From Vicinamibacterales bacterium (GTDB lineage Bacteria; Acidobacteriota; Vicinamibacteria; Vicinamibacterales; UBA2999), in contig CBDHFM010000030.1 in the NCBI GenBank assembly GCA_965262505.1, positions 2,528,088-2,592,087 of the forward strand: a DNA stretch of 64,000 bases, given 5' to 3'. This document shows, one piece after another, positions 1 through 64,000 of the stretch. Position 1 is the stretch's first letter; the number at the start of each line of letters is the position of its first letter. The notes under the pieces were generated by a model. The model was given only the letters and a program-made list of their open reading frames with translations, made no database searches and was not told the origin of the DNA. Made by a program: the position numbers and the translations under genes.

Positions 1-909
1 ACCGACGTCGTCCATGCGCTGGCCGGCGCCGGCCGCCGCCAGCGGCAGGCGGCGCGGAAGCGGTTTGGTGCGCTCGCGGTCTGCGATTCGCCGACGACAC
101 ACATCCGGTACCGGAAGACGCTACTGAGTGAAGAATACGCAAGATGGGGACACCAGCCGACCGATTTCGACGACACGACCATTGAATCGATCGAAAAAGA
201 GTACGAGGAAAGTGACCTGATCCTGGTGACGTCTCGATTCGCCTATCAGAGTTTTGTGACGCGCGGAGTCCCCCCGTCCAAGCTGGCGATCGTACCCTAC
301 GGCGTGGATTGCGACGAGTACCGGCCGATGCCCAGGACCGACGGTGTCTTCCGGATCCTCTTCGTGGGAACACTGTCGATTCGTAAAGGCCTTCCGTATC
401 TTCTCGACGCCGTCTCCAGGCTCCGCTGGCCGGATGCCGAGCTCGCGCTGCGGGGTTCCCTCAAGACTGAATCGAAGGAATTACTCGATAGATATCGGGG
501 CGCGATTCCGATCTCGATGGTTCCACCCCTGCCACGATCGCAGCTCAAGCAACTGTACTCGAGCGCGTCCGTGCTGGTGCTACCGTCCATTGAAGACGCG
601 TTCGGCCTCGTCATCGGTCAGGCGTTGGCCTGCGGCACGCCGGTCATCGCCACCACGCATACGGGCGGTCCGGACCTCATCGAACACGGGGTGAACGGGT
701 TCATCGTTCCACCTGGGAACGCAACCGCGTTAGAGGGCGCCTTGACAACCGCCTACGAGAACCGTGAGAAGCTGGCCGAAATGGGTGCGGAGGCGCGCCG
801 GCGGACCGAAGGCGCGCGCGGCTGGGGCCAGTACGCGGACGGCGTGCTCGCCGAGTATGGGCGTGCGATCGAAAGGCGCGCCGGCGAGAGGCGAGGCCAC
901 GCGACTTGA
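1..909 (+). CDS. Glycosyltransferase family 4 (GT-B, group 1), 5'-partial at window edge
   Basis: Frame 1 has no stop from nt 1 into listed ORF 226..909. C-terminal GT1 signature: LPSIEDAFGLVIGQALACGTPVIATTHTGGPDLIEHGVNGFIVPPGN. Stop overlaps the next start (TTGA at 906-909). Confidence 0.85.
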   Translation, partial: TDVVHALAGAGRRQRQAARKRFGALAVCDSPTTHIRYRKTLLSEEYARWGHQPTDFDDTTIESIEKEYEESDLILVTSRFAYQSFVTRGVPPSKLAIVPYGVDCDEYRPMPRTDGVFRILFVGTLSIRKGLPYLLDAVSRLRWPDAELALRGSLKTESKELLDRYRGAIPISMVPPLPRSQLKQLYSSASVLVLPSIEDAFGLVIGQALACGTPVIATTHTGGPDLIEHGVNGFIVPPGNATALEGALTTAYENREKLAEMGAEARRRTEGARGWGQYADGVLAEYGRAIERRAGERRGHAT

Positions 910-2276
910 TCGACGACGCACGATCGGAGCCCTCGCGCGGCACTGCGATCGCCGGGACGACGATTACGTCCGCGGTGATCATGGCGTGCGGTGTTGTCAC
1001 GGGCCTGATTGCTGCGCGCAGCCTCGGACCGTCCGGCCGCGGGGAACTGACGGCCATCGTCGTCTGGGCCAGCACCCTGCTGTACGCGGGAACGCTGGGC
1101 CTGCCCGAGGCAATCGCGTACCATGCTGCTGCCGAGCGGGAGTCGCGCGACCGGGTATGGGCCACGGGACAGGCTACCGCGGTGGCACTCGGGATCCTCG
1201 TCACGCTCGTCGGCTGGTGGCTCCTCCCGGTGGTGCTTGGGCGGGACGCGGCCGCGACGACGACCACGATCCGCTGGTTCGTGGTCTGGTTTGCGGTGCC
1301 GTGCATAGGGTCCCTCTGTGCGGGCGCCTGGCTCCAAGGGGCAGGACGCTTGCGCGCGTTCAATATCAGCCGCGCCACGGTGCCAGTCGTCCACGCGGTA
1401 GGAGCGCTCGTCTTATTGGCGGCAGGCAGTCGTTCGGTCAGAGCCTTCGCAACCGCACTGCTTGTGGGCGTGTTCGCCAGCTGGCTGGTGGCGGGAAGCC
1501 AGGGTCCGCTCAGGGCGGCGCTGACAGCCGGCGCATCGACGCAGCTGGCACGGCGGATGCTACATTACGGCGGCCGAGTGCAATTCGGCAGCTGGGCCAA
1601 TGTCGCCAACGTGCGGCTCGACCAGCTCCTGCTCTCGGTATTCGCGCCGGCGGCCTCGTTGGGGATCTACGTGGTCGGCGTGAGCTACGCGAGCATTTTG
1701 TTTGCGATTCCGTCCTCGGCCTCGTTCGTCATGCTGCCTGACATCGTGCGGCAACACCGCGCCGGCATGGCGCGGGCATGTTTCGAGCAGTGGTACCGCC
1801 GTCTGCTCTGGATCACGTTGCTGGCGGGCGCCGTGCTCGCACCGGCAGCCATCCTCATCGTGCCGGCTGCATTTGGCAACGGTTTTCGCGGCGCCGTACC
1901 GCTCGGAATCCTGCTCGTGCCGGCTACGGCGCTGCTCGGCATGAACGTAATCGTCGCGACGGCCTTTCGGGGAATTGGGCGCCCGGAGATCGGCAGCAAG
2001 GCTGAAGTCGTGGGGCTCCTCGTCACCATCGCTGCTCTGGCGGCGTTGCTGCCGACTTATGGCATCTACGGGGCAGTCGCCGCGTCCCTACTCGCGTACG
2101 GGTCGAGCCATCTGTACCTGGCGCGACAGGCAGTGATCGTCTTCGGAACGGACCCGAAATCCCTGTGCGTCCCGACGCGTGACGATTTGACTGCATTGCA
2201 CGCCGCCTGGCTGAGGACGCGGTGCCGAGTCACCCGCAGGCCGCCGGAGCCATCCGTTAGGACGCAGGAACTGTAG
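906..2276 (+). CDS. Polysaccharide flippase, Wzx/MOP (PST) family membrane protein
   Basis: 456 aa, about 12 hydrophobic segments, typical oligosaccharide-flippase layout. Sits in a glycosyltransferase cluster and is translationally coupled to the upstream GT. Confidence 0.75.
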   Translation: MIDDARSEPSRGTAIAGTTITSAVIMACGVVTGLIAARSLGPSGRGELTAIVVWASTLLYAGTLGLPEAIAYHAAAERESRDRVWATGQATAVALGILVTLVGWWLLPVVLGRDAAATTTTIRWFVVWFAVPCIGSLCAGAWLQGAGRLRAFNISRATVPVVHAVGALVLLAAGSRSVRAFATALLVGVFASWLVAGSQGPLRAALTAGASTQLARRMLHYGGRVQFGSWANVANVRLDQLLLSVFAPAASLGIYVVGVSYASILFAIPSSASFVMLPDIVRQHRAGMARACFEQWYRRLLWITLLAGAVLAPAAILIVPAAFGNGFRGAVPLGILLVPATALLGMNVIVATAFRGIGRPEIGSKAEVVGLLVTIAALAALLPTYGIYGAVAASLLAYGSSHLYLARQAVIVFGTDPKSLCVPTRDDLTALHAAWLRTRCRVTRRPPEPSVRTQEL

Positions 2277-2277
2277 A

Positions 2278-3711
2278 GTGAACGAGACACTGCTCCCTCT
2301 GGCGCTTGGGATTGGCGTCGTCTGGCTGGCCCTAGCCTTCCTGTACAGCCGGCATGCCGTATGGTTTTTGTTGTTATGGGTCCCGATACAAGGCTGGGTC
2401 CAGCTCAACCTGTTCAACGACTCGAGCGCGACGGTCCTGATCTACGAGTTCCAGATCATCGGGATATACCTGGTCTTCGGGATCCGAGCACTGCGTGCGT
2501 CCGATGCGTACGGCCCGCCAAGAACGGTTTGGCTCGCGGCGCCCTTCGTTCTCTGGGTACTGGCCCTCATCCCGTGGAGCGTGGCCACGAACGGTTCCCT
2601 TCTGACGGTTCTTGGCCTCAGATCGCTGTTGCTGCCGTTGCCACTGGCCTGGATCGGCTATCGCGCCTTTGAACATCGGCGGCAACTCGAAAACGTCGGG
2701 AAGCTGGTGATGCTGGAACTGGGCCTCGTCGCTTGGGTCACAGCCGCTCAGTTCGCGCAGGTCGGCTCAACTTCCCTCACCGGCGCAATGAGCGAACTCT
2801 CCGTGGGTTTCAGTAACGTTGGGGTGGTTCGACCGCCAGGGACGTTCTCGGCGCCCGGACATCTGGGAATGTACGTGCTCGTTTCCGTGCCCTTCGCCAT
2901 CGGACTGCTCGGCTTGAGCGTGACGTTTAAGACCCGAGTTATTTATGCGATCGGGCTGGCGGGAGCGACGATCGCCCTGATGGTGAATACGCAGAGGGCG
3001 ACGATCGTGCTGCTCGCCGTGACGCTGCCTTTGGTATTCTTGCTGGCCCGGAAGCTGCGGGCGGTAAGGAACGGCCTGATCGCCCTCTGCGTGCTCGGCG
3101 CAGGCGGCGTGATTGGAGCCCAGGTAGCCGGTGGGGCGTTCGCCGAGCGAATAGCGAGCATCTCGTCGGACGCCCAAAACACACTGGTCCTTATCCCGAC
3201 CGAACGGATGGCGACCGCACTGGAGAATCCAGTGATTGGCGAGGGACTCGGAATAGCCTCGCCTGGCGCGGCGCGTGTTTTTGTGCCTCTAGGAGGACGC
3301 ACGGACGTCGTCGTGACGGCAATCAGGCCTTCAGAGAGTTTCATGGCATCGCTCGTGTACGAGACCGGAGTCCCCGGCCTCTTCCTGTTCTTTCTGTTCA
3401 TGGCCGCGTTGCTGACCGCCGGTGTACGGTCCGTTCGCGCATGTCGACACACCGACATGGGGCTGCTGGCTGCCGCGATTGTGGGGTTTCAGGTGGCGAT
3501 CTGGCTTCAGAGCTGGTCGTACGATCCCCTTCACTTCCCTCCGAGTCGCGTGCTGTTCTGGTTCTGGGCAGGCGTGCTCTTGAGCTTGCCACGGCTGGCC
3601 GCTACCGCCGCTGTTCAGAGACCCGCGGCCATGCCGCGAAGGGCATCCGTCCAGAGGCGACGTCTCGTCGGACAGCCGCGCCCGTCGGCGCGGCGCCCAT
3701 CGGTCGCATGA
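2278..3711 (+). CDS. O-antigen ligase/polymerase (Wzy/WaaL-like) family membrane protein
   Basis: 477 aa polytopic protein with a large loop (..ENPVIGEGLGIASPGAARVF..SESFMASLVYETGVPGLFLF..) resembling the Wzy_C region. Confidence 0.65.
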   Translation: MNETLLPLALGIGVVWLALAFLYSRHAVWFLLLWVPIQGWVQLNLFNDSSATVLIYEFQIIGIYLVFGIRALRASDAYGPPRTVWLAAPFVLWVLALIPWSVATNGSLLTVLGLRSLLLPLPLAWIGYRAFEHRRQLENVGKLVMLELGLVAWVTAAQFAQVGSTSLTGAMSELSVGFSNVGVVRPPGTFSAPGHLGMYVLVSVPFAIGLLGLSVTFKTRVIYAIGLAGATIALMVNTQRATIVLLAVTLPLVFLLARKLRAVRNGLIALCVLGAGGVIGAQVAGGAFAERIASISSDAQNTLVLIPTERMATALENPVIGEGLGIASPGAARVFVPLGGRTDVVVTAIRPSESFMASLVYETGVPGLFLFFLFMAALLTAGVRSVRACRHTDMGLLAAAIVGFQVAIWLQSWSYDPLHFPPSRVLFWFWAGVLLSLPRLAATAAVQRPAAMPRRASVQRRRLVGQPRPSARRPSVA

Positions 3712-3746
3712 CGTAGTCCGGTCCCCGGGCAGCGGTCTCGCTCATT

Positions 3747-4904
3747 GTGCGCGTCCTTCACGTTGTCACCAGCGTCTCGGTGAAATCCGGCGGCCCCAGC
3801 AACGTCTCCGGGCTCGTGCGTTGGCTCACGAAGTCTGGCGCCGACGCGACGCTGCTGACGACGAACACCGATCCGCAAGAACGCCTCGACGTGCCGCTGA
3901 ATCGCCCGGTGATCAGAGACGGCGTCACGCATGTGTTTCATGACGTCTGGACAATTGGCGGCCGCTGGGCCCTGGCGCCGTCGATGATGCGAACGCTCCG
4001 CAAGACCGTTGGGACCTATGACCTCGTCCACATCCATTGGCTGTATAACTTTCCGAGTCTCGCTGCGGCCTGGGCCGCCGTGGCGGCCGGCGTCCCGTTC
4101 GTCGTGCAGCCGCGCGGCAGCCTGGACCCGCACATGTTCAGGAAAAACCGTCTGCTGAAGCGCTTGTACCTGGCGACGGTGTGCCGCCCTCTGCTCACCC
4201 GCGCGGCGGCCGTGGTGTTTACCGCGGAGCGGGAGCGCGCCCTCGCGTCGTACAAGGGAACACGCCCCGAGTGGATCGTGCCCAACGGCCTCGACATGTC
4301 GATGTTTGAACGTCTCCCGCCCAGCGGGACGTTCCGGGCCGCGTTTCCCGTCATTGATGGCGCGTTCCTGCTGTTTCTGGGCCGGTTGAGCCGCCAGAAG
4401 GGGCTTGACCTGCTGCTCGGCGCGTTCCAGCGAATCGCGCGGGCGCGAAGCGACCTCTGGCTGGTCCTCGCCGGCCCGGACCATCAAGACTACGAGGTAC
4501 ATGTGCGCGCCCTGGCTCGGCAAGTCGGCATCGAGCACCGGGTGCTCTTCACCGGCTTGCTCCAGGGCGAGCTGAAGCTCGCGGCGCTAGTCGATGCGGA
4601 TCTATTCGTTCTGCCGTCGTACGCCGAGAACTTCGGTACAGTGATCATCGAAGCGCTCGCCTGCGGCCTGCCTGTGCTGATTTCGGATCAGGTGAACATT
4701 TACCCGGAGCTTTCGGCTGCGGGCGTGGCGACCGTCGTCACGTGCTCGGTGGACAGCGTCGCCGACGGAATCGAATCGGCGCTGGCCGACACCGGCGCCC
4801 GCCAGCGGATCCGGACGCTCGGACCAGCGTTCGTGCGCGCACACTACACCTGGGACGCCATCATCCCGACACTGGTGGAGAGATACACGGAAGTGATCGC
4901 GTGA
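3747..4904 (+). CDS. Glycosyltransferase family 4
   Basis: 385 aa. N-terminus MRVLHVVTSVSVKSGGPS; C-terminus LPSYAENFGTVIIEALACGLPVLISD (GT1 EX7E region). Confidence 0.85.
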   Translation: MRVLHVVTSVSVKSGGPSNVSGLVRWLTKSGADATLLTTNTDPQERLDVPLNRPVIRDGVTHVFHDVWTIGGRWALAPSMMRTLRKTVGTYDLVHIHWLYNFPSLAAAWAAVAAGVPFVVQPRGSLDPHMFRKNRLLKRLYLATVCRPLLTRAAAVVFTAERERALASYKGTRPEWIVPNGLDMSMFERLPPSGTFRAAFPVIDGAFLLFLGRLSRQKGLDLLLGAFQRIARARSDLWLVLAGPDHQDYEVHVRALARQVGIEHRVLFTGLLQGELKLAALVDADLFVLPSYAENFGTVIIEALACGLPVLISDQVNIYPELSAAGVATVVTCSVDSVADGIESALADTGARQRIRTLGPAFVRAHYTWDAIIPTLVERYTEVIA

Positions 4905-5872
4905 GCGCCCCCGTTTCCGTCCTCGTGTTGACCATGAACGAGGAGCGCAACATCACTGCGTGCCTCGACAGCGTTGTCGGCTGGGCAGCCGATATCGTGG
5001 TCGTGGACAGCGGCAGTGTCGACCGCACGATAGCGTTATGCAGGGAACGCGGCGTCGAGACCCTCGCTCATCCGTATGTGGACCACCGCAGCCAAATGAG
5101 CTGGGCGATGGCGTCCGTCCCTTGGAAGCATGATTGGCTCCTGTTGCTCGATGCGGACCATATTGTGACGGTCGAGTTGAAGCGGGAGATCGAGCAGATG
5201 CTGCATCAAGACAACGGCTCCGTTCACGGCTTCTACAATCCACACCGCCAGTATTTTCGCAATCGCCTGGTCCGCGGACTCAAGACCGAATACCTTCAAC
5301 TGGTCCGCCGGACGCACGCGCGTATGGATGATAGTGAGCTCGTCGATTTCCGGATCATTGTGGATGGTCCCACCGGCACGCTCTCTGGCGCCATCATTGA
5401 GAGCAACCAGAACGAGCTGGATATCGACTTCTGGGTTGACAAGCACCAGAAATTCGCGCGGAGGACAGCCATTGAGGAAATCCTGCGTGCGGAGAAAGTC
5501 CTGGCTTGGTCCAATAACTTGCGGCCACGTCTGCTTGGGAATCCAGACGAGCGCATGATTCTGCTCAAGACCGTCTGGTACAGGATGCCCCTCTACGTTC
5601 GTCCAGTATTGTTTTTCTTCTATCGCTACCTTCTGCGCCTGGGATTCCTCGACGGCTGGAATGGTTTGGTGTTTCATGGGTTCCAGGCGTTCTGGTTCCG
5701 GTTACTCGTGGACGTGCACATCGCCGAGTATCGACGACAACTCGCACAGAACGAAGTCTCCCTCGAGCAGTTACTGAGGATGGCGGGTGGGGCACCCTTG
5801 AATGATGGGACGATGCAGCCGGCAGTCTCGCTGCGTGAGAATATGTCCACGAGAGGCACGCATCATGGCTGA
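4901..5872 (+). CDS. Glycosyltransferase family 2
   Basis: The GTG at 4901 overlaps the previous stop (GTGA). VSAPVSVLVLTMNEERNITACLDSV..DIVVVDSGSVDRT is a GT2 N-terminal fold with a DxD-like LLDAD. I trimmed the listed ORF 4742.. because its first 53 aa overlap the upstream GT. Confidence 0.8.
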   Translation: MSAPVSVLVLTMNEERNITACLDSVVGWAADIVVVDSGSVDRTIALCRERGVETLAHPYVDHRSQMSWAMASVPWKHDWLLLLDADHIVTVELKREIEQMLHQDNGSVHGFYNPHRQYFRNRLVRGLKTEYLQLVRRTHARMDDSELVDFRIIVDGPTGTLSGAIIESNQNELDIDFWVDKHQKFARRTAIEEILRAEKVLAWSNNLRPRLLGNPDERMILLKTVWYRMPLYVRPVLFFFYRYLLRLGFLDGWNGLVFHGFQAFWFRLLVDVHIAEYRRQLAQNEVSLEQLLRMAGGAPLNDGTMQPAVSLRENMSTRGTHHG

Positions 5873-6671
5873 CACGACTATCAGGACGCGGGACGATTTG
5901 ATCGTCGTCGCCGGCGCCGGCGGATTCATCGGGGGCCACCTCGTCGCCGAGCTGGCGCGCCTCGGTTGCCGGCGCCTCCGTGCTGTCGACATCAAACCGA
6001 TCGGAGACTGGTATCAGGTGCTGCCGGACGCAGACAACCGCCAGCTCGACTTGCGGCGACGTGAGGCGTGCCTTGAAGCCGCCGCAGATGCGCACTACGT
6101 CTACAACCTGGCGGCCGACATGGGCGGGATGGGATTCATCGAAACCCACAAGGCGGAGTGCATGCTTTCGGTGCTGATCAACACGCACATGCTGATGGCG
6201 GCGCGCCACGCGAAGATCGAACGCTACTTCTACTCGTCATCAGCATGCGTGTACGCCGCGGACAAGCAGACGCGAACGGACGTGGCGCCGTTGAAGGAAG
6301 AAGACGCCTATCCGGCAATGCCGGAAGACGGCTACGGATGGGAGAAGCTCTTCAGCGAGCGGATGTGCCGCCATTTCCGCGAGGACTATGGCCTGGAGAC
6401 CCGCGTCTCGCGTTATCACAACGTGTACGGTCCCCACGGGACCTACGAAGGCGGTCGTGAAAAGGCGCCCGCAGCCATCTGTCGAAAAGTGATTGCCGCG
6501 CAGCGGGCAGGCTCCGACGAAATCGAGATATGGGGAGACGGCGAACAAACACGAAGCTTCATGTACATCGACGATTGTCTGTTCGGCACACAACGACTGA
6601 TGGCGAGCGACGTCCGCGAGCCGATCAACATCGGCAGCGACGAGCTCGTGTCCCGACTGGAGCACGCCTGA
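5865..6671 (+). pseudogene. GDP-mannose 3,5-epimerase-like NAD-dependent epimerase, C-terminally truncated
   Basis: ATG at 5865. GAGGFIGGHL Rossmann motif. NLAADMGGMGFI, YSSSACVY, GWEKL, GGREKAPAAICRK and GDGEQTRSFMYIDD match the plant/bacterial GME family almost motif for motif. The ORF stops right after INIGSDELVS, and the last ~60 aa of the family are absent. Confidence 0.6.
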
Positions 6672-7219
6672 ACCTCGGCTCCGGGCGCGCCACCCTGCCC
6701 AACTGGATCAATGCGGACCTCAATCCGTTTTCCGATGCCGAGGTCTGGACCGATCTTCGCGACCGCTGGCCGGTTCGAGAAGGCAGCGTCTCGGTAATCT
6801 ACTCGCGGCATTGTTTCGAGCACTTCAACGAGCGTGACCTGCTGGGCATCCTGCGACAGTGTGCGCGAGTGCTCCAGCCTGGCGCCGGCATCCGGATTGG
6901 CGTGCCTTCGCTCGAAACGGCGGTTCGGCAATACCTGCAACGGGATTTCTCGTTTGCCGGCTGGCTCGATCAGAAAGAGCCGACGGCAAAGAAATTTGTG
7001 GCCTACATCACGGATAACGGAAATCATCCGATCATGCTGGATTTCGAGTTCCTCGAGCGGTTGCTCGCCGCGGTCGGCTTCACGGAGATCCAGCGGCGAT
7101 CGGGTGGCGACTCCGGCGTTCTGGCTCCGTCGCTGTTGACTCAGGAGGACAATGAGACAGACTGGGCCACGTTGTACGTAGAGGCGGTCAAGCCGGCGCG
7201 CGACCCGGTTGCCTGTTAG
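6668..7219 (+). pseudogene. Class I SAM-dependent methyltransferase lacking its own start codon
   Basis: Homology begins at LNLGSGRATLPNWINADLNP (motif I), in a different frame from the epimerase and exactly where the epimerase ends. VIYSRHCFEHF and VLQPGAGIRIGVP follow. The only upstream ATG in frame (6530) lies deep inside the epimerase gene. Confidence 0.55.
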
Positions 7220-7233
7220 AAAGCGTTCAGTCG

Positions 7234-8508
7234 TTGGCCCGCTTCTTCATCGTCTCCATCAACTACGCGCCGGAACCCACCGGCTTCGCGCCGAAAGCGA
7301 CGGCGTTTGCGGAACATCTCGCGCGGCAGGGGCACGAAGTACTGGTGTTCACCGGGTTTCCCTTTGCGCCGGACTGGCGGCGGCGGGAAGAGTATCGCGG
7401 CCGCCTGTTCTCGAGAGAACGCACCGGCAATCTCACCGTTCACCGGGTCACACACTATATTCCGCGCCGGCCGTCGAGCGTCGTGGAGCGCCTCGTCATG
7501 GAAGGCTCGTTCAGTGTGACGGCGTTTGCGGCGATGGTCGCCGCGATGTTGGGCGGCCCGGGCCGTCCCGACGCGGTGCTCTACATCGGAGCCCAACCAG
7601 CCCTGGCAATGCTTGCCCGGATCGTCGCCACGCTGGCGGGCTGCCCATATTTCGTGAGGGTCACGGATCTCGCGGCGCAGGCCGCGCTGGACGTCGGCAT
7701 CGTCGGCAGACGGTTGAGCCGGGTGCTGGAGGCCTTTGAGTTCGCAGCCTACCGGAAGGCCGCAGGTGCTTTCGTGCTCTGCCGCAGTTTCGAGGAGGTA
7801 CTCGCGGCCCGCGGGTATCCGGCCAGCCGCATTCATCTGATTCGCGACCCGACCGATCTTGAACTGATCAAACCCGTGCCGCGGAACGGCGTGTTTCGCG
7901 CGCGCCATGACATTCCCGCCGGCGCGTTCGTCGTGATGCATGCCGGCAGCATGGGGCTGAAACAGGGGCTGATGAACGTCGTGGCCGCCGCGAGCCTGAC
8001 TCGCGACGCGGATATCTGCTGGGTGCTGGTGGGAGCGGGCGAAGCCAGGTCCGAACTGATCGACGCCACCCGCCGTGACGGCCTTGATCGCACTGTGCGG
8101 TTCGTTCCGTTTCAATGGGACGACGAGCTCTCAGGGATGTTCGCGGCCGCGGACGTCCTGCTCCTCAACCAGCTGAATACGGTGAAGGACACCGCGATCC
8201 CATCGAAGCTGCTTACGTACATGGCCTCTGGACGCCCGGTGCTGGCGGCGGTGAATCCGACCAGCCAGGCCGCGGAGATCGTGCGTGAAGCGAATGGCGG
8301 AATGCTCGTTGTGCCGGAGGATCCTGAAGCATTGTCAGCGTCGGCTCGGTGGTTCATGACCCAGAGTGGCGAAACGCTGGCTGCCTTTTCGGCGCGTAAC
8401 CGCGCGTACGCGGAAATACATTTCGACCAGCGCAGGATTGTCGCCGCGCACGAGGCGCTCATGCTCAAAGCGATAGACGCCAGGTCGGCCTCTGCGCGTA
8501 CTGCCTAA
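7234..8508 (+). CDS. Glycosyltransferase family 4, WcaI-like
   Basis: TTG start. FFIVSINYAPEPTGFAPKATAFAEHLARQGHEVLVFTGFP is the WcaI-type N-terminus. GT-B C-terminal half. Confidence 0.8.
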   Translation: MARFFIVSINYAPEPTGFAPKATAFAEHLARQGHEVLVFTGFPFAPDWRRREEYRGRLFSRERTGNLTVHRVTHYIPRRPSSVVERLVMEGSFSVTAFAAMVAAMLGGPGRPDAVLYIGAQPALAMLARIVATLAGCPYFVRVTDLAAQAALDVGIVGRRLSRVLEAFEFAAYRKAAGAFVLCRSFEEVLAARGYPASRIHLIRDPTDLELIKPVPRNGVFRARHDIPAGAFVVMHAGSMGLKQGLMNVVAAASLTRDADICWVLVGAGEARSELIDATRRDGLDRTVRFVPFQWDDELSGMFAAADVLLLNQLNTVKDTAIPSKLLTYMASGRPVLAAVNPTSQAAEIVREANGGMLVVPEDPEALSASARWFMTQSGETLAAFSARNRAYAEIHFDQRRIVAAHEALMLKAIDARSASARTA

Positions 8509-8510
8509 CC

Positions 8511-9742
8511 ATGGCGGCCTTGATCGTCACGACCATCGCGCTCGGAACGCTGGCGTTCGGCGCTGTGTACCCGTGGGGATTTCTGCCGCTGTTCGCAACG
8601 GCAGCCCTCATTGGCGTTGTCGGGCTTCGCCGCGGAGGCGTTTCGCGCGACGTTCGTCCGGTGGCCATCGCCGTTCTGCTGCTGTGGATCGCCGGCGCGC
8701 TGCAACTGGTCCCGATGTCGCGACCCATGCTCGATACGCTCAGCCCGCACGCCGCCACAATCCTGAGCAGCTACGATCTGGCGTTCGCCAGTACAGACCC
8801 TCAATGGGTCCCGTTGTCCGTCGACGCGCAAAGCACGCAGATTGCGCTCCTGGCCCTCGGAGCGCTGGGCCTGTATCTGCTCGGGCTGCCCGCGCTACTC
8901 GGAGGACACAGCCTGCGACGTGTGCCGCTAGCGCTCGCGGTGTTCGTCGTACCGCTCGCGTTGTTCGGCATCTACAGCCGTGAGTACGTCAACGGCCTCG
9001 TCTACTGGTTCTGGCAGCCGCAGGACGGAGGCGGTGCGAACCTGGCCGGCCCGTTCGTCAACCGTAATCACTTCGCGGGATGGATGCTGATGGCCGTCTC
9101 CCTACTGATCGGCTGGCTGTTCGGTCAAGTCGAACGAGCCGTGCCCGGGGGCGGCGGCCGGCGTCCCCGCCACGTCGAATGGCTGTCGTCCGCGGAGGCG
9201 AACGGCCTGCTGATGACGGGCGGTGTCGTTTTGGTGGCCTCGATTTCCCTGTTCTGGACGATGTCCCGTTCCGCGATCATCGGGTTCGGTGTCGGCGCGG
9301 CAGCGTTTGCGTGGCTCGCGGTGCAACGCCGCCGCTTGAACGGTACGCGACGCGCGGTCGTCCTCGTCACCCTGGGCGCGGTGTTGCTTGGGGGCGTCGT
9401 CTGGCGCGAACCGGGCCGGCTCTTCGCCAGGTTCCAGCACTGGCGCAGGCGCACAATGATTACCTGCAGTTGCTCGCCGAAGGCGGGCTTCTCGTGGCGC
9501 TGCCTGCCGCCGTCGCGGTCGTCCTGTTGACCCGTGCGATACGCCGCAACCTGCGCGCGGCCCGTGGGGAAGCGCGTGGCTACTGGATCCGGGCCGGGGC
9601 GGCCGTGGGGCTATTGGCGATGGCCGTTCAGGAGGTGTTCGAATTCAGCCTGCAGATTCCGGCAAATGCGCTGCTGTTCTGCACGCTTGCGGCACTAGCC
9701 ATCACGCCTCTCAGCGAGAATCAGACGCCGCGTGATGACTGA
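8511..9742 (+). pseudogene. O-antigen ligase (Wzy_C) family gene with internal deletion/frameshift near 9420-9450
   Basis: The N-terminal TM region is in ORF 8511..9530. The conserved C-terminal AHNDYLQLLAEGGLLVALP is in a second frame (ORF 9080..9742). Only ~20 aa separate the last N-terminal TM from AHNDYLQ, where family members have a ~80-100 aa loop. Confidence 0.6.
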
Positions 9743-10742
9743 CCTGTCGATACTGTTCCGGCGCGAGACCGCGCGGGCGCTGAGGACCGACCCCTTCCGC
9801 ATGATCGTGCGTAGGGCGATGCGACCCGTTGAGCGCTGGATGAATGGCAGGCGCCTCGCGCGTTGGGTCGACCGGCGCTACGGCAGCGACGTGGCACTAC
9901 GCTATCGGCTGTCGGAAGTACTTTCCCAGTCGCGGTGCCTCGACGGCTGCCACGAGCACGCGCCAACCTCCGTCTTCGCGTCGTTTCTGCGCCCAGGTGG
10001 GATCGTCGCGGATATCGGCGCGAACCTTGGCGAGTACTCGATTGTCGCTGGGCACGCCGTCGGTCCTGCGGGTCGTGTCATCGCCGTCGAACCCAACCCG
10101 GAGGTCCGCGCGCGCCTCGAGTGGAACGTGCAGCTCAACGCGCTCACCAATGTCACAATCGTGCCGGCCGCGTGCTCAGATGCGAATGGCAAGGCGGAGT
10201 TGCACGTACCCAACAGCGAGTGGGGCTTGGGAACGCTTGAGCCGCACGGGACGGGCGATGCCTTCTCCGTGCCCACGAGAAGGCTCGATGACGTGATGAC
10301 CGAGTGGGCGCTACCCAGACTCGATGTCATCAAGATTGACGTTAAAGGACACGAGATCAGCGCGTTCCGAGGCGGCAAACGCACTCTGGTCGCGCACCAT
10401 CCGGCAGTCCTCTACGAGGTCGGCGCCGAGACGCTGAAGTGGCAGAGTTCGCGCTGGCACTCGTCCGCCAGCGAGTTCCTGGTGCAAGAGGGCTATCACA
10501 TCTTCGGCATCGTACCGAATCGCCGCGGGTTCTGGCGACTGGAGCGGGTTGACTGGACCCGGAACCCCGTGGGCCTCTATCGCCTGCCATGGGCGGCGCT
10601 CAGCCTCGTTGCGCTGCATCCCGCCTCGCAGTTCTACGCGATCAGGCGTGGCGCGCCGGCGTGGCCCGCGTGCGGTGTGTTCGAGATCCTGAGCCGCGCT
10701 GGTACCAGTCCGCCCGCTCCGCGTGCGGGCAGTTTCGCGTGA
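9732..10742 (+). CDS. FkbM family methyltransferase
   Basis: DIGANLGEYSIVAGHAVGPAGRVIAVEPNPEVRARLEWNVQLN..IDVKGHEISAFRGG is the FkbM signature. Confidence 0.8.
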   Translation: MMTDLSILFRRETARALRTDPFRMIVRRAMRPVERWMNGRRLARWVDRRYGSDVALRYRLSEVLSQSRCLDGCHEHAPTSVFASFLRPGGIVADIGANLGEYSIVAGHAVGPAGRVIAVEPNPEVRARLEWNVQLNALTNVTIVPAACSDANGKAELHVPNSEWGLGTLEPHGTGDAFSVPTRRLDDVMTEWALPRLDVIKIDVKGHEISAFRGGKRTLVAHHPAVLYEVGAETLKWQSSRWHSSASEFLVQEGYHIFGIVPNRRGFWRLERVDWTRNPVGLYRLPWAALSLVALHPASQFYAIRRGAPAWPACGVFEILSRAGTSPPAPRAGSFA

Positions 10743-10772
10743 TACCATCACGGGGCCAAGGGGAGTCTTCCG

Positions 10773-11075
10773 GTGCCTCACTGTCCTAAGTGCAACTCGA
10801 CAAGCCTCCGCCGTTCTCGGACCAGAACTCGCTGGGAGCGATGGCGCAAGGAAATCACTGGCAAACGCCTTTACCGGTGTCGTGGATGTCAGTGGCGTGG
10901 ATGGAAATCCCCTCGGTTAATGGACTTCGACACGATGTCCTCCCAGGACCGGTCTGCGATTCCCGAACCACCCAATCTCGGTGGTACGCTGCTGGCGAGG
11001 TCCGAACGCCCGTCGCAGATCAAGCCGGCGGACCTCGACCGGTTCCACTCGCCCACAGACGAGGACGACGCCTAG
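10773..11075 (+). CDS. Small zinc-ribbon protein (hypothetical)
   Basis: 100 aa with CPKC..(28 aa)..CRGC cysteine pairs, basic N-terminal half. GGGGAG lies 7 nt upstream of the start. Confidence 0.45.
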   Translation: MPHCPKCNSTSLRRSRTRTRWERWRKEITGKRLYRCRGCQWRGWKSPRLMDFDTMSSQDRSAIPEPPNLGGTLLARSERPSQIKPADLDRFHSPTDEDDA

Positions 11076-11079
11076 GCAC

Positions 11080-11811
11080 ATGGCGCTCCGGATCGGATTC
11101 GATCTCGACGGCGTGCTCGCCGACATGGAGTCGGGGCTGATCCGGGAGGCTGAAAATGTGTTCGGCGAGCGCCTGAAGCGCCGGCACACAGGATCGGATC
11201 GCGCTGCGTCACTCTCCATGTTAGACCTTGCTCCCGATGAGATATCTGACGATGCGCCGCTGCGGCGTGATCTGCACTTGACCCGTCATGAGCGCAGCAT
11301 CCTCTGGCGCGTCATCCGCGCATACGACGGGTTCTGGGAATCGCTCGACGAGATCGAGCCGGGGGCCGTCGCGCGGCTCGCGGCGATCGCGGCCGAACGA
11401 AGGTGGGAAATCATCTTCCTGACCAAACGTCCAGCAACCGCTGGCGCCACGGCGCAGCTCCAGTCTCAGCGATGGCTTGAGGTAAAAGGATTCCATCTGC
11501 CGAGCGTGTACGTCGTCACCGCTTCGCGCGGCCTCATCGCGGTCGGGCTTTCGCTTGACATCGTTGTCGATGACACCCTGGAGAACTGCGTCGATGTGGC
11601 CTCCGATTCAAAGGCGCGTACCATCGCCATCTTCCGCAATCGTGAGGCGGAGCCGCCGCCTGTCATGAACAAAATGGGGATCCATCTCGTACATTCGGTC
11701 GGAGAATGCCTCGATCTGCTGACGGAGATCGACTCGAGCCTCGAACAGCGCCCGGGAGCGATGGAACGCGTCGCGCAGACTCTTGGCCTGAAGCCACGGT
11801 CTGGCGCCTAG
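11080..11811 (+). CDS. HAD-superfamily hydrolase (5'-nucleotidase-like)
   Basis: The internal ATG at 11080 gives MALRIGFDLDGVLADM (DxDxV HAD motif I). Later IVVDD. The listed ORF start 10981 overlaps the previous gene. Confidence 0.65.
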   Translation: MALRIGFDLDGVLADMESGLIREAENVFGERLKRRHTGSDRAASLSMLDLAPDEISDDAPLRRDLHLTRHERSILWRVIRAYDGFWESLDEIEPGAVARLAAIAAERRWEIIFLTKRPATAGATAQLQSQRWLEVKGFHLPSVYVVTASRGLIAVGLSLDIVVDDTLENCVDVASDSKARTIAIFRNREAEPPPVMNKMGIHLVHSVGECLDLLTEIDSSLEQRPGAMERVAQTLGLKPRSGA

Positions 11812-11868
11812 ACGGCCGCGGCGCGTTGGAACTGAAACGGCTTTCCAAGCAATCCTACAGGAGGCGAT

Positions 11869-12066
11869 ATGGTCAGTATTGCAAAGGCGCTTATCGGACT
11901 CGCGGCAGTCGCGATGGTGCTCGCCGTGGTGAGTAATTTCACAGTAGAACCCTGGTTTGTGTTTACGTCAGCGGAGGGTTTCTCCAGAGCCTCGACCAAT
12001 CTGTCACTGCTCGCTATCGCCCTGGCGTTGTGTTTTGGCACCGGCCGGTCGGCGTCGCTCACCTGA
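11869..12066 (+). CDS. Small two-TM membrane protein (hypothetical)
   Basis: 65 aa with two hydrophobic stretches. AGGAGG lies 5 nt upstream of the ATG. Confidence 0.35.
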   Translation: MVSIAKALIGLAAVAMVLAVVSNFTVEPWFVFTSAEGFSRASTNLSLLAIALALCFGTGRSASLT

Positions 12067-12095
12067 TCGCAGTCAACGGAACGCCGCCGGTGGAA

Positions 12096-12657
12096 ATGAC
12101 TCCGAGGCAGGCAGTTGCTGCGGTTCGAGGGAGGTTCCCGTTCCCTGGCTACACCGATCACAGCACGGCCGCCTACCTGAACACCGCCGCAACGGTCATG
12201 CGGCACCTCCCCAAGGATTCCACAATCCTCGACTTCGGCTGCGGCCAGGCGGACAAGACCGCTGTCCTCTCATTGCTCGGCTACCGCTGCACTGGATACG
12301 ACGACCTGGGGGACGAATGGTACCAACGCGACGGCAACCGCGGACGAATTCTTGACTTTGCGCGATCCACAAGCGTCGAGTACATCGTGGAGAGGCCACG
12401 TCCGCGAATACGTCCGCGATGACCTGGCGCAGCTCTGCGTCTACGCCGGGTTAACACGGAGGGAACTCCGGAGCTGGCATCAGATGCTAGAGAATAGATG
12501 CTTCCCGTGGATCGTCCGACGGACGTATGAAGCAGCGACCGTTCTGTTCCCAGGCTGGCGAGACACCTGGATGCTCGTCGGGCAGAAACTGGCGAACTGG
12601 CGGCGGGATGAAAACCCTCCGAGCCTCGAGGAGTTGGCGACGATATACAACGGTTGA
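12096..12657 (+). pseudogene. Class I SAM-dependent methyltransferase with internal deletion plus frameshift near 12385-12392
   Basis: The N-terminal part (ILDFGCGQADKTAVLSLLGYRCTGYDD) is in ORF 12030..12422. The C-terminal part (SWRGHVREYVRDDL..FPGWRDTWMLVGQK) is in ORF 12352..12657 in another frame. The catalytic core between them is missing. Confidence 0.5.
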
Positions 12658-13931
12658 TGCATCGCTTCCAGCGCGTGAGGTCGGCCGTTACCTCCCCGAT
12701 CAGAATTCTTCGGGTCATTCCCCGTTACGCTCCGGCGTGGCAATATGGCGGCAGTGTCAGGTTCAGCTACGACCTCGACACGGCGCTCATAGACCGGGGA
12801 TTCAACATCACGGTCTATACGTCGGATCAAGTCGATGAACACCGAAGGTCCACGACCCGCCGGGAACATCTGAACGGTATCGACGTCCATCGTTTCCCTA
12901 ACCCGTGGAACTATCTGGCGAGCCGGGCGGCGTGGCTGGGGTTCTACCCGCTCGGACTGCGTCGCGCACTGCACGAGAACGCCGGACGCTTCGATCTGAT
13001 TCACGTAACCGAAGCGAGAGGCCCCCATGCGCGCTGGGCATTCGCGGCGGCGCGCGCGGCGGGCGTCCCGGTCACGTGGTCTCCACTCGGAGCGCTCGCC
13101 GACGGCGTCGGTATTCGAAAACCCTACCGGCGCATGTACGACGTCGTGTACGGCACACCTCGTCTCGTGACTGAGGCCTGCGTGCTCATGGGTCAGTCCG
13201 CTCACGAAGAGCAGGTTTTCGAACGGTTCGGCGCGCGGTCCTCGCAAATCAAGATCATCGGCTTGGGAGTCGATGACCGGTGGTTCCGCGACTTGCCGGC
13301 GCGTGGGCAGTTTCGGCACGCATTGGGGATTGAACCTGCGCACCCCATGGTGCTGTTCATCGGCCGGTTGCACCCCACCAAGGGCCTGGACGTGCTGCTG
13401 CGGGCGGCGGCCATCGTGAGGCGGACCTATCCGGACCTCCAGGTTGTCTTGATTGGATGGGATCATGGCGCCCTACGCACCGTCCGGCGTGTCTGTCGCT
13501 CGTTGGGCCTCGAAGACGCCGTGAGGATTCTTCCGCCGGCGTTCGAGATCGCACGAATTCAAGCGTACGTCGATGCTGACGTCTTCGCGGTCTCGGCGAC
13601 GACCTATGAGGAAACGTCGTTGGCCGCCATGGAAGCGATCGCCTCCGGCACGCCCTGCGTCCTCACCAGACAGTGTGAAATCCCTGGGCTCGAAGCTGCT
13701 GGCGGCGGGTTGGTGACCGAGTGCACCCCCGAAGCCTTTGCCGCTGGCCTGCGGGCTGTACTGTCCGACCGTAACCGCGCGGAGCGTGCCCTGGCCGCAC
13801 GGCGTTCGATTCTCGCGTCGCGGACCTCCGAACACGCCGCGGATGCGTACGCGGACCTGTTCCGCCGAATCGTGGGCGCCCAGGCACCGCCGTCGCGGGA
13901 TTCGATCGCGAAGGAGGCCGTCACTTCTTGA
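12654..13931 (+). CDS. Glycosyltransferase family 4
   Basis: 425 aa. RILRVIPRYAPAWQYGGSV N-terminus; GRLHPTKGLDVLL and ETSLAAMEAIASGTPCVLT GT1 motifs. Confidence 0.85.
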   Translation: MMHRFQRVRSAVTSPIRILRVIPRYAPAWQYGGSVRFSYDLDTALIDRGFNITVYTSDQVDEHRRSTTRREHLNGIDVHRFPNPWNYLASRAAWLGFYPLGLRRALHENAGRFDLIHVTEARGPHARWAFAAARAAGVPVTWSPLGALADGVGIRKPYRRMYDVVYGTPRLVTEACVLMGQSAHEEQVFERFGARSSQIKIIGLGVDDRWFRDLPARGQFRHALGIEPAHPMVLFIGRLHPTKGLDVLLRAAAIVRRTYPDLQVVLIGWDHGALRTVRRVCRSLGLEDAVRILPPAFEIARIQAYVDADVFAVSATTYEETSLAAMEAIASGTPCVLTRQCEIPGLEAAGGGLVTECTPEAFAAGLRAVLSDRNRAERALAARRSILASRTSEHAADAYADLFRRIVGAQAPPSRDSIAKEAVTS

Positions 13932-14057
13932 TCTCGACGCCGTCCGTCCCTCGAGGGGTGCTTTGGCACTCCTCGGTCGGGTCAATTCCGTAGCCGGCGG
14001 GCGACGCAACCACGATCCTCCGGGTTGCCAGGCATTCGCGGCGAGATCCCTTCCTTG

Positions 14058-14310
14058 ATGCCGGCTCAATTCTTCAAACGGTGGTTCGCCGCGATCCTGT
14101 TGACCTATGCGATCGGCTTCTGCGTCTTCTACCTGAACGTTTTTACCGCTTCGGACGAGTCTCTATACGTGGAACAGGCGATGGCATTCGCCACTGGCAG
14201 TATTGCGTTACGGGACGGCGCTACGACCTGGACACGGCCCTCACGAACCGCGGATTCGACATCACCGTGCATACGTCAGATAAGATGAGTGAAGATCGGC
14301 AGGCGCCGCT
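14058..14310 (+). pseudogene. Mosaic of two gene remnants: N-terminus of a GT-C membrane glycosyltransferase joined to an N-terminal relic of a GT4 paralog
   Basis: MPAQFFKRWFAAILLTYAIGFCVFYLNVFTASDESLYVEQA (ArnT/PMT-like start) ends near 14212. From ~14219, in another frame, YDLDTALTNRGFDITVHTSDKMSEDR parallels YDLDTALIDRGFNITVYTSDQVDEHR of the 12654 gene. Confidence 0.5.
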
Positions 14311-14379
14311 GTGGCGGAATTCGTTGGCGGGCTTGTCGCTTTTTTTCCGCGAAAAGAGAGCCGCGCACGTGGAGGCGAT

Positions 14380-16211
14380 GTGAAACAGATCAAGGTCCTC
14401 AGCGCGCAATTCAATTACCAGTACGGCGACGTCATTTATTTCCCGTACAGCATTGCGTGTCTGGTAGCCTACATTAGATCGTTTCCTGAACTTGCCTCCC
14501 GGTTTCAGTTCGAGAAGACATTCGTTTTCAGAAACAGGTTCGACCAGTACCTGTCCAGATGCACCGGTGTCGATATCCTGCTGTGTTCCTGCTACACGTG
14601 GAACTGGGAAATCACCACACGGCTGGCGCAAAAGGTCAAGGAACGCAATCCGCACTGCACGGTGATATTCGGCGGCCCACAGGTGCCGCTCCACTACGAA
14701 GGTGATGTGCCTCTCAAGTGGGTGGCACAGACGAAGGGTGCGTTTTTTGCGGACTATCCATACGTCGATATTCTCGTGCACCAGGAGGCGGAGCACACGC
14801 TCAAGGAGATCTTCAGCGCCTACATCAGCGACAGGGACTACTCGAACATCAACGGGCTGGAAACCCGCGAATTCAGGACGCCCCCTGCCTCGAGGATCCT
14901 GGACCTGGAGGCCCTGCCGTCGCCCTACCTCACCAACCTCGTCTGGGAACTCGTCGAGCCGGTCGAGGACGTGACCTATATCGCGTCCTGGGAAACCAAT
15001 CGCGGCTGCCCGTTCGCATGCACCTTCTGCGACTGGGGCAGCGCCACCATGTCACGAGTCAGGAAGCGGAACATGGACGTGCTGCTCCGGGAAATCGAAT
15101 GGTTCGCCGATAACAGAATCCCGTACGTGGATTGCTGCGACGCGAACTTCGGCATTTTCGCCGAACGAGATCTCGAGCTCGCGATAAAACTGAAGGCTGA
15201 AAAGTTGGCGAAAGGCTTCCCCGGTAGGGTGCGTCCCGCCTGGGTGAAAGGCTCGTCAGAGAGGGTGATGCCGATCGCCAGGGAGTTACTCGACGCCGGC
15301 CTGCTGCGCGCCGTTACCCTTTCCGTCCAGTCGCTCGACCCGGACACGCTGAGGATCGTCAAAAGAACCAACATACGATTCGATCGATTTTCCAGCCTCG
15401 TGCAGCGGTTCAGCGACCACGGGATCGAAACCTATACCGAAATCATCATGGGCATGCCGGGAGAGACGCTGGCGAGCTATCTGAACGGCCTCGAGCAGCT
15501 CATGGAGATCTTTCCACGGCCCGTAATCTTCATCTTCAATTGCGGTGTGTTTGTGAATGCCCCGATGAACAGCCCGGCGTACCGGCAGACCCACGGCATC
15601 GAGGTGATCAAATCTCCGGTTTACCTCTGGCATTCGTCGATCGACAACCGCGGGGACGTCCCTGAATACGAGTACATCACGATCAGCGCCAACAGCTTCT
15701 CGAGCGCTGACCTGCACCAGATGTACCTTTACGGATGGATGGCCCAGGCGTTCCACAGCCTTGGGATCCTCGAGTACGTCGCCAAGTTCTATCACCAGGT
15801 GTTCGGCCTGACATTCATCGACTTTTACCAACGGTTGCTCGAATACTGCAGGAGCCGTGAAGGCACCCTGTTCAACAGGGAATACAGAACGATCTGTGAC
15901 TATATCGCCACGGGTTATTCAGGCGACGGATGGGACCATGCCGATCCTGATCTGCCCCCCCTCTACTGGCCGATTGAGGAGGCCACCTGGCTGCGTTGCG
16001 TGCGGGACAGCACCCAGCTCGAGGCCGAGATACGTGATTTTCTGCGGTACCTGGAAGGACGACTCGGGGTCAGCACCGAGGCCGACATGCTCGACGACCT
16101 GGTCCGTTTCCAGGTCTTCCTCCTCTCAACGATGGATCACAAGGAACCGGTGAAGGCCTACACGGCGGAGTACGCGTGGAAGGACTTCCTCATCGATGGC
16201 TGCCTGAGCGT
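14380..16211 (+). pseudogene. Cobalamin-binding-domain radical SAM enzyme (class B type), 5' portion, interrupted by an IS
   Basis: GGAGG lies 4 nt before the GTG at 14380. N-terminal B12-domain-like region. Radical SAM cluster motif NRGCPFACTFCDWG. The annotated stop at 16245 lies inside the IS terminal repeat. Confidence 0.8.
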
Positions 16212-16251
16212 TGTACCGCCACGGATTTCTTGGACAGCCGGGTGAGTGTAT

Positions 16252-17157
16252 TCACGCGGCCGTGGTGAGCGCAACCGCGCGACGGACGACGGCGGGTGCG
16301 CGGAAGCCGAGTCGCTCGATCAACCACTGCTGGTTATAGGTCTCCTTGAAGGTGCGCAGCGCCTGCTGCAAGTCCTCGACATCCGTAAAGTGGCGCACCC
16401 ACAGCAGCTGTTCCTTGAGGGTGCGGAAGAACCGTTCGATGCAGCCGTTCCCCTCGGGCTGGCGGACGAAGGCCGGTGATGACACGATGCCGAGGAACCG
16501 GAGCTCGGCGTGAAAGTCGTTGCTCATGTACTGACTGCCGTGGTCGTGGCGCATCGTGAGCCCGCTCGCCACGCCGGCGGCCATCGTCCCGAAGTGATCT
16601 CGGACGCCCTGGCGCACCGGCTCCAACGCCTCGAAGCGCGTGCCGGACTTCGCCGCGTGTAGTCCCACACATTCGGCCGTGCAGTGATCGATCGCCCCGA
16701 CGATCGTGACGTGGCCGTCCGCCAGCGTCACGGTGGCCGTCGCATCGGTGCCCCACATCACGTTGGGACTGGCGGTGACGATGGTGCCGTCGTGGGGACG
16801 GGCGGCGACCGGCGTGGGCAGCCGCGCAGGGCCGAGCAAGTCGGCAGCGCGCATCACGACCAACGTCCGACGTTTCGACGTGCGCAGCCCCTGCACCCGC
16901 AAGCGCGCCCAGATCTTGCGGTGCCCTTCGCCGTGGAACGGACTCGCGGCGATCACGGCCCGGACCGCGGCCGTCAGCGCCGCATCCGACTGGGGCGGCT
17001 TGGGTCCGCGCTTGGCCACCGGCGTCGGCCGGGCGCGCCGGGTCCGTTGCGCGTAGACCGTCGAGCGCGGCACCTGCCACACGCGCGTGACGCGGGCGAT
17101 GCCGTACGGCCGGTGGGTGGAGGGCGAAGTCGCGTGACTCATCGCTTCGACCTCCAC
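16252..17157 (-). CDS. IS3-family transposase OrfB (rve/DDE integrase core)
   Basis: 301 aa. DHGSQYMSNDF..PEGNGCIERFFRTLKEQL is an integrase-core signature. Overlaps orfA in the -1 frame. Confidence 0.85.
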   Translation of the reverse strand: MEVEAMSHATSPSTHRPYGIARVTRVWQVPRSTVYAQRTRRARPTPVAKRGPKPPQSDAALTAAVRAVIAASPFHGEGHRKIWARLRVQGLRTSKRRTLVVMRAADLLGPARLPTPVAARPHDGTIVTASPNVMWGTDATATVTLADGHVTIVGAIDHCTAECVGLHAAKSGTRFEALEPVRQGVRDHFGTMAAGVASGLTMRHDHGSQYMSNDFHAELRFLGIVSSPAFVRQPEGNGCIERFFRTLKEQLLWVRHFTDVEDLQQALRTFKETYNQQWLIERLGFRAPAVVRRAVALTTAA

Positions 17158-17531
17158 CAGCCCAAAGGGCGGCCGGCCTCCAGGTGTCGAATCTTCTCGG
17201 CCAGCAACGCCTTGTCGGTGGCGAGATCCGCCACGACGCGCTTGAGCCGCCGCGTGTCCGCGCCCTCGACGGCGACCTCGCGATGCTTGAGGCGGGCCTC
17301 ACCGCCGGCCACGAAGTCGTCACGCCACTGCGAGAGCTTCGCCGCCGTCACGCCATGGCGACGACTGAGGCTCTCGAGTGATTCCCCCTTGAGGACCTCG
17401 ATGACCACGGAGACTTTTCGTCGCGCGGACCACCGCCCCGTGCCGACGAGCGCCCACGAGGCTGAGGCCTCTGCGGTCGCCCTCCGGGCTCCCTCCGAGG
17501 CCTCAGCCTCGTGCTGTTTTCCCTTGGACAT
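17139..17531 (-). CDS. IS3-family transposase OrfA (HTH plus leucine-zipper-like region)
   Basis: 130 aa. VIEVLKGESLESLSRRHGVTAAKLSQWRDDF is HTH-like, followed by a coiled RLKRVVADLATDKALLAEKIRHLE. A candidate -1 slippery heptamer C_CCT_TTG (minus strand, 17163-17169) lies before the orfA stop. Confidence 0.8.
   Translation of the reverse strand: MSKGKQHEAEASEGARRATAEASASWALVGTGRWSARRKVSVVIEVLKGESLESLSRRHGVTAAKLSQWRDDFVAGGEARLKHREVAVEGADTRRLKRVVADLATDKALLAEKIRHLEAGRPLGWWRSKR
17455..17513 (-). promoter_or_regulatory. 17-bp perfect inverted repeat (stem-loop) in the first 25 codons of IS3-like orfA
   Basis: CACGAGGCTGAGGCCTC (17455-17471) and GAGGCCTCAGCCTCGTG (17497-17513) are exact reverse complements, separated by a 25-nt loop. 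Confidence 0.4.
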
Positions 17532-17584
17532 AACTCATTCTCCTTCTCGCAGAAGGCTGTCCAAAGAAATCGTGGGGCGCGGGA

Positions 17585-17785
17585 GGCTGCCTGAGCGTCG
17601 ACGACTTGCACCGCGTGCCGACGGCATATGCCTGGGATAACAAGGTCACCGACGACGACCTGGTGCAGTGGTGCTACAAGGCGATTTGGGTCGGCCGGAC
17701 GCAGGGCAACTACAAGGTCCGCCCCGAGTCCCTGCGTGAGCCGCGCATCTCGTCCATCACAGCCCTCACGTCGCGCGTGGGCTAG
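17585..17785 (+). pseudogene. Radical SAM enzyme, displaced 3' portion (66 codons; not in the ORF track because it has no Met)
   Basis: Hand translation from 17585: GCLSVDDLHRVPTAYAWDNKVTDDDLVQWCYKAIWVGRTQGNYKVRPESLREPRISSITALTSRVG, with stop TAG at 17783-17785. It continues ..AEYAWKDFLIDGCLSV of the 5' part in frame once the IS and one repeat copy are removed (1387 nt = 3n+1, which matches the frame offset). Confidence 0.75.
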
Positions 17786-17792
17786 ACGAAGG

Positions 17793-18444
17793 ATGAGCGA
17801 GCCGCGACGCATCATCAATGTGTTCCAGCCTTCGCTTCAGCGCGAAGAGCTGGACGCCGTCGCGAGCGTGTTCGAGTCGAATTGGATCGGGAAGGGCGCC
17901 GTGACCGCCAGCCTCGAGGCCGCGTTTGCAGTTTATCTGCGGGCGGACCGCACGCTGGTGCGCAGCGTCAATTGCTGCACGGAAGGTCTGTTCCAGTCGA
18001 TGGCGCTCCTCGGAGTCGGTCAGGGCGACGAAGTTGTCCTCCCTTCCATCAGTTACGTGGGTGCGGCACACGCGGTCGTCGCGGCTGGGGCAACGCCGAT
18101 TTTTTGTGACGTCGACCCGAGAACGCTGAATGCCACGGCCGCGCACATCGCAGAGAAGATCACGCCCTTGACGAGAGCGGCGCTCGTTTTACATTACGGA
18201 GGCCTCCCGTGTGAAATGGATGCCGTCTGCTCGCTTCTTCAGGGCAAGGGAATCCCTCTGATTGAGGACAGCGCGTGCAGCGTTGCCTCCTCCTACAGAG
18301 GCAAGTCCTGCGGCACCTTCGGCGATGTTGGGCTCTGGTCCTTCGGCCCGGTGAAGATCGTGTCCACGGGGGACGGCGGGATGATCTACTGCCGGGACGC
18401 CGGCATGGCCGAGCGCGCCGAACGGCTCCTGAATCTCGGGCTTA
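17793..18444 (+). pseudogene. DegT/DnrJ/EryC1/StrS-family sugar aminotransferase, 5' portion, interrupted by an IS
   Basis: MSEPRRIINVFQPSLQREELDAVASVFESNWIGKG..; PLP-lysine region WSFGPVKIVSTGDGGMIY. Reading continues into the IS after ..ERLLNLGL. Confidence 0.8.
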
Positions 18445-19750
18445 GGGCTTGTCAGACAATTACTGACTTTTGTGTTCTCGGAGCAGCGGGATGGATCGTG
18501 TAGTTCCAGTCGCCGTGAAAGCGATGCCGCTCGAGGCGTACCGTCGCCAGCTGCGCATCGGTGACGGTGATGCCACCCGGGTATGGGCCGCGGTCGAGTT
18601 CCGACCGAACGCGGAGTCCGGACCGACTGTGCGTCGAGCCAATGAGGCTCACGATCGTGGCCAAGTCGACGAGTGGGGTGCCGCGCCAATTCATCGCGAT
18701 GTGCGAGAACACCCGATGCTCGATCTTGTTCCACTTGCTCGTACCCGGCGGAAAGTGACAGACCGTGATCACCAAGCCCGTCCGATTGGCCAGACGCTGC
18801 AGTTCCCACTTCCACAACCGGAGGCGCGCCCCGTTGCTCCCGCCTGCATCCGCCGTGATCAACAGCGACTGGGCTTGTCGATACGCCGGGCGACCCATGT
18901 GCTGCCACCAACGCTGGATCGACCGTACCGCGAAGCTCGCGGTGTCGTGATCGATCCCGACACGCACCCAGCCTTCGTTGCGATGCAGATCGTAGATGCC
19001 ATACGGAATGGCCTTCCCGCCCGTGGTGGCGGTGGCCGGGATCACGAAGTCGTGGACCTGTACCCGCTGCGGCGTCTTCGCCGGGCGCCAGGTGCGGCCC
19101 GCGTTCTTGAACGCGCCGACCAGCTCCTTCTTCTTGGTGTCCACCGAAATCGTCGGCTGCTGTTGCCGTTGCGCGCGTCGCACGCGCCGGGCGATGTACC
19201 GAAACTGCGCGTCCCGATCGACATGCTGGCGGCCCTCACGAGTCTTGGCGTTGCCCTGCAGGCTGTAGCCCAGTCCGTGCAACAACTCGGCGACCACCGT
19301 GTGGCTGACGCGGTGGCCCAGACCGTCGAGCGCCACCGCCAACGTCCGTGCGCTCTGGCACGTCCACCGCAGCGGCGAGTCGGGATCGCCGGGGGCGGTC
19401 GGCTCAACCAACGCATCCAAATCGCGCAGCAGCGTCGCGTCGAGATCGATCGCGCGCTTGCGGCCGCCGCCCGCCCTTCGCGTCCGGCCGCCCGCGAGCG
19501 GCTCGTCCGCCGTCAATTCACGCAAACCGCGCTGGATGGTCGATGTCGCGATACCCGTGGCTCGGGCGACCAGCGCCGTGCCGCCATAACCGATCGCCTG
19601 GGCCTCAGTCGCCGCCCACACCCGGCGCGATCGCTCCGTGAGCACGGGCGCCAGCGCTGCATGCTTTGCCCGCAGGGTGGCCACCTCCACGGGCGCAGCG
19701 TACTACTCGCCGATCAACAGTGCAAGCAGTTATTTCCTTACAGGCTCTTA
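18442..19750 (-). mobile_element. ISAzo13-family insertion sequence, copy 1 (1309 bp including flanking TTA)
   Basis: Shares its whole length with copy 2 (30754..32062). Imperfect ~24-bp terminal inverted repeats (TTAGGGCTTGTCAGACAATTACTG versus the reverse complement of CAGTTATTTCCTTACAGGCTCTTA). TTA lies at both junctions (18442-44, 19748-50). Confidence 0.85.
18452..19690 (-). CDS. ISAzo13-family DDE transposase
   Basis: 412 aa. ISVDTKKKELVG, GKAIPYGIYDL, LLITADAGGSNG, VCHFPPGTSKWNKIEHRVFSHI and FHGDWNYTI are hallmark ISAzo13 (DDE_Tnp_ISAZ013) blocks. Confidence 0.9.
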   Translation of the reverse strand: MEVATLRAKHAALAPVLTERSRRVWAATEAQAIGYGGTALVARATGIATSTIQRGLRELTADEPLAGGRTRRAGGGRKRAIDLDATLLRDLDALVEPTAPGDPDSPLRWTCQSARTLAVALDGLGHRVSHTVVAELLHGLGYSLQGNAKTREGRQHVDRDAQFRYIARRVRRAQRQQQPTISVDTKKKELVGAFKNAGRTWRPAKTPQRVQVHDFVIPATATTGGKAIPYGIYDLHRNEGWVRVGIDHDTASFAVRSIQRWWQHMGRPAYRQAQSLLITADAGGSNGARLRLWKWELQRLANRTGLVITVCHFPPGTSKWNKIEHRVFSHIAMNWRGTPLVDLATIVSLIGSTHSRSGLRVRSELDRGPYPGGITVTDAQLATVRLERHRFHGDWNYTIHPAAPRTQKSVIV

Positions 19751-20244
19751 CGACCCCGACCGGCTTCTTGAGCCAGGCACGTGAGCGCTGGTGGGAACTC
19801 GACGTGTCTTGCCCGGGGCGGCGGGCGATCATGAACGACATTGCCTCCGCCATCGGCATCGAGCAGCTCAAGAAACTGCCGGCGTTCATCGATCGGCGAA
19901 AGCAAATCCATGCGTTCTACGACAGTGCCCTTGAGGAGTTGGACTGGCTACGGACCCCGCCTGAGCCACCGCCCTGCGCACAGTCGTCGTATTACATGTA
20001 CTGGATCCAGACCCACCCGGACATTCGCGATCGACTGGCGACATGGCTGAGGGAAGACGGTATCTACACCACGTTTCGGTACTACCCACTGCACCGCCTA
20101 CCGCTCTTCGGCGCGAGCGCGCCGCTGCCACACGCCGAGCAGGCTGCGCAGTCGACGCTCTGTGTGCCGATTCACCAATCGCTGTCCGAAGGGGACACGT
20201 ACCGCATCGTTGATTCCATTCGTGAGTTCGGCAAGAGGCTGTGA
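19748..20244 (+). pseudogene. DegT-family aminotransferase, 3' portion
   Basis: ..TTPTGFLSQARERWWELDVSCPGRRAIMNDIASAIGIEQLKKLPAFIDRRKQIHAFYD.. is the DegT C-terminal domain. Removing 18445..19750 (1306 nt = 3n+1) joins ..LNLGL to TTPTGF.. in frame. Confidence 0.8.
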
Positions 20245-20253
20245 AGCCGTCGC

Positions 20254-20860
20254 ATGGTGTTTGCGTTCACGTTTCTCGGAGAGTTCGGCTACGAGCTGCT
20301 GAACTGGCAGGGGGTCATCAGACAGTTTTCCAGGACGCTCGATCCGGCCGATGCTATCGTGTGCTGCAGTCGCGGGAACGTGTATCCCATCTACGAGATG
20401 GCCGACGCCTACGTCGATATCTCCGAGGTCCCGCTGTTCAAGCACAGCCGGGGCTGCTGCTATTCGGGCACGGTCGGTGCCGGAGCGCCTAGCCGCCGGC
20501 TGAATCGCGTCTTCGACGCGGCACTGCGGGGATCGCTGCGGTCTTTTGTCCGCAGGCGGATACGGGCGCTCGAACCCGCGTGGAAGGGAGCGGCCGACCG
20601 CGAGCTGACGTTCGTGTTCAGCTCCAGGAAGACCAAGGTTCGAGGCTTCACGTTCGGCTGCGATCCGGAGCGGGTCGAGGAGGAGGCTGACATCTTCGAG
20701 CGGTTGGACCTCGGGGCGAACCTCTTCGTGAAGATCCGGCCGGACCTCCGGGTCCGAAACCAGATCGAGGGGCATCTCGGGTTCAATCTGTCGGAGCCGT
20801 ACGTGTTAATCCAGACACGAGCCCGGCCGGTGGGCCCTCAGTCGCCCATCGTACTGCCGA
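20254..20860 (+). pseudogene. Hypothetical GT-B-like protein (weak GT9-like C-terminal signature), 5' portion, interrupted by IS30
   Basis: MVFAFTFLGEFGYELLNWQGV.. runs to ..SEPYVLIQTRARPVGPQSPIVLP and then into the IS30 terminal repeat. Confidence 0.55.
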
Positions 20861-22058
20861 TTCAACCGGTCGATGCAACGGTTTCCGCAAGTACTTCTGC
20901 CGGGGTCCGATAGTCGAGCGTCTTCCGCGGTCGGGTGTTGAGCTCGCGCGCGATCGCATCAAGCTGGACTTGTGTATAGCCCGAGAGGGGTGTCCCCTTC
21001 GGAAAGTATTGTCGCAGCAGGCCGTTGGTATTCTCGTTGGTCCCCCGTTGCCACGGACTATACGGATCACAGAAATAGACCTGCACGCCTGTCGCGATCG
21101 AGAACGCGTGATGGGCCGCAAGTTCCAAGCCGCGATCCCACGTGAGCGTGGCCATGAGGCCCTCGGGCAACCGCTGGACCTGCTGCGTGAGCGCCTGCAC
21201 TACCGTCTGCGTCTCGCGCCCGGTGATCCGGACGAGGCACACGTAGCGCGAGCGCCGCTCGACCAGCGTCGCCACCGAGGACCGCCGCGCCCCCACTAAC
21301 AGGTCCCCTTCCCAGTGACCCGGGACCGCGCGATCCTCCACCGTCGCCGGGCGCTCGCGAATCGAGACGGCGCCCACGATATAGCCCCCCGTCTGGGTCC
21401 CCCGCGTCCGCGGGCGCCGCACCGTGCGCCGACGCCGCAACTGCGCCTGCAACACCCGTTTGAGCACCCCGCGACTTTGCACAAACAGGCTGCGATAGAT
21501 CGTTTCGTGCGAGACGCACATGCTCGGATCGTCAGCATACGCCCGGCGCAGCCAGCCGGCGATCTGCTGGGGCGACCACTTGTGCGCAAGCTGCGCCGCC
21601 ACCACATCCCGAAGGGCGGGGTGCGTCGCCAACCGACACCGCTTGTGGCGCCGGCCGCGGGCCCACGCCTGGTCGTCGGCTATCGTGGCCCGATACCGGC
21701 GCCGCCCGCCGTGGCGCCGCACTTCCCGACTCACCGTCGAGGCGGCTCGGCCCACCCCGCGACTGATCTGCCGCAGGGACGCGCCGCAGGCCAGGCCCCG
21801 GGAAATCGCCTCGCGCTCGGTCAGCGTCAGCGCCTGCCGCGCCCGCTGGCGCCCCGGCGGCGGGATGCCCCCCGTCCGGACGACTTCATACCGCACCACC
21901 TTCCCCGCGCGGCTCAGCGCACGGCCGATGGCCTTCAACGTCTCGCCCCGCCGCCAGCGGCGCCACACCTCCGCCTTCTCGGCGGCCGTCAGCCGTGGCC
22001 CTCGTCGTCGCACCATGACACCTCCCATTTCGAGTGCATGTTGCATCGACCGGTTGAA
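20861..22058 (-). mobile_element. IS30-family insertion sequence (~1.2 kb)
   Basis: 19-bp perfect terminal inverted repeats: TTCAACCGGTCGATGCAAC (20861-20879) and its reverse complement (22040-22058). The transposase stop overlaps the left repeat. The exact ends are uncertain by 1-2 nt and no clean target duplication is visible. Confidence 0.8.
20862..22016 (-). CDS. IS30-family transposase
   Basis: HTH N-terminus, then VPGHWEGDLLVG..SSVATLVERRSRY and DRGLELA..VYFCDPYSPWQRGTNENTNGLLRQY DDE blocks. I start it at MVRRRGPRL (22016); the listed ORF start 22130 lies outside the IS repeat. Confidence 0.85.
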   Translation of the reverse strand: MVRRRGPRLTAAEKAEVWRRWRRGETLKAIGRALSRAGKVVRYEVVRTGGIPPPGRQRARQALTLTEREAISRGLACGASLRQISRGVGRAASTVSREVRRHGGRRRYRATIADDQAWARGRRHKRCRLATHPALRDVVAAQLAHKWSPQQIAGWLRRAYADDPSMCVSHETIYRSLFVQSRGVLKRVLQAQLRRRRTVRRPRTRGTQTGGYIVGAVSIRERPATVEDRAVPGHWEGDLLVGARRSSVATLVERRSRYVCLVRITGRETQTVVQALTQQVQRLPEGLMATLTWDRGLELAAHHAFSIATGVQVYFCDPYSPWQRGTNENTNGLLRQYFPKGTPLSGYTQVQLDAIARELNTRPRKTLDYRTPAEVLAETVASTG

Positions 22059-22060
22059 CG

Positions 22061-22578
22061 CACCACCGAAGGAAGGGCTCATCAGTGAACTCGCGAAAAG
22101 AATGCGGGTCGTCCTGCTGTCGTTCGACACCGGAAGGGCGTTCGATAGCTTTTCGCGCTTCGATCCATCCCTGCGATGTCTACATTACAGGGGTCGGTCG
22201 TTTCCAGAGCAGGCGTGCCTTATTGAATTTGCGAGGCGCTGCGTCTTCTTCACCGAGGGCACTTTCGGAGGCCACCTCTATGTGCCACCGTTGATGGGGA
22301 AGGATGTCGTCGCCATCGGGCCACGAAGCGTCGACACAGAGTGGAGTGCGATCATAGACTTCTGGAACCGTCACGTGTGTCGTTTCGGCGGCCAGATCGT
22401 TCTGAAGGTCTCCGAGGACGTGCTCGCGTCCGGGCGCAGCACGCGGGAACTGGCTGATGAGATCGTCTCCGCGTGCGCACGCGGGCCAGAGGCTGGCCTG
22501 TTCAGTGCTCGGCCGCGTGAACACGTCGTAGATTCGACTGGACTACTTGCACCTGAATCAAACGTGAAGACGCCCTAG
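22061..22578 (+). pseudogene. Hypothetical GT-B-like protein, 3' portion
   Basis: PPKEGLISELAKRMRVVLLSFDTGRAF..SFPEQACLIEFARRCVFFTEGTFGGHLYVPPLMGKDVVAIGP. Excising exactly 1200 nt (20861..22060) restores one 374-aa frame. Confidence 0.55.
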
Positions 22579-22606
22579 TAAGACTCAGAAAGAGCCGTTC
22601 GAAATC

Positions 22607-22892
22607 CTAATAAGGCTTACCCGTCAAATTATCGGGCACTCTATCAATGGCAGCCAAGTGAATGGTGCCCGTGATTCGAGGCTTGGTATCAGTATTCGTA
22701 TTGGACCGATGCACCAAGTCCCGATGCAAGACACCAACATCTCCCACTTCTGCTTCAAAATGCACTTCCTCATATTTCTGCGATAGACGATCAATATCCT
22801 TTGGCACCAAAGAAGTAGAACCATTCTCATATTTCTTGATGGCAGTACACGGCAAGGTGCCTAGTTGATGGCTTCGTTTCAAGAAGCGACGT
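22607..22892 (-). pseudogene. PhyH-like Fe(II)/2-oxoglutarate dioxygenase, 3' portion (low GC)
   Basis: ..RRFLKRSHQLGTLP..VGDVGVLHRDLVHRSNTNTDTKPRITGTIHL carries the distal His and Arg of the PhyH fold. About 45% GC in a hand-counted 100-nt sample. Confidence 0.6.
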
Positions 22893-22918
22893 CCCCCCGT
22901 CTTCAGTAGCACTTCGGT

Positions 22919-23767
22919 TTAGAGTCCGGCGGTGACTGTACTGCGTTCCGCGACCAGCCGCTTGGCGTACTGGGCGGGCGTGAGCCCGCCCAGTCCCTTC
23001 TTCGGCCGCTCCTCGTTGTACTCGCGTCGCCAGGCCTCGACGAGGACCTGGGTATGGACCAGACTCGTGAACCAGTGCTCGTTGAGGCACTCGTCGCGGA
23101 ACCGGCCGTTGAACGATTCGATATAGGCGTTCTGATTCGGCTTGCCCGGCTCGATCAGGCGCAACGTGACGCCGTGCGTATGGGCCCATGTCAGCATGGC
23201 GCGCCCGCAGAACTCCTTCCCGTTGTCGGTGCGCAAGATACGCGGCAGGCCGCGCTTGAGCGCGAGTTGATCGAGCACGCGGGTGACCGGCAGCCCACCG
23301 AACGCGCGGGCCGGCACGATGGCCACCGCTTCGGTGGTCGCGTCATCGACGACGGTCAGGCACTTCACCACCCGTCCCTCGGCCGTGCGGTCGAAGACGA
23401 AGTCGGCAGACCAGACCTCGTTCGGCGCCTGGGGGCGTACCAGGGGCTGGCGGTCCGCCACCGGGATCTTCTTGCGTCGCCGCCGACGTACCTGCAGCCT
23501 AGCCTCGGTATACAGGCGCTCCACCCGCTTGTGGTTGACCCGTGTTCCCGCCTGCCGCAGCTTGAGGTAGATCATCCCGGCACCGTAGCGACGGTGCCGG
23601 TGCGCTAAGGTCACGATGCGGGCTCGCAACGCCGCGTTAGTATCCGGCGCCGGGGTGTATCGCAGCGACGAGGCACTCATGTGCACCAGCGCGAGCGCGC
23701 GCCGCTCGCTCACCCCCTGCGCGGTCATATCCCGCACCAGCACCCGTCGGGCTGGGGCGGTCACCAC
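22919..23767 (-). CDS. IS3-family transposase OrfB (integrase core)
   Basis: 282 aa. [57 protein letters not shown]. Confidence 0.9.
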
Positions 23768-24024
23768 TTTTTTCGCAACGCATCGCGCGTCACCTCGTTG
23801 TCCAGCACGGACTCGGCCAGCAGCTTCTTCAGCCGCGTATTCTCGGCAATCAGCTCCTTCAGGCGTTTCGCGTCCGAGACGGTCATCCCGCCGAACTTAT
23901 TCCGCCAGAGGTAGTAACTGGCCTCCGAGAACCCGTGCCGGCGGCACAGGTCCTTCACCGGCAGGCCCGCTTCGGACTCCCGCAGGAACCCGATGATCTG
24001 CGCCTCGCTGAATCGTTGCTTCAC
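23761..24024 (-). CDS. IS3-family transposase OrfA
   Basis: 87 aa. [47 protein letters not shown] is the IS407-group OrfA consensus. Confidence 0.9.
23767..23773 (-). promoter_or_regulatory. Programmed -1 ribosomal frameshift heptamer A_AAA_AAG at the orfA/orfB overlap
   Basis: Minus strand reads ..CGA AAA AAG TGG TGA; the orfB frame is open from this point. Confidence 0.7.
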
Positions 24025-24085
24025 GTCCGATCTCCCTTCTCGTGAGCTCGGACTCTAAACCCGGGTGCTACTCAATTCGGGGGGG

Positions 24086-24421
24086 ACGTCGGAAGCTCGC
24101 CGTGCCATTTTTCTTGGTAGCTGGTTCAAACACCGGAAAACAAACCGTTGCTCCAGCGGCACCAAGAGCGTCGTAGTTACTTTCCTGATGCCACGACCAA
24201 CCCAGGCGGTCCTCATTAGGAATCGAAAAAATCACGCTTGAATGAGCATCCAACAGCACCTTTTCGCTTTCACCAGTCAATTCGCGGACGATCCCAGAGC
24301 AAGAGACTCTTGCTTCGTCCATGGCTATGGATTGCCTTGTGAGCAGATGAATTCGATAGAGAAGAGCAGGGTCTTCCCGATTTATTCTCAAACATGCTTG
24401 AAAAACATCTTCGTTGGCCAT
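24086..24421 (-). pseudogene. PhyH-like dioxygenase, 5' portion (low GC)
   Basis: The ATG at 24421 gives MANEDVFQACLRIN.. through ..GWSWHQESNY..VFEPATKKNGTASFRR (the HxD/E iron motif here is HQE). Joining to 22888 through a single ACGT gives ..NGTASFRRRFLKRSHQLG.. in frame, 205 aa in total. Confidence 0.6.
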
Positions 24422-25051
24422 GGAGTGCGCACCGGCGCACGTGATGATGTGGCTCGCATAGAAGCTGGTCGTCGAGATATCGCTGAGCGCGCCGATCGGA
24501 CGGCCGGCAATCAAGCTCCCAATCGTGTCCGCCGAATCTTCGATGACTTTGAGGCCGTGCGCGTCAGCGATCTGTCGAAGGCGCGGCCAATCCCCTAGAT
24601 TCCCGATCAGGTTCGGGACCATCATCGCCCGGGTCCGCGGCGTGATGGCTTCTTCGACCTTGCCTGCATCGATTTGAAACGTGTCGAGCTCGACGTCGAC
24701 GAACGCGGGAACGAGATGCTGCTGGACCAGTGGAGCCACCGTAGTTCCGAACGTGCACGCCGGCGTGATGACCTCAGAACCCGGAGCGAGATCCAGGGCG
24801 GCCACCGCAAGCATGTTCGCGGACGACCCCGAGTTGGTCATCACGCCATGGGTCTTGCCGAACAACGCAGCCACCAGGCCCTCGAACTCCCTGACCGCCG
24901 GGCCGTTGATCAGTTCGAGACGCCGGGTTCTGAGGACGCGGACGACCGCCTCGATCTCGGATTCGTCGTACACCGCCTCCGCATACAGCACTTTGCGCCA
25001 CGACACGATATCAACGATATTACAGTTCGTATGCCGGCCTGCGCACTTCAC
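24422..25051 (-). pseudogene. RfbH/DdhC (E1 dehydrase)-like PLP/PMP enzyme, 3'-truncated and fused in frame to the dioxygenase cassette
   Basis: AVYDESEIEAVVRVL, NSGSSANMLAVAAL, GSEVITPACTFGTTVAP, VIEDSADTIGS and TTSFYASHIIT (His in place of the aminotransferase Lys) match the first ~210 aa of ~430-aa RfbH proteins. The remainder is absent. Confidence 0.6.
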
Positions 25052-25104
25052 GAGCTCGTGGGTACCCGCCAGGCGGCGTCGTACCGGCGGGAACGTCGAG
25101 CCGA

Positions 25105-26322
25105 ATGACCGACCGTCTCCCCCGCGTGGTGTTCTGGGACAACCTGCCGGCGCCCTATTCCGTTGAGGCGTACAACGCGTTCGCCGATCGGCGGAGTTTC
25201 GACCTTTCCGTGTGGTTCTGCCGACGAACCGACCCGGATCGAAGCTGGGACGTCAATGAATCTGAGTGGCGCTTCACCGGCACGTACGTCGAAGATCCGA
25301 GCCGCGGTCTCGCCGAGGCCGCCCGTTTCGCGCATCGCTGCAGAGCCACCAGCCCGGATCTCATCGTCTCTCCATATGGTGAGCGGCCGTTCGTCGCTGG
25401 CCACGCGATCATTAAGGCGCTGGGGATCCGGACCACTTTTTTTGTACAGCGGACTTTCGATGCATGGATACGGAGAGCGCGCTGGAAGGAGATTGCGAAG
25501 GCCATCCTCTTCCGCTCGGCCGATTTCGCGTATATACACGGCCCGGATGGCCAGCGGTATGCGCGCCGGTATGACTTTCCAGAGGACACGATCTTCGCTG
25601 TCAGACAGACGACCAACGTCGAGCATTTTGCTCGACCTGTGTCGGCGGAGGAGCGGCGGCGTCACAGAGCCAGAGTCGGCGTTCACGGATGCGTGTTTCT
25701 GTACGTGGGGCGGCTCTGGAAGGGCAAAGGACTCAGGTTCCTGATCGAGGCGTTCCGGCGCGCACGGCTCGAAAGCGACGCGATTTCGCTTCTGCTCGTG
25801 GGGGACGGCGTCGATGAGCACGAAATTCGCGGCGCGGCGCGCGGCGTTAACGGCATCGTCTTTTGGCCGTTCGTGCAGGCTCGCGACTTGACGGCGTATT
25901 ACGCCGCGTCGGACGTCTTCGTGTTTCCGACGCTTGGCGATCCGTGGGGACAAGTGATCGAGGAGGCACACGCCGCTGGGCTGCCGATCATCACGACCAG
26001 CGCGGTAGGCGAGGTGCGCCAGCGCGTTGTCGACGGCACGACGGGGTTCGTCGTCCCGCCAGCCGACACCGCCGCGCTCGCCAAGGCCATGCTCACGCTG
26101 GCGGGCGATCCGGGCCTGCGCAGATCGATGGGCGAGCGTGGACGCGAGCGGGTGAAGATGTGGGGACATGACACCTATGTGTCAGAGATGGAGCACCTGG
26201 TGAGCGCCTGTCTTACCGCGCCGCGTCGCACGACGTTCGCGGCGCGAGGAATGTCGGCCGCAGGCACCGTGGTCATTCACACCGCCAGCGCAGCGGCGCG
26301 TGCGCGAAAGTTTTGCCAGTAA
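25105..26322 (+). CDS. Glycosyltransferase family 4
   Basis: 405 aa. GRLWKGKGLRFLIEAF and FPTLGDPWGQVIEEAHAAGLPIITTSAVGE GT1 motifs. Confidence 0.85.
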   Translation: MTDRLPRVVFWDNLPAPYSVEAYNAFADRRSFDLSVWFCRRTDPDRSWDVNESEWRFTGTYVEDPSRGLAEAARFAHRCRATSPDLIVSPYGERPFVAGHAIIKALGIRTTFFVQRTFDAWIRRARWKEIAKAILFRSADFAYIHGPDGQRYARRYDFPEDTIFAVRQTTNVEHFARPVSAEERRRHRARVGVHGCVFLYVGRLWKGKGLRFLIEAFRRARLESDAISLLLVGDGVDEHEIRGAARGVNGIVFWPFVQARDLTAYYAASDVFVFPTLGDPWGQVIEEAHAAGLPIITTSAVGEVRQRVVDGTTGFVVPPADTAALAKAMLTLAGDPGLRRSMGERGRERVKMWGHDTYVSEMEHLVSACLTAPRRTTFAARGMSAAGTVVIHTASAAARARKFCQ

Positions 26323-26341
26323 GAACGGCCCAAAGCGCGCT

Positions 26342-27709
26342 TCAGACCGGTAAACGGGCATCTTCTGGCGCAGGATACCCGAGCGGCGTATCGTGACTGA
26401 CGCTCCCGCATTCGCGTCGAAGCACACCGGCATGCCACGCGAGAACCGCGCAGTTCACCATGGCCAGAATCAGAGTCAGGTCAACGCTGGCGAGTGTGCG
26501 TGGGAGGGCATAGCGAAGATCGTCCTCACCCAAACCGTAGAAGAGGTTCAGATTAAGGGCGTAGATTGCGCTGATGGCGACAAGAAGAGGGAAAAACCGC
26601 GGTCGGCCGGCGGCGGCGAGCGCCAGCAGCGGCACGGCTGCGAACAGGTGGGTCTCGTGGACTTGTGTGGCAAGCACTACATACGCGTGCACGAAAAAAG
26701 CCGCTGCCGCAGCCAAGAGCCACAGGTCGCGTGTTTGTCGCGCCGTCCAGACTCCCCACGCTATCGCGGCCAGCGCAAACGTTGACCCGAGGAGGCGCAC
26801 GAAGATGCGTGCGGTTGGCGGCGCAAAGTCGGTGAACGCCGAGATCGGCACGATATCGGCTCGCATTGTGATGGCAGTCCTCAGATCTATGCCGGGCACC
26901 TGCATCACGTGCAGGATATGGCCGAGAATCCACCACAGATTGCATGCGTTTGACAGCATGTCCTTTCCGAGGGTGAGCGTCCCCACAGCGAGGATCATGT
27001 TCGTCGTCGCACCTGCCACGACGATCGGCGTCACGATGACGAGCGACGTCAACGCGGCGCCCGCAAGCGCGGACCGAGTTCGTGACGTTCGGTCCGAGTG
27101 AGCCACGTTCCAGATGGCAAGCGCCACCGCCGGGACCACAAACACAGCCTGCGGCTTCGTCAGCACCGCCGCCGCCATGAGGCCTCCGGCAAGCGCGGGC
27201 CAGCCGGCGACCCCGGCGATGAGGGCACCGACCGCGGGCAGCACGGATAGCGTATCGACGATGCCGAAGACGCTCGTCGCGAGAATCATCGCCGGGTTCA
27301 GCCAATAGACGAGCGTGATCCGGCGCGCCGCCGTCAAGCCGACGGCGCGGCGCACGACCAGGAACAGCAACACCGCGAGGGCTGCTTCCGCGAGCAGGGC
27401 TGGCGCCTTGATGGCCGCCGTCAACGCGTCGGTTCGGGGAAAGCGTCCGCCGGACACCCGATAATAGATCCGCCCGACGAGTCCGATTTCGTACAGTGCA
27501 AGTGGGGGATAATCGCCTCGCGCGTTGAATCCGTCGACCGTACGCAGGCTGAGGTCTCGCGGCGCGGCGGCCCAGTCGTACAATCGTGCCTCGCCACGAG
27601 TGGCCGCAACGTAGCTCCAGCCCTTCTCCACGTCGTCGGTTCCAGCCATAGGGAGCGCCGCGAGCCGGAGAGCCGCTCCGATGACAAGGGCGACCACGTA
27701 CAGTTTCAC
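26342..27709 (-). CDS. Polytopic membrane protein, GT-C-like glycosyltransferase (DUF2029/GT87-like)
   Basis: 455 aa, more than 10 TM segments. The first loop contains YPPLALYEIGLVGRIYY, typical of GT-C mannosyl/arabinosyl-transferase-like proteins. Confidence 0.55.
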   Translation of the reverse strand: MKLYVVALVIGAALRLAALPMAGTDDVEKGWSYVAATRGEARLYDWAAAPRDLSLRTVDGFNARGDYPPLALYEIGLVGRIYYRVSGGRFPRTDALTAAIKAPALLAEAALAVLLFLVVRRAVGLTAARRITLVYWLNPAMILATSVFGIVDTLSVLPAVGALIAGVAGWPALAGGLMAAAVLTKPQAVFVVPAVALAIWNVAHSDRTSRTRSALAGAALTSLVIVTPIVVAGATTNMILAVGTLTLGKDMLSNACNLWWILGHILHVMQVPGIDLRTAITMRADIVPISAFTDFAPPTARIFVRLLGSTFALAAIAWGVWTARQTRDLWLLAAAAAFFVHAYVVLATQVHETHLFAAVPLLALAAAGRPRFFPLLVAISAIYALNLNLFYGLGEDDLRYALPRTLASVDLTLILAMVNCAVLAWHAGVLRRECGSVSHDTPLGYPAPEDARLPV

Positions 27710-28324
27710 GACGCGCGTGTCCCGTTACGCTTGCGCGCGGCCATAGCCGTGTGTTCCATTGACGCACAGGCTGCATCGGTCCACCGAGAGTTCGCGTAAA
27801 TCCAGGCACAGTTGGCACGCGGCAGCCTTACTTCCATGCGCACACATAGCCAGCCACTCCTTCGGATTTCCGTTTCGAAGGGGTTCGACGAATCATAGCC
27901 GTGACTGATCACGGACAGCCGTCGTGGCACCCGCATTAGCGAGGCTTTGACGTTCTGCAGCACCGCCTCGAGGATCGCGCCGTTGAATGGACGTGCGAAG
28001 TAGACCATGGTCGCGTCATCTGGGACGTCGTATGCGACGACATCATTGGTCACGACCTCGATGTCTTGGCACATCATCCGCTTGCGGGCCCGCTGGACGT
28101 TACGGCGCGCGATTTCATTGAGGGCGGTGGAACCTTCGACGCCGATCACTCGTGCGAAGGGATGCAAAGCCGCGATGATCACCGCTCGGCCTGTGCCTGA
28201 TCCGAAATCGACGAAGACGTCCCTACCGGGCTGGATGTCCAGCCCCTGCATAATTCTTCGAAGGTTGCCGTAAGCTGAGGGAGCGCAATTGGTGGGCTCG
28301 TTGTGGTCATATCCAAGCGCTTCC
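27706..28324 (-). pseudogene. Class I SAM-dependent methyltransferase, interrupted after codon ~5 by IS701-like copy A
   Basis: The open frame extends upstream of the listed Met to the IS junction (..EALGYDHNEPTNCAPSAYGNLRRIMQGLDIQPGRDVFVDFGSGTGRAV..). On the far side of the IS, 29770..29758 (minus strand) reads ATG GCA CCG CTT C. Through one CTAG this gives MAPLPREALGYDH.. in frame. Confidence 0.7.
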
Positions 28325-29757
28325 CTAGTACTACTTTGTCAGATTTGCAGTTTGACGTCTTTGAGCTTGAGCATCCACTTCAGGTAGTGCGGTTGCGTCA
28401 TGAAGAAATGGGCGGTCAGCACTTCCTGGATGATGGCGCGGACGCGCGGCAGCGTGAGATGTGTCTGTCCCCGTCGGCGGCGTTCCATCTGGAGAAAGCT
28501 GTAGGCGAGGGCGGTCAGCGCCACGTGACGTTGCCAGCCCGGCAGGCTGCGGCCTTCGAAGTGGTCGAGCCCAATCTCGTCCTTGAGCTCCTGGTATTGC
28601 TGCTCGATCGCCCAGCGCTGATGCGCGAGGCGCACGAGGCCGCGCAGCGCGGTGGTGGCGGGCAGATCGACCAAGTAGTACTTGGTGACAGGCGTTGCGC
28701 CGAGGTCGCGTTGACACAACAACCACACCTCGGGGGCGAGCCGTCGGCCCTCGCGCCAGTCGTGGGCGGGCGTGACCCGTACGGCACAGAAGCGGGCGCG
28801 CCACGGGGGATGCGTGCCGTTGCGCCACGACACGAGCCGCCACTGGCGAGGCGCTTGCGTGGCGGCCCAGGCCCGCGCTTCGACGGTCTGTGTACCGACC
28901 GGTAGGCCGTGCCGCGTGCGCGGACGGCCGCGGCCCGTCGGCGGCGGCGGCGTCTCGAGGGCCGGCGTTCCACGGAAGACCTTGAGATCGGACGACACCC
29001 CCAACGCGTAGGACAGTTTGGCCCGATGCAGCGTTCGCCGCAGCGTGGCGTTGTCGCCGAACTCGGCATCCCCCAACACGGCGGTCACCGTCACGCCCGC
29101 GGCGCGTACTTGTCGCAGCAGCGTGAGGGCCAATTGCCCCTTGGGCTGAAAGCGCACGCCGGCGGGAATGCGGGCGCGGGTCCGTTGGGCAGCGGTGAGC
29201 CACGTCTCCGGCAGATAGAGCTGCGCGCCCAGCATCCAGGCGCGCGTCCCCGTCCACAGGGCCACCGTGACGGCCGTTTGGCAGTTCGCGATTTTCCCGC
29301 GTGCCCCGCAGTATTGCCGCGCCACGCCGACCGACGCGGTCCCTTGCTTGGGAAAACTGGTGCCGTCGAGGATCAACACGCCGGTCCGCTCCGGGACCCG
29401 CGCCCGCAGCTGCTTCCACACCGTCTCGGCGTCCCACGGCGCATGCGTGATGAAGTGCTGGAACGCCTGATAGGTCCCGGGGTCGCTCAACCGCGCCCAC
29501 ATCGCCTCCATGGACTTGCGGCAACTGTCGTTGAGCAACCCGGCGACGTAGCGCCGCAACGCGCCGCGTTGACTGGCGCGCCCGAAGCCGGCCTCGAACG
29601 GCTCCAGCCAGGCCAGCAACCGACGGAGCCACGCGGTCGCGGTGTGATCGAGCACCGCACGGCAGCGTATCGAACTCGCGGAATTTGTACAATGCCCTCA
29701 AAAGTGATCGCTCTCGAATCCACTCGGCAATTCGTCAATCTGACAAAGTAGCACTAG
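28325..29757 (-). mobile_element. IS701-family insertion sequence, copy A (1433 bp including flanking CTAG)
   Basis: 20-bp terminal inverted repeat CTAGTACTACTTTGTCAGAT, with one mismatch in the right repeat of this copy. CTAG at both ends. Near-identical to copies B and C. Confidence 0.9.
28339..29655 (-). CDS. IS701-family DDE transposase
   Basis: 438 aa. RRYVAGLLNDSCRKSMEAMW, LILDGTSFPKQGTASVGVARQYCGARGKIANCQ and HQRWAIEQQYQELKDEIGLDHFEGRS are the IS701/DDE_5 pattern. Confidence 0.9.
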   Translation of the reverse strand: MLDHTATAWLRRLLAWLEPFEAGFGRASQRGALRRYVAGLLNDSCRKSMEAMWARLSDPGTYQAFQHFITHAPWDAETVWKQLRARVPERTGVLILDGTSFPKQGTASVGVARQYCGARGKIANCQTAVTVALWTGTRAWMLGAQLYLPETWLTAAQRTRARIPAGVRFQPKGQLALTLLRQVRAAGVTVTAVLGDAEFGDNATLRRTLHRAKLSYALGVSSDLKVFRGTPALETPPPPTGRGRPRTRHGLPVGTQTVEARAWAATQAPRQWRLVSWRNGTHPPWRARFCAVRVTPAHDWREGRRLAPEVWLLCQRDLGATPVTKYYLVDLPATTALRGLVRLAHQRWAIEQQYQELKDEIGLDHFEGRSLPGWQRHVALTALAYSFLQMERRRRGQTHLTLPRVRAIIQEVLTAHFFMTQPHYLKWMLKLKDVKLQI

Positions 29758-29776
29758 GAAGCGGTGCCATCACCCC

Positions 29777-30178
29777 ATGCTCGATCTGGCGTTTTTCTAC
29801 GGCACGCTGATGGCGCCCTTTCACCGGGCGGCGCGGTTTCGTCTCGACCAGCATCTCGTCTATGTCGGCCGCGGCACGATCGCCGGTGCGCTGTTCGATC
29901 TCGGTATCTATCCAGCGGCGGTGCCGGCCTCGGATGCCACGGTGCGGGGCGAGGTGTACCGCATGACGCATCCGGCGCTCGTCCTCCAGGCGCTGGACGA
30001 GTTCGAGGGGTACCGGGCCGACGAGCCGGAAAGCAGCCTCTACACGCGGGCGCTCACACGCGCGAGGCTGGGGGACGGGCGGGTCGTCGACGCGTGGGCG
30101 TACTTTTATAACGCCCCACTCGGCCGCGCCGAGCGCATTCACTCCGGCGATTATCTAGAACATCTCAAGGTGAGGTAA
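29777..30178 (+). CDS. Gamma-glutamylcyclotransferase (AIG2/GGACT-like) family protein
   Basis: 133 aa. FFYGTLM..GALFDLGIYPAAV..GEVYRM..LDEFEGY pattern. Confidence 0.7.
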   Translation: MLDLAFFYGTLMAPFHRAARFRLDQHLVYVGRGTIAGALFDLGIYPAAVPASDATVRGEVYRMTHPALVLQALDEFEGYRADEPESSLYTRALTRARLGDGRVVDAWAYFYNAPLGRAERIHSGDYLEHLKVR

Positions 30179-30184
30179 CGGGCG

Positions 30185-30550
30185 TTACACGCCGCCGGTG
30201 TCCTCTTTGAGCGCGTCCAGAAACGCCTTGATGGCGTGTCTGGCCGACGGAGACGGATCGACGAGTTGAAGACCCGAGCGGTAGGCGACTTTGTCCTGAT
30301 CGACGCTGCTAATGCGCGAATGGACCACGCGTCCCTTGGTGACGACGGACGAGTCACCCAGAGTGAGCCGCACGTCGTGCAGCGAGTCGAGTTGAAGGGG
30401 GAACAGGGTTTCAATGGTGAGGCCGCCCCTGCCGATATCCTTGACCTGCATCGGCTGGAACACCATCATGTCGCCCCGAAGCTCGCCGACGGCGAGCACC
30501 CGTTCAGCGTCGCGCTTGTCCCTGCCTTGTGCGGCGCGCCCACGTTGCAT
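30185..30550 (-). CDS. PilZ-domain-like protein
   Basis: 121 aa. An arginine-rich N-terminus (RGRAAQGRDKRDAER) followed by VKDIGRGGLTIET resembles the RxxxR / DxSxxG c-di-GMP motifs. Confidence 0.5.
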   Translation of the reverse strand: MQRGRAAQGRDKRDAERVLAVGELRGDMMVFQPMQVKDIGRGGLTIETLFPLQLDSLHDVRLTLGDSSVVTKGRVVHSRISSVDQDKVAYRSGLQLVDPSPSARHAIKAFLDALKEDTGGV

Positions 30551-30700
30551 CGTCCACTAGCTCCTGAACTGTTGAGTGCCCGGCCAGACCGAACGACGGC
30601 GGGCCGTTCCCTCGGTCATCGGACGTCTAGAAAAGGGCAGCCCCGTCCAGCAGGGGCCAAGCTCTATTGCTGAACTTCTCGGTTCAACAGGGAGGATCCT

Positions 30701-30753
30701 TTAGCTGGGTCGAGGGCCCGATGCGACCAGATTTAGTGGTCGAGAAGGCGACG
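30701..30753. repeat. Direct repeats of a ~21-bp unit (TTAGTGGTCGAGAAGGCGACG), left part of an array split by an IS
   Basis: A degenerate unit lies at 30701-30721 (TTAGCTGGGTCGAGGGCCCGA) and a good unit at 30733-30753. Confidence 0.5.
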
Positions 30754-32062
30754 TTAGGGCTTGTCAGACAATTACTGACTTTTGTGTTCTCGGAGCAGCG
30801 GGATGGATCGTGTAGTTCCAGTCGCCGTGAAAGCGATGCCGCTCGAGGCGTACCGTCGCCAGCTGCGCATCGGTGACGGTGAGGCCACCCGGGTATGGGC
30901 CGCGGTCGAGTTCCGACCGAACGCGGAGTCCGGACCGACTGTGCGTCGAGCCAATGAGGCTCACGATCGTGGCCAAGTCGACGAGTGGGGTGCCGCGCCA
31001 ATTCATCGCGATGTGCGAGAACACCCGATGCTCGATCTTGTTCCACTTGCTCGTACCCGGCGGAAAGTGACAGACCGTGATCACCAAGCCCGTCCGATTG
31101 GCCAGACGCGGCAGTTCCCACTTCCACAACCGGAGGCGCGCCCCGTTGCTCCCGCCTGCATCCGCCGTGATCAACAGCGACTGGGCTTGTCGATACGCCG
31201 GGCGACCCATGTGCTGCCACCAACGCTGGATCGACCGTACCGCGAAGCTCGCGGTGTCGTGATCGATCCCGACACGCACCCAGCCTTCGTTGCGATGCAG
31301 ATCGTAGATGCCATACGGAATGGCCTTCCCGCCCGTGGTGGCGGTGGCCGGGATCACGAAGTCGTGGACCTGTACCCGCTGCGGCGTCTTCGCCGGGCGC
31401 CAGGTGCGGCCCGCGTTCTTGAACGCGCCGACCAGCTCCTTCTTCTTGGTGTCCACCGAAATCGTCGGCTGCTGTTGCCGTTGCGCGCGTCGCACGCGCC
31501 GGGCGATGTACCGAAACTGCGCGTCCCGATCGACATGCTGGCGGCCTTCACGAGTCTTGGCGTTGCCCTGCAGGCTGTAGCCCAGTCCGTGCAACAACTC
31601 GGCGACCACCGTGTGGCTGACGCGGTGGCCCAGACCGTCGAGCGCCACCGCCAACGTCCGTGCGCTCTGGCACGTCCACCGCAGCGGCGAGTCGGGATCG
31701 CCGGGGGCGGTCGGCTCAACCAACGCATCCAAATCGCGCAGCAGCGTCGCGTCGAGATCGATCGCGCGCTTGCGGCCGCCGCCCGCCCTTCGCGTCCGGC
31801 CGCCCGCGAGCGGCTCGTCCGCCGTCAATTCACGCAAACCGCGCTGGATGGTCGATGTCGCGATACCCGTGGCTCGGGCGACCAGCGCCGTGCCGCCATA
31901 ACCGATCGCCTGGGCCTCAGTCGCCGCCCACACCCGGCGCGATCGCTCCGTGAGCACGGGCGCCAGCGCTGCATGCTTTGCCCGCAGGGTGGCCACCTCC
32001 ACGGGCGCAGCGTACTACTCGCCGATCAACAGTACAAGCAGTTATTTCCTTACATGCTCTTA
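30754..32062 (-). mobile_element. ISAzo13-family insertion sequence, copy 2 (1309 bp including flanking TTA)
   Basis: Collinear with copy 1 over its full length. I saw 5 nucleotide differences (copy-1 positions 18571, 18798, 19235, and two near 19727 and 19746). TTA at both junctions. Confidence 0.85.
30764..32002 (-). CDS. ISAzo13-family DDE transposase
   Basis: 412 aa. Differs from copy 1 by Q->P (ELPRLANR) and I->L (GGLTVTD). Confidence 0.9.
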   Translation of the reverse strand: MEVATLRAKHAALAPVLTERSRRVWAATEAQAIGYGGTALVARATGIATSTIQRGLRELTADEPLAGGRTRRAGGGRKRAIDLDATLLRDLDALVEPTAPGDPDSPLRWTCQSARTLAVALDGLGHRVSHTVVAELLHGLGYSLQGNAKTREGRQHVDRDAQFRYIARRVRRAQRQQQPTISVDTKKKELVGAFKNAGRTWRPAKTPQRVQVHDFVIPATATTGGKAIPYGIYDLHRNEGWVRVGIDHDTASFAVRSIQRWWQHMGRPAYRQAQSLLITADAGGSNGARLRLWKWELPRLANRTGLVITVCHFPPGTSKWNKIEHRVFSHIAMNWRGTPLVDLATIVSLIGSTHSRSGLRVRSELDRGPYPGGLTVTDAQLATVRLERHRFHGDWNYTIHPAAPRTQKSVIV

Positions 32063-32101
32063 GTGGTCGAAAAGGAGACCTGCTGGTCGAGAGGGGACTC
32101 G
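32060..32101. repeat. Direct repeats of the ~21-bp unit, right part of the split array
   Basis: TTAGTGGTCGAAAAGGAGACC (32060-32080) and TGCTGGTCGAGAGGGGACTCG (32081-32101). Confidence 0.5.
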
Positions 32102-32125
32102 GGTTGGATCGCGCGCGCGAGGCGC

Positions 32126-32779
32126 TCAGTATCGCTTCTTGAGCTGGCGCATCAGATCGAACTCGGCGGTATCCGCGACGGCCATGACCGACATCACGCC
32201 GGCCTGCACCGGATCCGAGACCACGAGATCCGCGGCATCGGGAACGCTCCCGGCCATGTTCAGCGAGATCACGTAGAGCCCGTGCTTCCGGACCTCTTCG
32301 ACAGCCTCCGCGATCTCGCCGCCCATGATGGCGCCGGCCAGCACGAGGATGCGCACGCGGGGCAGGCGGACCACGGAACGGACCGCCGCCGCCAGCTCCT
32401 GTTCGCCGACCAGCGGGATCGTATCGACGGAGATGCGCTCCCCGCGGATGTTGTGGCGGTCCGCCTCCGACACGGCGCCCATCGCGACGAGCCCCACCTG
32501 CGCGCCGCCGCCCATGACGATGATCCGTTTGCCGTAGATCTTGGCGAGAGACGGTGTCTCGACCACGTCCGCGACCCCCGCGACCTTCCGGAGATCGTTG
32601 AGCACGTCTTCAAGCGCGATCCCATCCAGCGTGATTTCAAAGTAGGTCTTTTGGTGCGGCTCTCCGGCGTGGATATCGACGTAGGTGATGTTGGCGCGAT
32701 GATCCGCCAGGACTTTCGTGAGCCCGTACAGTATGCCGGGGCGGTCCGAGACGGTCGCGAGAATGGCGTGCACGCTCAT
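32126..32779 (-). CDS. ACT-domain-containing protein
   Basis: 217 aa. The N-terminal ILATVSDRPGILYGLTKVLADHRANITYVDI is ACT-like. The C-terminal glycine-rich IIVMGGGAQVG domain is of unknown function. Confidence 0.6.
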   Translation of the reverse strand: MSVHAILATVSDRPGILYGLTKVLADHRANITYVDIHAGEPHQKTYFEITLDGIALEDVLNDLRKVAGVADVVETPSLAKIYGKRIIVMGGGAQVGLVAMGAVSEADRHNIRGERISVDTIPLVGEQELAAAVRSVVRLPRVRILVLAGAIMGGEIAEAVEEVRKHGLYVISLNMAGSVPDAADLVVSDPVQAGVMSVMAVADTAEFDLMRQLKKRY

Positions 32780-32810
32780 GTCGCGAATGGCCAGTCCAGT
32801 TGGACCGGCT

Positions 32811-35165
32811 TCAGCCGGCCCTGCTCGCGTCGAGGGCTGCCTTCACACGCTCCGGCGTGAACGGGATCTGCCGCACGCGGGCTCCCGTGGCATCGAAGAT
32901 GGCGTTACCAATCGCCGCGGCGATCACCGTAATCGACGTTTCGCCCGCCCCCGCTGCCGCCGCGTCGGGCCGGTCGATCAGCACGCTTTCGATGACCGGG
33001 ACTTCGTCGCCGAGGTACCACGGCCGATACGTTTGCCAATCGACTGACGTCACGCGATCCGCGCTCCAGGTGACTTCTTCCCGCAAGGCGCGGCTCATGC
33101 CGTGGATGATCCCACCCTCGACCTGATTGCGCAGTCCGTCGGGGTTCGAAATCGGGCCGCAGTCGATCGCGGCCACGCAGCGCCGCACGACGACCAGGCC
33201 GGTGTCCTGATTCACCTCGATCTCCGCGACGACGCTGCAGTAGCCGTTGTCGCCTTCGTACAGGACACAGGCAATGCCGCGGCCGGTCACGACGCCCTGA
33301 CCGATGCCGGCGCGCGGCGATGGACGGGCGTCCCAGTCCGCCTTGGCCGCTGCGGTTGTCACCACTTCCCGCAGTCGCGGGTCGCTCAGGTGCCGCAGCC
33401 GGTACTGCACCGGATCGGCGTTCAGACTCGCCGCGATCTCGTCCAGGAAGCATTCGTGCGCGAACGTGTTCTGCAGGCGATTCGGCGATCGCAGCGGTCC
33501 GGTAAAGAACGGGGATTCAGCAACGTGCGACAGCGCGCGCTCGCTGCGGATGGTGCCGGTGCCGCCGCACACGCCGCCACTGCAACCGGTCACGTAGGAC
33601 GGCACGACGTTGCCGCCGTTGTCGTACTCACGCGTGGGAGGCACCGCTGCCCGTGGTGCGGGGAGATTGGCCTCAAAGCCTGCGAGGGTGCCCGTTACCA
33701 CGTTGCCGGGCCTTTGCCCGCCGGGACGCCCACCGCGCGAGACCGACCAGGCCTCGTGGTCCCAGCAGACGATCGTCCCGTTCGCGTCGAGTCCGGCGCG
33801 CTCGTCGAGCACGTACGCAAGACCGTAGTTTTCCCAGGCCATCTCGTCCTGGCGCGCCAGCTGCACGCGGACCGGCCGGCCCACGGCCTGCGACATCAAC
33901 GCCGCGTCGTAGGACACCGTATCCGCGCCGTTGACGCCGTAGCAGCCAGGCCCCAGGCGGAAGATGATGCGGATGCTGTCAGCGTCAAGCCCGAGGACCA
34001 TCGACATCGTGCTTCGCAGTGCATAGACGTTCTGCGTCGACGACCAGACCGTCGCCCCATCGTTCCGCACGTCGGCCACCGAGCAGGCGGTGGCGATGGA
34101 GGCGTGCATCTGATACGGGAACAGATACGTCGCTCGGGCAACTCTGGTTGCCCCAGCGAGCTGGGCGTCGACGTCGCCCGAGTCGACAACCAGCGTGTCC
34201 CGTGTGCCCGTCTGGCTCCGAAGCTGCTGGTGAAACGTGCGCTGATCGGGCAGGCGGGTCCCCTCGTTCCAGACGACCCTCAGCTGGGCCGCCGCCTGTA
34301 TCGCCTGCCACGGCTTCTCGGCGACGACGCCGATGAAGTTCTCACGGACGACGACCCTGACGACCCCTGGCATCCCCTGGACCGACTGTTGGTCGACTGT
34401 GCCGACCGTGGCGCCGAAGGTCGGTGGTCGCACCACGCGTCCGTGCAGCATGTCCGGCACCCGCACGTTGTGCACGTACTCGAACTGCCCGGTCGCCATG
34501 GCGGGAATGTCAAGGCGCGGAACCGGTTGTCCCAGTACCGTCCACTCACTGGCAGGCTTGCGTCTCGCGTCCTGATTGAGCGGAATGCTGAACTGCCGTC
34601 CTCCGATCAATTCGCCGTACGAGACGCGCCTCGCGGCGTCGCCACGGACCATCACCGCGCCATCGGCGGTGGTCAGCCGGTCTGCGGGCACGCCCAGGCG
34701 CGCCGCACCCAGCTGGACGAGTGTCTCGCGGGCGGTCGCCCCGGCCAGCGCCAGATTGCTCTGATTGAAGTTGGCGGGATGCGACTGCGCCCCCGACGTG
34801 GTGCCCTGATTCGGCGTGATCGACGTGTCGCACTGTATCAGCCGGACGCGGTCGATCGGCACGCTCAGCTCCTCGGCCACGAGCTGCGTCTGCGCCGTGA
34901 AGAGCCCCGTCCCGAGCTCGCACTTGCCCGTGTAAGCGGTCACGCTCCCGTCGGCGTTGATGGCGATCCACGAGTCGAGCTCAACGCTGCCCGGGCCATT
35001 GATGCCCTGGGCCGCCGCGCTGCCAGGCGCGATGCCGAGATCACCGGCCAGTCGCGCCGCACTGAACGCCACGATCAGTGCGCCCGACCCCTTCACAAAG
35101 GCTCTTCGCGAAAGGCCGGCGCTGGTCAACGCCGCCAGCGCATCGGAGGTCATCGAAGCCTTCAT
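32811..35165 (-). CDS. Molybdopterin-dependent oxidoreductase, IorB-like large subunit (aldehyde oxidase/xanthine dehydrogenase family) with Tat signal
   Basis: The start at 35165 (ATGA overlap with the small subunit) gives MKASMTSDALAALTSAGLSRRAFVKGSGAL (twin-arginine motif). 784 aa. The listed ORF start 35336 overlaps the upstream gene. Confidence 0.8.
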   Translation of the reverse strand: MKASMTSDALAALTSAGLSRRAFVKGSGALIVAFSAARLAGDLGIAPGSAAAQGINGPGSVELDSWIAINADGSVTAYTGKCELGTGLFTAQTQLVAEELSVPIDRVRLIQCDTSITPNQGTTSGAQSHPANFNQSNLALAGATARETLVQLGAARLGVPADRLTTADGAVMVRGDAARRVSYGELIGGRQFSIPLNQDARRKPASEWTVLGQPVPRLDIPAMATGQFEYVHNVRVPDMLHGRVVRPPTFGATVGTVDQQSVQGMPGVVRVVVRENFIGVVAEKPWQAIQAAAQLRVVWNEGTRLPDQRTFHQQLRSQTGTRDTLVVDSGDVDAQLAGATRVARATYLFPYQMHASIATACSVADVRNDGATVWSSTQNVYALRSTMSMVLGLDADSIRIIFRLGPGCYGVNGADTVSYDAALMSQAVGRPVRVQLARQDEMAWENYGLAYVLDERAGLDANGTIVCWDHEAWSVSRGGRPGGQRPGNVVTGTLAGFEANLPAPRAAVPPTREYDNGGNVVPSYVTGCSGGVCGGTGTIRSERALSHVAESPFFTGPLRSPNRLQNTFAHECFLDEIAASLNADPVQYRLRHLSDPRLREVVTTAAAKADWDARPSPRAGIGQGVVTGRGIACVLYEGDNGYCSVVAEIEVNQDTGLVVVRRCVAAIDCGPISNPDGLRNQVEGGIIHGMSRALREEVTWSADRVTSVDWQTYRPWYLGDEVPVIESVLIDRPDAAAAGAGETSITVIAAAIGNAIFDATGARVRQIPFTPERVKAALDASRAG

Positions 35166-35629
35166 GCCGTCCTCCCCTGCGCGTACCGCCGGATGGCGGC
35201 CAGCATGCGCACGTGAGCGCCGCACCGGCAGAGCACCGTCGACATCGCCTGTCGGATCTGGGCGTCGCTGGCGTTCGGCGTCTGGTCGAGCAGCGCCTTG
35301 GCCGTCATGATCACGCCGTTGACGCAGAAGCCGCACTGCATCGCCTGTTCGTCGATGAACGCCTGCTGGATCGGATGAGGGTTCTCAACCGTGCCAAGGC
35401 CTTCCAGTGTCGTGATGGCGGAGCCCGCGACCTTCTCGACCGGCGTGACGCAGGAGCGCGTCGCCTCGCCGTCGACGATCACCGTGCAGGCGCCGCACTG
35501 GGACAGGCCGCATCCGAACTTCGGCCCGCGCATCTCCAGATCGTCGCTGAGCACGTAGAGCAGGGGAGTGGCCGGATCGACATCCACCGTGTGCATCCGG
35601 CCGTTGACGGTGAGGTTGACGATGCTCAT
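35162..35629 (-). CDS. (2Fe-2S)-binding small subunit, IorA-like
   Basis: 155 aa. GCGLSQCGACTV and MQCGFCVNG..CRCGAH are the two [2Fe-2S] cysteine clusters. Confidence 0.9.
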   Translation of the reverse strand: MSIVNLTVNGRMHTVDVDPATPLLYVLSDDLEMRGPKFGCGLSQCGACTVIVDGEATRSCVTPVEKVAGSAITTLEGLGTVENPHPIQQAFIDEQAMQCGFCVNGVIMTAKALLDQTPNASDAQIRQAMSTVLCRCGAHVRMLAAIRRYAQGRTA

Positions 35630-35732
35630 ACCAGAATCCTTTCGCCGCGAATGCTGTGAATGGTAACGCTACCGGGTGCCCGCGTCTACCGATGCTCCCG
35701 ATGGGCGCCGCGACTTCGGGTCGCTCCCCTAG

Positions 35733-37199
35733 CAGCCCGTGGTTAAAGGTCGCCTTCTGACGCGCCAACAGGTAGCAGCTCGAAACGATGATTCGGCGTA
35801 AAAACGGACGCCTGATCGTCGGATGGCGTGTGGTGGTCGCGCCAGCGGCGCTCCACGCGCGTCCACAGCGCAATGACGAGCGCCACAATCGTCGCCAGGT
35901 GGCCCTGCAGGCTCCGCGGCGTGCCGACGCCGACGAGCGACCGCATCAAGAGGCCCAGATTGAAGCCGCCGATATGGACGAGTAAACGTTTCAGGATGTT
36001 GGTGTGCCCTCGCAGATGCGTGCGCCGCATCCCACCGGTTTCAGAGAGATGCGCATTCGGTCGTTCGAGATACTCACTCCGTCGACGCGACAAGGCCAAC
36101 CCACGCACGCCCCGGATGCGTCGACGATTCGCGTACACCGCGTCGCGCGCCGCCGCCTGGTGCGTCCAGTTGCGCCGGCCGCGATCGGGCTCCGCGATAG
36201 AGGTCCGCAGGTCGAGTGTCGCGAGATCCACCAGCGTCTGATTACTGTGGTATCCCTTGTCGGCCACGACCTCGTCGATGATCGCCGTGTGCCCGTCGGT
36301 CGCCACCGCCACGGCTTCGAGCTCTTCGGCCGTCGTGGTGACCGTCTCCGCGATCGTCGTCGTATCGCCCTGATCGGCGCCCTGCACCGTCACGCCCACG
36401 ATCGCCCCAGTCTCCAGGTCGACGGCGTGCTCAGCCTTGTGGGCCAGATGCGTACGCCCGTCCTTCATTTTCGTGATCCGCGCATCAGGGTCGTGTGGAT
36501 GCCGCCAGTCGGTATTGCAGCCCTTCTTCGGGCGCTTGCGATCAAGGCGCGCTAAGTCCGCCCGTGTCGGCGTCTCGATGCCCGAGGCCTGTGCGAGCCG
36601 CGTCAAGAACTCCTGATACGTCTCGCCGGAGTCGCGGCGCACGATGCTCCGCAAGGCGGCATTGGCTTCGAGGGTCGTGGCATCGATCCCGATCGTCTTG
36701 CCCTTCACGCGATCGGCCGTCGCCAGCACCTGCAGGATCCACGTGAAGACCGCCCGGTGCGTCTCGAGGTCGATCAGCCGCCGCGTCCGGGAGATCGTCG
36801 AGTGCTCGGGTGTCGCCTCATCGAGGCCCAACCCGAGAAAGCCGCGCAGCGCCAGCGAGTCGGCAGTCCGCCAGGCGATCCCACGCTCCGAATCGATGCC
36901 CTCGAAGTACCCGATCAAGAGCAGCCGGAAATAGGTCCCCGGCAGCAAACTGGGACGGCCGACCGTCGCGGCGTAGAACGGGGCGCACTGCGCCTCGACG
37001 CACGCGTCGAACGCGTGCGTGTCCAGGACCTGATTTAGCCGCTGATAGAACGGATGCCCGCCCGTGACCGGCAACGCGTTCGTCGCGATCCACAATCCGG
37101 GTGTCCGTGCCCGGTCCTTACGTCGACTCATGGCCATGCGGGAGTGTAGTACGCGGGATCAGTCGTGTCGATCCCTTTCGGCCCTTTAACCACAGGCTG
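35733..37199 (-). mobile_element. IS1182-like (IS5 superfamily) insertion sequence, type a, 1467 bp
   Basis: Terminal inverted repeats CAGCCCGTGGTTAAAGG (35733..) and the reverse complement of CCTTTAACCACAGGCTG (..37199). Flanked by CTAG at 35729-32 and 37200-03. Confidence 0.85.
35743..37137 (-). CDS. IS1182-like DDE transposase
   Basis: 464 aa. GHPFYQRLNQVLD, GRPSLLPGTYFRLLLIGYFEGIDSERGIAWR, IGIDATTLEANAALRSIVRRD and DKGYHSN blocks. Confidence 0.85.
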   Translation of the reverse strand: MAMSRRKDRARTPGLWIATNALPVTGGHPFYQRLNQVLDTHAFDACVEAQCAPFYAATVGRPSLLPGTYFRLLLIGYFEGIDSERGIAWRTADSLALRGFLGLGLDEATPEHSTISRTRRLIDLETHRAVFTWILQVLATADRVKGKTIGIDATTLEANAALRSIVRRDSGETYQEFLTRLAQASGIETPTRADLARLDRKRPKKGCNTDWRHPHDPDARITKMKDGRTHLAHKAEHAVDLETGAIVGVTVQGADQGDTTTIAETVTTTAEELEAVAVATDGHTAIIDEVVADKGYHSNQTLVDLATLDLRTSIAEPDRGRRNWTHQAAARDAVYANRRRIRGVRGLALSRRRSEYLERPNAHLSETGGMRRTHLRGHTNILKRLLVHIGGFNLGLLMRSLVGVGTPRSLQGHLATIVALVIALWTRVERRWRDHHTPSDDQASVFTPNHRFELLPVGASEGDL

Positions 37200-37306
37200 C
37201 TAGGCGGCGCCGTGACAAACGTCAGTATTTGCGGCATGGTTGTGGCAGTTACCTATATGGATGGATGTGACGACGGATACGGGCGGGGCACAGCGCCACG
37301 GGCCCC

Positions 37307-38188
37307 GTGGGCTGGATGCCAGGGCGCGCGGCCCGCTTGGCCTCGGATGACGCGATGACGTCGCCTGTCCGCGCCCTTGACGTCCTTCGGGTCAGTGTCC
37401 CCCCGAGCGCCCGGACCAGCGCGCGCCGGCAGGACATCGCCGCCGTCGAGGAGCCGCTCGAGATTCGCCTGCAGGGATCGCCGTTCATCGTCACGATGCG
37501 GACGCCGGGCGCCGATCGGGAGTTGGCAGCGGGGCTCCTGCTGTCGGAGCGCATCATCACCGATACCGATGACCTTGGCACGATTCGCCACTGCACCGAT
37601 GTAGACGCGGGCGCGGAAGGCAACGTGCTCGACGTGACGTTCGTCGGGGCGGCCAGGGACCGGGCTGACGCCGCGCTCGCGGCGCGGCGCCCCGTGACCA
37701 CGACCAGTGCCTGTGGCGTGTGCGGCCGCCGGTCGATTGACGATCTGGTCAGCGGCATCCCGCGCATCGGTGCGGACTGGCCGATGTCCGCGGCGACGGT
37801 CGCGACGTTGCCGGAGTGCCTGCGCGCGGCGCAGGCCGTCTTTGACGAAACCGGCGGCCTGCACGCGGCGGGCCTCTTCGACCGCGATGGCCTCCTGGTG
37901 GCCGTGGCCGAAGACGTGGGACGGCACAACACGGTCGACAAGGTCATCGGCGCGCAGTTGCTCGCCGAGCGGTGCCCGCTCGGTGACCGTGCGCTGCTGG
38001 TCAGCGGCCGCGCGTCGTTCGAGATCGTCCAGAAGGCCACGGTCGCCGGTATTCCGATCGTGGCGGCGGTATCAGCCCCGTCCAGCCTGGCCGTCGAGTT
38101 GGCACGCGAGGGGAACGTGACATTGCTGGGGTTCGTCCGGGGAGACACCTTTAACATCTACACCGGCGACCACCGCATCGCGCTGTAG
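37307..38188 (+). CDS. fdhD: Formate dehydrogenase accessory sulfurtransferase FdhD
   Basis: TSACGVCGRRSIDDL, GGLHAAGLF, EDVGRHNTVDKVIGA, SGRASFEIVQKA and AAVSAPSSLAVELA are FdhD hallmarks. The start may be the internal ATG at 37355. Confidence 0.85.
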   Translation: MGWMPGRAARLASDDAMTSPVRALDVLRVSVPPSARTSARRQDIAAVEEPLEIRLQGSPFIVTMRTPGADRELAAGLLLSERIITDTDDLGTIRHCTDVDAGAEGNVLDVTFVGAARDRADAALAARRPVTTTSACGVCGRRSIDDLVSGIPRIGADWPMSAATVATLPECLRAAQAVFDETGGLHAAGLFDRDGLLVAVAEDVGRHNTVDKVIGAQLLAERCPLGDRALLVSGRASFEIVQKATVAGIPIVAAVSAPSSLAVELAREGNVTLLGFVRGDTFNIYTGDHRIAL

Positions 38189-38246
38189 CCGGACCACAGC
38201 CCATCCACGTCAGTCGAGATTCTCTGATGTAAGCTCGTTGCAGAGC

Positions 38247-38930
38247 ATGCGCATCCTGGTCGTCGAAGACGAGCAGAAAGTCGCCAACGCCCTGCGTGAA
38301 GGGCTCGAGGGCGAGCGATACGACGTTCTTGTCGAGCGCACGGGAGAAGGCGCGTTCTTTCGCATTACCACCGAGCAGTTCGACGCCATTCTTCTCGACC
38401 TGACGCTGCCGGGTCGCGACGGCCTGGAAATCCTCAAGGCCATGCGGGAACGGGGCATCAAGACCCCGGTGCTCGTACTGACCGCGCGAGATACGCTGCA
38501 GGATCGCGTCGTCGGGCTCGACTCCGGCGCCGACGATTACCTCGTCAAGCCGTTTGCCTTTACTGAGCTGCTCGCGCGCCTTCGCGCGCTCGTGCGCCGC
38601 GGCCGCGCGGCCGAGACGCCCCGGCTTGCCGCGGGGGATCTCGACGTGCACCTGATCACGCGCGAGGTGACGCGCGGTGGCCGCCGTGTCGATCTGACCG
38701 TCCGCGAATTCGAGTTGCTCGAATATCTGCTGCGCCACCAGGGGCAAGTCGTCTCCCGCGAAACCCTCGCCCGCGACGTCTGGAAGGAGACGGCGCGAAC
38801 GACGCCGCTCGATAATGTCATCGACGTCCACATCGCGCGGCTGCGTCGAAAGGTCGACGCCGACCAGGCGGCGAAGTTGATTCATACCGTGCGCGGCGTC
38901 GGATTCGTTCTCCGAGAGGGTGAGCCATGA
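38247..38930 (+). CDS. OmpR-family response regulator (CusR/heavy-metal type)
   Basis: MRILVVEDEQKVANAL..ILLDLTLPGRDGLE..DDYLVKPFAFTELLARLRAL, then a winged-helix C-terminus. An alternative TTG start lies at 38238. Confidence 0.85.
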   Translation: MRILVVEDEQKVANALREGLEGERYDVLVERTGEGAFFRITTEQFDAILLDLTLPGRDGLEILKAMRERGIKTPVLVLTARDTLQDRVVGLDSGADDYLVKPFAFTELLARLRALVRRGRAAETPRLAAGDLDVHLITREVTRGGRRVDLTVREFELLEYLLRHQGQVVSRETLARDVWKETARTTPLDNVIDVHIARLRRKVDADQAAKLIHTVRGVGFVLREGEP

Positions 38931-40330
38931 GGCGCTGGTGGCGGTCGCACAGCGTCCGCGTCAGGCTCACTCTGTGGTATCTCGCCGCGATGGTCATCGT
39001 CCTTGGCCTGTACGCGGCGCTGGTGGTCGCCTTCGTCAGCCGCAATGCCTCGGAGACGCTCGACGGGCGGCTCCGCGGTGACTTTCAGTGGGCCGCGGCG
39101 ATGGTGGACCAGACGCCTGACGGGGGCATTACCTGGTACGAGAGCCTCACCGAGGAGGAGAGCCCCTGGCTGCAGGTCTGGAGCCCGGAAGGCGAACTGC
39201 TGTACGAGAACTTCGAGGCGCGGCGCCGACCGGTGCCCGAGGCCCGCGATCTGGCGCTGCGACCCGACGATAGCCTCGTCGCGGTCCCGTCCGACGCGGC
39301 GGCGGTGCGCGTGCTCACCCGGCGCGGTCGCATCGGGTCGAAGGCGGTCATCATTCAGGTTGCTCGATCCGAGGCCACGATGCGCCAGGAGCTCCGGCAG
39401 CTCGTGCTCATCTTCGTGCTCGGCCTTCCGGTCGCCGTCGCCGTGGCAGGCCTGGGCGGATACACGTTGGCACGCCGCGCGCTGCTGCCCGTTGAGCGCA
39501 TGACCGAGCGTGCGCGCTCGATCACAGCGGAGCGGTTGAGCGATCGGCTGCCGGTTGATAACCCGGATGACGAGATGGGACGCCTGGCGGCCGTCTTCAA
39601 CGGGACCCTGGGACGGCTGGAGTCGTCGTTCGAACAGATGCGGCAGTTCACGGCGGACGTGTCACACGAGCTGCGGACGCCGCTGACCGCCATCCGCAGC
39701 GTGGGGGAAGTCGGCGTTCGCGAACACCGCGATGAGGTCGCGTACCGCGGCATTATCGGCAGCATGCTCGAGGAAGCCGATCGGCTGGCCAGCCTCGTCG
39801 ATCGGCTGCTGACGCTCTCGCGATCTGAAACGGGCCAGGCCAAGCTATCGCTTGACGTGTTTGATCTGGCCAAGCTGGCGGAGGAGGTTGCCGGGCATCT
39901 CGAGGTGCTGGCCGAGGAACGACGCCAGTCGATCGTGGTTGAGCGCATCGGGACGCCGCAGGCGTACGCGGATCGCGTGGTCGTGCGTCAGGCGCTCATC
40001 AATCTCGTGGACAACGCGATCAAGTTCAGCCCGGTGGACGGCCGCGTTCTGATCCGCGTGGCCGAGGACGCGGGCGCGGCAACGCTCGACGTCGTTGACA
40101 GCGGCGCCGGCGTCGACGCCGCGGCCCGGGATCGAATCTTCGACCGGTTCTATCGCGCCGCCAAGGTCCCCGCTGGCGCAACAGGCGCCGGGCTGGGCCT
40201 CTCGATTGCCAGGGGCGCCGTGGAAGCCAGTGGCGGCCGGCTGACGCTGGCGGCGTCCGGCGCCGACGGCAGCACGTTTCGCATTGCGCTCCCCGGTCCC
40301 GCGCGTACCCTCCGCCGGGCGGCGGGATAG
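38927..40330 (+). CDS. Sensor histidine kinase (CusS/heavy-metal-sensor type)
   Basis: ATGA overlap with the regulator. Two TM segments, HAMP, H-box FTADVSHELRTPLTAI, and an ATPase domain (DSGAGV..GAGLGLSIA). Confidence 0.85.
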   Translation: MRRWWRSHSVRVRLTLWYLAAMVIVLGLYAALVVAFVSRNASETLDGRLRGDFQWAAAMVDQTPDGGITWYESLTEEESPWLQVWSPEGELLYENFEARRRPVPEARDLALRPDDSLVAVPSDAAAVRVLTRRGRIGSKAVIIQVARSEATMRQELRQLVLIFVLGLPVAVAVAGLGGYTLARRALLPVERMTERARSITAERLSDRLPVDNPDDEMGRLAAVFNGTLGRLESSFEQMRQFTADVSHELRTPLTAIRSVGEVGVREHRDEVAYRGIIGSMLEEADRLASLVDRLLTLSRSETGQAKLSLDVFDLAKLAEEVAGHLEVLAEERRQSIVVERIGTPQAYADRVVVRQALINLVDNAIKFSPVDGRVLIRVAEDAGAATLDVVDSGAGVDAAARDRIFDRFYRAAKVPAGATGAGLGLSIARGAVEASGGRLTLAASGADGSTFRIALPGPARTLRRAAG

Positions 40331-40460
40331 CGGTGGATCGCCAGGGCAGCGGGGCGCGTCGGCGTCGATCACGTGAGGCGCGGGTCAGGCAATTGAGGTA
40401 GAACTGCGTCAAGATCATTGATACACTCGGCCTGAAATCCGGCAAGAAAAGGTTAAACGT

Positions 40461-41060
40461 ATGTCGCTCTCCCGGCGAAACTTCATCAAGGGTGTCATAG
40501 GCGGCGGCGCGGCCGCCGCCTCCGCCGGCTACCTGTTTCGGGCCGGCGGTTCGCTGCTCGGCCAGTCGTCGGCTCCGGGATCCGTCGAGCGCCTGATCAC
40601 GCTGAGCGTGAACGGGCAGACCCGGCGCGTGGACGCCATGAAGCAGGAAACGCTGGCCATGACGCTCCGCTACAAGCTGGGGCTCACCGGAACCAAGCTT
40701 GGCTGCGATCGGGCCGAATGCGGCGCCTGCACGGTGACCATTGACGATGTGCCGCATTACTCCTGTTCGGTGTTGACGCACAGCGTGCGCGGCCGGCGGG
40801 TCGTGACCATCGAAGGTCTGGCCGCTCCGGGCGGCGAGCTCCATCCGATACAGCAGGGCGTCGTCGACGAGCAGGGGTTCCAGTGCGCGTTCTGTCTGCC
40901 CGGCTTCGTGATGGCCGCGATGGGGTTTCTGAAAACGAACCCGAATCCGACGCGCGAGGAGCTGGCCCACGGCGTGTCCGGAAACCTGTGTCGGTGCCAG
41001 GACTACGACAAGATCTTGACGGCGCTGATGCGCGGCGCTGAATACATGAGGAGGGCGTAA
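40461..41060 (+). CDS. (2Fe-2S)-binding subunit of an XDH-family enzyme with Tat signal (PaoA/CoxS-like)
   Basis: MSLSRRNFIKGVIGGGAAAASAG (twin-arginine motif); GCDRAECGACTV and FQCAFCLPG..CRCQDY clusters. Confidence 0.85.
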   Translation: MSLSRRNFIKGVIGGGAAAASAGYLFRAGGSLLGQSSAPGSVERLITLSVNGQTRRVDAMKQETLAMTLRYKLGLTGTKLGCDRAECGACTVTIDDVPHYSCSVLTHSVRGRRVVTIEGLAAPGGELHPIQQGVVDEQGFQCAFCLPGFVMAAMGFLKTNPNPTREELAHGVSGNLCRCQDYDKILTALMRGAEYMRRA

Positions 41061-41062
41061 TC

Positions 41063-43489
41063 GTGGCTGAGAAACTCGTCGGCCAGAACTATACGCCTGC
41101 CGACCACGTCGCGAAGGTCACCGGACGGGCGCGGTACGCGGAGGACTTCCGGGCCGACGGGATGTTGTTCACCAAGCTCCTGCTCAGCCCGATGCCGCAC
41201 GCGCGCGTACGGGGCGTCGATGCGGCGGCGGCGCTCGCGATGCCTGGTGTCCGGGCGATCCTCAGGGCCGAGGATCTGCCCGACCTTGGCGGTGGGGAAC
41301 GCGCGTTGACCGATGAGCCGCTCTATGCCGGCGAGCCGATTCTCGCGGTGGCCGCCGTCGATGAGTTGACGGCGGCCGAGGCGGTCGAACGGATCGAAGT
41401 CGATCTCGAGCCGCTGCCGTTTGTCACCGATCCGCTCGAAAGCCTCCGGCCCGACGGACCGAGTGCGCGGCTGGAGGGGAACGCGTGGGGCGCACCCGTG
41501 CCGGGTGAAGGATCGGCGCTCGAGACGATCAAGTGGACGGCGGAGGATTTCGACGACGAGGCGTTGGGACGCTTGCCGATGGGCCGGCCGCTCGAGGAGT
41601 GGTCCTACGGCGATCTCGATGCGGGATTCGCCGACGCGGCGCTCGTGCTCGACGAGACGTTCGTCGCGCAGTCGACCTGCCACCACACCATGGAAACGCG
41701 CAGCGCGATGGCGTACTGGCAGAACGGGAGGCTCTTCATCCACGCCACGACGCAGAGCGTCGCGCGGACGCGAGGCAATATCGCGCGCTGGGTTGGGATC
41801 GATCCGGAGCAGGTCGTGCTGATCTCCGAGTACACGGGCGGCGGGTTCGGTAGCAGGGGCGGCGGCGCTGTGTCGTCGACGATTCCGGCGCTGCTGTCGA
41901 GGAAGGCCAACGCGCCCGTGATGATGCGGATCACTCGCGAAGAGGAAAGCTACATCGGCCGTGTCCGGACGAACATGACCGGCCGTGCCAGGATCGGGTT
42001 CGCCAGCGACGGCCGCATCACCGCCCTGGACCTCTTCATCGTCCAGGACACCGGTCCGTACGGACCGTACGGCGATCATCGATCCGCCGGTCGGGCGGCG
42101 TCGTTGATTTACCAGCCGCCGGCGATGCGCTGGCGTGCCGTCAACGTCCTGACCAACACGCCGCCCAAGTCGCAGCAGCGGTCGCCGGGAGAAATGCAGG
42201 GCAACGCCATCATCGAGCCGGTGATCACGAAGGCGGCCAAGCAGCTCGGGATCGATCAGGTCGTGATTCGCCGGCTCAACGCGCCGGAAGGGAAAGCGCC
42301 CTTGGGCCCTCCGCGCCAGGACGGCCAGCTGGGCTACGTGACGAGCGCGTTCGTGAAGGAGGCGCTGGATAGTGGCGCGGAACGCTTCAACTGGGACGGG
42401 CGGAAAGCTCGTGCCGGCCAGCGGCAGGGCTCGAAAGTGCGGGGCGTCGGCGTTGCCGTCGGCACCCACGGGGCGGGGTCGACCGACTATGACAGCATCA
42501 TGACGATCCGCCCCGACGGCAGGCTCTACGTGCAGTCGGGCGTTGGCAATCTCGGAACGCACTCCCTCATGGATATGGCCCGTGTCGCGGCCGAAGTCCT
42601 CGACATGCCGTGGGAGAAAGTGGAGGTCGTCTGGGGTGATACGGGGAAGCATCTCCCCTGGACGTGTATGTCGGTCGGCAGCCAGACGACGCATGCCATG
42701 ACACGCGCCAACCATGCGGGCGCGATGGACGCGCGGCGGAAGCTCCAGGAAATTGCCGCGCGCGATCTGGGCGGTTCGGCGGACGACTACGAGATCGGCG
42801 GCGAGCGTGTGTTCCGCCGAGGGAATGCGGCGCAGGGCTTGAGCTACGCGCAGGCGGCCCGGCGGGCCATCGAGCTGGGGGGGCCGTACGACGGCCACCA
42901 ACTGCCCGATGACATCAACGAGATGACGCAGGCGTCGGCAGCGGCGCTGGCCGGTCTTGGCCTGATGGGCGTGGCGAGGGACAACTATCCACGCGATGGT
43001 TCCACCTTTTCCTTTGTCGCCGGCTTTGCCGAGGTGGAGGTTGACGTCGAAACGGGGGCGGTCACGCTCGTCGACTTCCTCGGCATGGGCGACGCAGGGA
43101 CCGTCGTCAATCCGCGAAGCCTGATCGCGCAGATCAACGGCGGTTGCTGTCTCGGTATCGCGCACGCGCTGTTCCAGAAGGCGGTGGTCGACCCACGCTA
43201 CGGCGTGTCGCTCGGCGACCGGTTCCACTACAGCAAGCCGCTGACGATTCTCGACGTGCCGGCCCGCCTGCAGGCCGACGCGGTCGGTCTGCCGGATCCC
43301 GAAACGCCCATCGGCGCCCGGGGGATTGGTGAGCCGCCGGTCGGCGCCGGGTACGGCGCCGTGATGAACGCCATTGCCGATGCCGTGGGTGAAGACGTGT
43401 TCCGCCGCGCGCCCGTGACGGCCGACATCATTCTGATGTCGCTCGAACACGGACGGCGCATGCACGAGCCGCTGCGCGCGCACGTATAG
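41063..43489 (+). CDS. Molybdopterin-binding large subunit, xanthine dehydrogenase/aldehyde oxidase family (PaoC/CoxL-like)
   Basis: 808 aa. KVTGRARYAEDF N-terminal a/b-hammerhead start; GGGFGSRG and later GIGEPPVGAG motifs. Confidence 0.85.
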   Translation: MAEKLVGQNYTPADHVAKVTGRARYAEDFRADGMLFTKLLLSPMPHARVRGVDAAAALAMPGVRAILRAEDLPDLGGGERALTDEPLYAGEPILAVAAVDELTAAEAVERIEVDLEPLPFVTDPLESLRPDGPSARLEGNAWGAPVPGEGSALETIKWTAEDFDDEALGRLPMGRPLEEWSYGDLDAGFADAALVLDETFVAQSTCHHTMETRSAMAYWQNGRLFIHATTQSVARTRGNIARWVGIDPEQVVLISEYTGGGFGSRGGGAVSSTIPALLSRKANAPVMMRITREEESYIGRVRTNMTGRARIGFASDGRITALDLFIVQDTGPYGPYGDHRSAGRAASLIYQPPAMRWRAVNVLTNTPPKSQQRSPGEMQGNAIIEPVITKAAKQLGIDQVVIRRLNAPEGKAPLGPPRQDGQLGYVTSAFVKEALDSGAERFNWDGRKARAGQRQGSKVRGVGVAVGTHGAGSTDYDSIMTIRPDGRLYVQSGVGNLGTHSLMDMARVAAEVLDMPWEKVEVVWGDTGKHLPWTCMSVGSQTTHAMTRANHAGAMDARRKLQEIAARDLGGSADDYEIGGERVFRRGNAAQGLSYAQAARRAIELGGPYDGHQLPDDINEMTQASAAALAGLGLMGVARDNYPRDGSTFSFVAGFAEVEVDVETGAVTLVDFLGMGDAGTVVNPRSLIAQINGGCCLGIAHALFQKAVVDPRYGVSLGDRFHYSKPLTILDVPARLQADAVGLPDPETPIGARGIGEPPVGAGYGAVMNAIADAVGEDVFRRAPVTADIILMSLEHGRRMHEPLRAHV

Positions 43490-43520
43490 CGCGCGCATAG
43501 ATCGTTACGAGCGAGGAACC

Positions 43521-44552
43521 ATGGCCGTAATCCGAGACGTGATGCCCGCCTTCGAGCTGTTCCAGCCGGCGTCCATCGAGGACGCGCAGGCGGTGTTGGA
43601 TCGGTACGGGGCTGACGCGTTGGTGCTGGCGGGCGGCCTCGACAGCCTTGACTGGCTCAAGGATCGGATCAAGCGTCCCCAGGCGCTCGTCGACCTGTCC
43701 GGCATTTCCGAACTGAGGCGTATTCAGCCCTGGGAGGACGGCCTCGAGATCGGCGCGATGGCCACGCTCACCGAGGTCGTGCGTCATCCGGTCGTGGGTG
43801 AGCGGTACGGCATCCTGCTCGAGGCGGCGGAGGCGGCAGCGTCGCCGCAGATTCGCAACCAGGGCACGATCGGCGGCAACGTCTCTCAGGACACACGGTG
43901 CTGGTACTACCGCGCCGGGTGGCCCTGCTATCGGGCCGGCGGCAACATTTGCTATGCCGACGCGCCCGAGGCGATCAACCGGGAGCACGCAATTCTGGGC
44001 GCCGATCGCTGCGTGGCCGTCACCCCGTCCGACACCGCGCCGGCGCTGATCGCGCTGGACGCGCAGATGGTGATTCGCACCGCCGCCGGCCGCGAGCGGA
44101 TCGTGGCGGCCGAAGACTACTTCGTCGGGCCCGGCACCGACATCACACGGATGACGGTCCTCGAGCCGGGCGATCTGCTGACCGCGATTCGGCTGCCCGG
44201 TACGTGGGCGGGTGCGCGCTTCTATTTTGAGAAGGTGTCCGACCGCCAGGTGTGGGATTTCGCGCTCGTCAGCGTGGCATCGGCGATGGTGATGGCCGGT
44301 TCCGGGAGCGACAGCGCCATCGAGCGCATGCGCCTGGCCGTCGGCGGCGTGGCGGCGCGACCGCTGCGCCTGCAGGCTGTCGAGGAGCTGGTACGCGGCC
44401 GGCCGCGCAACGAGGCGACCGCTATGGTGGCTGCGAGCCTCGCGATCGAAGGCGCCCGGCCGCTGAGCTTCAACGCCTATAAAGTGCCGCTCATGCGCAA
44501 TCTGGTGAAGCGTGCGATCCGCGGCGCCGAGGCCGGCACGTGGACTTCCTGA
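43521..44552 (+). CDS. FAD-binding subunit, XDH family (PaoB/CoxM-like)
   Basis: 343 aa. ALVLAGGLDSLDWLK and QIRNQGTIGGNVSQ are FAD_binding_5 / CO-dehydrogenase flavoprotein motifs. Confidence 0.85.
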   Translation: MAVIRDVMPAFELFQPASIEDAQAVLDRYGADALVLAGGLDSLDWLKDRIKRPQALVDLSGISELRRIQPWEDGLEIGAMATLTEVVRHPVVGERYGILLEAAEAAASPQIRNQGTIGGNVSQDTRCWYYRAGWPCYRAGGNICYADAPEAINREHAILGADRCVAVTPSDTAPALIALDAQMVIRTAAGRERIVAAEDYFVGPGTDITRMTVLEPGDLLTAIRLPGTWAGARFYFEKVSDRQVWDFALVSVASAMVMAGSGSDSAIERMRLAVGGVAARPLRLQAVEELVRGRPRNEATAMVAASLAIEGARPLSFNAYKVPLMRNLVKRAIRGAEAGTWTS

Positions 44553-45364
44553 CCTGGGGCCGCGACCCCTGGGATCAGCCGATTCTCATCCACCTCTCCT
44601 GGGACCTGCTCTGGGCCTCGCTGTTTGCCGGTGTGGTGTTCCTCGTCGCGCATGCCAGCTACATGGTCCTTTCCGCCCACCGGAAGCGGCATGCTGACGA
44701 AACCGACGCGATGGAAGCGGCCCGCACGGATCTCCCGGATCGGATCATCCGTCATTCGCTGACCGCGCGCATTTTTCACTGGGTGATGGCGGCGACGATG
44801 TTCACGCTGCTCTTCACAGCGTTTCTGCCGATTGCGGGGATCCAGTTTGCCTGGGTGACCTGGCACTGGGCCGCCGGACTCGTGCTGACCGGCTTGATTC
44901 TCTTTCACGTCATCCACGCGACCGTATGGCTGGACTTCTGGTCGATCTGGGTTGGCCCGCGCGACATCCCCGAGCTGAAGGCGGAGGTGCTTCGCGAGCT
45001 GGGTCACGACGTGCCCGGTCCCAAGCCCGGGAAGTATCCGCTCGGCAACCGTCTCTATCACCTCGGGATCGTCGCGGCGGGGCTTTCGGTCGTGGCGACC
45101 GGCCTGTTCATGATGGTCCGCGTGCGGACCCCGTTCCTCACACGGAACCCGTACCTGTTCAGCGACGGCACATGGGGTGTCACGTACGTGCTGCACGGGA
45201 TGGCCGGCGTGGGGCTCGTTGGGCTCGTCATCGCGCACGTGTACTTCGCCGTGCGGCCCGACAAGTGGTGGATCACGAAGTCGATGATTCTCGGCTGGAT
45301 CACTCGGCGACAGTATCTCGAGCACCACGAGCCGGATCGGTGGGACGTCGCGCCGAACGACTGA
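44540..45364 (+). CDS. Membrane b-type cytochrome (PhsC/FdnI-like cytochrome b domain)
   Basis: The GTG start overlaps the FAD-subunit stop by 13 nt. Four to five TM segments with conserved His (RIFHWVMA, LILFHVIHA, VLHGMAG, VIAHVYFAVRP). Confidence 0.7.
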   Translation: MDFLTWGRDPWDQPILIHLSWDLLWASLFAGVVFLVAHASYMVLSAHRKRHADETDAMEAARTDLPDRIIRHSLTARIFHWVMAATMFTLLFTAFLPIAGIQFAWVTWHWAAGLVLTGLILFHVIHATVWLDFWSIWVGPRDIPELKAEVLRELGHDVPGPKPGKYPLGNRLYHLGIVAAGLSVVATGLFMMVRVRTPFLTRNPYLFSDGTWGVTYVLHGMAGVGLVGLVIAHVYFAVRPDKWWITKSMILGWITRRQYLEHHEPDRWDVAPND

Positions 45365-45366
45365 CC

Positions 45367-45786
45367 ATGCGCGAGGACCTGCAGCGACGCTGCGACACCA
45401 TCGAGGAAGCCTACGAATTCATGCTGGCCTACGCGGCCCAAGGGTTGTCTGGGGACGCCGCCAGCCAGTCGGGCGGCCAGTTGCGGGAGTTCCTGACGCG
45501 CGCCGCCGCCGCACTCACCGGTATCGGCGACGCCTTTGCCGCGCTCATCGAGGGCGAGCCGCTCGAGCCGGCGGCCCGCTATCGCGCCTACAGCGCCGTG
45601 CTCGACCGCGACGCTCGCGACAGTCTGGCGGCCGTCGAGCTGGTGCTCGCACAGCCCTCCATCAGCTCTCAGCTCATCGACAATCTCAACGTGTCGATCC
45701 ACCTGCGCGCGCTGCTGACCGACCTCTTCCTCATCGACGAACTCCTCAAGTCACAGCCCTCGGCCGCCCACGACGGATGTGCCTGA
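45367..45786 (+). CDS. Hypothetical helical protein
   Basis: 139 aa. The ATG lies 2 nt after the cytochrome b stop (MREDLQRRCDTIEEAYEFMLAYAAQG..). No motif recognised. Confidence 0.5.
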   Translation: MREDLQRRCDTIEEAYEFMLAYAAQGLSGDAASQSGGQLREFLTRAAAALTGIGDAFAALIEGEPLEPAARYRAYSAVLDRDARDSLAAVELVLAQPSISSQLIDNLNVSIHLRALLTDLFLIDELLKSQPSAAHDGCA

Positions 45787-47851
45787 TCGGCCCGTCGTTA
45801 CCCGTCTGTCAGTCGGGCTCGCCTGCGTCGTGGTTGCAGGGCTTTCCACGACCTTCATTGTCGGGTCGACCACGGATGAGGAGGAGTTCCGGTCTGCGGT
45901 TCTCAGTACGTGGCTCCATGTCGACGCGCTTCGTCACGGGCGGTTTGACTTCTGGACAGCCTTGCTCGGCCTTGGTGTTCCACTCCAGTTCACGCCCAGC
46001 TTCCTTCTCCATCCGCTCCTCCCGCTGCTCGCGGTCGTTTCGCCGGTAACCTGGGTCCGTAGTCTTTTCCTGGCGCACACGCTGCTGGGAGCGGCCGGCA
46101 TGTGGCAGCTCACCCGGCACCTGCGCGTGACGCCATTGACGAGCGCCGTGTGCGTGTCGACGTTCCTGCTGGCGACCCCTACCCAGAACTACATCCTCAC
46201 CGACTTCTGGCCCTCCCACTACATCGTGTGGACCGCGGCGCCCTGGCTCCTGCTACTCGCGTGGCAGGTTCTGGAGGCGGACGGAAGGGCCCTTCGCGTC
46301 CGGAGCGTTGCGTGTGGCCTGTGCGCCGGGCTCGTCGTCGCCAACGCGCATCCTGGGCAGCTCCTCGTGTATGCCACCGTGGTGGCCGGCGTGGTGATCG
46401 CACACTGGCACGAGGTCGTCGCACGCGGCCGATGGATCGCGGTGGCGGCCCTGATTGCTGCAGCGGTCGCCAGCCCAACCCTCGCGCAACTGGTACATGA
46501 GCGGCTGATGTTTGCCGCCGGCTTGGATCGCGACATCCTGCGGGAGTCGCTGGGATGGTCGGAGGCGTGGAACGTGTTCCTCAGCCCGCTCGGCAGCCCG
46601 ATCGGGCTGCCGAGCGCGGGCTCGTTGCCGTTCACGAGAACGCTGTTCTTCGGCGGACCGTTTGCGGTGCTCTGCCTTATCGGCTGCGTGCGCTTCGCGC
46701 GACGCCATTTTGGTCTCGCGTTCGTGGTCGTTACGTGCACCGTGCTGCTGTTCACCTCCCTGCCCCTGCCGGTCGTGTCTGCGCGTTTCCATCTTCGCGA
46801 CCCATTGACGCTTGCGGCGATCCCGCTGGCGGGATTGTCTCTCGAGCGGTTGCTCGCGCGCCGATGGAGGCCCGTGGCCGTGCTGGTGGTGATCATCCAG
46901 CTGGGCGTGCTCTGCGCGTCAGCTTGGCCGGCGATGGCGGGCACCTGGAGACCGGACGCGCGGCAAGACGAGTGGTTCCGCGGCGCCACCGGCGCCGCCG
47001 AACCGGTGGAGACGCTGCTGACGCTCGCGAGGCCTTCGGGGCGGATGGTCTTCTCGCCGGGGGTGGATGACGGGGTTAGGGGCCGCGGATATCTCAGGGA
47101 AGGCCTTGGTATCAACGCTCTGGCATACCGAGGTCTCTCTGTCGTGAACGGCAGGTTCAAGGGCATTTCAGCAGGGACGGTGTGGCCCGACGATTCGGTG
47201 TTCTACGCGCGCGTTCGCGCGCCGCAGCAACTGCTCGAGTCGGCGGCCGCCCTCGACGTTCTGGGTATCCGGTACGTGCTGGCCAATGCCGACGACACGG
47301 TCGCAGAGGATCTGCGTAGACGCGGTCTCGTCCAGAAAAGCAACGGGACCGAGTTTGTGCTCTACGAGAACAGCAACCCGTGGCCAGACGCGTTCGTCCT
47401 TGACCGCGAGGCGGAGAACATTCCTCCCGTGAGGATGCCCGGCTGCCCGAACGATGGTGTGCTCTGTACAGATCTGGCACCGTTAGTAGAACGACGATCG
47501 ACGGACCGTCTTCTGATCGAGCATCAAAACGGCCGAGTTGACGTCCGGCTGTTCCCGGCCGACGAGCCACGATTGCTCGTGGTCAGCCAGATGTTTCGAT
47601 CCGATTGGGTCGCGTCCGCCGACGGCAGCCCACTGACCACGGTTCGAGTATTTGGAGGGCTGATCGGAGTCCGGGTCCCGTCGGGCGTCAGCTCCGTTCA
47701 GCTTCGGTATCGCCCGGTCATGGTGATGCTCGCCACCGCGCTCGCGTGGTGCACGCTGATCGCCGGTTGCGCCGCGTTGATCGTCCTGCGCAGAACCGGC
47801 CGGCGTTCCGCTCCAGCTTCGGCGGAGGATGGCGAAGGCATCCGCGCCTGA
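45779..47851 (+). CDS. YfhO-like polytopic membrane protein (putative glycosyltransferase)
   Basis: 690 aa. The GTG start overlaps the previous stop. The N-terminal region (LHVDALRHGRFDFWTALLGLGVPL) and the many-TM plus C-terminal soluble-domain layout resemble the YfhO family. Confidence 0.5.
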   Translation: MPDRPVVTRLSVGLACVVVAGLSTTFIVGSTTDEEEFRSAVLSTWLHVDALRHGRFDFWTALLGLGVPLQFTPSFLLHPLLPLLAVVSPVTWVRSLFLAHTLLGAAGMWQLTRHLRVTPLTSAVCVSTFLLATPTQNYILTDFWPSHYIVWTAAPWLLLLAWQVLEADGRALRVRSVACGLCAGLVVANAHPGQLLVYATVVAGVVIAHWHEVVARGRWIAVAALIAAAVASPTLAQLVHERLMFAAGLDRDILRESLGWSEAWNVFLSPLGSPIGLPSAGSLPFTRTLFFGGPFAVLCLIGCVRFARRHFGLAFVVVTCTVLLFTSLPLPVVSARFHLRDPLTLAAIPLAGLSLERLLARRWRPVAVLVVIIQLGVLCASAWPAMAGTWRPDARQDEWFRGATGAAEPVETLLTLARPSGRMVFSPGVDDGVRGRGYLREGLGINALAYRGLSVVNGRFKGISAGTVWPDDSVFYARVRAPQQLLESAAALDVLGIRYVLANADDTVAEDLRRRGLVQKSNGTEFVLYENSNPWPDAFVLDREAENIPPVRMPGCPNDGVLCTDLAPLVERRSTDRLLIEHQNGRVDVRLFPADEPRLLVVSQMFRSDWVASADGSPLTTVRVFGGLIGVRVPSGVSSVQLRYRPVMVMLATALAWCTLIAGCAALIVLRRTGRRSAPASAEDGEGIRA

Positions 47852-47905
47852 GACATCTTCCTCACCGACGAGCTTCCCCGTCGACGCGACAGTCCCGTAA
47901 TCCAT

Positions 47906-49057
47906 CTACGCGCGCGGCTGGGGGATGTCTTTCTCTCTGTCGCGGCGGTTCGCAAGCGCCGCCTCGTAGGCACCGCGAAGTACGACCGCCGCGCGATCCC
48001 ATGAAAACTCCCGCGCTCGCGCGAGCCCCCGTTGCGCGCACGAGGTTGCGAACGCCTCGTCGGTGAGCATGCGCTGCATCGCCGTCGCGAGCGCCTCCAC
48101 GTCGTCGGGATCAACGAGCGTCCCCGCGTCTCCAAGCACTTCGGGGAGCGCCCCCCGATTGGCGGCGACGACCGGCACTCCCGCCGACATGGCTTCGAGG
48201 ACCGGGATCCCGAAGCCCTCGTTGCGCGACGGCATGACGAGGAGGCGCGCGCCCGCGTACGTGTCCTCCCGATCGGCATCCGGCACGTAGCCGAGATGAC
48301 GCACGCGGCCGGCAAGCGGAGGCCGGGAGAACCGTTCGAGCCAGGCGGCGGCGTCCGGTGTCGCTCGTCCGGCGATCACCAGGGGCGGCGTCCGGCCATC
48401 ACGCTCGACGAGGCGCGAGTAGGCGTCCAGCAGCGCGCCAACGTTCTTTCGTGCCTCGAGCGTCCCGACGAAGAGCACGTATCCCTCGCGCGGCAGGTTC
48501 GGCGCGTGGCCGAGCGTACGCCAGGCCGGCGGGCCGGGTGAGCAGACGTGAATACGCGCTCCGGGAACGCCGAACGTTCGCTCGACGAGCGAGGCCGTGT
48601 GGCGCGAGTTCGCCACGACCGCGTCGGCGCGCCGCACGTGACGGGACGCGAGGTCTGGATAGTCGCGCCGCACCTCGGCGCGGGTGGACCGCGGCTCCGT
48701 CAGGAAGAAAAGGTCGTGCACCGTCACGACCTGGGCCGCATGCCGGCTGGGAATGAGCAGCGGGTGGGCCGCATGGACGACGTCGGCGGCGACCCCAAGC
48801 GTTTCGATTGGCGGCCATTCCAGTCGATGCCACACGTAGTTCAGGATGCAGACCGGCACCCGCCGGTCCACCACGCGTGCGCCGAGCTCGGACGACACGC
48901 CGGCCGCCGGGCGGTCCTTCCATGAACTCGTGAAGACGGCAACCTCGTCGCCGGCAGCCCCGGGGTGACGGGCATACGCGCGCACCAGGTTGTGCATGTA
49001 TTCGCCGACGCCCGTCCGCTCGCGAAGGGCGGGGCGATAATCAACGAGGATGCGCAC
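47906..49057 (-). CDS. Glycosyltransferase family 4
   Basis: 383 aa. MRILVDYRPALRERTGVGEY; VMPSRNEGFGIPVLEAMSAGVPVVAANRGALPEV. Confidence 0.85.
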   Translation of the reverse strand: MRILVDYRPALRERTGVGEYMHNLVRAYARHPGAAGDEVAVFTSSWKDRPAAGVSSELGARVVDRRVPVCILNYVWHRLEWPPIETLGVAADVVHAAHPLLIPSRHAAQVVTVHDLFFLTEPRSTRAEVRRDYPDLASRHVRRADAVVANSRHTASLVERTFGVPGARIHVCSPGPPAWRTLGHAPNLPREGYVLFVGTLEARKNVGALLDAYSRLVERDGRTPPLVIAGRATPDAAAWLERFSRPPLAGRVRHLGYVPDADREDTYAGARLLVMPSRNEGFGIPVLEAMSAGVPVVAANRGALPEVLGDAGTLVDPDDVEALATAMQRMLTDEAFATSCAQRGLARAREFSWDRAAVVLRGAYEAALANRRDREKDIPQPRA

Positions 49058-49066
49058 CCTTCAGGA

Positions 49067-50089
49067 CTACCGAATCTGATCCGAAAGGAGCGCGACGGTC
49101 AGCGCGTAGTAGTGCGCGCAGTTGTAGCGCAGGATCGTGTCGTAGTTCGGATAGACGAGAAAGCTCCTGGCGTCGGTGTCCACCAGGCCCGCGGGGACAT
49201 CGCTGTCCGGCAGCGCCGTCCCGTTCGCCCGCCGTACGCCCAGCCGCTGCCATTCGGTAAGCGGCATACGCTCGGTCATGGAGCGCATCGCGGAACAGCC
49301 CTCCGACGGCTTCGACGTCTCTTGTTCGATGCGTGCGCGCACGGCCGGAGTGACGCGCACCTCGCGGCCCCACCTGAACTCGTCGTCCCAGCCCCACGCC
49401 TTGAGGTAGTTCGCGATGGAGGCGAGCGCATCCGGTGTCGACCGCCAGATATCGCGGCGGCCGTCCCGATCGAAGTCCTGGGCGAACTTCAGGTAGCTCG
49501 ACGGCATGAACTGCGCCTGACCCATCGCGCCCGCCCACGATCCGGTCATGGTCGCGGTATCGATATCCCCACGCGCGACCATCGTCAGCGCGTCGAACAG
49601 CTCGCCGCGAAAGAACGCCGCCCGTCGCGGCTCCCACGCCAGTGTGGCCAACGCCCGAAATACCGGCGTGTCGCCGGTGACCCGGCCATAGCGCGTCTCG
49701 ATGCCCCAGATGGCGACGACCACGCGTCGCTGCACCTCGTAGGCGGATTCGATGCTGGCCAGGACTGCGCGGTGCTGCCACGCTAGGTCGCGGCCCTGGC
49801 GGAGGATCTGCGGCGTGACGCGGGTACGGTAGTACCGATCGAAGCCGACGACGGACTCCGCCTGCGAGCGGTCGTTTTGGATCACCTGCGGCAACGGCTC
49901 GATGCCGGCAAGCGCCTGCTGGACGAGCTCCTCGCTGTAGCCGCGCGCGCGCGCTTCGGCTATCAGCTCCTGCCGCCACTGGTCGAACGGCGGCGGCTCG
50001 TCGGGCTCGGGGGCCTGCCGGCCGGCTGCGAACAGGAACACTGCGAAGAGCAGAGCAAGCGGGGCCAGAGGCATTCGCAAATGTACCAT
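49067..50089 (-). CDS. Lytic murein transglycosylase (MltB/SLT_2-like)
   Basis: Signal peptide, then ..[13 protein letters not shown].. and [33 protein letters not shown]. Confidence 0.85.
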
Positions 50090-50183
50090 GGCGCCCTTGC
50101 ATTTTGCGCCCCGCTTCGGTCTAATGCCTCAAACCGCGTTGGTCCGTAAGTGTCTCTACCCATTGACCATTGAGCGCAACGAC

Positions 50184-50750
50184 ATGCCTTATACATTGAA
50201 CGTCAACGGAAGGTCGGCAACGGTCGATGTGCCGGCCGACATGCCCCTGTTGTGGGTGATTCGCGATGTCCTGAACCTGAAAGGCACGAAGTTCGGGTGC
50301 GGCATCGGACAGTGCGGCGCCTGCACCGTGCACCTGCGCGGCCGCGCCGTTCGCGCGTGTCAGACGCCGGTATCGGCGGCGGCCGACGCGCCCGTCACGA
50401 CGCTGGAAGGGCTGTCGGCGGATGGCACCCACCCGCTGCAACTGGCGTGGCAGGCGATCGATGTGCCGCAGTGCGGCTATTGCCAGGCCGGTCAGATCAT
50501 GTCTGCCGCCGCGCTCCTGGCGACGACACCGCAGCCGACCGACGCCGATATCGACCGCGCGATGAACGGCAACCTGTGCCGCTGCGGAACATATCTGCGG
50601 ATTCGCGAGGCTATTCACATCGCCGCCTCGACGCTACCGGGGGGGGCCGCGTCGCAAACCGCCAGCGGTAGCGCGTCCGGCGGGACGGTCCGCGAAGCGG
50701 ACCGTCTAACCAGCACTGGCTTGTCGGGTCGCGTCGCGACCCGACGCTAA
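50184..50750 (+). CDS. (2Fe-2S)-binding small subunit, IorA-like (second pair)
   Basis: The ATG at 50184 gives [16 protein letters not shown]; [12 protein letters not shown] and [15 protein letters not shown] clusters. Confidence 0.9.
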
Positions 50751-50760
50751 GGAGGACGCC

Positions 50761-52974
50761 ATGGGAACCATGCTGCTCGACCGTCGCGCCTTCCTTCATG
50801 TGACCGCGCTCGCCGGCGGCGGGATGCTCGTCGCCGCCTATGTGGATCCGCTGACGGGCCTGCTCGCCCAGAGGCGGCGTGACCCTGGGACGTTCGTGCC
50901 GAACGCCTTCGTCAAGATCACGCCAGACAACGTCGTGACCATCATGTCGAAGAACCCCGAGATCGGGCAGGGGGTCAAGACCTCGCTGCCGATGCTGATT
51001 GCCGAGGAGCTCGAGGTGCCCTGGGATGACGTCCGGATCGAGCAGGCCGACCTCGATCCGACGAAGTACGGCCGGCAGAACGCCGGAGGAAGCACCGCCA
51101 CGCCCACCAACTACGAGCCGCTGCGCCGGGTCGGCGCGGCCGTCCGGCAGATGTTCGTGGCCGCCGGAGCGCAGTCGTGGAGCGTCCCGGTCGCCGAGTG
51201 CTACGCGGCCAGCGCGGCCGTGCATCACCGGCCGACGGGACGATCGATGACCTACGGGCAGCTTGCAGCCACCGCCGCCACACTCACGCCGCCAGACATG
51301 GCAACCGTGCCGCTCAAAGCGGCGGCGAACTTCACGATCATCGGCGAGCCCAAGGCCGGCGTCGACAACTTCGCCATCGTGACCGGCCAACCCACCTTCG
51401 GCATCGACTTCACGCTGCCCGGCATGTTGTGGGCGGTGTACGAGAAGTGCCCAGTGTACGGTGGCACGGTGGTCAACGCCAACCTGGACGAGGTCAGGGC
51501 GCTGCCGGGGGTCCGCCACGCGTTCGCGGTGCGGGGGACGACCGATACCCGGGGGCTGATGCCGGGCGTGGCCATCGTCGCCGACAGCTGGTGGCAGGCG
51601 CAGAGCGCGCGTCGCCGGCTGCAGGTGACCTGGAACGAGGGACCGACGGCGGAGCAGAGCAGCGAAGGCTTCGCCCGGCAGGCGCAGGCGCTCTCGACGG
51701 CGACCCCGTCGTTTCCGCTGCGCGTGACCGGCGACGTCGACCAGGCGCTCGAGGGCGCGGCCAGCGTCGTCGAGGCGGCGTACTCGTACCCCTTTATTTC
51801 GCACGCGCCGCTCGAGCCGCAAAACTGCACCGCGCACTACCGCGACGGCAGGATGGAGATTTGGGCGCCGACGCAAACGCCGCAGGGGGGGCGGCAGCTC
51901 GTCTCGACAGCCCTGGACATCCCGCAGGAGAACATCACGATTCATATCCAGCGGGCGGGCGGAGGCTTCGGCCGGCGGCTGACCAACGACTACATGGGGG
52001 AGGCGGCAGCCATCACCAAGGAGATCGGCGTTCCCGTCAAGGTGCTGTGGACGCGCGAGGACGACATGCGCCACGATCACTACCGGCCTGGAGGATTCCA
52101 TTTCCTCAAGGCCGGCGTGGACGGTTCGGGCAAGCTCATCGCGTGGCGTAACCACTTCGTGAGCTTTGGCGACAACGAGCGTGGCGCGCAGGGCTTCTCG
52201 AATTCCGCCAACATCAACGCCGTCGAGTTCCCGGCGCGGTTCGTGCCGAACTTCGACTTCCAGGCGACGCTCATGCCGCTTGGGGTACCGACGGGCGCTC
52301 TACGTGCCCCGCGCAGCAACGCCTTCTCGTGGGCGTTCCAGTCCTTCATCGACGAGCTGGCGCAGGCGGCCGGCAAGGATCCGATTCAGTTCCGGCTCGA
52401 TCTGCTCTCCGGTACCGAGATGGCGCAGCCGGAGCAGGGCGGCGACGGTTTCGACGCGTCGCGCATGCGCGGCGTGCTCGAGCTGATTCGCGAGAGGTCT
52501 GGATGGGGGACGCGGCGTCTGCCTGCGCGCACCGCGATGGGGGTGGCGTTCCAGTACAGCCACCGGGGGTACTTCGCGAACGTGGCCGAGGTCGCCGTGG
52601 ACGCGAACGATCGCGTGAAGATCGAGAGGGTGTGGGTGGTCGGGGACATCGGTCGCCAGATCGTCAACCCCAGTTCGGCGACCAGCGTTTCGCAGGGGGC
52701 CGTCATCGAAGGCATGAGCCACCTGATGAACTGGGAGATCACCTATTCGGGCGGCAAGGCCGTGCAGGGCAACTTCGACGTGTATCAGCCGACGCGAATG
52801 GCGCAGGCGCCGCCGATCGACGTGCACTTCCTGCTGACGGACAATCCGCCGACCGGGTTGGGGGAGCCGGCGCTCCCGCCGACGCTCGGCGCGATCAGCA
52901 ACGCGATCGCCGCCGCCTCCGGGAAGCGGATCCGTATGCTGCCGATCGCGAAGAGCGGCTTCCGGTGGGCGTGA
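50761..52974 (+). CDS. Molybdopterin-dependent oxidoreductase, IorB-like large subunit with Tat signal (second pair)
   Basis: [21 protein letters not shown] (twin-arginine motif). 737 aa; GGGFGRR and GLGEPALPP motifs. Confidence 0.85.
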
Positions 52975-53822
52975 GCGAACCGACACCAAGTTTTAACGGA
53001 CTCACTGTTCTCCTTCTCGAGAGCCGCCGCAGCCGCGAAATGGCGGCTCTCGTCTCCACCTACGGCGGCCGTCCGGTCGTCGCTCCCGCACTCCGCGAGG
53101 TTCCGCTCGAATCGAGTCCCGAGGCTCTCGTGTTCGCCGACGCCCTCGTGCGTGGCGAGTTCGACTGCGTCATCCTGCTGACCGGTGTCGGCACGCGCGC
53201 GCTCGTCGACGTCGTCGAGCGCGCGGGGTCCCGCGAGGCCTTCGTGGACGCCCTGGCGAAGACGAAGGTGGTGGCGCGCGGCCCCAAGCCGCTTGCGGTG
53301 CTTCGCGAGTTGAACGTCCCGGCGTGGGTGGCCGCGCCGGAGCCCAACACGTGGCGCGAGCTGCTGGCGGCCCTCGATGCCACCGGCACGTCGTTCGATG
53401 GACTGCGGGTCGCGGTCCAGGAGTACGGCGTGTCGAATCCCGATCTACTGCAGGGGCTGGAGACGCGCGGAGCCCGAGTGACGCGCGTCCCAGTGTACCG
53501 CTGGGCGCTGCCTGAGGATGTCGCGCCGTTGCGGTCGGCGGTCTCGTCCGTGGCGGGGGGTGAGATCGACATCGTCATCGTCACGACCGCCACGCAGGCC
53601 GTCCACCTGTTTCAGGTTGCGGAGACGATGGGCCAGGCGAACGCCGTTCGCGAGGGCCTTCGCCGAACGGTCGTCGCCTCGATCGGCCCAACCACGACCG
53701 AGGCGCTGAGGCACCAGGACGTCGCTGTCGATCTCGAAGCCTCCCGTCCCAAGATGGGCTTCCTCGTGCGGGAAGCCGCCGCGCGCAGCGGGGAGTTGCT
53801 GCAAGCGAAACGCGACGCGTAG
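52971..53822 (+). CDS. hemD: Uroporphyrinogen-III synthase
   Basis: The GTG at 52971 overlaps the upstream stop (GTGA). The two-lobed HemD pattern ([11 protein letters not shown].., [12 protein letters not shown]) is present. The listed ORF start 52329 overlaps the IorB-like gene. Confidence 0.65.
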
Positions 53823-53855
53823 TACTGATGTCATCACCTCGTCGCGGGTGGCGCC

Positions 53856-53874
53856 GGGCGGGGCCGCCCCGCCC
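53856..53874. terminator. GC-rich hairpin between convergent hemD and the ompA-family gene (possible bidirectional terminator)
   Basis: GGGCGGGG-CCG-CCCCGCCC: 8-bp perfect stem, 3-nt loop. No adjacent T-tract. Confidence 0.3.
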
Positions 53875-53968
53875 GCGCTGCAGGCGCCTCTCTCGTGACA
53901 GGTGTTTTTGGCGCCGAGGACGGGTGGGGCTGTCCGCGGACAGGACCCGTCCGGAGGTAATGAAACCG

Positions 53969-54765
53969 CTACTCGACGCGCACCAGTTCCACGCGGCGGT
54001 TCTGCTGCCGGCCCTGCTCGTCGGCGTTGTCGGCGACAGGCTGATCCGGGCCGAAGCCGCGTGGCACGAGCCGGTTCGCCTCCACGCCGTAGAGGCCCAG
54101 CGCCGCGGCCACCGATTGCGCCCGCTCGAGGGATAACTGGCGGTTGCGCTCGGCGGAGCCGGTCGAGTCGGTGTGGCCCTGGACCTCGATGCGCAAGCCC
54201 GGATTGGCCTTGAGCACCTCTGCCACGGTGTCGATCACCTCGCCGCTGCCCGGCCGCAGGTCCGCCCGATTGACGTCGAACAGGATGCCGTAGATGGCCA
54301 CCTTGCCGTCGCGGGTGAGGGCCTCGAACATGGCGACGGCGTCGAACTCAAGGCTCAGGTCGAGCCCGGCCTCGTCGACGATTTCGAGTTCATACGCGCC
54401 GTTCGCACGCGTGTCGAGGATGGCCCAGGTCGTGCCGCCCCCGCGGCTCACGATCCTAAAGCGCAGCCGTGTGCCGCTTCTGTCGAGGACCTCGCCGCCC
54501 ACGCGCTCCGCTTCGGCGGCGTAGTTGGCCATGATTTCGTCTCGACTCGTGTCGCGATTATCGAGCTGGTACTCGAGATGCCAGAACTTTCCCTCCGCCG
54601 TTTCGTCAATAGTCTTTCCGTCCAATCGGTACCGCACCAGCAGCTGGCCGAAGTCGTCGGCACGTGACGCGTCCTCGACCAGGGTGGCGCCATTCATGGG
54701 CTTGACGACCGGGTGCTCGGGCAACTCGTCCGGGGCGTCCTGCGCCGACGCCGGTGCCATCAGAC
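53969..54765 (-). pseudogene. OmpA-family protein (unknown N-terminal domain plus OmpA_C peptidoglycan-binding domain), body of the gene, severed from its signal peptide by an IS chain
   Basis: OmpA_C motifs FDVNRADLRPGS..IEVQGHTDSTGSAERNRQLSLERAQSV..NRRVELV. The listed ORF begins MAPASAQDAP, which is the end of a signal peptide. Confidence 0.8.
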
Positions 54766-56198
54766 CTAGTACTACTTTGTCAGATTTGCAGTTTGACGTC
54801 TTTGAGCTTGAGCATCCACTTCAGGTAGTGCGGTTGCGTCATGAAGAAATGGGCGGTCAGCACTTCCTGGATGATGGCGCGGACGCGCGGCAGCGTGAGA
54901 TGTGTCTGTCCCCGTCGGCGGCGTTCCATCTGGAGAAAGCTGTAGGCGAGGGCGGTCAGCGCCATGTGACGTTGCCAGCCCGGCAGGCTGCGGCCTTCGA
55001 AGTGGTCGAGCCCAATCTCGTCCTTGAGCTCCTGGTATTGCTGCTCGATCGCCCAGCGCTGATGCGCGAGGCGCACGAGGCCGCGCAGCGCGGTGGTGGC
55101 GGGCAGATCGACCAAGTAGTACTTGGTGACAGGCGTTGCGCCGAGGTCGCGTTGACACAACAACCACACCTCGGGGGCGAGCCGTCGGCCCTCGCGCCAG
55201 TCGTGGGCGGGCGTGACCCGTACGGCACAGAAGCGGGCGCGCCACGGGGGATGCGTGCCGTTGCGCCACGACACGAGCCGCCACTGGCGAGGCGCTTGCG
55301 TGGCGGCCCAGGCCCGCGCTTCGACGGTCTGTGTACCGACCGGTAGGCCGTGCCGCGTGCGCGGACGGCCGCGGCCCGTCGGCGGCGGCGGCGTCTCGAG
55401 GGCCGGCGTTCCACGGAAGACCTTGAGATCGGACGACACCCCCAACGCGTAGGACAGTTTGGCCCGATGCAGCGTTCGCCGCAGCGTGGCGTTGTCGCCG
55501 AACTCGGCATCCCCCAACACGGCGGTCACCGTCACGCCCGCGGCGCGTACTTGTCGCAGCAGCGTGAGGGCCAATTGCCCCTTGGGCTGAAAGCGCACGC
55601 CGGCGGGAATGCGGGCGCGGGTCCGTTGGGCAGCGGTGAGCCACGTCTCCGGCAGATAGAGCTGCGCGCCCAGCATCCAGGCGCGCGTCCCCGTCCACAG
55701 GGCCACCGTGACGGCCGTTTGGCAGTTCGCGATTTTCCCGCGTGCCCCGCAGTATTGCCGCGCCACGCCGACCGACGCGGTCCCTTGCTTGGGAAAACTG
55801 GTGCCGTCGAGGATCAACACGCCGGTCCGCTCCGGGACCCGCGCCCGCAGCTGCTTCCACACCGTCTCGGCGTCCCACGGCGCATGCGTGATGAAGTGCT
55901 GGAACGCCTGATAGGTCCCGGGGTCGCTCAACCGCGCCCACATCGCCTCCATGGACTTGCGGCAACTGTCGTTGAGCAACCCGGCGACGTAGCGCCGCAA
56001 CGCGCCGCGTTGACTGGCGCGCCCGAAGCCGGCCTCGAACGGCTCCAGCCAGGCCAGCAACCGACGGAGCCACGCGGTCGCGGTGTGATCGAGCACCGCA
56101 CGGCAGCGTATCGAACTCGCGGAATTTGTACAATGCCCTCAAAAGTGATCACTCTCGAATCCACTCGGCAATTCGTCAATCTGACAAAGTAGTACTAG
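54766..56198 (-). mobile_element. IS701-family insertion sequence, copy B (1433 bp including flanking CTAG)
   Basis: Perfect 20-bp terminal inverted repeats CTAGTACTACTTTGTCAGAT. Same orientation as copy A. Confidence 0.9.
54780..56096 (-). CDS. IS701-family DDE transposase
   Basis: 438 aa; one substitution versus copy A (V->M in GWQRHMAL). Confidence 0.9.
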   Translation of the reverse strand: MLDHTATAWLRRLLAWLEPFEAGFGRASQRGALRRYVAGLLNDSCRKSMEAMWARLSDPGTYQAFQHFITHAPWDAETVWKQLRARVPERTGVLILDGTSFPKQGTASVGVARQYCGARGKIANCQTAVTVALWTGTRAWMLGAQLYLPETWLTAAQRTRARIPAGVRFQPKGQLALTLLRQVRAAGVTVTAVLGDAEFGDNATLRRTLHRAKLSYALGVSSDLKVFRGTPALETPPPPTGRGRPRTRHGLPVGTQTVEARAWAATQAPRQWRLVSWRNGTHPPWRARFCAVRVTPAHDWREGRRLAPEVWLLCQRDLGATPVTKYYLVDLPATTALRGLVRLAHQRWAIEQQYQELKDEIGLDHFEGRSLPGWQRHMALTALAYSFLQMERRRRGQTHLTLPRVRAIIQEVLTAHFFMTQPHYLKWMLKLKDVKLQI

Positions 56199-57660
56199 CA
56201 GCCCGTGGTGAAAGTCGAGATTAGGGATCGACACGATCGATCCCGCGTACTACACTGCCGCGCATGGCCATGGGGAAACGCCGTCGCCGTGCGGGGCAGA
56301 AGACGATGTGGGTGGCGAGCGCCGATCTGCCGCAGAGCGCGGGGCACCCGTTTTACCAGCGACTGAATCGCGTTCTCGACGACGCGGGCTTTGACGCGTT
56401 CGTCGAGGCGCAGTGCGCCAAGTTCTATGCCGACGGGGTCGGCCGACCGAGCTTGGCGCCGGGCCGCTACTTCCGGCTGTTGCTGCTCGGCTACTTTGAA
56501 GGCCTGGACTCGGAGCGCGCGATCGCGTGGCGCGCCGCCGACTCGCTGAGCATCCGCCACTTTCTGGACTTCGAGCTGCACGAGGCGCCGCCGGACCATT
56601 CGACGCTGTCGCGCGCGCGGCGGTTGATCGATGTGGAGACGCACCAAGCAGTATTTACGTGGGTGCTGCAGCAGCTGGCCGACGCGCAGCTCGTGCTGGG
56701 GCGGACGCTCGGCATCGATGCGACGACGCTGGAGGCCAATGCGGCGATGCGGAGCATCGTGCGCCGGGACACGGGCAAGGAGTACGAGGCGTGGCTGACC
56801 CAGCTCGCCGAGGCGTCCGGGATCGCCACCCCGACCCGCGCCGAGCTGGCCCGGTTTGATCGGAAGCGCAAGAAGAAGGGGTCCAACGACGACTGGACGC
56901 ACCCGCAGGATCCGGACGCGAAGATCACGAAGCTGAAGGACGGGCGCACGCACCTCGCGCACAAAGCCGAGCACGCGGTGGACCTGGAGACGGGCGCGGT
57001 CGTCAGCGTCACGGTGCAGGACGCCGACGACGGGGACACGACGACGATGGTGGAGACCCTCATCACCGCCGCCGAACGACTCGCGGTGGTGGCCGACGCC
57101 GGCCTCGCCGAGATCGTGGGCGACAAGGGGTATCACAGCAATCAGACGCTGACCGAGTTTGTCGACATCGGGCTGCGCAGCTACATCTCGGAACCGGACC
57201 GCGGGCGCCGCAACTGGAAGGGGAAGGCCGACGCCCGAGCCGCCGTATATGCCAACCGGCGACGGATTCGGGGCGCCCGCGGGCAACGCCTGTTGCGGCA
57301 GCGCGGCGAACGGCTTGAACGTCCCAATGCCCATCTCTACGAAACCGGAGGAATGCGCCGGGTGCATCTGCGCGGACATCCCAACATCTTGAAACGCGTG
57401 TTGGTGCACGTCTGTGGGTTCAATCTCGGATTGCTCATGCGGCAGCTGACGGGGGTCGGTACGCCGCGGAGCCTCCAAGGCCGCGCGGCAGCCGTGCTGG
57501 AGGCCCTGACCGCTGCTCTCAGCCGCCTCTGGACTCTCGCAGCGCCTTCCTGGCCGCTCGATGCGCCAGACCGGCCGAATTCGTCGAGTATCGACGCTCG
57601 GACGCGGTGTCACGAACTCCTATCCATCGATTCGCGAATCGGTGCTTCTGCCACGGGCTG
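56199..57660 (+). mobile_element. IS1182-like insertion sequence, type b, 1462 bp
   Basis: Termini CAGCCCGTGG.. / ..CCACGGGCTG, the same 10-nt tips as type a. Abuts CTAG on both sides (56195-98, 57661-64). Confidence 0.85.
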
Positions 57661-57664
57661 CTAG
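56264..57664 (+). CDS. IS1182-like DDE transposase (about two-thirds identical to type a by eye)
   Basis: 466 aa with the same block structure as 35743..37137. The last sense codon and the TAG stop (57662-64) use bases of the flanking CTAG. Confidence 0.85.
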   Translation: MAMGKRRRRAGQKTMWVASADLPQSAGHPFYQRLNRVLDDAGFDAFVEAQCAKFYADGVGRPSLAPGRYFRLLLLGYFEGLDSERAIAWRAADSLSIRHFLDFELHEAPPDHSTLSRARRLIDVETHQAVFTWVLQQLADAQLVLGRTLGIDATTLEANAAMRSIVRRDTGKEYEAWLTQLAEASGIATPTRAELARFDRKRKKKGSNDDWTHPQDPDAKITKLKDGRTHLAHKAEHAVDLETGAVVSVTVQDADDGDTTTMVETLITAAERLAVVADAGLAEIVGDKGYHSNQTLTEFVDIGLRSYISEPDRGRRNWKGKADARAAVYANRRRIRGARGQRLLRQRGERLERPNAHLYETGGMRRVHLRGHPNILKRVLVHVCGFNLGLLMRQLTGVGTPRSLQGRAAAVLEALTAALSRLWTLAAPSWPLDAPDRPNSSSIDARTRCHELLSIDSRIGASATGC

Positions 57665-59093
57665 TACTACTTTGTCAGATTGACGAATTGCCGAGTGGAT
57701 TCGAGAGTGATCACTTTTGAGGGCATTGTACAAATTCCGCGAGTTCGATACGCTGCCGTGCGGTGCTCGATCACACCGCGACCGCGTGGCTCCGTCGGTT
57801 GCTGGCCTGGCTGGAGCCGTTCGAGGCCGGCTTCGGGCGCGCCAGTCAACGCGGCGCGTTGCGGCGCTACGTCGCCGGGTTGCTCAACGACAGTTGCCGC
57901 AAGTCCATGGAGGCGATGTGGGCGCGGTTGAGCGACCCCGGGACCTATCAGGCGTTCCAGCACTTCATCACGCATGCGCCGTGGGACGCCGAGACGGTGT
58001 GGAAGCAGCTGCGGGCGCGGGTCCCGGAGCGGACCGGCGTGTTGATCCTCGACGGCACCAGTTTTCCCAAGCAAGGGACCGCGTCGGTCGGCGTGGCGCG
58101 GCAATACTGCGGGGCACGCGGGAAAATCGCGAACTGCCAAACGGCCGTCACGGTGGCCCTGTGGACGGGGACGCGCGCCTGGATGCTGGGCGCGCAGCTC
58201 TATCTGCCGGAGACGTGGCTCACCGCTGCCCAACGGACCCGCGCCCGCATTCCCGCCGGCGTGCGCTTTCAGCCCAAGGGGCAATTGGCCCTCACGCTGC
58301 TGCGACAAGTACGCGCCGCGGGCGTGACGGTGACCGCCGTGTTGGGGGATGCCGAGTTCGGCGACAACGCCACGCGGCGGCGAACGCTGCATCGGGCCAA
58401 ACTGTCCTACGCGTTGGGGGTGTCGTCCGATCTCAAGGTCTTCCGTGGAACGCCGGCCCTCGAGACGCCGCCGCCGCCGACGGGCCGCGGCCGTCCGCGC
58501 ACGCGGCACGGCCTACCGGTCGGTACACAGACCGTCGAAGCGCGGGCCTGGGCCGCCACGCAAGCGCCTCGCCAGTGGCGGCTCGTGTCGTGGCGCAACG
58601 GCACGCATCCCCCGTGGCGCGCCCGCTTCTGTGCCGTACGGGTCACGCCCGCCCACGACTGGCGCGAGGGCCGACGGCTCGCCCCCGAGGTGTGGTTGTT
58701 GTGTCAACGCGACCTCGGCGCAACGCCTGTCACCAAGTACTACTTGGTCGATCTGCCCGCCACCACCGCGCTGCGCGGCCTCGTGCGCCTCGCGCATCAG
58801 CGCTGGGCGATCGAGCAGCAATACCAGGAGCTCAAGGACGAGATTGGGCTCGACCACTTCGAAGGCCGCAGCCTGCCGGGCTGGCAACGTCACATGGCGC
58901 TGACCGCCCTCGCCTACAGCTTTCTCCAGATGGAACGCCGCCGACGGGGACAGACACATCTCACGCTGCCGCGCGTCCGCGCCATCATCCAGGAAGTGCT
59001 GACCGCCCATTTCTTCATGACGCAACCGCACTACCTGAAGTGGATGCTCAAGCTCAAAGACGTCAAACTGCAAATCTGACAAAGTAGTACTAG
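57661..59093 (+). mobile_element. IS701-family insertion sequence, copy C (inverted relative to A and B)
   Basis: Perfect 20-bp terminal repeats. The terminal CTAG at 59090-93 is shared with the IS630-like junction. Confidence 0.9.
57763..59079 (+). CDS. IS701-family DDE transposase
   Basis: 438 aa; L->R (DNATRRRT) relative to copies A and B. Confidence 0.9.
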   Translation: MLDHTATAWLRRLLAWLEPFEAGFGRASQRGALRRYVAGLLNDSCRKSMEAMWARLSDPGTYQAFQHFITHAPWDAETVWKQLRARVPERTGVLILDGTSFPKQGTASVGVARQYCGARGKIANCQTAVTVALWTGTRAWMLGAQLYLPETWLTAAQRTRARIPAGVRFQPKGQLALTLLRQVRAAGVTVTAVLGDAEFGDNATRRRTLHRAKLSYALGVSSDLKVFRGTPALETPPPPTGRGRPRTRHGLPVGTQTVEARAWAATQAPRQWRLVSWRNGTHPPWRARFCAVRVTPAHDWREGRRLAPEVWLLCQRDLGATPVTKYYLVDLPATTALRGLVRLAHQRWAIEQQYQELKDEIGLDHFEGRSLPGWQRHMALTALAYSFLQMERRRRGQTHLTLPRVRAIIQEVLTAHFFMTQPHYLKWMLKLKDVKLQI

Positions 59094-60558
59094 TACCTCG
59101 CCGCAGTGGATCTGACCGGTTCACGCGGCGGCTTTGGCCCGACCAGCGGGTTGCGGATACACACGGCCGAGCTTTTCGCGAGCACGGTCGACTGTAAACA
59201 TCCAGTGGATGCGCGCCTTCTCGTCATTGCGCCGTTGCTCCCATGCCGCGATCTCCTTGATGAGGATCGCCTTGGCAGGGATCCGACGATCGAGGCACTG
59301 CTTGACCATCACGCCGATTTCGATCTCGACCATGTTGAGCCAGCTGGCGTGTTTCGGCGTGAAGTGAAACTCGAGCCGACGGAGAATCCGTCGTGCCTCG
59401 GCGGGATCGAAGGCGTGGTAGAGCGCTGCCGCTGAATGTGCCGAAAGATTGTCGAGCACCACACGGATCCGTTCGGCCTCCGGGTAGTGCTCATCGACGA
59501 GATCGCGCATGCACTCTGCGAAGTCGACGCACGTGCGTTGGTCGGTGACCTTGGCATGTCGCCAGGAGCGATTCACGTCTACGAACATGAAGACATTCGC
59601 CGTGCCGTTGCGCACGTACTCGTAGTCGACTCGTCTGGGCTTCCCGGGCTTGGCCCGAATCGGGACACGCGCTTCGCCGATCAGTTGCCGGGGTGTTTCA
59701 TCGAAGCCGACGACCGGTCGCCGCGGATCCGGCGGCTCGGCGTAGAGATCGAGGACGTCTTCCATTCGCGCCACGTACTCGGCGTTGACCGTCGGAATGC
59801 ACCACATCTTCTCCTGCCACGGCTTCAGCGCCATCTCGGCAAGCCGGCGACCCACCGTGTCGCCCGACAGGGCCTCGTGCGAGGTGAGTCGCACCATCTC
59901 GCGGGCCAGGAGATCCAGTGTCCATCGCGCACGCCCGGAGGGTGGATGTGAGCAAGCGACCGCGACCAGGAGGGCTTCATCGCTGGCGCCGAGCTTGCGC
60001 GGCGCGCCGGGACGGGGCACTTCGCGGAGCGCTCGGTCCAGTCCTTCCTCGACGAAGCGTTGCTTGGTCCGGTACACGGTCGACGTGCCGACACCAACGT
60101 TGAGCGCGATCATCTCGTCGGTGGATGTGGCGTCCGCGGCGAGGAGAATCTGCGCCCGCTTGATCTTGCGAACCGCCCCCTGGCCGCCGCTCACAAGCGC
60201 CTGAAGCTGTTGCTGTTCATCGTAGGTCAGCGTGATGCGATAGCGTATGTGCATGGACATCTTGGATCACCTTCCCGATCCCGTGTCCAGCCGTTCATCA
60301 CCGAGATTCACCCAGAAGCAGGGCCAGTACCTAGCCTTCCTCTACACGTACACGCTCCTTCACCGAACGCCACCGGCCGAAGCGGACTTCCAACGGTTCT
60401 TTCAGGTCACGCCCCCGGCCGTCCACCACATGACCGTCGAGCTTGAGCGGCGCGGTCTGATCAGTCGGGTTCCACGCCAACCCCGGACGATCAAGCTGTT
60501 GTTGTCGGCAGAGGAACTACCCTCGTTGCAACCGATCAAAACCACTGCGGCAAGGTAC
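59093..60558 (-). mobile_element. IS630-family-like insertion sequence carrying a passenger ORF, 1466 bp
   Basis: 17-bp terminal inverted repeats: GTACCTCGCCGCAGTGG (59093-59109) and the reverse complement of CCACTGCGGCAAGGTAC (60542-60558), one mismatch. TA at 59091-92 and 60559-60. The outer bases C and G recreate a CTAG target. Confidence 0.8.
59121..60260 (-). CDS. IS630-family DDE transposase
   Basis: 379 aa. N-terminal HTH (GVGTSTVYRTKQRF), then FDETPRQL, VLDNLSAHS and TPKHASWLNMVEIE, a DDE/D pattern typical of IS630/Tc1-like enzymes. Confidence 0.85.
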   Translation of the reverse strand: MSMHIRYRITLTYDEQQQLQALVSGGQGAVRKIKRAQILLAADATSTDEMIALNVGVGTSTVYRTKQRFVEEGLDRALREVPRPGAPRKLGASDEALLVAVACSHPPSGRARWTLDLLAREMVRLTSHEALSGDTVGRRLAEMALKPWQEKMWCIPTVNAEYVARMEDVLDLYAEPPDPRRPVVGFDETPRQLIGEARVPIRAKPGKPRRVDYEYVRNGTANVFMFVDVNRSWRHAKVTDQRTCVDFAECMRDLVDEHYPEAERIRVVLDNLSAHSAAALYHAFDPAEARRILRRLEFHFTPKHASWLNMVEIEIGVMVKQCLDRRIPAKAILIKEIAAWEQRRNDEKARIHWMFTVDRAREKLGRVYPQPAGRAKAAA

Positions 60559-60561
60559 TAG
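60253..60561 (+). CDS. Small winged-helix protein resembling the LexA N-terminal DNA-binding domain, passenger ORF of the IS630-like element
   Basis: FTQKQGQYLAFLYTYTLLHRTPPAEADFQRFFQVTPPAVHHMTVELERRGLISRVPRQPRTIKLL follows the LexA-DBD pattern (LTxRQ..L.FI....G.PP...EI......S...V..HL..LE.KG.I.R....R.I.L). Possible starts at 60247 or 60253. The stop TAG at 60559-61 lies outside the IS. Confidence 0.5.
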   Translation: MDILDHLPDPVSSRSSPRFTQKQGQYLAFLYTYTLLHRTPPAEADFQRFFQVTPPAVHHMTVELERRGLISRVPRQPRTIKLLLSAEELPSLQPIKTTAARY

Positions 60562-60615
60562 GGCCAGCATGCCGGCGGCCAATGTGGAGAACGCGACGCG
60601 GTAATAACGAATCAT
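60562..60615 (-). pseudogene. OmpA-family protein, displaced 5' end (18 codons of signal peptide)
   Basis: Minus strand: ATG ATT CGT TAT TAC CGC GTC GCG TTC TCC ACA TTG GCC GCC GGC ATG CTG GCC = MIRYYRVAFSTLAAGMLA. The ATG overlaps the stop of the upstream gene (ATGA). Confidence 0.75.
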
Positions 60616-61436
60616 TGAAGGCTCCCATCGGGGTTGAAGATCTCGCCAATCGTTAGAGTTGTCTCACGGCGATAGGTCTGCCCCAGGACCCGGCCGCCGA
60701 CATCACTCACCGCCGTGAGGACGTCGGTCTGCTGATCGTATTCGAGCGTCATGGTCAGCTTACCGATGGACATGCTCGCGCAGTTGTTGCACGTGACGTC
60801 GACGTCGGCGCCCGGGCACCGGATGGCGATTGGCACCATGTCGGTGCGGAAGTTCGCCCGCAGCGTGAACGGCCCGACCGGCTGGGACGGTGAGCCGCCG
60901 CTGCTTTGCACGTAGATGTCCGAGCGCACGGCGCCGCTGAACACCGCGGACTCCCGGCAGGGCGTCACCCCGAGTCCGGCTGGCAGCGGCGGCAGGGACA
61001 AGCCGCAGGTGGGGGCGGCGGCCGCGCCCTCGATGCAGAACTTCTCGGTGAGCCACTCCTCCTGCGCCATGACGCCTGCGACCGTGGCATCCGACTCGAA
61101 CACGGCAGCCGGGAGGATCTGGAGCCTCTTGCCGGCCACGTTGCCGATGAGCGCGTTCGTGCCGAACTGGATCTGCTGGCTCACCAGTATCCAGGTGCCG
61201 AGCAGTTCCGAGAGGTCGGGGACGACGCAGGGGCCAAGGCCGCCGAAGTCGCTGTCATAGAGATAACCGAGATCCCAGCCCATCGAGATCGCGGTGAAGG
61301 CCACACCCGGCGAGCAGGTGGCACTCGATAGCACTCCTTCGTATGGGTTCTGGCCGGCCTGTGCTGGCCGCACCGATCCCAGCGCGAGTACGCTCACCAC
61401 GACGGCAACCCCAAGCGCGCGCAAACGGACTGTCAT
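60612..61436 (-). CDS. Secreted cysteine-containing protein of unknown function
   Basis: 274 aa. Signal peptide MTVRLRALGVAVVVSVLALGSVRPAQA/GQ; 8 Cys in the mature part; no motif recognised. Confidence 0.65.
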   Translation of the reverse strand: MTVRLRALGVAVVVSVLALGSVRPAQAGQNPYEGVLSSATCSPGVAFTAISMGWDLGYLYDSDFGGLGPCVVPDLSELLGTWILVSQQIQFGTNALIGNVAGKRLQILPAAVFESDATVAGVMAQEEWLTEKFCIEGAAAAPTCGLSLPPLPAGLGVTPCRESAVFSGAVRSDIYVQSSGGSPSQPVGPFTLRANFRTDMVPIAIRCPGADVDVTCNNCASMSIGKLTMTLEYDQQTDVLTAVSDVGGRVLGQTYRRETTLTIGEIFNPDGSLQ

Positions 61437-61593
61437 CGGTATCTCCTCGTGGCGCGCGGGAAGCGGTGTGCTCCACGCAGCGGCCGCCTGAGATTGCCTG
61501 AAAACCAGGCGACGGTCAAGAATAGCGAGGCGCCGCGTCGATGCTGCGGTCCCGGTAGCCGGGGCTTACGCCCCGCCGACGTAAGATCGTCTG

Positions 61594-61944
61594 ATGCCGA
61601 CTTCAGAAGAACTCATCGAGCTGGCCAACGAGTGCGCGTCGAAGCTGGAGCTCGACGGCACACTCAGGCACGTGCCGTCCTTCTCGGACACCGAAGAGCA
61701 GTGCGAGGCGGAATACGAGGAGCTGCTACAGGCGATCCACGAGGACGATCTGTTCGCGACCGTCGACATCCAGCGGCAGGAGGAGCTCGTGGAGCTGATC
61801 GCGGCGGCGCTGCCGGAGGACACGCGCATGCTGATCGTCGAGCTCGCCGATAATCACGCCCGCCACGTCTGGATGCAGCAGGAGGGGGCCTACCACCTCG
61901 GCCTCGCCGTGGGCCGGAGGCTGCGGCTGCGGCGAGAGAACTGA
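61594..61944 (+). CDS. Acidic hypothetical protein
   Basis: 116 aa, Glu/Asp-rich, no motif recognised. GC-rich third-position codon usage is like the neighbouring genes. Confidence 0.45.
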   Translation: MPTSEELIELANECASKLELDGTLRHVPSFSDTEEQCEAEYEELLQAIHEDDLFATVDIQRQEELVELIAAALPEDTRMLIVELADNHARHVWMQQEGAYHLGLAVGRRLRLRREN

Positions 61945-61980
61945 AGCAAATCCCAAATCCCGAACTCCAAGTCCCAACCG

Positions 61981-62928
61981 GTGTCCCTTTCGTTCCTGCA
62001 TTACGACGTCTTCACACAGGAGCCGCTGGCCGGTAACCAGCTTGCGGTGTTCGTTGATGCCCGAGGCCTCGCCGCCGACCGCATGCAGGCGCTCGCGCTC
62101 GAGATGAACTTCTCGGAGAGCACGTTCATCCTGCCGTCCGAGACGGCCGGTACCGACGTCCGGATGCGGATCTTCACGCCCGCTACGGAAATGCCGATGG
62201 CGGGGCACCCGACGATCGGCAGTACGTTCGCGCTGGCCCACACCGGGCTGATACGGCCGGGCCTGCCTCGCTTCGTGTTCGGATTGGGTGTCGGCCCGAC
62301 GCCTGTCGATCTCGAGTGGGAGGGAGAGCGGCTGCGGTTTGCGTGGATGACGCAGCTCAATCCGACGTTCGGGCCAGAGCTGCTCGGGCCAGAGCTGCTC
62401 GGGGCAGCGCTGCCCGGACCGTCGCTGGACGCGCGCGCGGCGGCGGCCGCCGCGATAGGCCTTGGCGCACCGGACCTTGCCCCAGAACTTCCCGTGCAGC
62501 AGGTGTCGTGCGGCGTGCCCTACCTGATCGTGCCGCTCCGCAGCCCGGAGGCCGTGGACAAGGCGGCGAGCGACGCGGCTGCCCTCCGCCGGCTCGCGGC
62601 GTCGACCGCGATCGACCTGCCGGTCTTCCTCTTCGCCATGTTGCCGAGTGGTTCGGCCGGCACGGTCTACAGCCGCATGTTCGCCCCGGCGCTCGACGTC
62701 ACCGAGGACCCTGCGACCGGCAGCGCCAGCGGGCCGCTCGGTTGCTACCTCGTTCGTCATCGTCTCGTCTCTGGCGATGCCGCGCTGCGCATCATCAGTG
62801 TGCAGGGGGTGGCGATGGGTCGCCCGAGCCGTATCCACGTCTCGATCGCCTCGCGGTCAGACGAGATTGTGGAGGTCAAGGTCGGAGGCCAGGCCGTGCT
62901 CGTCGGCCGCGGCGAGTTGCTGGTCTGA
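61981..62928 (+). CDS. PhzF-family isomerase-like protein
   Basis: GNQLAVFVD, MNFSESTFILP, RIFTPATEMPMAGHPTIGS and the second-half pattern DPATGSASGPLGCYL. Confidence 0.8.
   Translation: MSLSFLHYDVFTQEPLAGNQLAVFVDARGLAADRMQALALEMNFSESTFILPSETAGTDVRMRIFTPATEMPMAGHPTIGSTFALAHTGLIRPGLPRFVFGLGVGPTPVDLEWEGERLRFAWMTQLNPTFGPELLGPELLGAALPGPSLDARAAAAAAIGLGAPDLAPELPVQQVSCGVPYLIVPLRSPEAVDKAASDAAALRRLAASTAIDLPVFLFAMLPSGSAGTVYSRMFAPALDVTEDPATGSASGPLGCYLVRHRLVSGDAALRIISVQGVAMGRPSRIHVSIASRSDEIVEVKVGGQAVLVGRGELLV
62371..62400. repeat. In-frame 15-bp tandem duplication inside the PhzF-like gene
   Basis: GGGCCAGAGCTGCTC x2 (encodes GPELLGPELL), followed by a degenerate third copy GGGGCAGCGCTGCCC (62401-62415). 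Confidence 0.8.
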
Positions 62929-62962
62929 ATGCGGTTCGACCCACGAGGGCGGCGGAGCCGGT

Positions 62963-63616
62963 TCAGTTCGTGCGGTAGAGCGCCAGGACGCGCTCGATGT
63001 CGTTCGGTGAGAGTCCCGGCACCCCGGAGATCTCGTCGCGTCTCTCCAGCCGCGCGCGATAGCGGTTGAAGAACGCGGGGATGTCGCCGCCATACCCGAA
63101 GAAATACATGATGTCGCTGAAGTCGTCGGTATGCGGGAGGCCCAGCGCGTGCCCCAGTTCATGCAGGCACGTGAGGTAGACGATCGTGTCGCGGAACAGC
63201 GGGTCGAGCCGGGCCTGGCTGGCAATCTCGCCGCCCAGGGCGTCGGTATCGGGACGGACGTACACGGCGGCGCCACGGCGCCCATTGACGGTCAGCGGTC
63301 GCATCTCACCGTATTGCCCCGCCGCGGCAGGAACCCAGTGGACGCGGACCAGGGCGTCTTGCTCGCGTGAAGGTTCGAACCGAAGCGCGCCGCCCAGACT
63401 CCGTTCCCACGCTCCGAGCGCCCAGGTCGCCAGGTCCCGGTCGGACGGGCGGTACTCCGATCCCGGCTCCCCATCGGCGATGAAGTAGGTCACGCGTCCA
63501 GTGGCGTCGATCGGCTCCAGTGACCGCGACGATTGTGCCGACGGCACCGCATAGAAGACGACGCCGGCGACCAGCGCGAACGTCACCAGAGGGAGGCTGC
63601 GCAAGGGCATGCACAT
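62963..63616 (-). CDS. Metzincin-type zinc metalloprotease (matrixin/M10-like) with N-terminal signal/anchor
   Basis: HELGHALGLPH is the HExxHxxGxxH motif. I trimmed the N-terminus to MCMPLRSLPLVTFALVAGVVF (63616); the longer listed ORF runs antisense into the ABC-F gene. Confidence 0.75.
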   Translation of the reverse strand: MCMPLRSLPLVTFALVAGVVFYAVPSAQSSRSLEPIDATGRVTYFIADGEPGSEYRPSDRDLATWALGAWERSLGGALRFEPSREQDALVRVHWVPAAAGQYGEMRPLTVNGRRGAAVYVRPDTDALGGEIASQARLDPLFRDTIVYLTCLHELGHALGLPHTDDFSDIMYFFGYGGDIPAFFNRYRARLERRDEISGVPGLSPNDIERVLALYRTN

Positions 63617-63634
63617 AAGATATCCCTTGATCAC

Positions 63635-64000
63635 ATGATTTCGTTCACGCGTATCAGCAAGCAGTACGGCCGGCAGATTCTCTTCGTCGATGCGTCGTTC
63701 CAGCTCAACCCTGGAGAGATTGGCCTCGTCGGCCCGAACGGGTCGGGAAAGACGACCCTCTTTCGGATGATCGTTGGCGAGGAATCGCCGGACGAGGGCG
63801 ACGTCTCCGTGCCCAGGAAGATGACGGTCGGCTACTTCCGGCAGGACGTCGAGGAGATGGCGGGACGTTCGGTGCTGGATGAGGCGATTGCCGGGAGCGG
63901 ACGCCTTGGCGATCTTCATCACGAGCTCGAGGCGCTGCAGCACGGCATGGCCGATCCCGCTCAGGCCGGCGACATGGACCGGATCCTTGCGCGGTTCGGC
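63635..64000 (+). CDS. ABC-F family ATPase, 3'-partial at window edge
   Basis: Hand translation: MISFTRISKQYGRQILFVDASFQLNPGEIGLVGPNGSGKTTLFRMIVGEESPDEG.. (Walker A). Open to nt 64000. Not in the ORF track because it has no stop in the window. Confidence 0.8.
   Translation, partial: MISFTRISKQYGRQILFVDASFQLNPGEIGLVGPNGSGKTTLFRMIVGEESPDEGDVSVPRKMTVGYFRQDVEEMAGRSVLDEAIAGSGRLGDLHHELEALQHGMADPAQAGDMDRILARFG

Follow-up and report, generated by a model that had tools for sequence, protein, structure and literature searches.

A chain of four adjoining insertion sequences from three transposase families at one CTAG in an OmpA-family gene

The IS701 prototype originates from Calothrix and generates 4-bp direct repeats, and IS5 targets CTAG or YTAR with a 4-bp duplication. 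IS701-family elements known from ISfinder span about 1.4–1.55 kb, while IS630-family elements typically measure 1000–1400 bp. Duplication of CTAG by IS5 has been described (PMC10379815), and a passage of PMC2577343, citing Tenzen and Ohtsubo 1991, gives a 2-bp duplication within CTAG for IS630. For the IS701 family, repeats of 4–5 bp are stated in a passage of PMC8024623 that cites Siguier 2015. CTAG target motifs have been reported for seven mobile elements (bioRxiv 10.1101/527788). A survey of IS clusters in prokaryotic chromosomes led to a model in which each resident IS provides additional sites that permit insertion and survival of others (PMC13548323). The locus described here resembles those clusters, as adjacent ISs belong to mixed families. 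However, the surveyed clusters comprise elements within 2.5 kb, whereas the elements here adjoin exactly and the site gained with each IS is defined to the base, as the CTAG regenerated on each side.

Within the window, that is, the whole 64-kb stretch of DNA analyzed, one CTAG in an OmpA-type gene, situated in its signal-peptide region, carries four adjoining elements of three transposase families. On direct reading of the junctions, the CTAGs start at 54766, 56195, 57661, 59090, and 60558, all five exactly where a first-pass annotation of this DNA had placed them. Between these sites follow IS701 B, IS5/IS1182-like b, IS701 C, which is inverted relative to B, and an IS630 element. Two further CTAG-flanked elements listed in that annotation, IS701 A and IS1182-like a, are also present. 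The features are as follows.

53969 to 54769, minus strand: 3' part of the OmpA-family gene (PF00691), 267 codons including the native CTAG at 54766–54769 (CTA GGT)
54770 to 56194, minus strand: IS701 copy B (NF033540), 1425 bp, transposase 54780–56096, terminal repeat TACTACTTTGTCAGAT
56195 to 56198, no strand: CTAG separating IS701 B from IS1182-like b, junction read
56199 to 57660, plus strand: IS5/IS1182-like b, 1462 bp, ORF 56264–57664, ends CAGCCCGTGG and CCACGGGCTG, best match NF033551, DUF772 and DDE_Tnp_1
57661 to 57664, no strand: CTAG separating IS1182-like b from IS701 C, junction read
57665 to 59089, plus strand: IS701 copy C, 1425 bp, transposase 57763–59079, inverted relative to B
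59090 to 59093, no strand: CTAG separating IS701 C from IS630, junction read
59094 to 60557, minus strand: IS630 element (NF033545), 1464 bp, transposase 59121–60260, ends TACCTCGCCGCAGTGG and TACCTTGCCGCAGTGG
60247 to 60561, plus strand: 104-aa ORF in the IS630 element (weak match to PF01726), divergent from the transposase, stopping at the flanking TAG
60558 to 60561, no strand: last CTAG of the chain, between IS630 and the 5' part of the gene, junction read
60562 to 60615, minus strand: 5' part of the OmpA-family gene, 18 codons, MIRYYRVAFSTLAAGMLA, ORF restored on removal of the chain
28329 to 29753, minus strand: IS701 copy A, solitary, CTAG at 28325 and 29754, 3 nt different from B
35733 to 37199, minus strand: IS5/IS1182-like a, 1467 bp, CTAG at 35729 and 37200, best match NF033551

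In total, the window carries eight IS copies of five types, and 9 of its 28 CTAGs flank IS ends. A 16-mer repeat is found in 6 copies, compared to 0.00 in shuffles.

As the window contains 1.4-kb repeats at 99.7–99.9% identity, collapsed or mis-joined IS repeats could in principle have produced the chain during assembly, and a related contig (L221) does end inside it. Moreover, most differences between assemblies fall within IS copies; in the comparison with contig L194, this holds for 6 of 7 single-base differences, and the repeat consensus may therefore be slightly unreliable. However, the complete chain with identical junctions occurs in ERZ25069191 and ERZ25068966 and a partial one in ERZ25071132, and these copies from three other metagenome assemblies are 99.8–99.99% identical to the window. 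The two complete chains lie on contigs of 1.05 Mb (ERZ25069191) and 79 kb from different samples, one of which has a different upstream neighbor, and excision of the chain gives back a perfect ORF. Since the same chain is found in other assemblies, the misassembly that the first-pass annotation had named as a refutation does not apply, and an artefact is hardly credible.

Taking out positions 54770–60561 leaves one CTAG and regains a 284-aa OmpA-family ORF, which is in frame only if the CTAG at 54766–54769 is kept (Leu-Gly, CTA GGT). The rejoined protein of the first-pass annotation was reproduced exactly, but its join coordinate has to be 54769 instead of 54765. The protein quoted there already contains the CTAG-encoded Leu-Gly. 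An OmpA domain (PF00691) covers residues 160–255 of the truncated ORF with 78.7 bits at a Pfam cutoff of 27.2. Many homologues of likewise 284 aa align with the restored ORF along its full length (100%) at 87–92% identity, with no gap across the junction. The start of the gene overlaps the stop of an upstream 274-aa gene by 4 nt, and both this overlap and the gene order 274-aa gene, OmpA, HEM4 are common to three relatives (L112, L113, and L195). The uninterrupted allele thus exists in relatives with its gene neighbors kept, and the collinear, gapless alignment upholds the earlier claim that a single native CTAG accommodates the entire chain. At the CTA-GGT of the window, relatives read CTG-GGG or CTG-GGT. 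By eye, the restored N-terminus looks like a signal peptide, with basic residues, a hydrophobic stretch, and ASA/QD; the pattern A-x-A/F-A-Q-D is conserved among the homologues at this putative cleavage site.

With regard to the elements themselves, the IS701 copies agree with their family in the DDE_5 transposase (PF13546, 213.7 bits; NF033540, 349.1 bits at a cutoff of 150), the size of 1425 bp, the perfect 17-bp terminal repeats, and the CTAG/YTAR flanks. Compared to ISGka1 and ISGka2 from Geobacillus, which generate repeats of 4–9 bp without consensus (PMC8024623), the CTAG preference is much tighter here. The IS630 transposase reached 223.1 bits with NF033545 (cutoff 100) and contains DDE_3, HTH_32, and HTH_29. 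Like IS630 of Shigella sonnei and the IS630/Tc1/mariner group, the element combines DDE_3 with an N-terminal HTH and is inserted at CTAG with TA-compatible flanks; on the usual family reading it covers 59093–60558 between duplicated TAs (C-TA, then G...C, then TA-G). Unlike typical IS630 elements, it is somewhat longer, and the surplus consists of the divergent 104-aa winged-helix ORF between one end of the element and the transposase start. This ORF has a weak LexA/MarR-type winged-helix match (PF01726, 22.9 bits, just below the cutoff of 23.7), was predicted in each of the 10 copies of one relative, is about 80% identical in another (L207), and is frame-broken in a further one.

The assignment of elements a and b, which are approximately 70% identical to each other, is less clear-cut. 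The IS1182 model NF033551 is the best match for both, yet with 163.3 bits (b) and 152.6 bits (a) it stays below the cutoff of 270, and the next model, IS5_4, scores 83 bits against 140. The domain architecture expected for IS1182, an N-terminal DUF772 followed by a DDE_Tnp_1-type catalytic domain in a transposase of about 450–550 aa, was found in the 466-aa protein of b (PF05598, 65.7 bits; PF01609, 26.9 bits), with an additional weak PF13751 signal of 18.5 bits (cutoff 25.1). Element b thus shares domains, transposase length, and CTAG flanks with IS5/IS1182, but it falls below the curated cutoffs of the IS1182 model and the IS5 models alike, so that IS5/IS1182-like is the best description. 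Among the family labels given previously, IS701 and IS630 stand above their cutoffs, while IS1182 survives as best match only. In copy b, the transposase ORF extends across the right repeat and takes its stop codon from the TAG of the adjacent CTAG; likewise, 47 of 80 IS1182-like relatives have a transposase without its own stop codon that ends at this TAG.

The first-pass annotation had ascribed a CTAG preference to all three types and proposed to tabulate the flanks of further copies. Carried out on relatives in public data, this tabulation revealed CTAG as the predominant flank of every type in independent copies: at 121 of 135 IS1182-like ends (with 50 of 62 complete copies having it on both sides), in 21 of 22 distinct IS630-like flanks, and in 15 of 21 IS701-like flanks. 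A total of 19 of these 21 were YTAR, matching the preference stated there for IS701. As CTAG is palindromic, a 4-bp duplication of CTAG and a 2-bp duplication of TA are indistinguishable for all three elements. Short IS701-like derivatives carry non-palindromic 4-bp repeats, CTAA/CTAA in L008 and ATAG/ATAG in L030, which support 4 bp, and a plasmid relative of the IS1182-like type (54% identical) shows a clear 4-bp repeat, TGTA. In several full-length IS701-like copies from MAG contigs the two flanks differ, which may reflect chimeric assembly or later mutation. IS ends sharing one CTAG recur at unrelated loci, in two genome contigs and seven metagenome contigs, in line with the claim that every insertion leaves CTAG on each side, and about 6% of the IS1182-like ends adjoin another CTAG-specific IS. 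In the IS-masked window, CTAG is the rarest 4-mer (21 seen, 177 expected), with the lowest observed/expected value of all 256 tetramers. With a Markov expectation, observed/expected comes to 0.54, and CTAA, TTAG, and TAGG are nearly as rare. The scarcity of CTAG claimed earlier is therefore real, but largely compositional.

We consider stepwise insertion of CTAG-preferring elements at one native CTAG, with reuse of the flanking CTAGs, to be the probable origin of the chain (roughly 80%). A synonymous leucine codon (CTA followed by GGT) would have created the CTAG in the signal-peptide-coding part of the OmpA-family gene, where a first IS with a CTAG-preferring DDE transposase would have landed. 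Staggered cutting and repair would then have duplicated the target, either CTAG or the central TA, so that a CTAG remained on each side of the inserted element. Further CTAG-preferring elements (IS701, IS5/IS1182-like, IS630) would have entered the flanking CTAGs successively, which would result in four head-to-tail elements with single CTAGs between them. The order of these events cannot be read from the chain, as no element sits inside another, and their number is likewise an inference from its anatomy. Since the signal peptide was severed, the gene would already have been inactive, and later insertions would therefore have been free of cost and retained.

A target-only model, in which each of 6 insertions takes any random CTAG among 21 native sites, yields P = 0.021 for a chain of at least four, a value that ignores that the window was picked for its chain. 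By itself, target regeneration therefore probably falls short of a full explanation, and relaxed selection in the dead gene and/or local hopping probably adds to the pile-up. Taken further, the pile-up could mainly reflect survival rather than target choice, with insertions persisting where they are harmless and the broken gene serving as a safe haven. Besides the low P value, this tentative reading draws on the two solitary CTAG insertions of the window, which look intergenic, on the density of eight IS copies of five types, and on the 19% of ISs found clustered in the prokaryotic survey (PMC13548323). However, survival alone would scatter later insertions within or near the residents and not exactly at the flanking CTAGs; it complements the target explanation rather than replacing it.

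Copies B and C lie in inverted orientation with b exactly between them, and their sequences differ at 1 nt, compared with 3 nt between A and B. This would also fit a local replicative hop, in which an IS701 beside b transposed intramolecularly into the CTAG across b. Such an event would give a second, inverted IS701 copy and flip the intervening segment, so that the chain would still occupy one CTAG, while one of its apparent insertions would be a locally made, inverted duplicate. Two members of the IS701 family, ISGka1 and ISGka2, are reported to transpose replicatively (PMC8024623). The proving inverted-duplication signature is masked by the palindromic CTAG, however, two independent insertions account for the same sequence, and in public data IS701-like ends adjoin IS1182-like ends on one side only. 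We thus regard the hop as unlikely.

The same two nearly identical, inverted copies, whose outer ends share the 17-bp terminal repeat and are CTAG-flanked, could have mobilized b as a composite transposon that landed at the CTAG once, with IS630 arriving separately. The flank pattern does not discriminate here, because the inner flanks are CTAG as well as the outer ones. A second B-b-C block was not seen in the window, and in none of 80 metagenome loci with IS1182-like relatives did IS701-like ends occur on both sides (coverage: the window plus stretches of ±10 kb in related contigs). As the cargo is merely another IS, nothing would select for the block, and we judge a composite origin very unlikely. 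The first-pass explanation by target regeneration without a composite transposon is supported with qualifications: CTAG on both sides recurs, but regeneration alone has a P of only about 0.02, and the composite keeps its small share.

Returning to stepwise insertion, a farther-reaching joint interpretation is that at least three unrelated transposase families share one 4-base target in soil Acidobacteriota-like genomes, with arrays seeding themselves. We find this rather improbable. If true, one synonymous change to CTA-G could turn a gene into an insertion magnet, selection against landing pads would add to the rarity of CTAG beyond codon and dinucleotide bias, and the flanking TAG used as ORF stop in some elements would be an adaptation to a fixed target. 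As it stands, the locus is a clean but ordinary pile-up of transposons with a common target preference in an already broken gene. That several IS families target CTAG has been described before, as has the clustering of ISs, and no new question is opened. The chain nevertheless illustrates IS clustering at base level, as duplication makes the target available anew on either side, and further hits in a dead gene carry no cost. Furthermore, it provides three as yet unnamed types of IS with a very strict CTAG preference, all from uncultured soil bacteria, which are useful for IS annotation and for work on site-specific transposases.

The sequence from 53800 to 60800 was read directly and all CTAGs of the window were listed, which placed CTAG at 54766, 56195, 57661, 59090, and 60558. 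Between these positions lie the four elements that the first-pass annotation had described:

54770-56194, 1425 bp, IS701 B, with TACTACTTTGTCAGAT at both ends, transposase on the minus strand
56199-57660, 1462 bp, IS5/IS1182-like b, with ends CAGCCCGTGG...CCACGGGCTG, transposase on the plus strand
57665-59089, 1425 bp, IS701 C, with ends as in B, transposase on the plus strand, inverted relative to B
59094-60557, 1464 bp, IS630, with ends TACCTCGCCGCAGTGG / TACCTTGCCGCAGTGG, transposase on the minus strand

The two IS701 copies of the chain differ at a single base, while three bases separate B from the solitary copy A (28329-29753). The terminal 16-mer of IS701 occurs six times in the window and was absent from shuffled sequences. 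Element a (35733-37199) is approximately 70% identical to b and has the same ends. As annotated before, CTAG flanks were read around both copy A and element a. An Rfam search of 52000-62500 returned no match. The observation of a four-element CTAG chain is confirmed, and its interpretation is supported with qualifications.

That the whole chain occupies one original CTAG, as proposed earlier, was borne out by the interrupted gene. Deletion of 54770-60561 joins 60615..60562 to 54769..53969 on the minus strand and restores an OmpA-family ORF of 284 aa starting MIRYYRVAFSTLAAGMLALGLMAPASAQDAPDEL; the protein quoted in the first-pass annotation was right, while its join coordinate of 54765 should read 54769. 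A protein search found many homologues of exactly 284 aa with 87-92% identity over the full length. Their alignment is gap-free across the junction, and a cleavage-like motif, A-x-x-A-Q-D, is conserved. Three related contigs share the gene order of a 274-aa gene (overlapping the OmpA start by 4 nt), OmpA, and HEM4. The codons at the insertion site are CTA-GGT in the window and CTG-GGG or CTG-GGT in the relatives, and the CTAG of this lineage therefore arose by a synonymous change of a leucine codon. Exactly one CTAG is required for an in-frame gene. With four elements and five CTAGs, one of them native, each element added one CTAG, which excludes the alternative that CTAG belongs to the inverted repeats of the elements and is not duplicated. 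In the closest OmpA homologue (locus L195, 92% identity), the gene was called with a 66-aa N-terminal extension. Here, approximately 200 bp of unrelated sequence (4004-4207) follow closely on the start codon, in the position taken by codons 2-4 in the window, and may represent a further small insertion into this region of the gene.

The chain is not a misassembly, a possibility raised by the first-pass annotation, as it was found in other metagenome assemblies:

ERZ25069191 (loci L194 and L220), 1.05 Mb contig, 99.8% identity to the window, full chain
ERZ25068966 (locus L219), 79 kb contig, 99.9% identity, full chain, extra rve-type transposase upstream
ERZ25071132 (locus L221), 952 kb contig, 99.99% identity, contig end inside element b

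None of the retrieved records was identical to the window. The contigs bear names of the type ctgN_16x_l, which hints at a long-read assembler. Seven bases differ between the window and L194, six of them inside IS copies, which may reflect conversion between copies or an imperfect repeat consensus. A 15-bp indel relative to L194 (62389-62403), inside a PhzF-family gene, is a copy-number change of a short tandem repeat (GPELL). When positions 1-1241 of L219 were compared with the window beyond 61441, this strain variant was found to carry, on the upstream side of its 274-aa gene, an rve-type (IS3/IS481-like) transposase in place of the genes present in the window, indicating ongoing IS activity around the locus. 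A strain with a partial chain was not found among the related loci retrieved.

With regard to family assignment, the IS701 and IS630 transposases passed the curated NCBIfam cutoffs (349 bits against 150 and 223 bits against 100, respectively). The third transposase matched IS1182 best, with 163 and 153 bits, which is below the cutoff of 270; as IS5 models came next and its Pfam domains are DUF772 and DDE_Tnp_1, it was labeled IS5/IS1182-like. An exact-protein look-up of both IS701 transposases gave no record, yet the same ORFs were called in related contigs. A viral-contig scan for IS630 relatives yielded only two poor loci. In copy b, the transposase ORF (56264-57664) takes its stop codon from the flank: it runs on through the right terminal repeat and terminates at the TAG of the adjoining CTAG. 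This ending was also seen in 47 of 80 metagenome relatives (L114-L193); the ORF of element a stops earlier. The IS630 element carries a 104-aa ORF (60247-60561, plus strand) that is divergent from the transposase, with starts overlapping by 14 nt, and that likewise has the flanking TAG as its stop. It was called in all ten copies of one relative, is about 80% identical in locus L207, and is frame-broken in another relative. It has a weak LexA/MarR-type winged-helix match and could be an element-borne regulator.

CTAG was likewise found at the junctions of other copies of these elements, so the refuting observation named in the first-pass annotation, copies lacking CTAG at their junctions, was not borne out. 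A metagenome scan with transposase b yielded 80 loci of 66-88% identity, in which 121 of 135 IS1182-like ends had a CTAG flank, and in 50 of 62 complete copies both flanks were CTAG, past which the sequences are unrelated. For two close IS630-like relatives (up to ten contigs each), CTAG was present in 21 of 22 distinct flanks. The 16-mer used for IS701-like elements in 596 Gb of genome contigs was too short, and most of the 111 loci were chance matches; after a post hoc filter demanding an adjacent transposase match, 21 ends remained, 15 with CTAG and 19 with YTAR. A literature search on IS701 with YTAR found nothing, so this preference rests on the flank counts presented here. In contrast to the chain elements, the ISAzo13-family pair in the window, a fourth IS type (18442-19750 and 30754-32062, direct copies of 1309 bp, 99.6% identical; 548 bits against a cutoff of 200), has TTA flanks. 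This pair brings the window total to eight IS copies, which belong to five types. The target of copy A (region 28315-29770) lies within a short hairpin-like GCTTCC-CTA-GGAAGC, and one IS1182-like copy (locus L181) has a similar palindromic context, CCAGGGGG-CTAG-TCCCCTGG.

For an element X, CTAG/X/CTAG and C-TA/G-X-C/TA-G are identical strings, so the CTAG flanks fit either length of duplication. A 4-bp duplication is suggested by short IS701-like derivatives with equal, non-palindromic flanks (CTAA in L008 and ATAG in L030) and by a plasmid-borne IS1182-like copy of 54% identity (L218) with TGTA on both sides. Among the IS1182-like metagenome relatives, no equal non-CTAG flank pair was found; all eight non-CTAG cases were unequal (TTAG/CTAG, CTAG/CTAA, CTAG/TTAG, CTAA/CTAG), which speaks against a simple reading. 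TA duplication with G...C element ends is compatible with five of these eight pairs and strict CTAG duplication followed by single transitions with all eight, and later transitions explain the unequal flanks equally well. The B-b-C arrangement could represent two independent IS701 insertions or a composite transposon. It could also stem from one insertion and an intramolecular replicative hop with inversion, and IS701 members are reported to transpose replicatively (PMC8024623).

The under-representation of CTAG noted before was evident in the IS-masked window, where 21 CTAGs were counted in 55.3 kb; base composition predicts 177 and a Markov model 39. The observed/expected ratio of 0.12 was the lowest among 256 tetramers, followed by CTAA, TAGG, and TTAG (0.14-0.17). 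The scarcity is real, but in a genome of 65% G+C much of it reflects avoidance of TA, TAG, and CTA in general. Six insertions were then simulated from 21 CTAGs, each at a random CTAG among all present. A chain of at least four arose in 2.1% of runs, a value to be read knowing that the window was picked for its chain. The earlier proposal that regenerated CTAGs account for the pile-up holds in that the junction type recurs elsewhere, but regeneration alone seldom gives such a chain and was probably aided by something else. The obvious candidate is the lack of any cost to further insertions once a gene has been separated from its signal peptide; local hopping is another.

For eight of the 135 IS1182-like ends (6%), only one CTAG lies between them and the end of another CTAG-specific element: five IS701-like, one IS630-like, and one IS1182-IS1182 junction counted twice. 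Among 32 IS701-like ends with a CTAG flank in genome contigs, two directly adjoin an IS1182-like end in this way (L045, a Vicinamibacteraceae MAG, and L083). Since abutting ends recur at other loci, CTAG chains are a regular by-product of this element group. In four loci (L141, L145, L162, L183), a full IS1182-like copy is preceded, about 33 bp upstream, by an additional left end that is CTAG-flanked. The CTAG-flanked stretch of about 29 bp directly adjoining the copy, CAGGCCGTGGTGAAAG...ACGGCCTG in L145, apparently consists of just the two terminal repeats of the element, fused, and looks like a repeat-only remnant.

For IS630, the duplicated sequence is TA within CTAG (PMC2577343, citing Tenzen and Ohtsubo 1991); for IS5 and derivatives of it, the duplicated sequence is CTAG or YTAA (PMC10379815, PMC3189936), and a pathogen survey reported CTAG target motifs for seven mobile elements (bioRxiv 10.1101/527788). 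That several families converge on CTAG is thus already established, and IS clusters are common, with 19% of ISs clustered in a recent survey (PMC13548323). What is new is limited to three unnamed elements of an uncultured lineage from soil, probably Vicinamibacterales within Acidobacteriota to judge from named homologues, the very strict CTAG preference of the IS5/IS1182-like clade, and the clean chain of four. The chain is ordinary in kind, formed by new members of known families that behave as expected. In the model of PMC13548323, each IS adds sites where others insert and survive, and the four-element CTAG chain provides a concrete sequence basis for it.

Follow-up and report, generated by a model that had tools for sequence, protein, structure and literature searches.

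The window, a stretch of 64,000 nucleotides from a Vicinamibacterales bacterium, contains an intact IS630-family element of 1,466 bp (59093-60558) in which 17-bp terminal repeats enclose two divergent genes. The larger of these, on the minus strand, encodes an IS630-family DDE transposase (59121-60260; its longest ORF has 379 aa); the smaller, on the plus strand, extends in its longest call over 60247-60561, the TAG stop included, and specifies 104 aa, or 102 aa if read from the ATG at 60253. This arrangement had been described in a sequence-only reading of the window, and every part of it is present in the DNA.

Element boundaries and target site

The left terminal inverted repeat, GTACCTCGCCGCAGTGG, lies at 59093-59109 on the plus strand, with weaker repeat similarity continuing to about 59121, and the right repeat, which reads GTACCTTGCCGCAGTGG on the minus strand, lies at 60542-60558. 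Compared as left repeat and reverse complement of the right, the two are identical at 16 of 17 positions, and the similarity amounts to 32 nt at 88% once the flanking CTAG is counted in. They are the only exact matches to the terminal-repeat pattern in the window (the chance expectation is 0.46 with three mismatches permitted). The duplicated target TA is found directly outside them, at 59091-59092 and 60559-60560, bounded by C59090 of the CTAG on the left and by G60561 on the right.

The transposase matches the IS630 profile NF033545 with 223 bits (cut-off 100) and DDE_3 of Pfam with 96.9 bits, with HTH_32, HTH_29 and HTH_23 matched at its N-terminus, and its TGA stop (59121-59123) falls just inside the left repeat, so that this gene carries its own stop. 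Together with the short terminal inverted repeats, the TA duplication and the preference for CTAG, these matches place the element with IS630, ISY100 and the Tc1/mariner transposons. Compared with single-gene IS630 members, among them the sister element ISAcma30 of about 1.2 kb, it is about 300 bp longer and has, divergent from the transposase, a second conserved gene for a DNA-binding protein; the transposase is therefore not its only coding content, which leaves the family placement unaffected.

The same ends recur in relatives. We compared 38 full copies from many phyla (elements of the clade measure about 1.46-1.53 kb), and in 35 of them, 1459-1525 bp long and originating in Acidobacteriota, Myxococcota, Planctomycetota and Alpha-, Beta- and Gammaproteobacteria, the boundaries read CTA|GTACC...GGTAC|TAG between unrelated flanks, with CTA at the left flank in each case. 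The tip GTACC-N5-C(A/G)CAG is common to the repeats family-wide, the flank consensus across the family is R-CTAG-Y, and a terminal repeat is found downstream of the core of the small ORF in every copy. The small ORF hence belongs, as the earlier reading had proposed, to the element and not to the host DNA beside it.

Outside the element, on its left, is an IS701-family element (57661-59093, plus strand; transposase at 57763-59079, NF033540 349 bits) whose inverted repeats of 21 nt, CTAGTACTACTTTGTCAGATT, occupy 57661-57681 and 59073-59093. The CTAG into which the IS630-like element inserted came from the terminal CTAG of this neighbour, a reconstruction supported by the intact left tip of the IS701-family element, which is also CTAG.

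The small gene and its protein

The small gene is coding and under purifying selection. Conservation at its three codon positions is 0.75/0.83/0.57 (0.84/0.86/0.60 for the transposase), the Nei-Gojobori dN/dS, calculated for 416 usable pairs, is 0.18 at the median and nowhere above 0.43, and homologues of the protein fall into 1,204 protein clusters, mostly of 102-104 aa, although shared ancestry inflates the conservation counts. The core of the small gene has diverged in step with the transposase (Spearman 0.71 over 528 pairs that are not independent). Among plasmid records, 102 contain the transposase at 60-80% identity and 106 contain the small gene; all seven plasmid copies inspected, with transposases at least 62% identical, have both genes, and one Vicinamibacterales MAG holds at least six copies of the element, all of them intact. 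The ORF is thus conserved in relatives, and its dN/dS is well away from the value of about 1 that had been named as grounds for doubting it.

A reading of the small ORF as no gene at all, but as a chance open frame in a non-coding element end or a piece of flanking host sequence, is ruled out by the boundaries, the codon-position conservation and the dN/dS. The copy in the window does score just under the Pfam cut-off, and DNA of high GC yields many spurious ORFs, but the three-base periodicity, the number of homologues (more than 1,200), the confidently modelled fold and the position of the repeat leave this explanation with practically no probability.

We found no mini-element consisting of the small gene alone: in the eight copies inspected because they seemed to lack a transposase, no left repeat was found close upstream. 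One of the eight retains a stub of the transposase start, and in three others the transposase is not missing but separated from the small gene by an insert of about 330 nt. A search of 57500-61500 against Rfam, which considered the extra 300 bp as a known RNA, gave no match at E up to 1.

The true start of the gene is probably not that of its longest call. Codon 13 is a GTG (60283-60285), from which a 92-aa protein would be made, and 117 of 123 distinct copies have ATG, GTG or TTG at this codon or within a few codons of it. Counted at precisely this codon, 29 copies have GTG and 26 have ATG, and none uses another codon for valine. Codons 1-12 have no coding signature family-wide, and upstream of codon 13 one relative (L139) has an in-frame stop and three (L137, L128 and L136) have frameshifts. 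Judged from this pattern, the start at GTG 60283 is probably valid for the whole family.

The other end of the frame is set by the target. The small ORF stays open through the right repeat to its tip and ends as GCA AGG TAC | TAG, where the stop (60559-60561) consists of the right TA copy and G60561 of CTAG, exactly as the sequence-only reading had it. Of 126 distinct copies, 111 keep the frame open across the right repeat and close it with the first codon beyond the tip, TAG in 110 and TAA in one (we searched for the left end of this sole TAA-terminated copy and did not locate it); some members stop earlier, and in two with a differing flank the frame reads through for 6-7 codons. The last ten codons (95-104, QPIKTTAARY; 60529-60558) derive from the right repeat and its inner part and are conserved at all three codon positions, a pattern that places the constraint on the DNA and not on the protein. 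The tail encoded by the repeat looks dispensable: there are members whose frame closes ahead of the repeat, and homologues that stand free extend to about residue 95 only.

The core of the protein, codons 21-94 (60307-60528, plus strand), is a winged helix-turn-helix of the LexA DNA-binding-domain type, on the joint evidence of conservation, dN/dS, an AF2 model and matches to LexA. The Pfam family LexA_DNA_bind (PF01726) gives 22.9 bits with the copy in the window, just below its cut-off of 23.7; many relatives come with a precomputed match to it, and homologues outside insertion sequences score 23.6-41.7 bits. A profile of the family matches the N-terminal domain of Thermotoga maritima LexA (3k2z) with E = 5e-7. 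In the AF2 model, confident over residues 21-90, helices at 23-39, 45-52 and 56-68 are followed by strands at 72-74 and 81-84; both termini are disordered, with pLDDT below 50 for residues 98-104. Foldseek returns LexA (3k2z, 3jso) as the best match, and MepR besides.

The resemblance is limited to this domain, in agreement with the earlier claim of a LexA-like winged helix without a peptidase. The LexA profile TIGR00498 reaches 26.8 bits (cut-off 110.95) and is matched at positions 4-73 only. The protein ends at residue 104, with no room for an S24 peptidase domain and its self-cleavage site, and, lacking that domain, it is not a LexA. Nor does it have the flanking dimerisation helices and the length of about 140-150 aa of a MarR protein: there are three helices and a two-strand wing only, and PF01047 gives 18.8 bits (cut-off 24.6). 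No dimerisation module is evident in it. In PHROGs the only match is phrog_3502, a family of unknown function (E = 7.5e-8). Derivation from the transposase, in the manner of the truncated inhibitors IS1 InsA and Tn5 inhibitor, was considered and rejected, an hhalign comparison with transposase residues 1-140 giving a probability of 0.4%.

Genome pipelines name the small gene as though it belonged to the regulators of the host, with MarR regulator, SOS response repressor and LexA as labels, and give it inconsistent starts. The free-standing homologues occur in mixed contexts that resemble mobile elements or defence loci, with an SNF2 helicase with NOV_C, a ParA-like ATPase or an AbiEi-like gene as neighbours, and one of them is fused to PRiA4_ORF3; these contexts gave no specific clue to function.

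The region between the genes

At 60247-60260 the sequence ATGTGCATGGACAT contains ATG codons on both strands, and the longest ORFs overlap there by 8-14 nt. This overlap, to which the earlier reading had drawn attention, is real for the longest ORFs of the window but is specific to a clade and not a trait of the family: an overlapping in-frame ATG is present in 84 of 123 distinct copies and absent from 39, and the conserved starts stand apart. For the transposase, the start conserved in the family is the ATG at 60254, giving 377 aa; relatives' transposases begin MN(I/V)RYR, and codon 3 is conserved at 100% where codons 1-2 are not. This ATG and the GTG at 60283 do not overlap, and the gap between the conserved starts in the window's clade is 22-28 nt. 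The near-palindrome of the earlier reading is for the most part a consequence of the transposase start (CATG), together with the reverse complement of the Asn-Ile codons that follow it.

One might nevertheless regard the overlapping, near-palindromic start codons as a regulatory device, in which translation or transcription of one gene excludes that of the other. The overlap of the ATG codons in the window's clade would suit such a device, as would facing promoters, which are unavoidable at a gap of 22-28 nt. The copies without an overlapping ATG speak against it, as do gene gaps of 28-48 nt in annotated Rhizobium, Ensifer, Skermanella and Ralstonia copies and of about 330 nt in one subgroup; the codons that form the overlap on the small-gene side are those without a coding signature, interrupted in L139 and L137, and it is the start at codon 13 that is conserved, as ATG or GTG only. 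We consider this device very unlikely.

Between the conserved starts there are two further features. The first is a Shine-Dalgarno-like sequence, GGTGATCC (60264-60271, minus strand), which may serve the transposase and falls within the small ORF when this is read in its long form; its spacing to the ATG is equal in the L004-type relatives. The second is a dyad, GGATC-N8-GATCC (60264-60281), a candidate operator or pair of GATC methylation sites. Over 58 distinct sequences of the window's clade its arms are conserved at 0.72-0.90 and its spacer at 0.43-0.66, and GATC-N8-GATC is retained in 40 of the 58. At the equivalent position, members of other subfamilies show TGATCA, TGAATCA or nothing obvious. 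The dyad could equally be read as methylation sites of the Dam/CcrM type or as part of the ribosome-binding site of the transposase.

With starts only 22-28 nt apart in the window's clade, each promoter must, on the sequence layout, lie inside the other gene, a point that the earlier reading had derived from the start overlap and that stands on the conserved starts. A consensus scan of 59000-60700 found no sigma-70-like promoter and no terminator, a result that says little for a host that is probably an acidobacterium. A search for sequence common to the terminal repeats and the intergenic region covered 34 elements, and in almost all of them the longest shared words did not exceed those of shuffled controls; this lack of a repeat-like word between the genes counts neither for nor against repression by the small protein.

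A possible regulator of transposition

The most economical reading of the small gene is that of a regulator or repressor, and we lean, by a modest degree, towards a transcriptional regulator encoded by the element, probably a repressor, that acts on the facing transposase promoter. The fold is of a repressor type, with LexA, MarR/MepR and DtxR as best matches, and both the putative transposase Shine-Dalgarno sequence and the dyad lie between the conserved starts. Across a deep clade the small gene is a fixture and diverges together with the transposase, which points to a function that serves the element. The family at large does without the gene, as ISAcma30 and the ISY100 transposase, both taken up below, indicate. 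Against a repressor weigh the empty promoter scan, the lack of conservation of the dyad beyond the window's clade, its other possible roles and the want of an evident dimerisation module.

The element is a member of a widespread IS630 clade that has gained, in what was apparently a single event, a second gene lying between the right repeat and the start of the transposase. Its product binds DNA through a winged helix of the LexA-DNA-binding-domain type, is about 90 aa long and has no effector or peptidase domain. The gene is pressed against the repeat, its domain ending at about codon 94 and its frame continuing through 30 bp of repeat DNA to a TAG that the duplicated TA and the G of the preferred CTAG target provide. 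As a regulator, the protein would bind the short intergenic region, for which we infer the dyad at 60264-60281 as candidate site, and would control the facing transposase promoter and probably its own promoter too; repression would limit transposition in cells that already hold the element.

A different role, in which the protein binds the repeats or the target and assembles or directs the transposition complex, without controlling transcription, appears unlikely to us. In favour of such a cofactor, the small gene is co-inherited strictly with this transposase clade, and the preference of the clade for CTAG is strict; the repeats moreover hold a conserved motif, C(A/G)CAG / CTG(T/C)G, which we take to resemble half a LexA box. 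However, ISAcma30, an element of about 1,207 bp with CTAG flanks and a transposase 54% identical, uses the same CTAG/TA target without the gene, the region beside the gene has no motif in common with the repeats, and the position of the gene, back to back with the point where the transposase begins, is one that regulators typically occupy. According to PMC2170065, the ISY100 transposase is sufficient alone in vitro and needs no other protein.

The small gene might also be cargo that acts on the host, either through a free LexA-type domain on host genes or through outward transcription that drives the neighbours. It faces outward, the consensus scan found no terminator, and homologous domains exist outside insertion sequences, in contexts like those of mobile elements and defence loci and in the PRiA4_ORF3 fusion. 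Yet the same protein is under purifying selection in elements of at least six phyla, which fits a function tied to the element and not to the regulon of one host, and the insertion sites are mutually unrelated; we hold this explanation to be quite unlikely. Passenger genes of transporter IS (tIS) elements are usually sporadic and benefit the host. The present element resembles these in having a gene besides the transposase, but differs in that all of a deep clade has the gene, whose divergence follows that of the transposase.

Regulators of transposition encoded by the element itself are familiar from Tn3 (TnpR), IS1 (InsA), IS3/IS911 (OrfA) and Tn5 (its inhibitor), and in Tn3 the divergent tnpA and tnpR have their control site between them. 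By analogy, the element described here would share with Tn3 two divergent genes and a common control region, and with all of these systems a small, element-made DNA-binding protein that may be expected to limit the transposase. The protein differs from TnpR in having no recombinase domain, and from InsA, OrfA and the Tn5 inhibitor in that it comes neither from the transposase frame nor from the transposase's DNA-binding domain, as the hhalign result indicates. With LexA and the MarR/DtxR proteins it shares the fold and detectable sequence similarity, but its structured part is of about 75 residues, without the S24 peptidase/dimerisation domain, the MarR dimerisation helices or a metal-binding domain.

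Within the IS630 family, we found no description of the small gene or of the two-gene layout in the full-text literature searched. The target-derived stop is not new in the family: IS870 of Agrobacterium vitis is a precedent, having an ORF that lacks its own stop and is closed by a TAG which the 5'-CTAG-3' target supplies (the title of Fournier et al. 1993, cited and summarised in PMC13630536). By that account it is the large ORF1, taken as the transposase, that is so ended in IS870, whereas here it is an accessory gene and the transposase has its own stop.

A bolder view would make this the first IS630/Tc1/mariner clade known to have its own trans-acting transposase repressor. The winged-helix protein would silence the facing promoter in every copy, a copy-number control resembling phage immunity; transcription and translation of the small gene across the right repeat would hinder that end in cis; and the stop supplied by the target would make the C-terminus report a proper CTAG site. 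Taken as a whole, this combination strikes us as doubtful.

The labels MarR, SOS response repressor and LexA in current annotation treat a gene of the element as a host regulator. The clade extends over Acidobacteriota, Myxococcota, rhizobia and Ralstonia solanacearum, and the two-gene layout is common in soil bacteria; copies reside in cultivable and tractable strains (Rhizobium tropici CIAT 899, Ralstonia solanacearum, Bradyrhizobium), in which the hypothesis is directly testable. The IS630/Tc1/mariner elements are the textbook minimal transposons, with one gene and no host factors, and with frameshifting or inhibition by excess transposase as their means of regulation. That a deep and widespread clade among them keeps a DNA-binding gene under purifying selection suggests that transposition may be controlled differently in this part of the superfamily.

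Element boundaries and insertion site

The IS630-family element is 1,466 bp long (59093-60558) and is bounded by 17-nt inverted repeats, GTACCTCGCCGCAGTGG from 59093 at the left and GTACCTTGCCGCAGTGG (given as the minus strand) to 60558 at the right. The repeats are identical at 16 of 17 positions, show weaker symmetry out to about 30 nt, and are the only two sites in the 64 kb that match the exact repeat pattern. As described in the sequence-only reading, they enclose a complete 379-aa IS630-type transposase on the minus strand (59121-60260; NF033545, 223 bits), with further matches to DDE_3 and to three N-terminal HTH models, and a divergent small ORF on the plus strand, 104 aa in its longest call (60247-60561). 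TA lies directly outside both repeats, with C59090 at the left and G60561 at the right; this arrangement, C-TA-[element]-TA-G, is the classic IS630 signature, with TA duplicated within CTAG.

Directly upstream lies a complete IS701-family element (57661-59093), with its transposase at 57763-59079 (NF033540, 349 bits) and 21-nt inverted repeats, CTAGTACTACTTTGTCAGATT, at 57661-81 and 59073-93. Its left tip is intact and starts with CTAG, and the IS630-like element has inserted into the CTAG of the right tip; these four bases either close the IS701 repeat or are the target duplication (4 bp) that IS701 made. The nearest stand-in for an empty site is the tip reconstructed by deleting the IS630-like element and one TA in silico, which reads ...GTAGTACTAG; because this excision restores the IS701 right tip, it supports assigning the G of the small ORF's TAG stop to the target rather than the element. 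Just downstream of the IS630-like element, a 274-aa minus-strand ORF with an N-terminal hydrophobic stretch (60612-61436) has no Pfam match.

A winged-helix gene belonging to the element

Among 5.8 billion proteins searched, 1,204 clusters are homologous to the small ORF; the best 120 are 70-97% identical to it and mostly 102-104 aa long. When prokaryotic species were scanned with one genome each, relatives turned up at 577 or more places, in Vicinamibacterales, Myxococcota, Planctomycetota, Alpha-, Beta- and Gammaproteobacteria and other groups, the best match (L001) at 96% identity, which makes Vicinamibacterales the likely source of the window. The gene also occurs on plasmids of Bradyrhizobium, Rhizobium, Ralstonia solanacearum, Mesorhizobium and Ensifer, variously annotated as MarR regulator, SOS response repressor, HTH protein or hypothetical protein, and adjoining a gene annotated 'IS630 family transposase'. 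The transposase was found at 60-80% identity in 102 plasmid records and the small gene in 106, and all seven plasmid copies inspected carry both; the ORF is thus not absent from relatives of the element, one of three outcomes named beforehand as speaking against it. The second was that it is merely a flanking host gene. The edges of 38 full elements (1459-1525 bp) read CTA/GTACC...GGTAC/TAG, with CTA at the left in 35 and TAG at the right in 37; since these boundaries are shared while the flanks are unrelated, the small ORF lies inside the element, and a host gene is excluded. The third, a lack of coding signature, is contradicted by a median dN/dS (Nei-Gojobori) of 0.18, with a maximum of 0.43, and by conservation over the three codon positions of 0.75/0.83/0.57 in the core of the ORF in 34 distinct elements (0.84/0.86/0.60 in the transposase). 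Together with the homologous clusters, these values exclude a chance ORF. Core divergence follows that of the transposase (Spearman 0.71), and the small ORF counts as a genuine gene of the element. It is disrupted or frameshifted in L067 (Steroidobacteraceae) and in L062 and L065 (Acidobacteriota); the last two look like decaying copies, as their transposase match is also in pieces.

The family profile of the small protein matches the N-terminal domain of LexA from T. maritima (3k2z, E=5e-7) and from E. coli. The AF2 model (mean pLDDT 70.8; about 78-85 across residues 21-90) has helices at 23-39, 45-52 and 56-68 and a two-strand wing at 72-74 and 81-84, with residues 1-16 and 98-104 disordered, and LexA heads the Foldseek ranking, ahead of MepR/MarR and DtxR/IdeR. 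Because the TIGR00498 match covers profile positions 4-73 only and there is no room for an S24 peptidase domain, the protein is a LexA-DNA-binding-type domain and not a LexA, as the sequence alone had indicated. An origin from the transposase's own DNA-binding region was rejected (hhalign probability 0.4%). Homologues of about 80-90 aa, ending directly after an ELPxL motif, are also found away from transposases, and the domain also occurs fused to a PRiA4_ORF3 domain. Two such fusions in Latescibacterota (L057, 2395-3225; L066, 2413-3225; 270-277 aa) combine PRiA4_ORF3 (PF07929, 219 bits) with a C-terminal winged helix (LexA_DNA_bind, 41.7 bits) that is 64-66% identical to the window's protein.

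Start codons, stop codon and terminal repeat

The sequence-only reading saw the two start codons as overlapping head-to-head and proposed that this would build in transcriptional interference. The overlap holds for the longest ORFs in the window, where the ATGs on the plus strand, at 60247 and 60253, are by-products of the transposase's Asn-Ile codons read in reverse complement and of the CATG at its start. Across the family, however, an in-frame ATG reaching the transposase start is missing in 39 of 123 distinct copies, codons 1-20 have no coding pattern, and the upstream stretch contains an in-frame stop in L139 and frameshifts in L137, L128 and L136. Of the 123, 117 carry an ATG, GTG or TTG at codon 13 or close to it; the exact position holds GTG in 29 and ATG in 26, and valine is encoded there by no other codon. 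The transposase ATG at 60254, encoding M-(N/H)-I-R-Y-R, is 100% conserved among relatives, and the upstream M-S at 60260 is restricted to the window's clade. As the upstream codons lack a coding pattern and a start codon is kept at or near codon 13, the starts are probably 60254 and 60283, separated by a 28-nt gap without overlap, which argues against a regulatory device formed by the overlap itself. PGAP-annotated copies have gaps of 28-48 nt; one subgroup of metagenome loci (L121, L128, L136) has an insert of about 330 nt, with GATCA-containing sequence at both edges, perhaps a small element nested there or an expanded control region. The gap in the window holds a Shine-Dalgarno-like sequence of the transposase (GGTGATCC, 60264-71, minus strand), so that in this clade each promoter must lie in the other gene, as had been suggested.

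Codons 21-94 show a coding pattern. In codons 95-104 conservation extends to every codon position, a profile that marks them as constrained as terminal-repeat DNA. The tail encoded by the repeat is probably dispensable, since members that stop before it (L030, L058, L059 and Skermanella L085) do without it. The window's ORF crosses the right repeat and ends TAC/TAG, with TAG formed by the right TA and G60561. That insertion into CTAG supplies the terminator, as had been predicted, is borne out by 105 of 126 distinct transposase-linked copies ending GTAC/TAG; in five others TAG follows a variant tip, and one ends GTAC/TAA. Other flanks lead to read-through, by about seven codons in L044 and six in L118. 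Fournier et al. (1993, as cited in PMC13630536) already record target-derived ORF termination in the IS630 family, for the large ORF1 of IS870, but a different gene uses the stop here.

Bases beyond CTAG are symmetrically biased (R at left, Y at right), which fits a palindromic target preference. Seven copies abut a second copy with the TA common to both (right ends of L092, L111, L112, L131, L118, L121 and L145; GGTAC/TA/GTACC). Because element tip plus target recreates CTAG, the ends of existing copies are preferred targets, and the window's insertion at the IS701 tip agrees with the same logic; consecutive IS630 duplicates have been reported in a Bradyrhizobium mobilome paper. The flanks of L044 and L080, from alphaproteobacterial genomes, differ from CTA/TAG. 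Those of L044 are mutual inverted repeats, TTGACAGCAATCATGAGA and TCTCATGATTGCTGTCAA, the left one common to L080; the element could lie within another pair of repeats or represent a subgroup with longer ends.

A probable regulator of transposition

The intergenic gap contains a candidate control site, GGATC-N8-GATCC (60264-81), whose arms are 0.72-0.90 conserved and spacer 0.43-0.66 among 58 distinct clade sequences, 40 of which keep GATC-N8-GATC. In other subfamilies TGATCA or TGAATCA takes the corresponding place (16 of 34 elements, versus 0.015 per control window). The motif is GATC-based in elements of Acidobacteriota and Myxococcota, and TGAATCA, which contains GANTC, in proteobacterial ones. 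The operator of a dimeric winged-helix protein would look like this dyad. Alternatively, it could represent two paired methylation sites, GATC or, where the host is alphaproteobacterial, GANTC; in the window's clade it could also belong to the ribosome-binding site. GATC is recognised by Dam-type and GANTC by CcrM-type methylases, and methylation controls the transposase in IS10 and IS50; similar control here is a possibility.

On the best-supported reading, the small protein would regulate the element that encodes it, probably as a repressor: it would act on the transposase promoter facing its gene and probably control its own promoter too. Less likely, it is a transposition cofactor or cargo directed at the host, or the overlap of the starts is itself the regulatory device. 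The regulator reading is favoured by the repressor-type fold, the position of the gene and its persistence across many hosts, and also because relatives transpose without it: ISY100 is reported to do so in vitro (PMC2170065), and the gene is missing from the next group out, as in ISAcma30 of Acaryochloris (about 1,207 bp, of which about 78 nt precede the transposase), whose transposase is 54% identical and whose repeats are CTAG-flanked. The layout of the two genes is similar to Tn3 tnpR/tnpA, and the purpose would be similar to that of IS1 InsA and IS911 OrfA, from which the small protein differs in origin.

Full-text literature searches found no paper describing the small gene in IS630 elements. 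The IS630 family and the target-derived stop were already known; what sets this element apart is the conserved accessory winged-helix gene. Since it is present in all plasmid copies inspected and absent from ISAcma30, it appears to mark one transposase clade, and looks to have been acquired once, long ago, and retained since.
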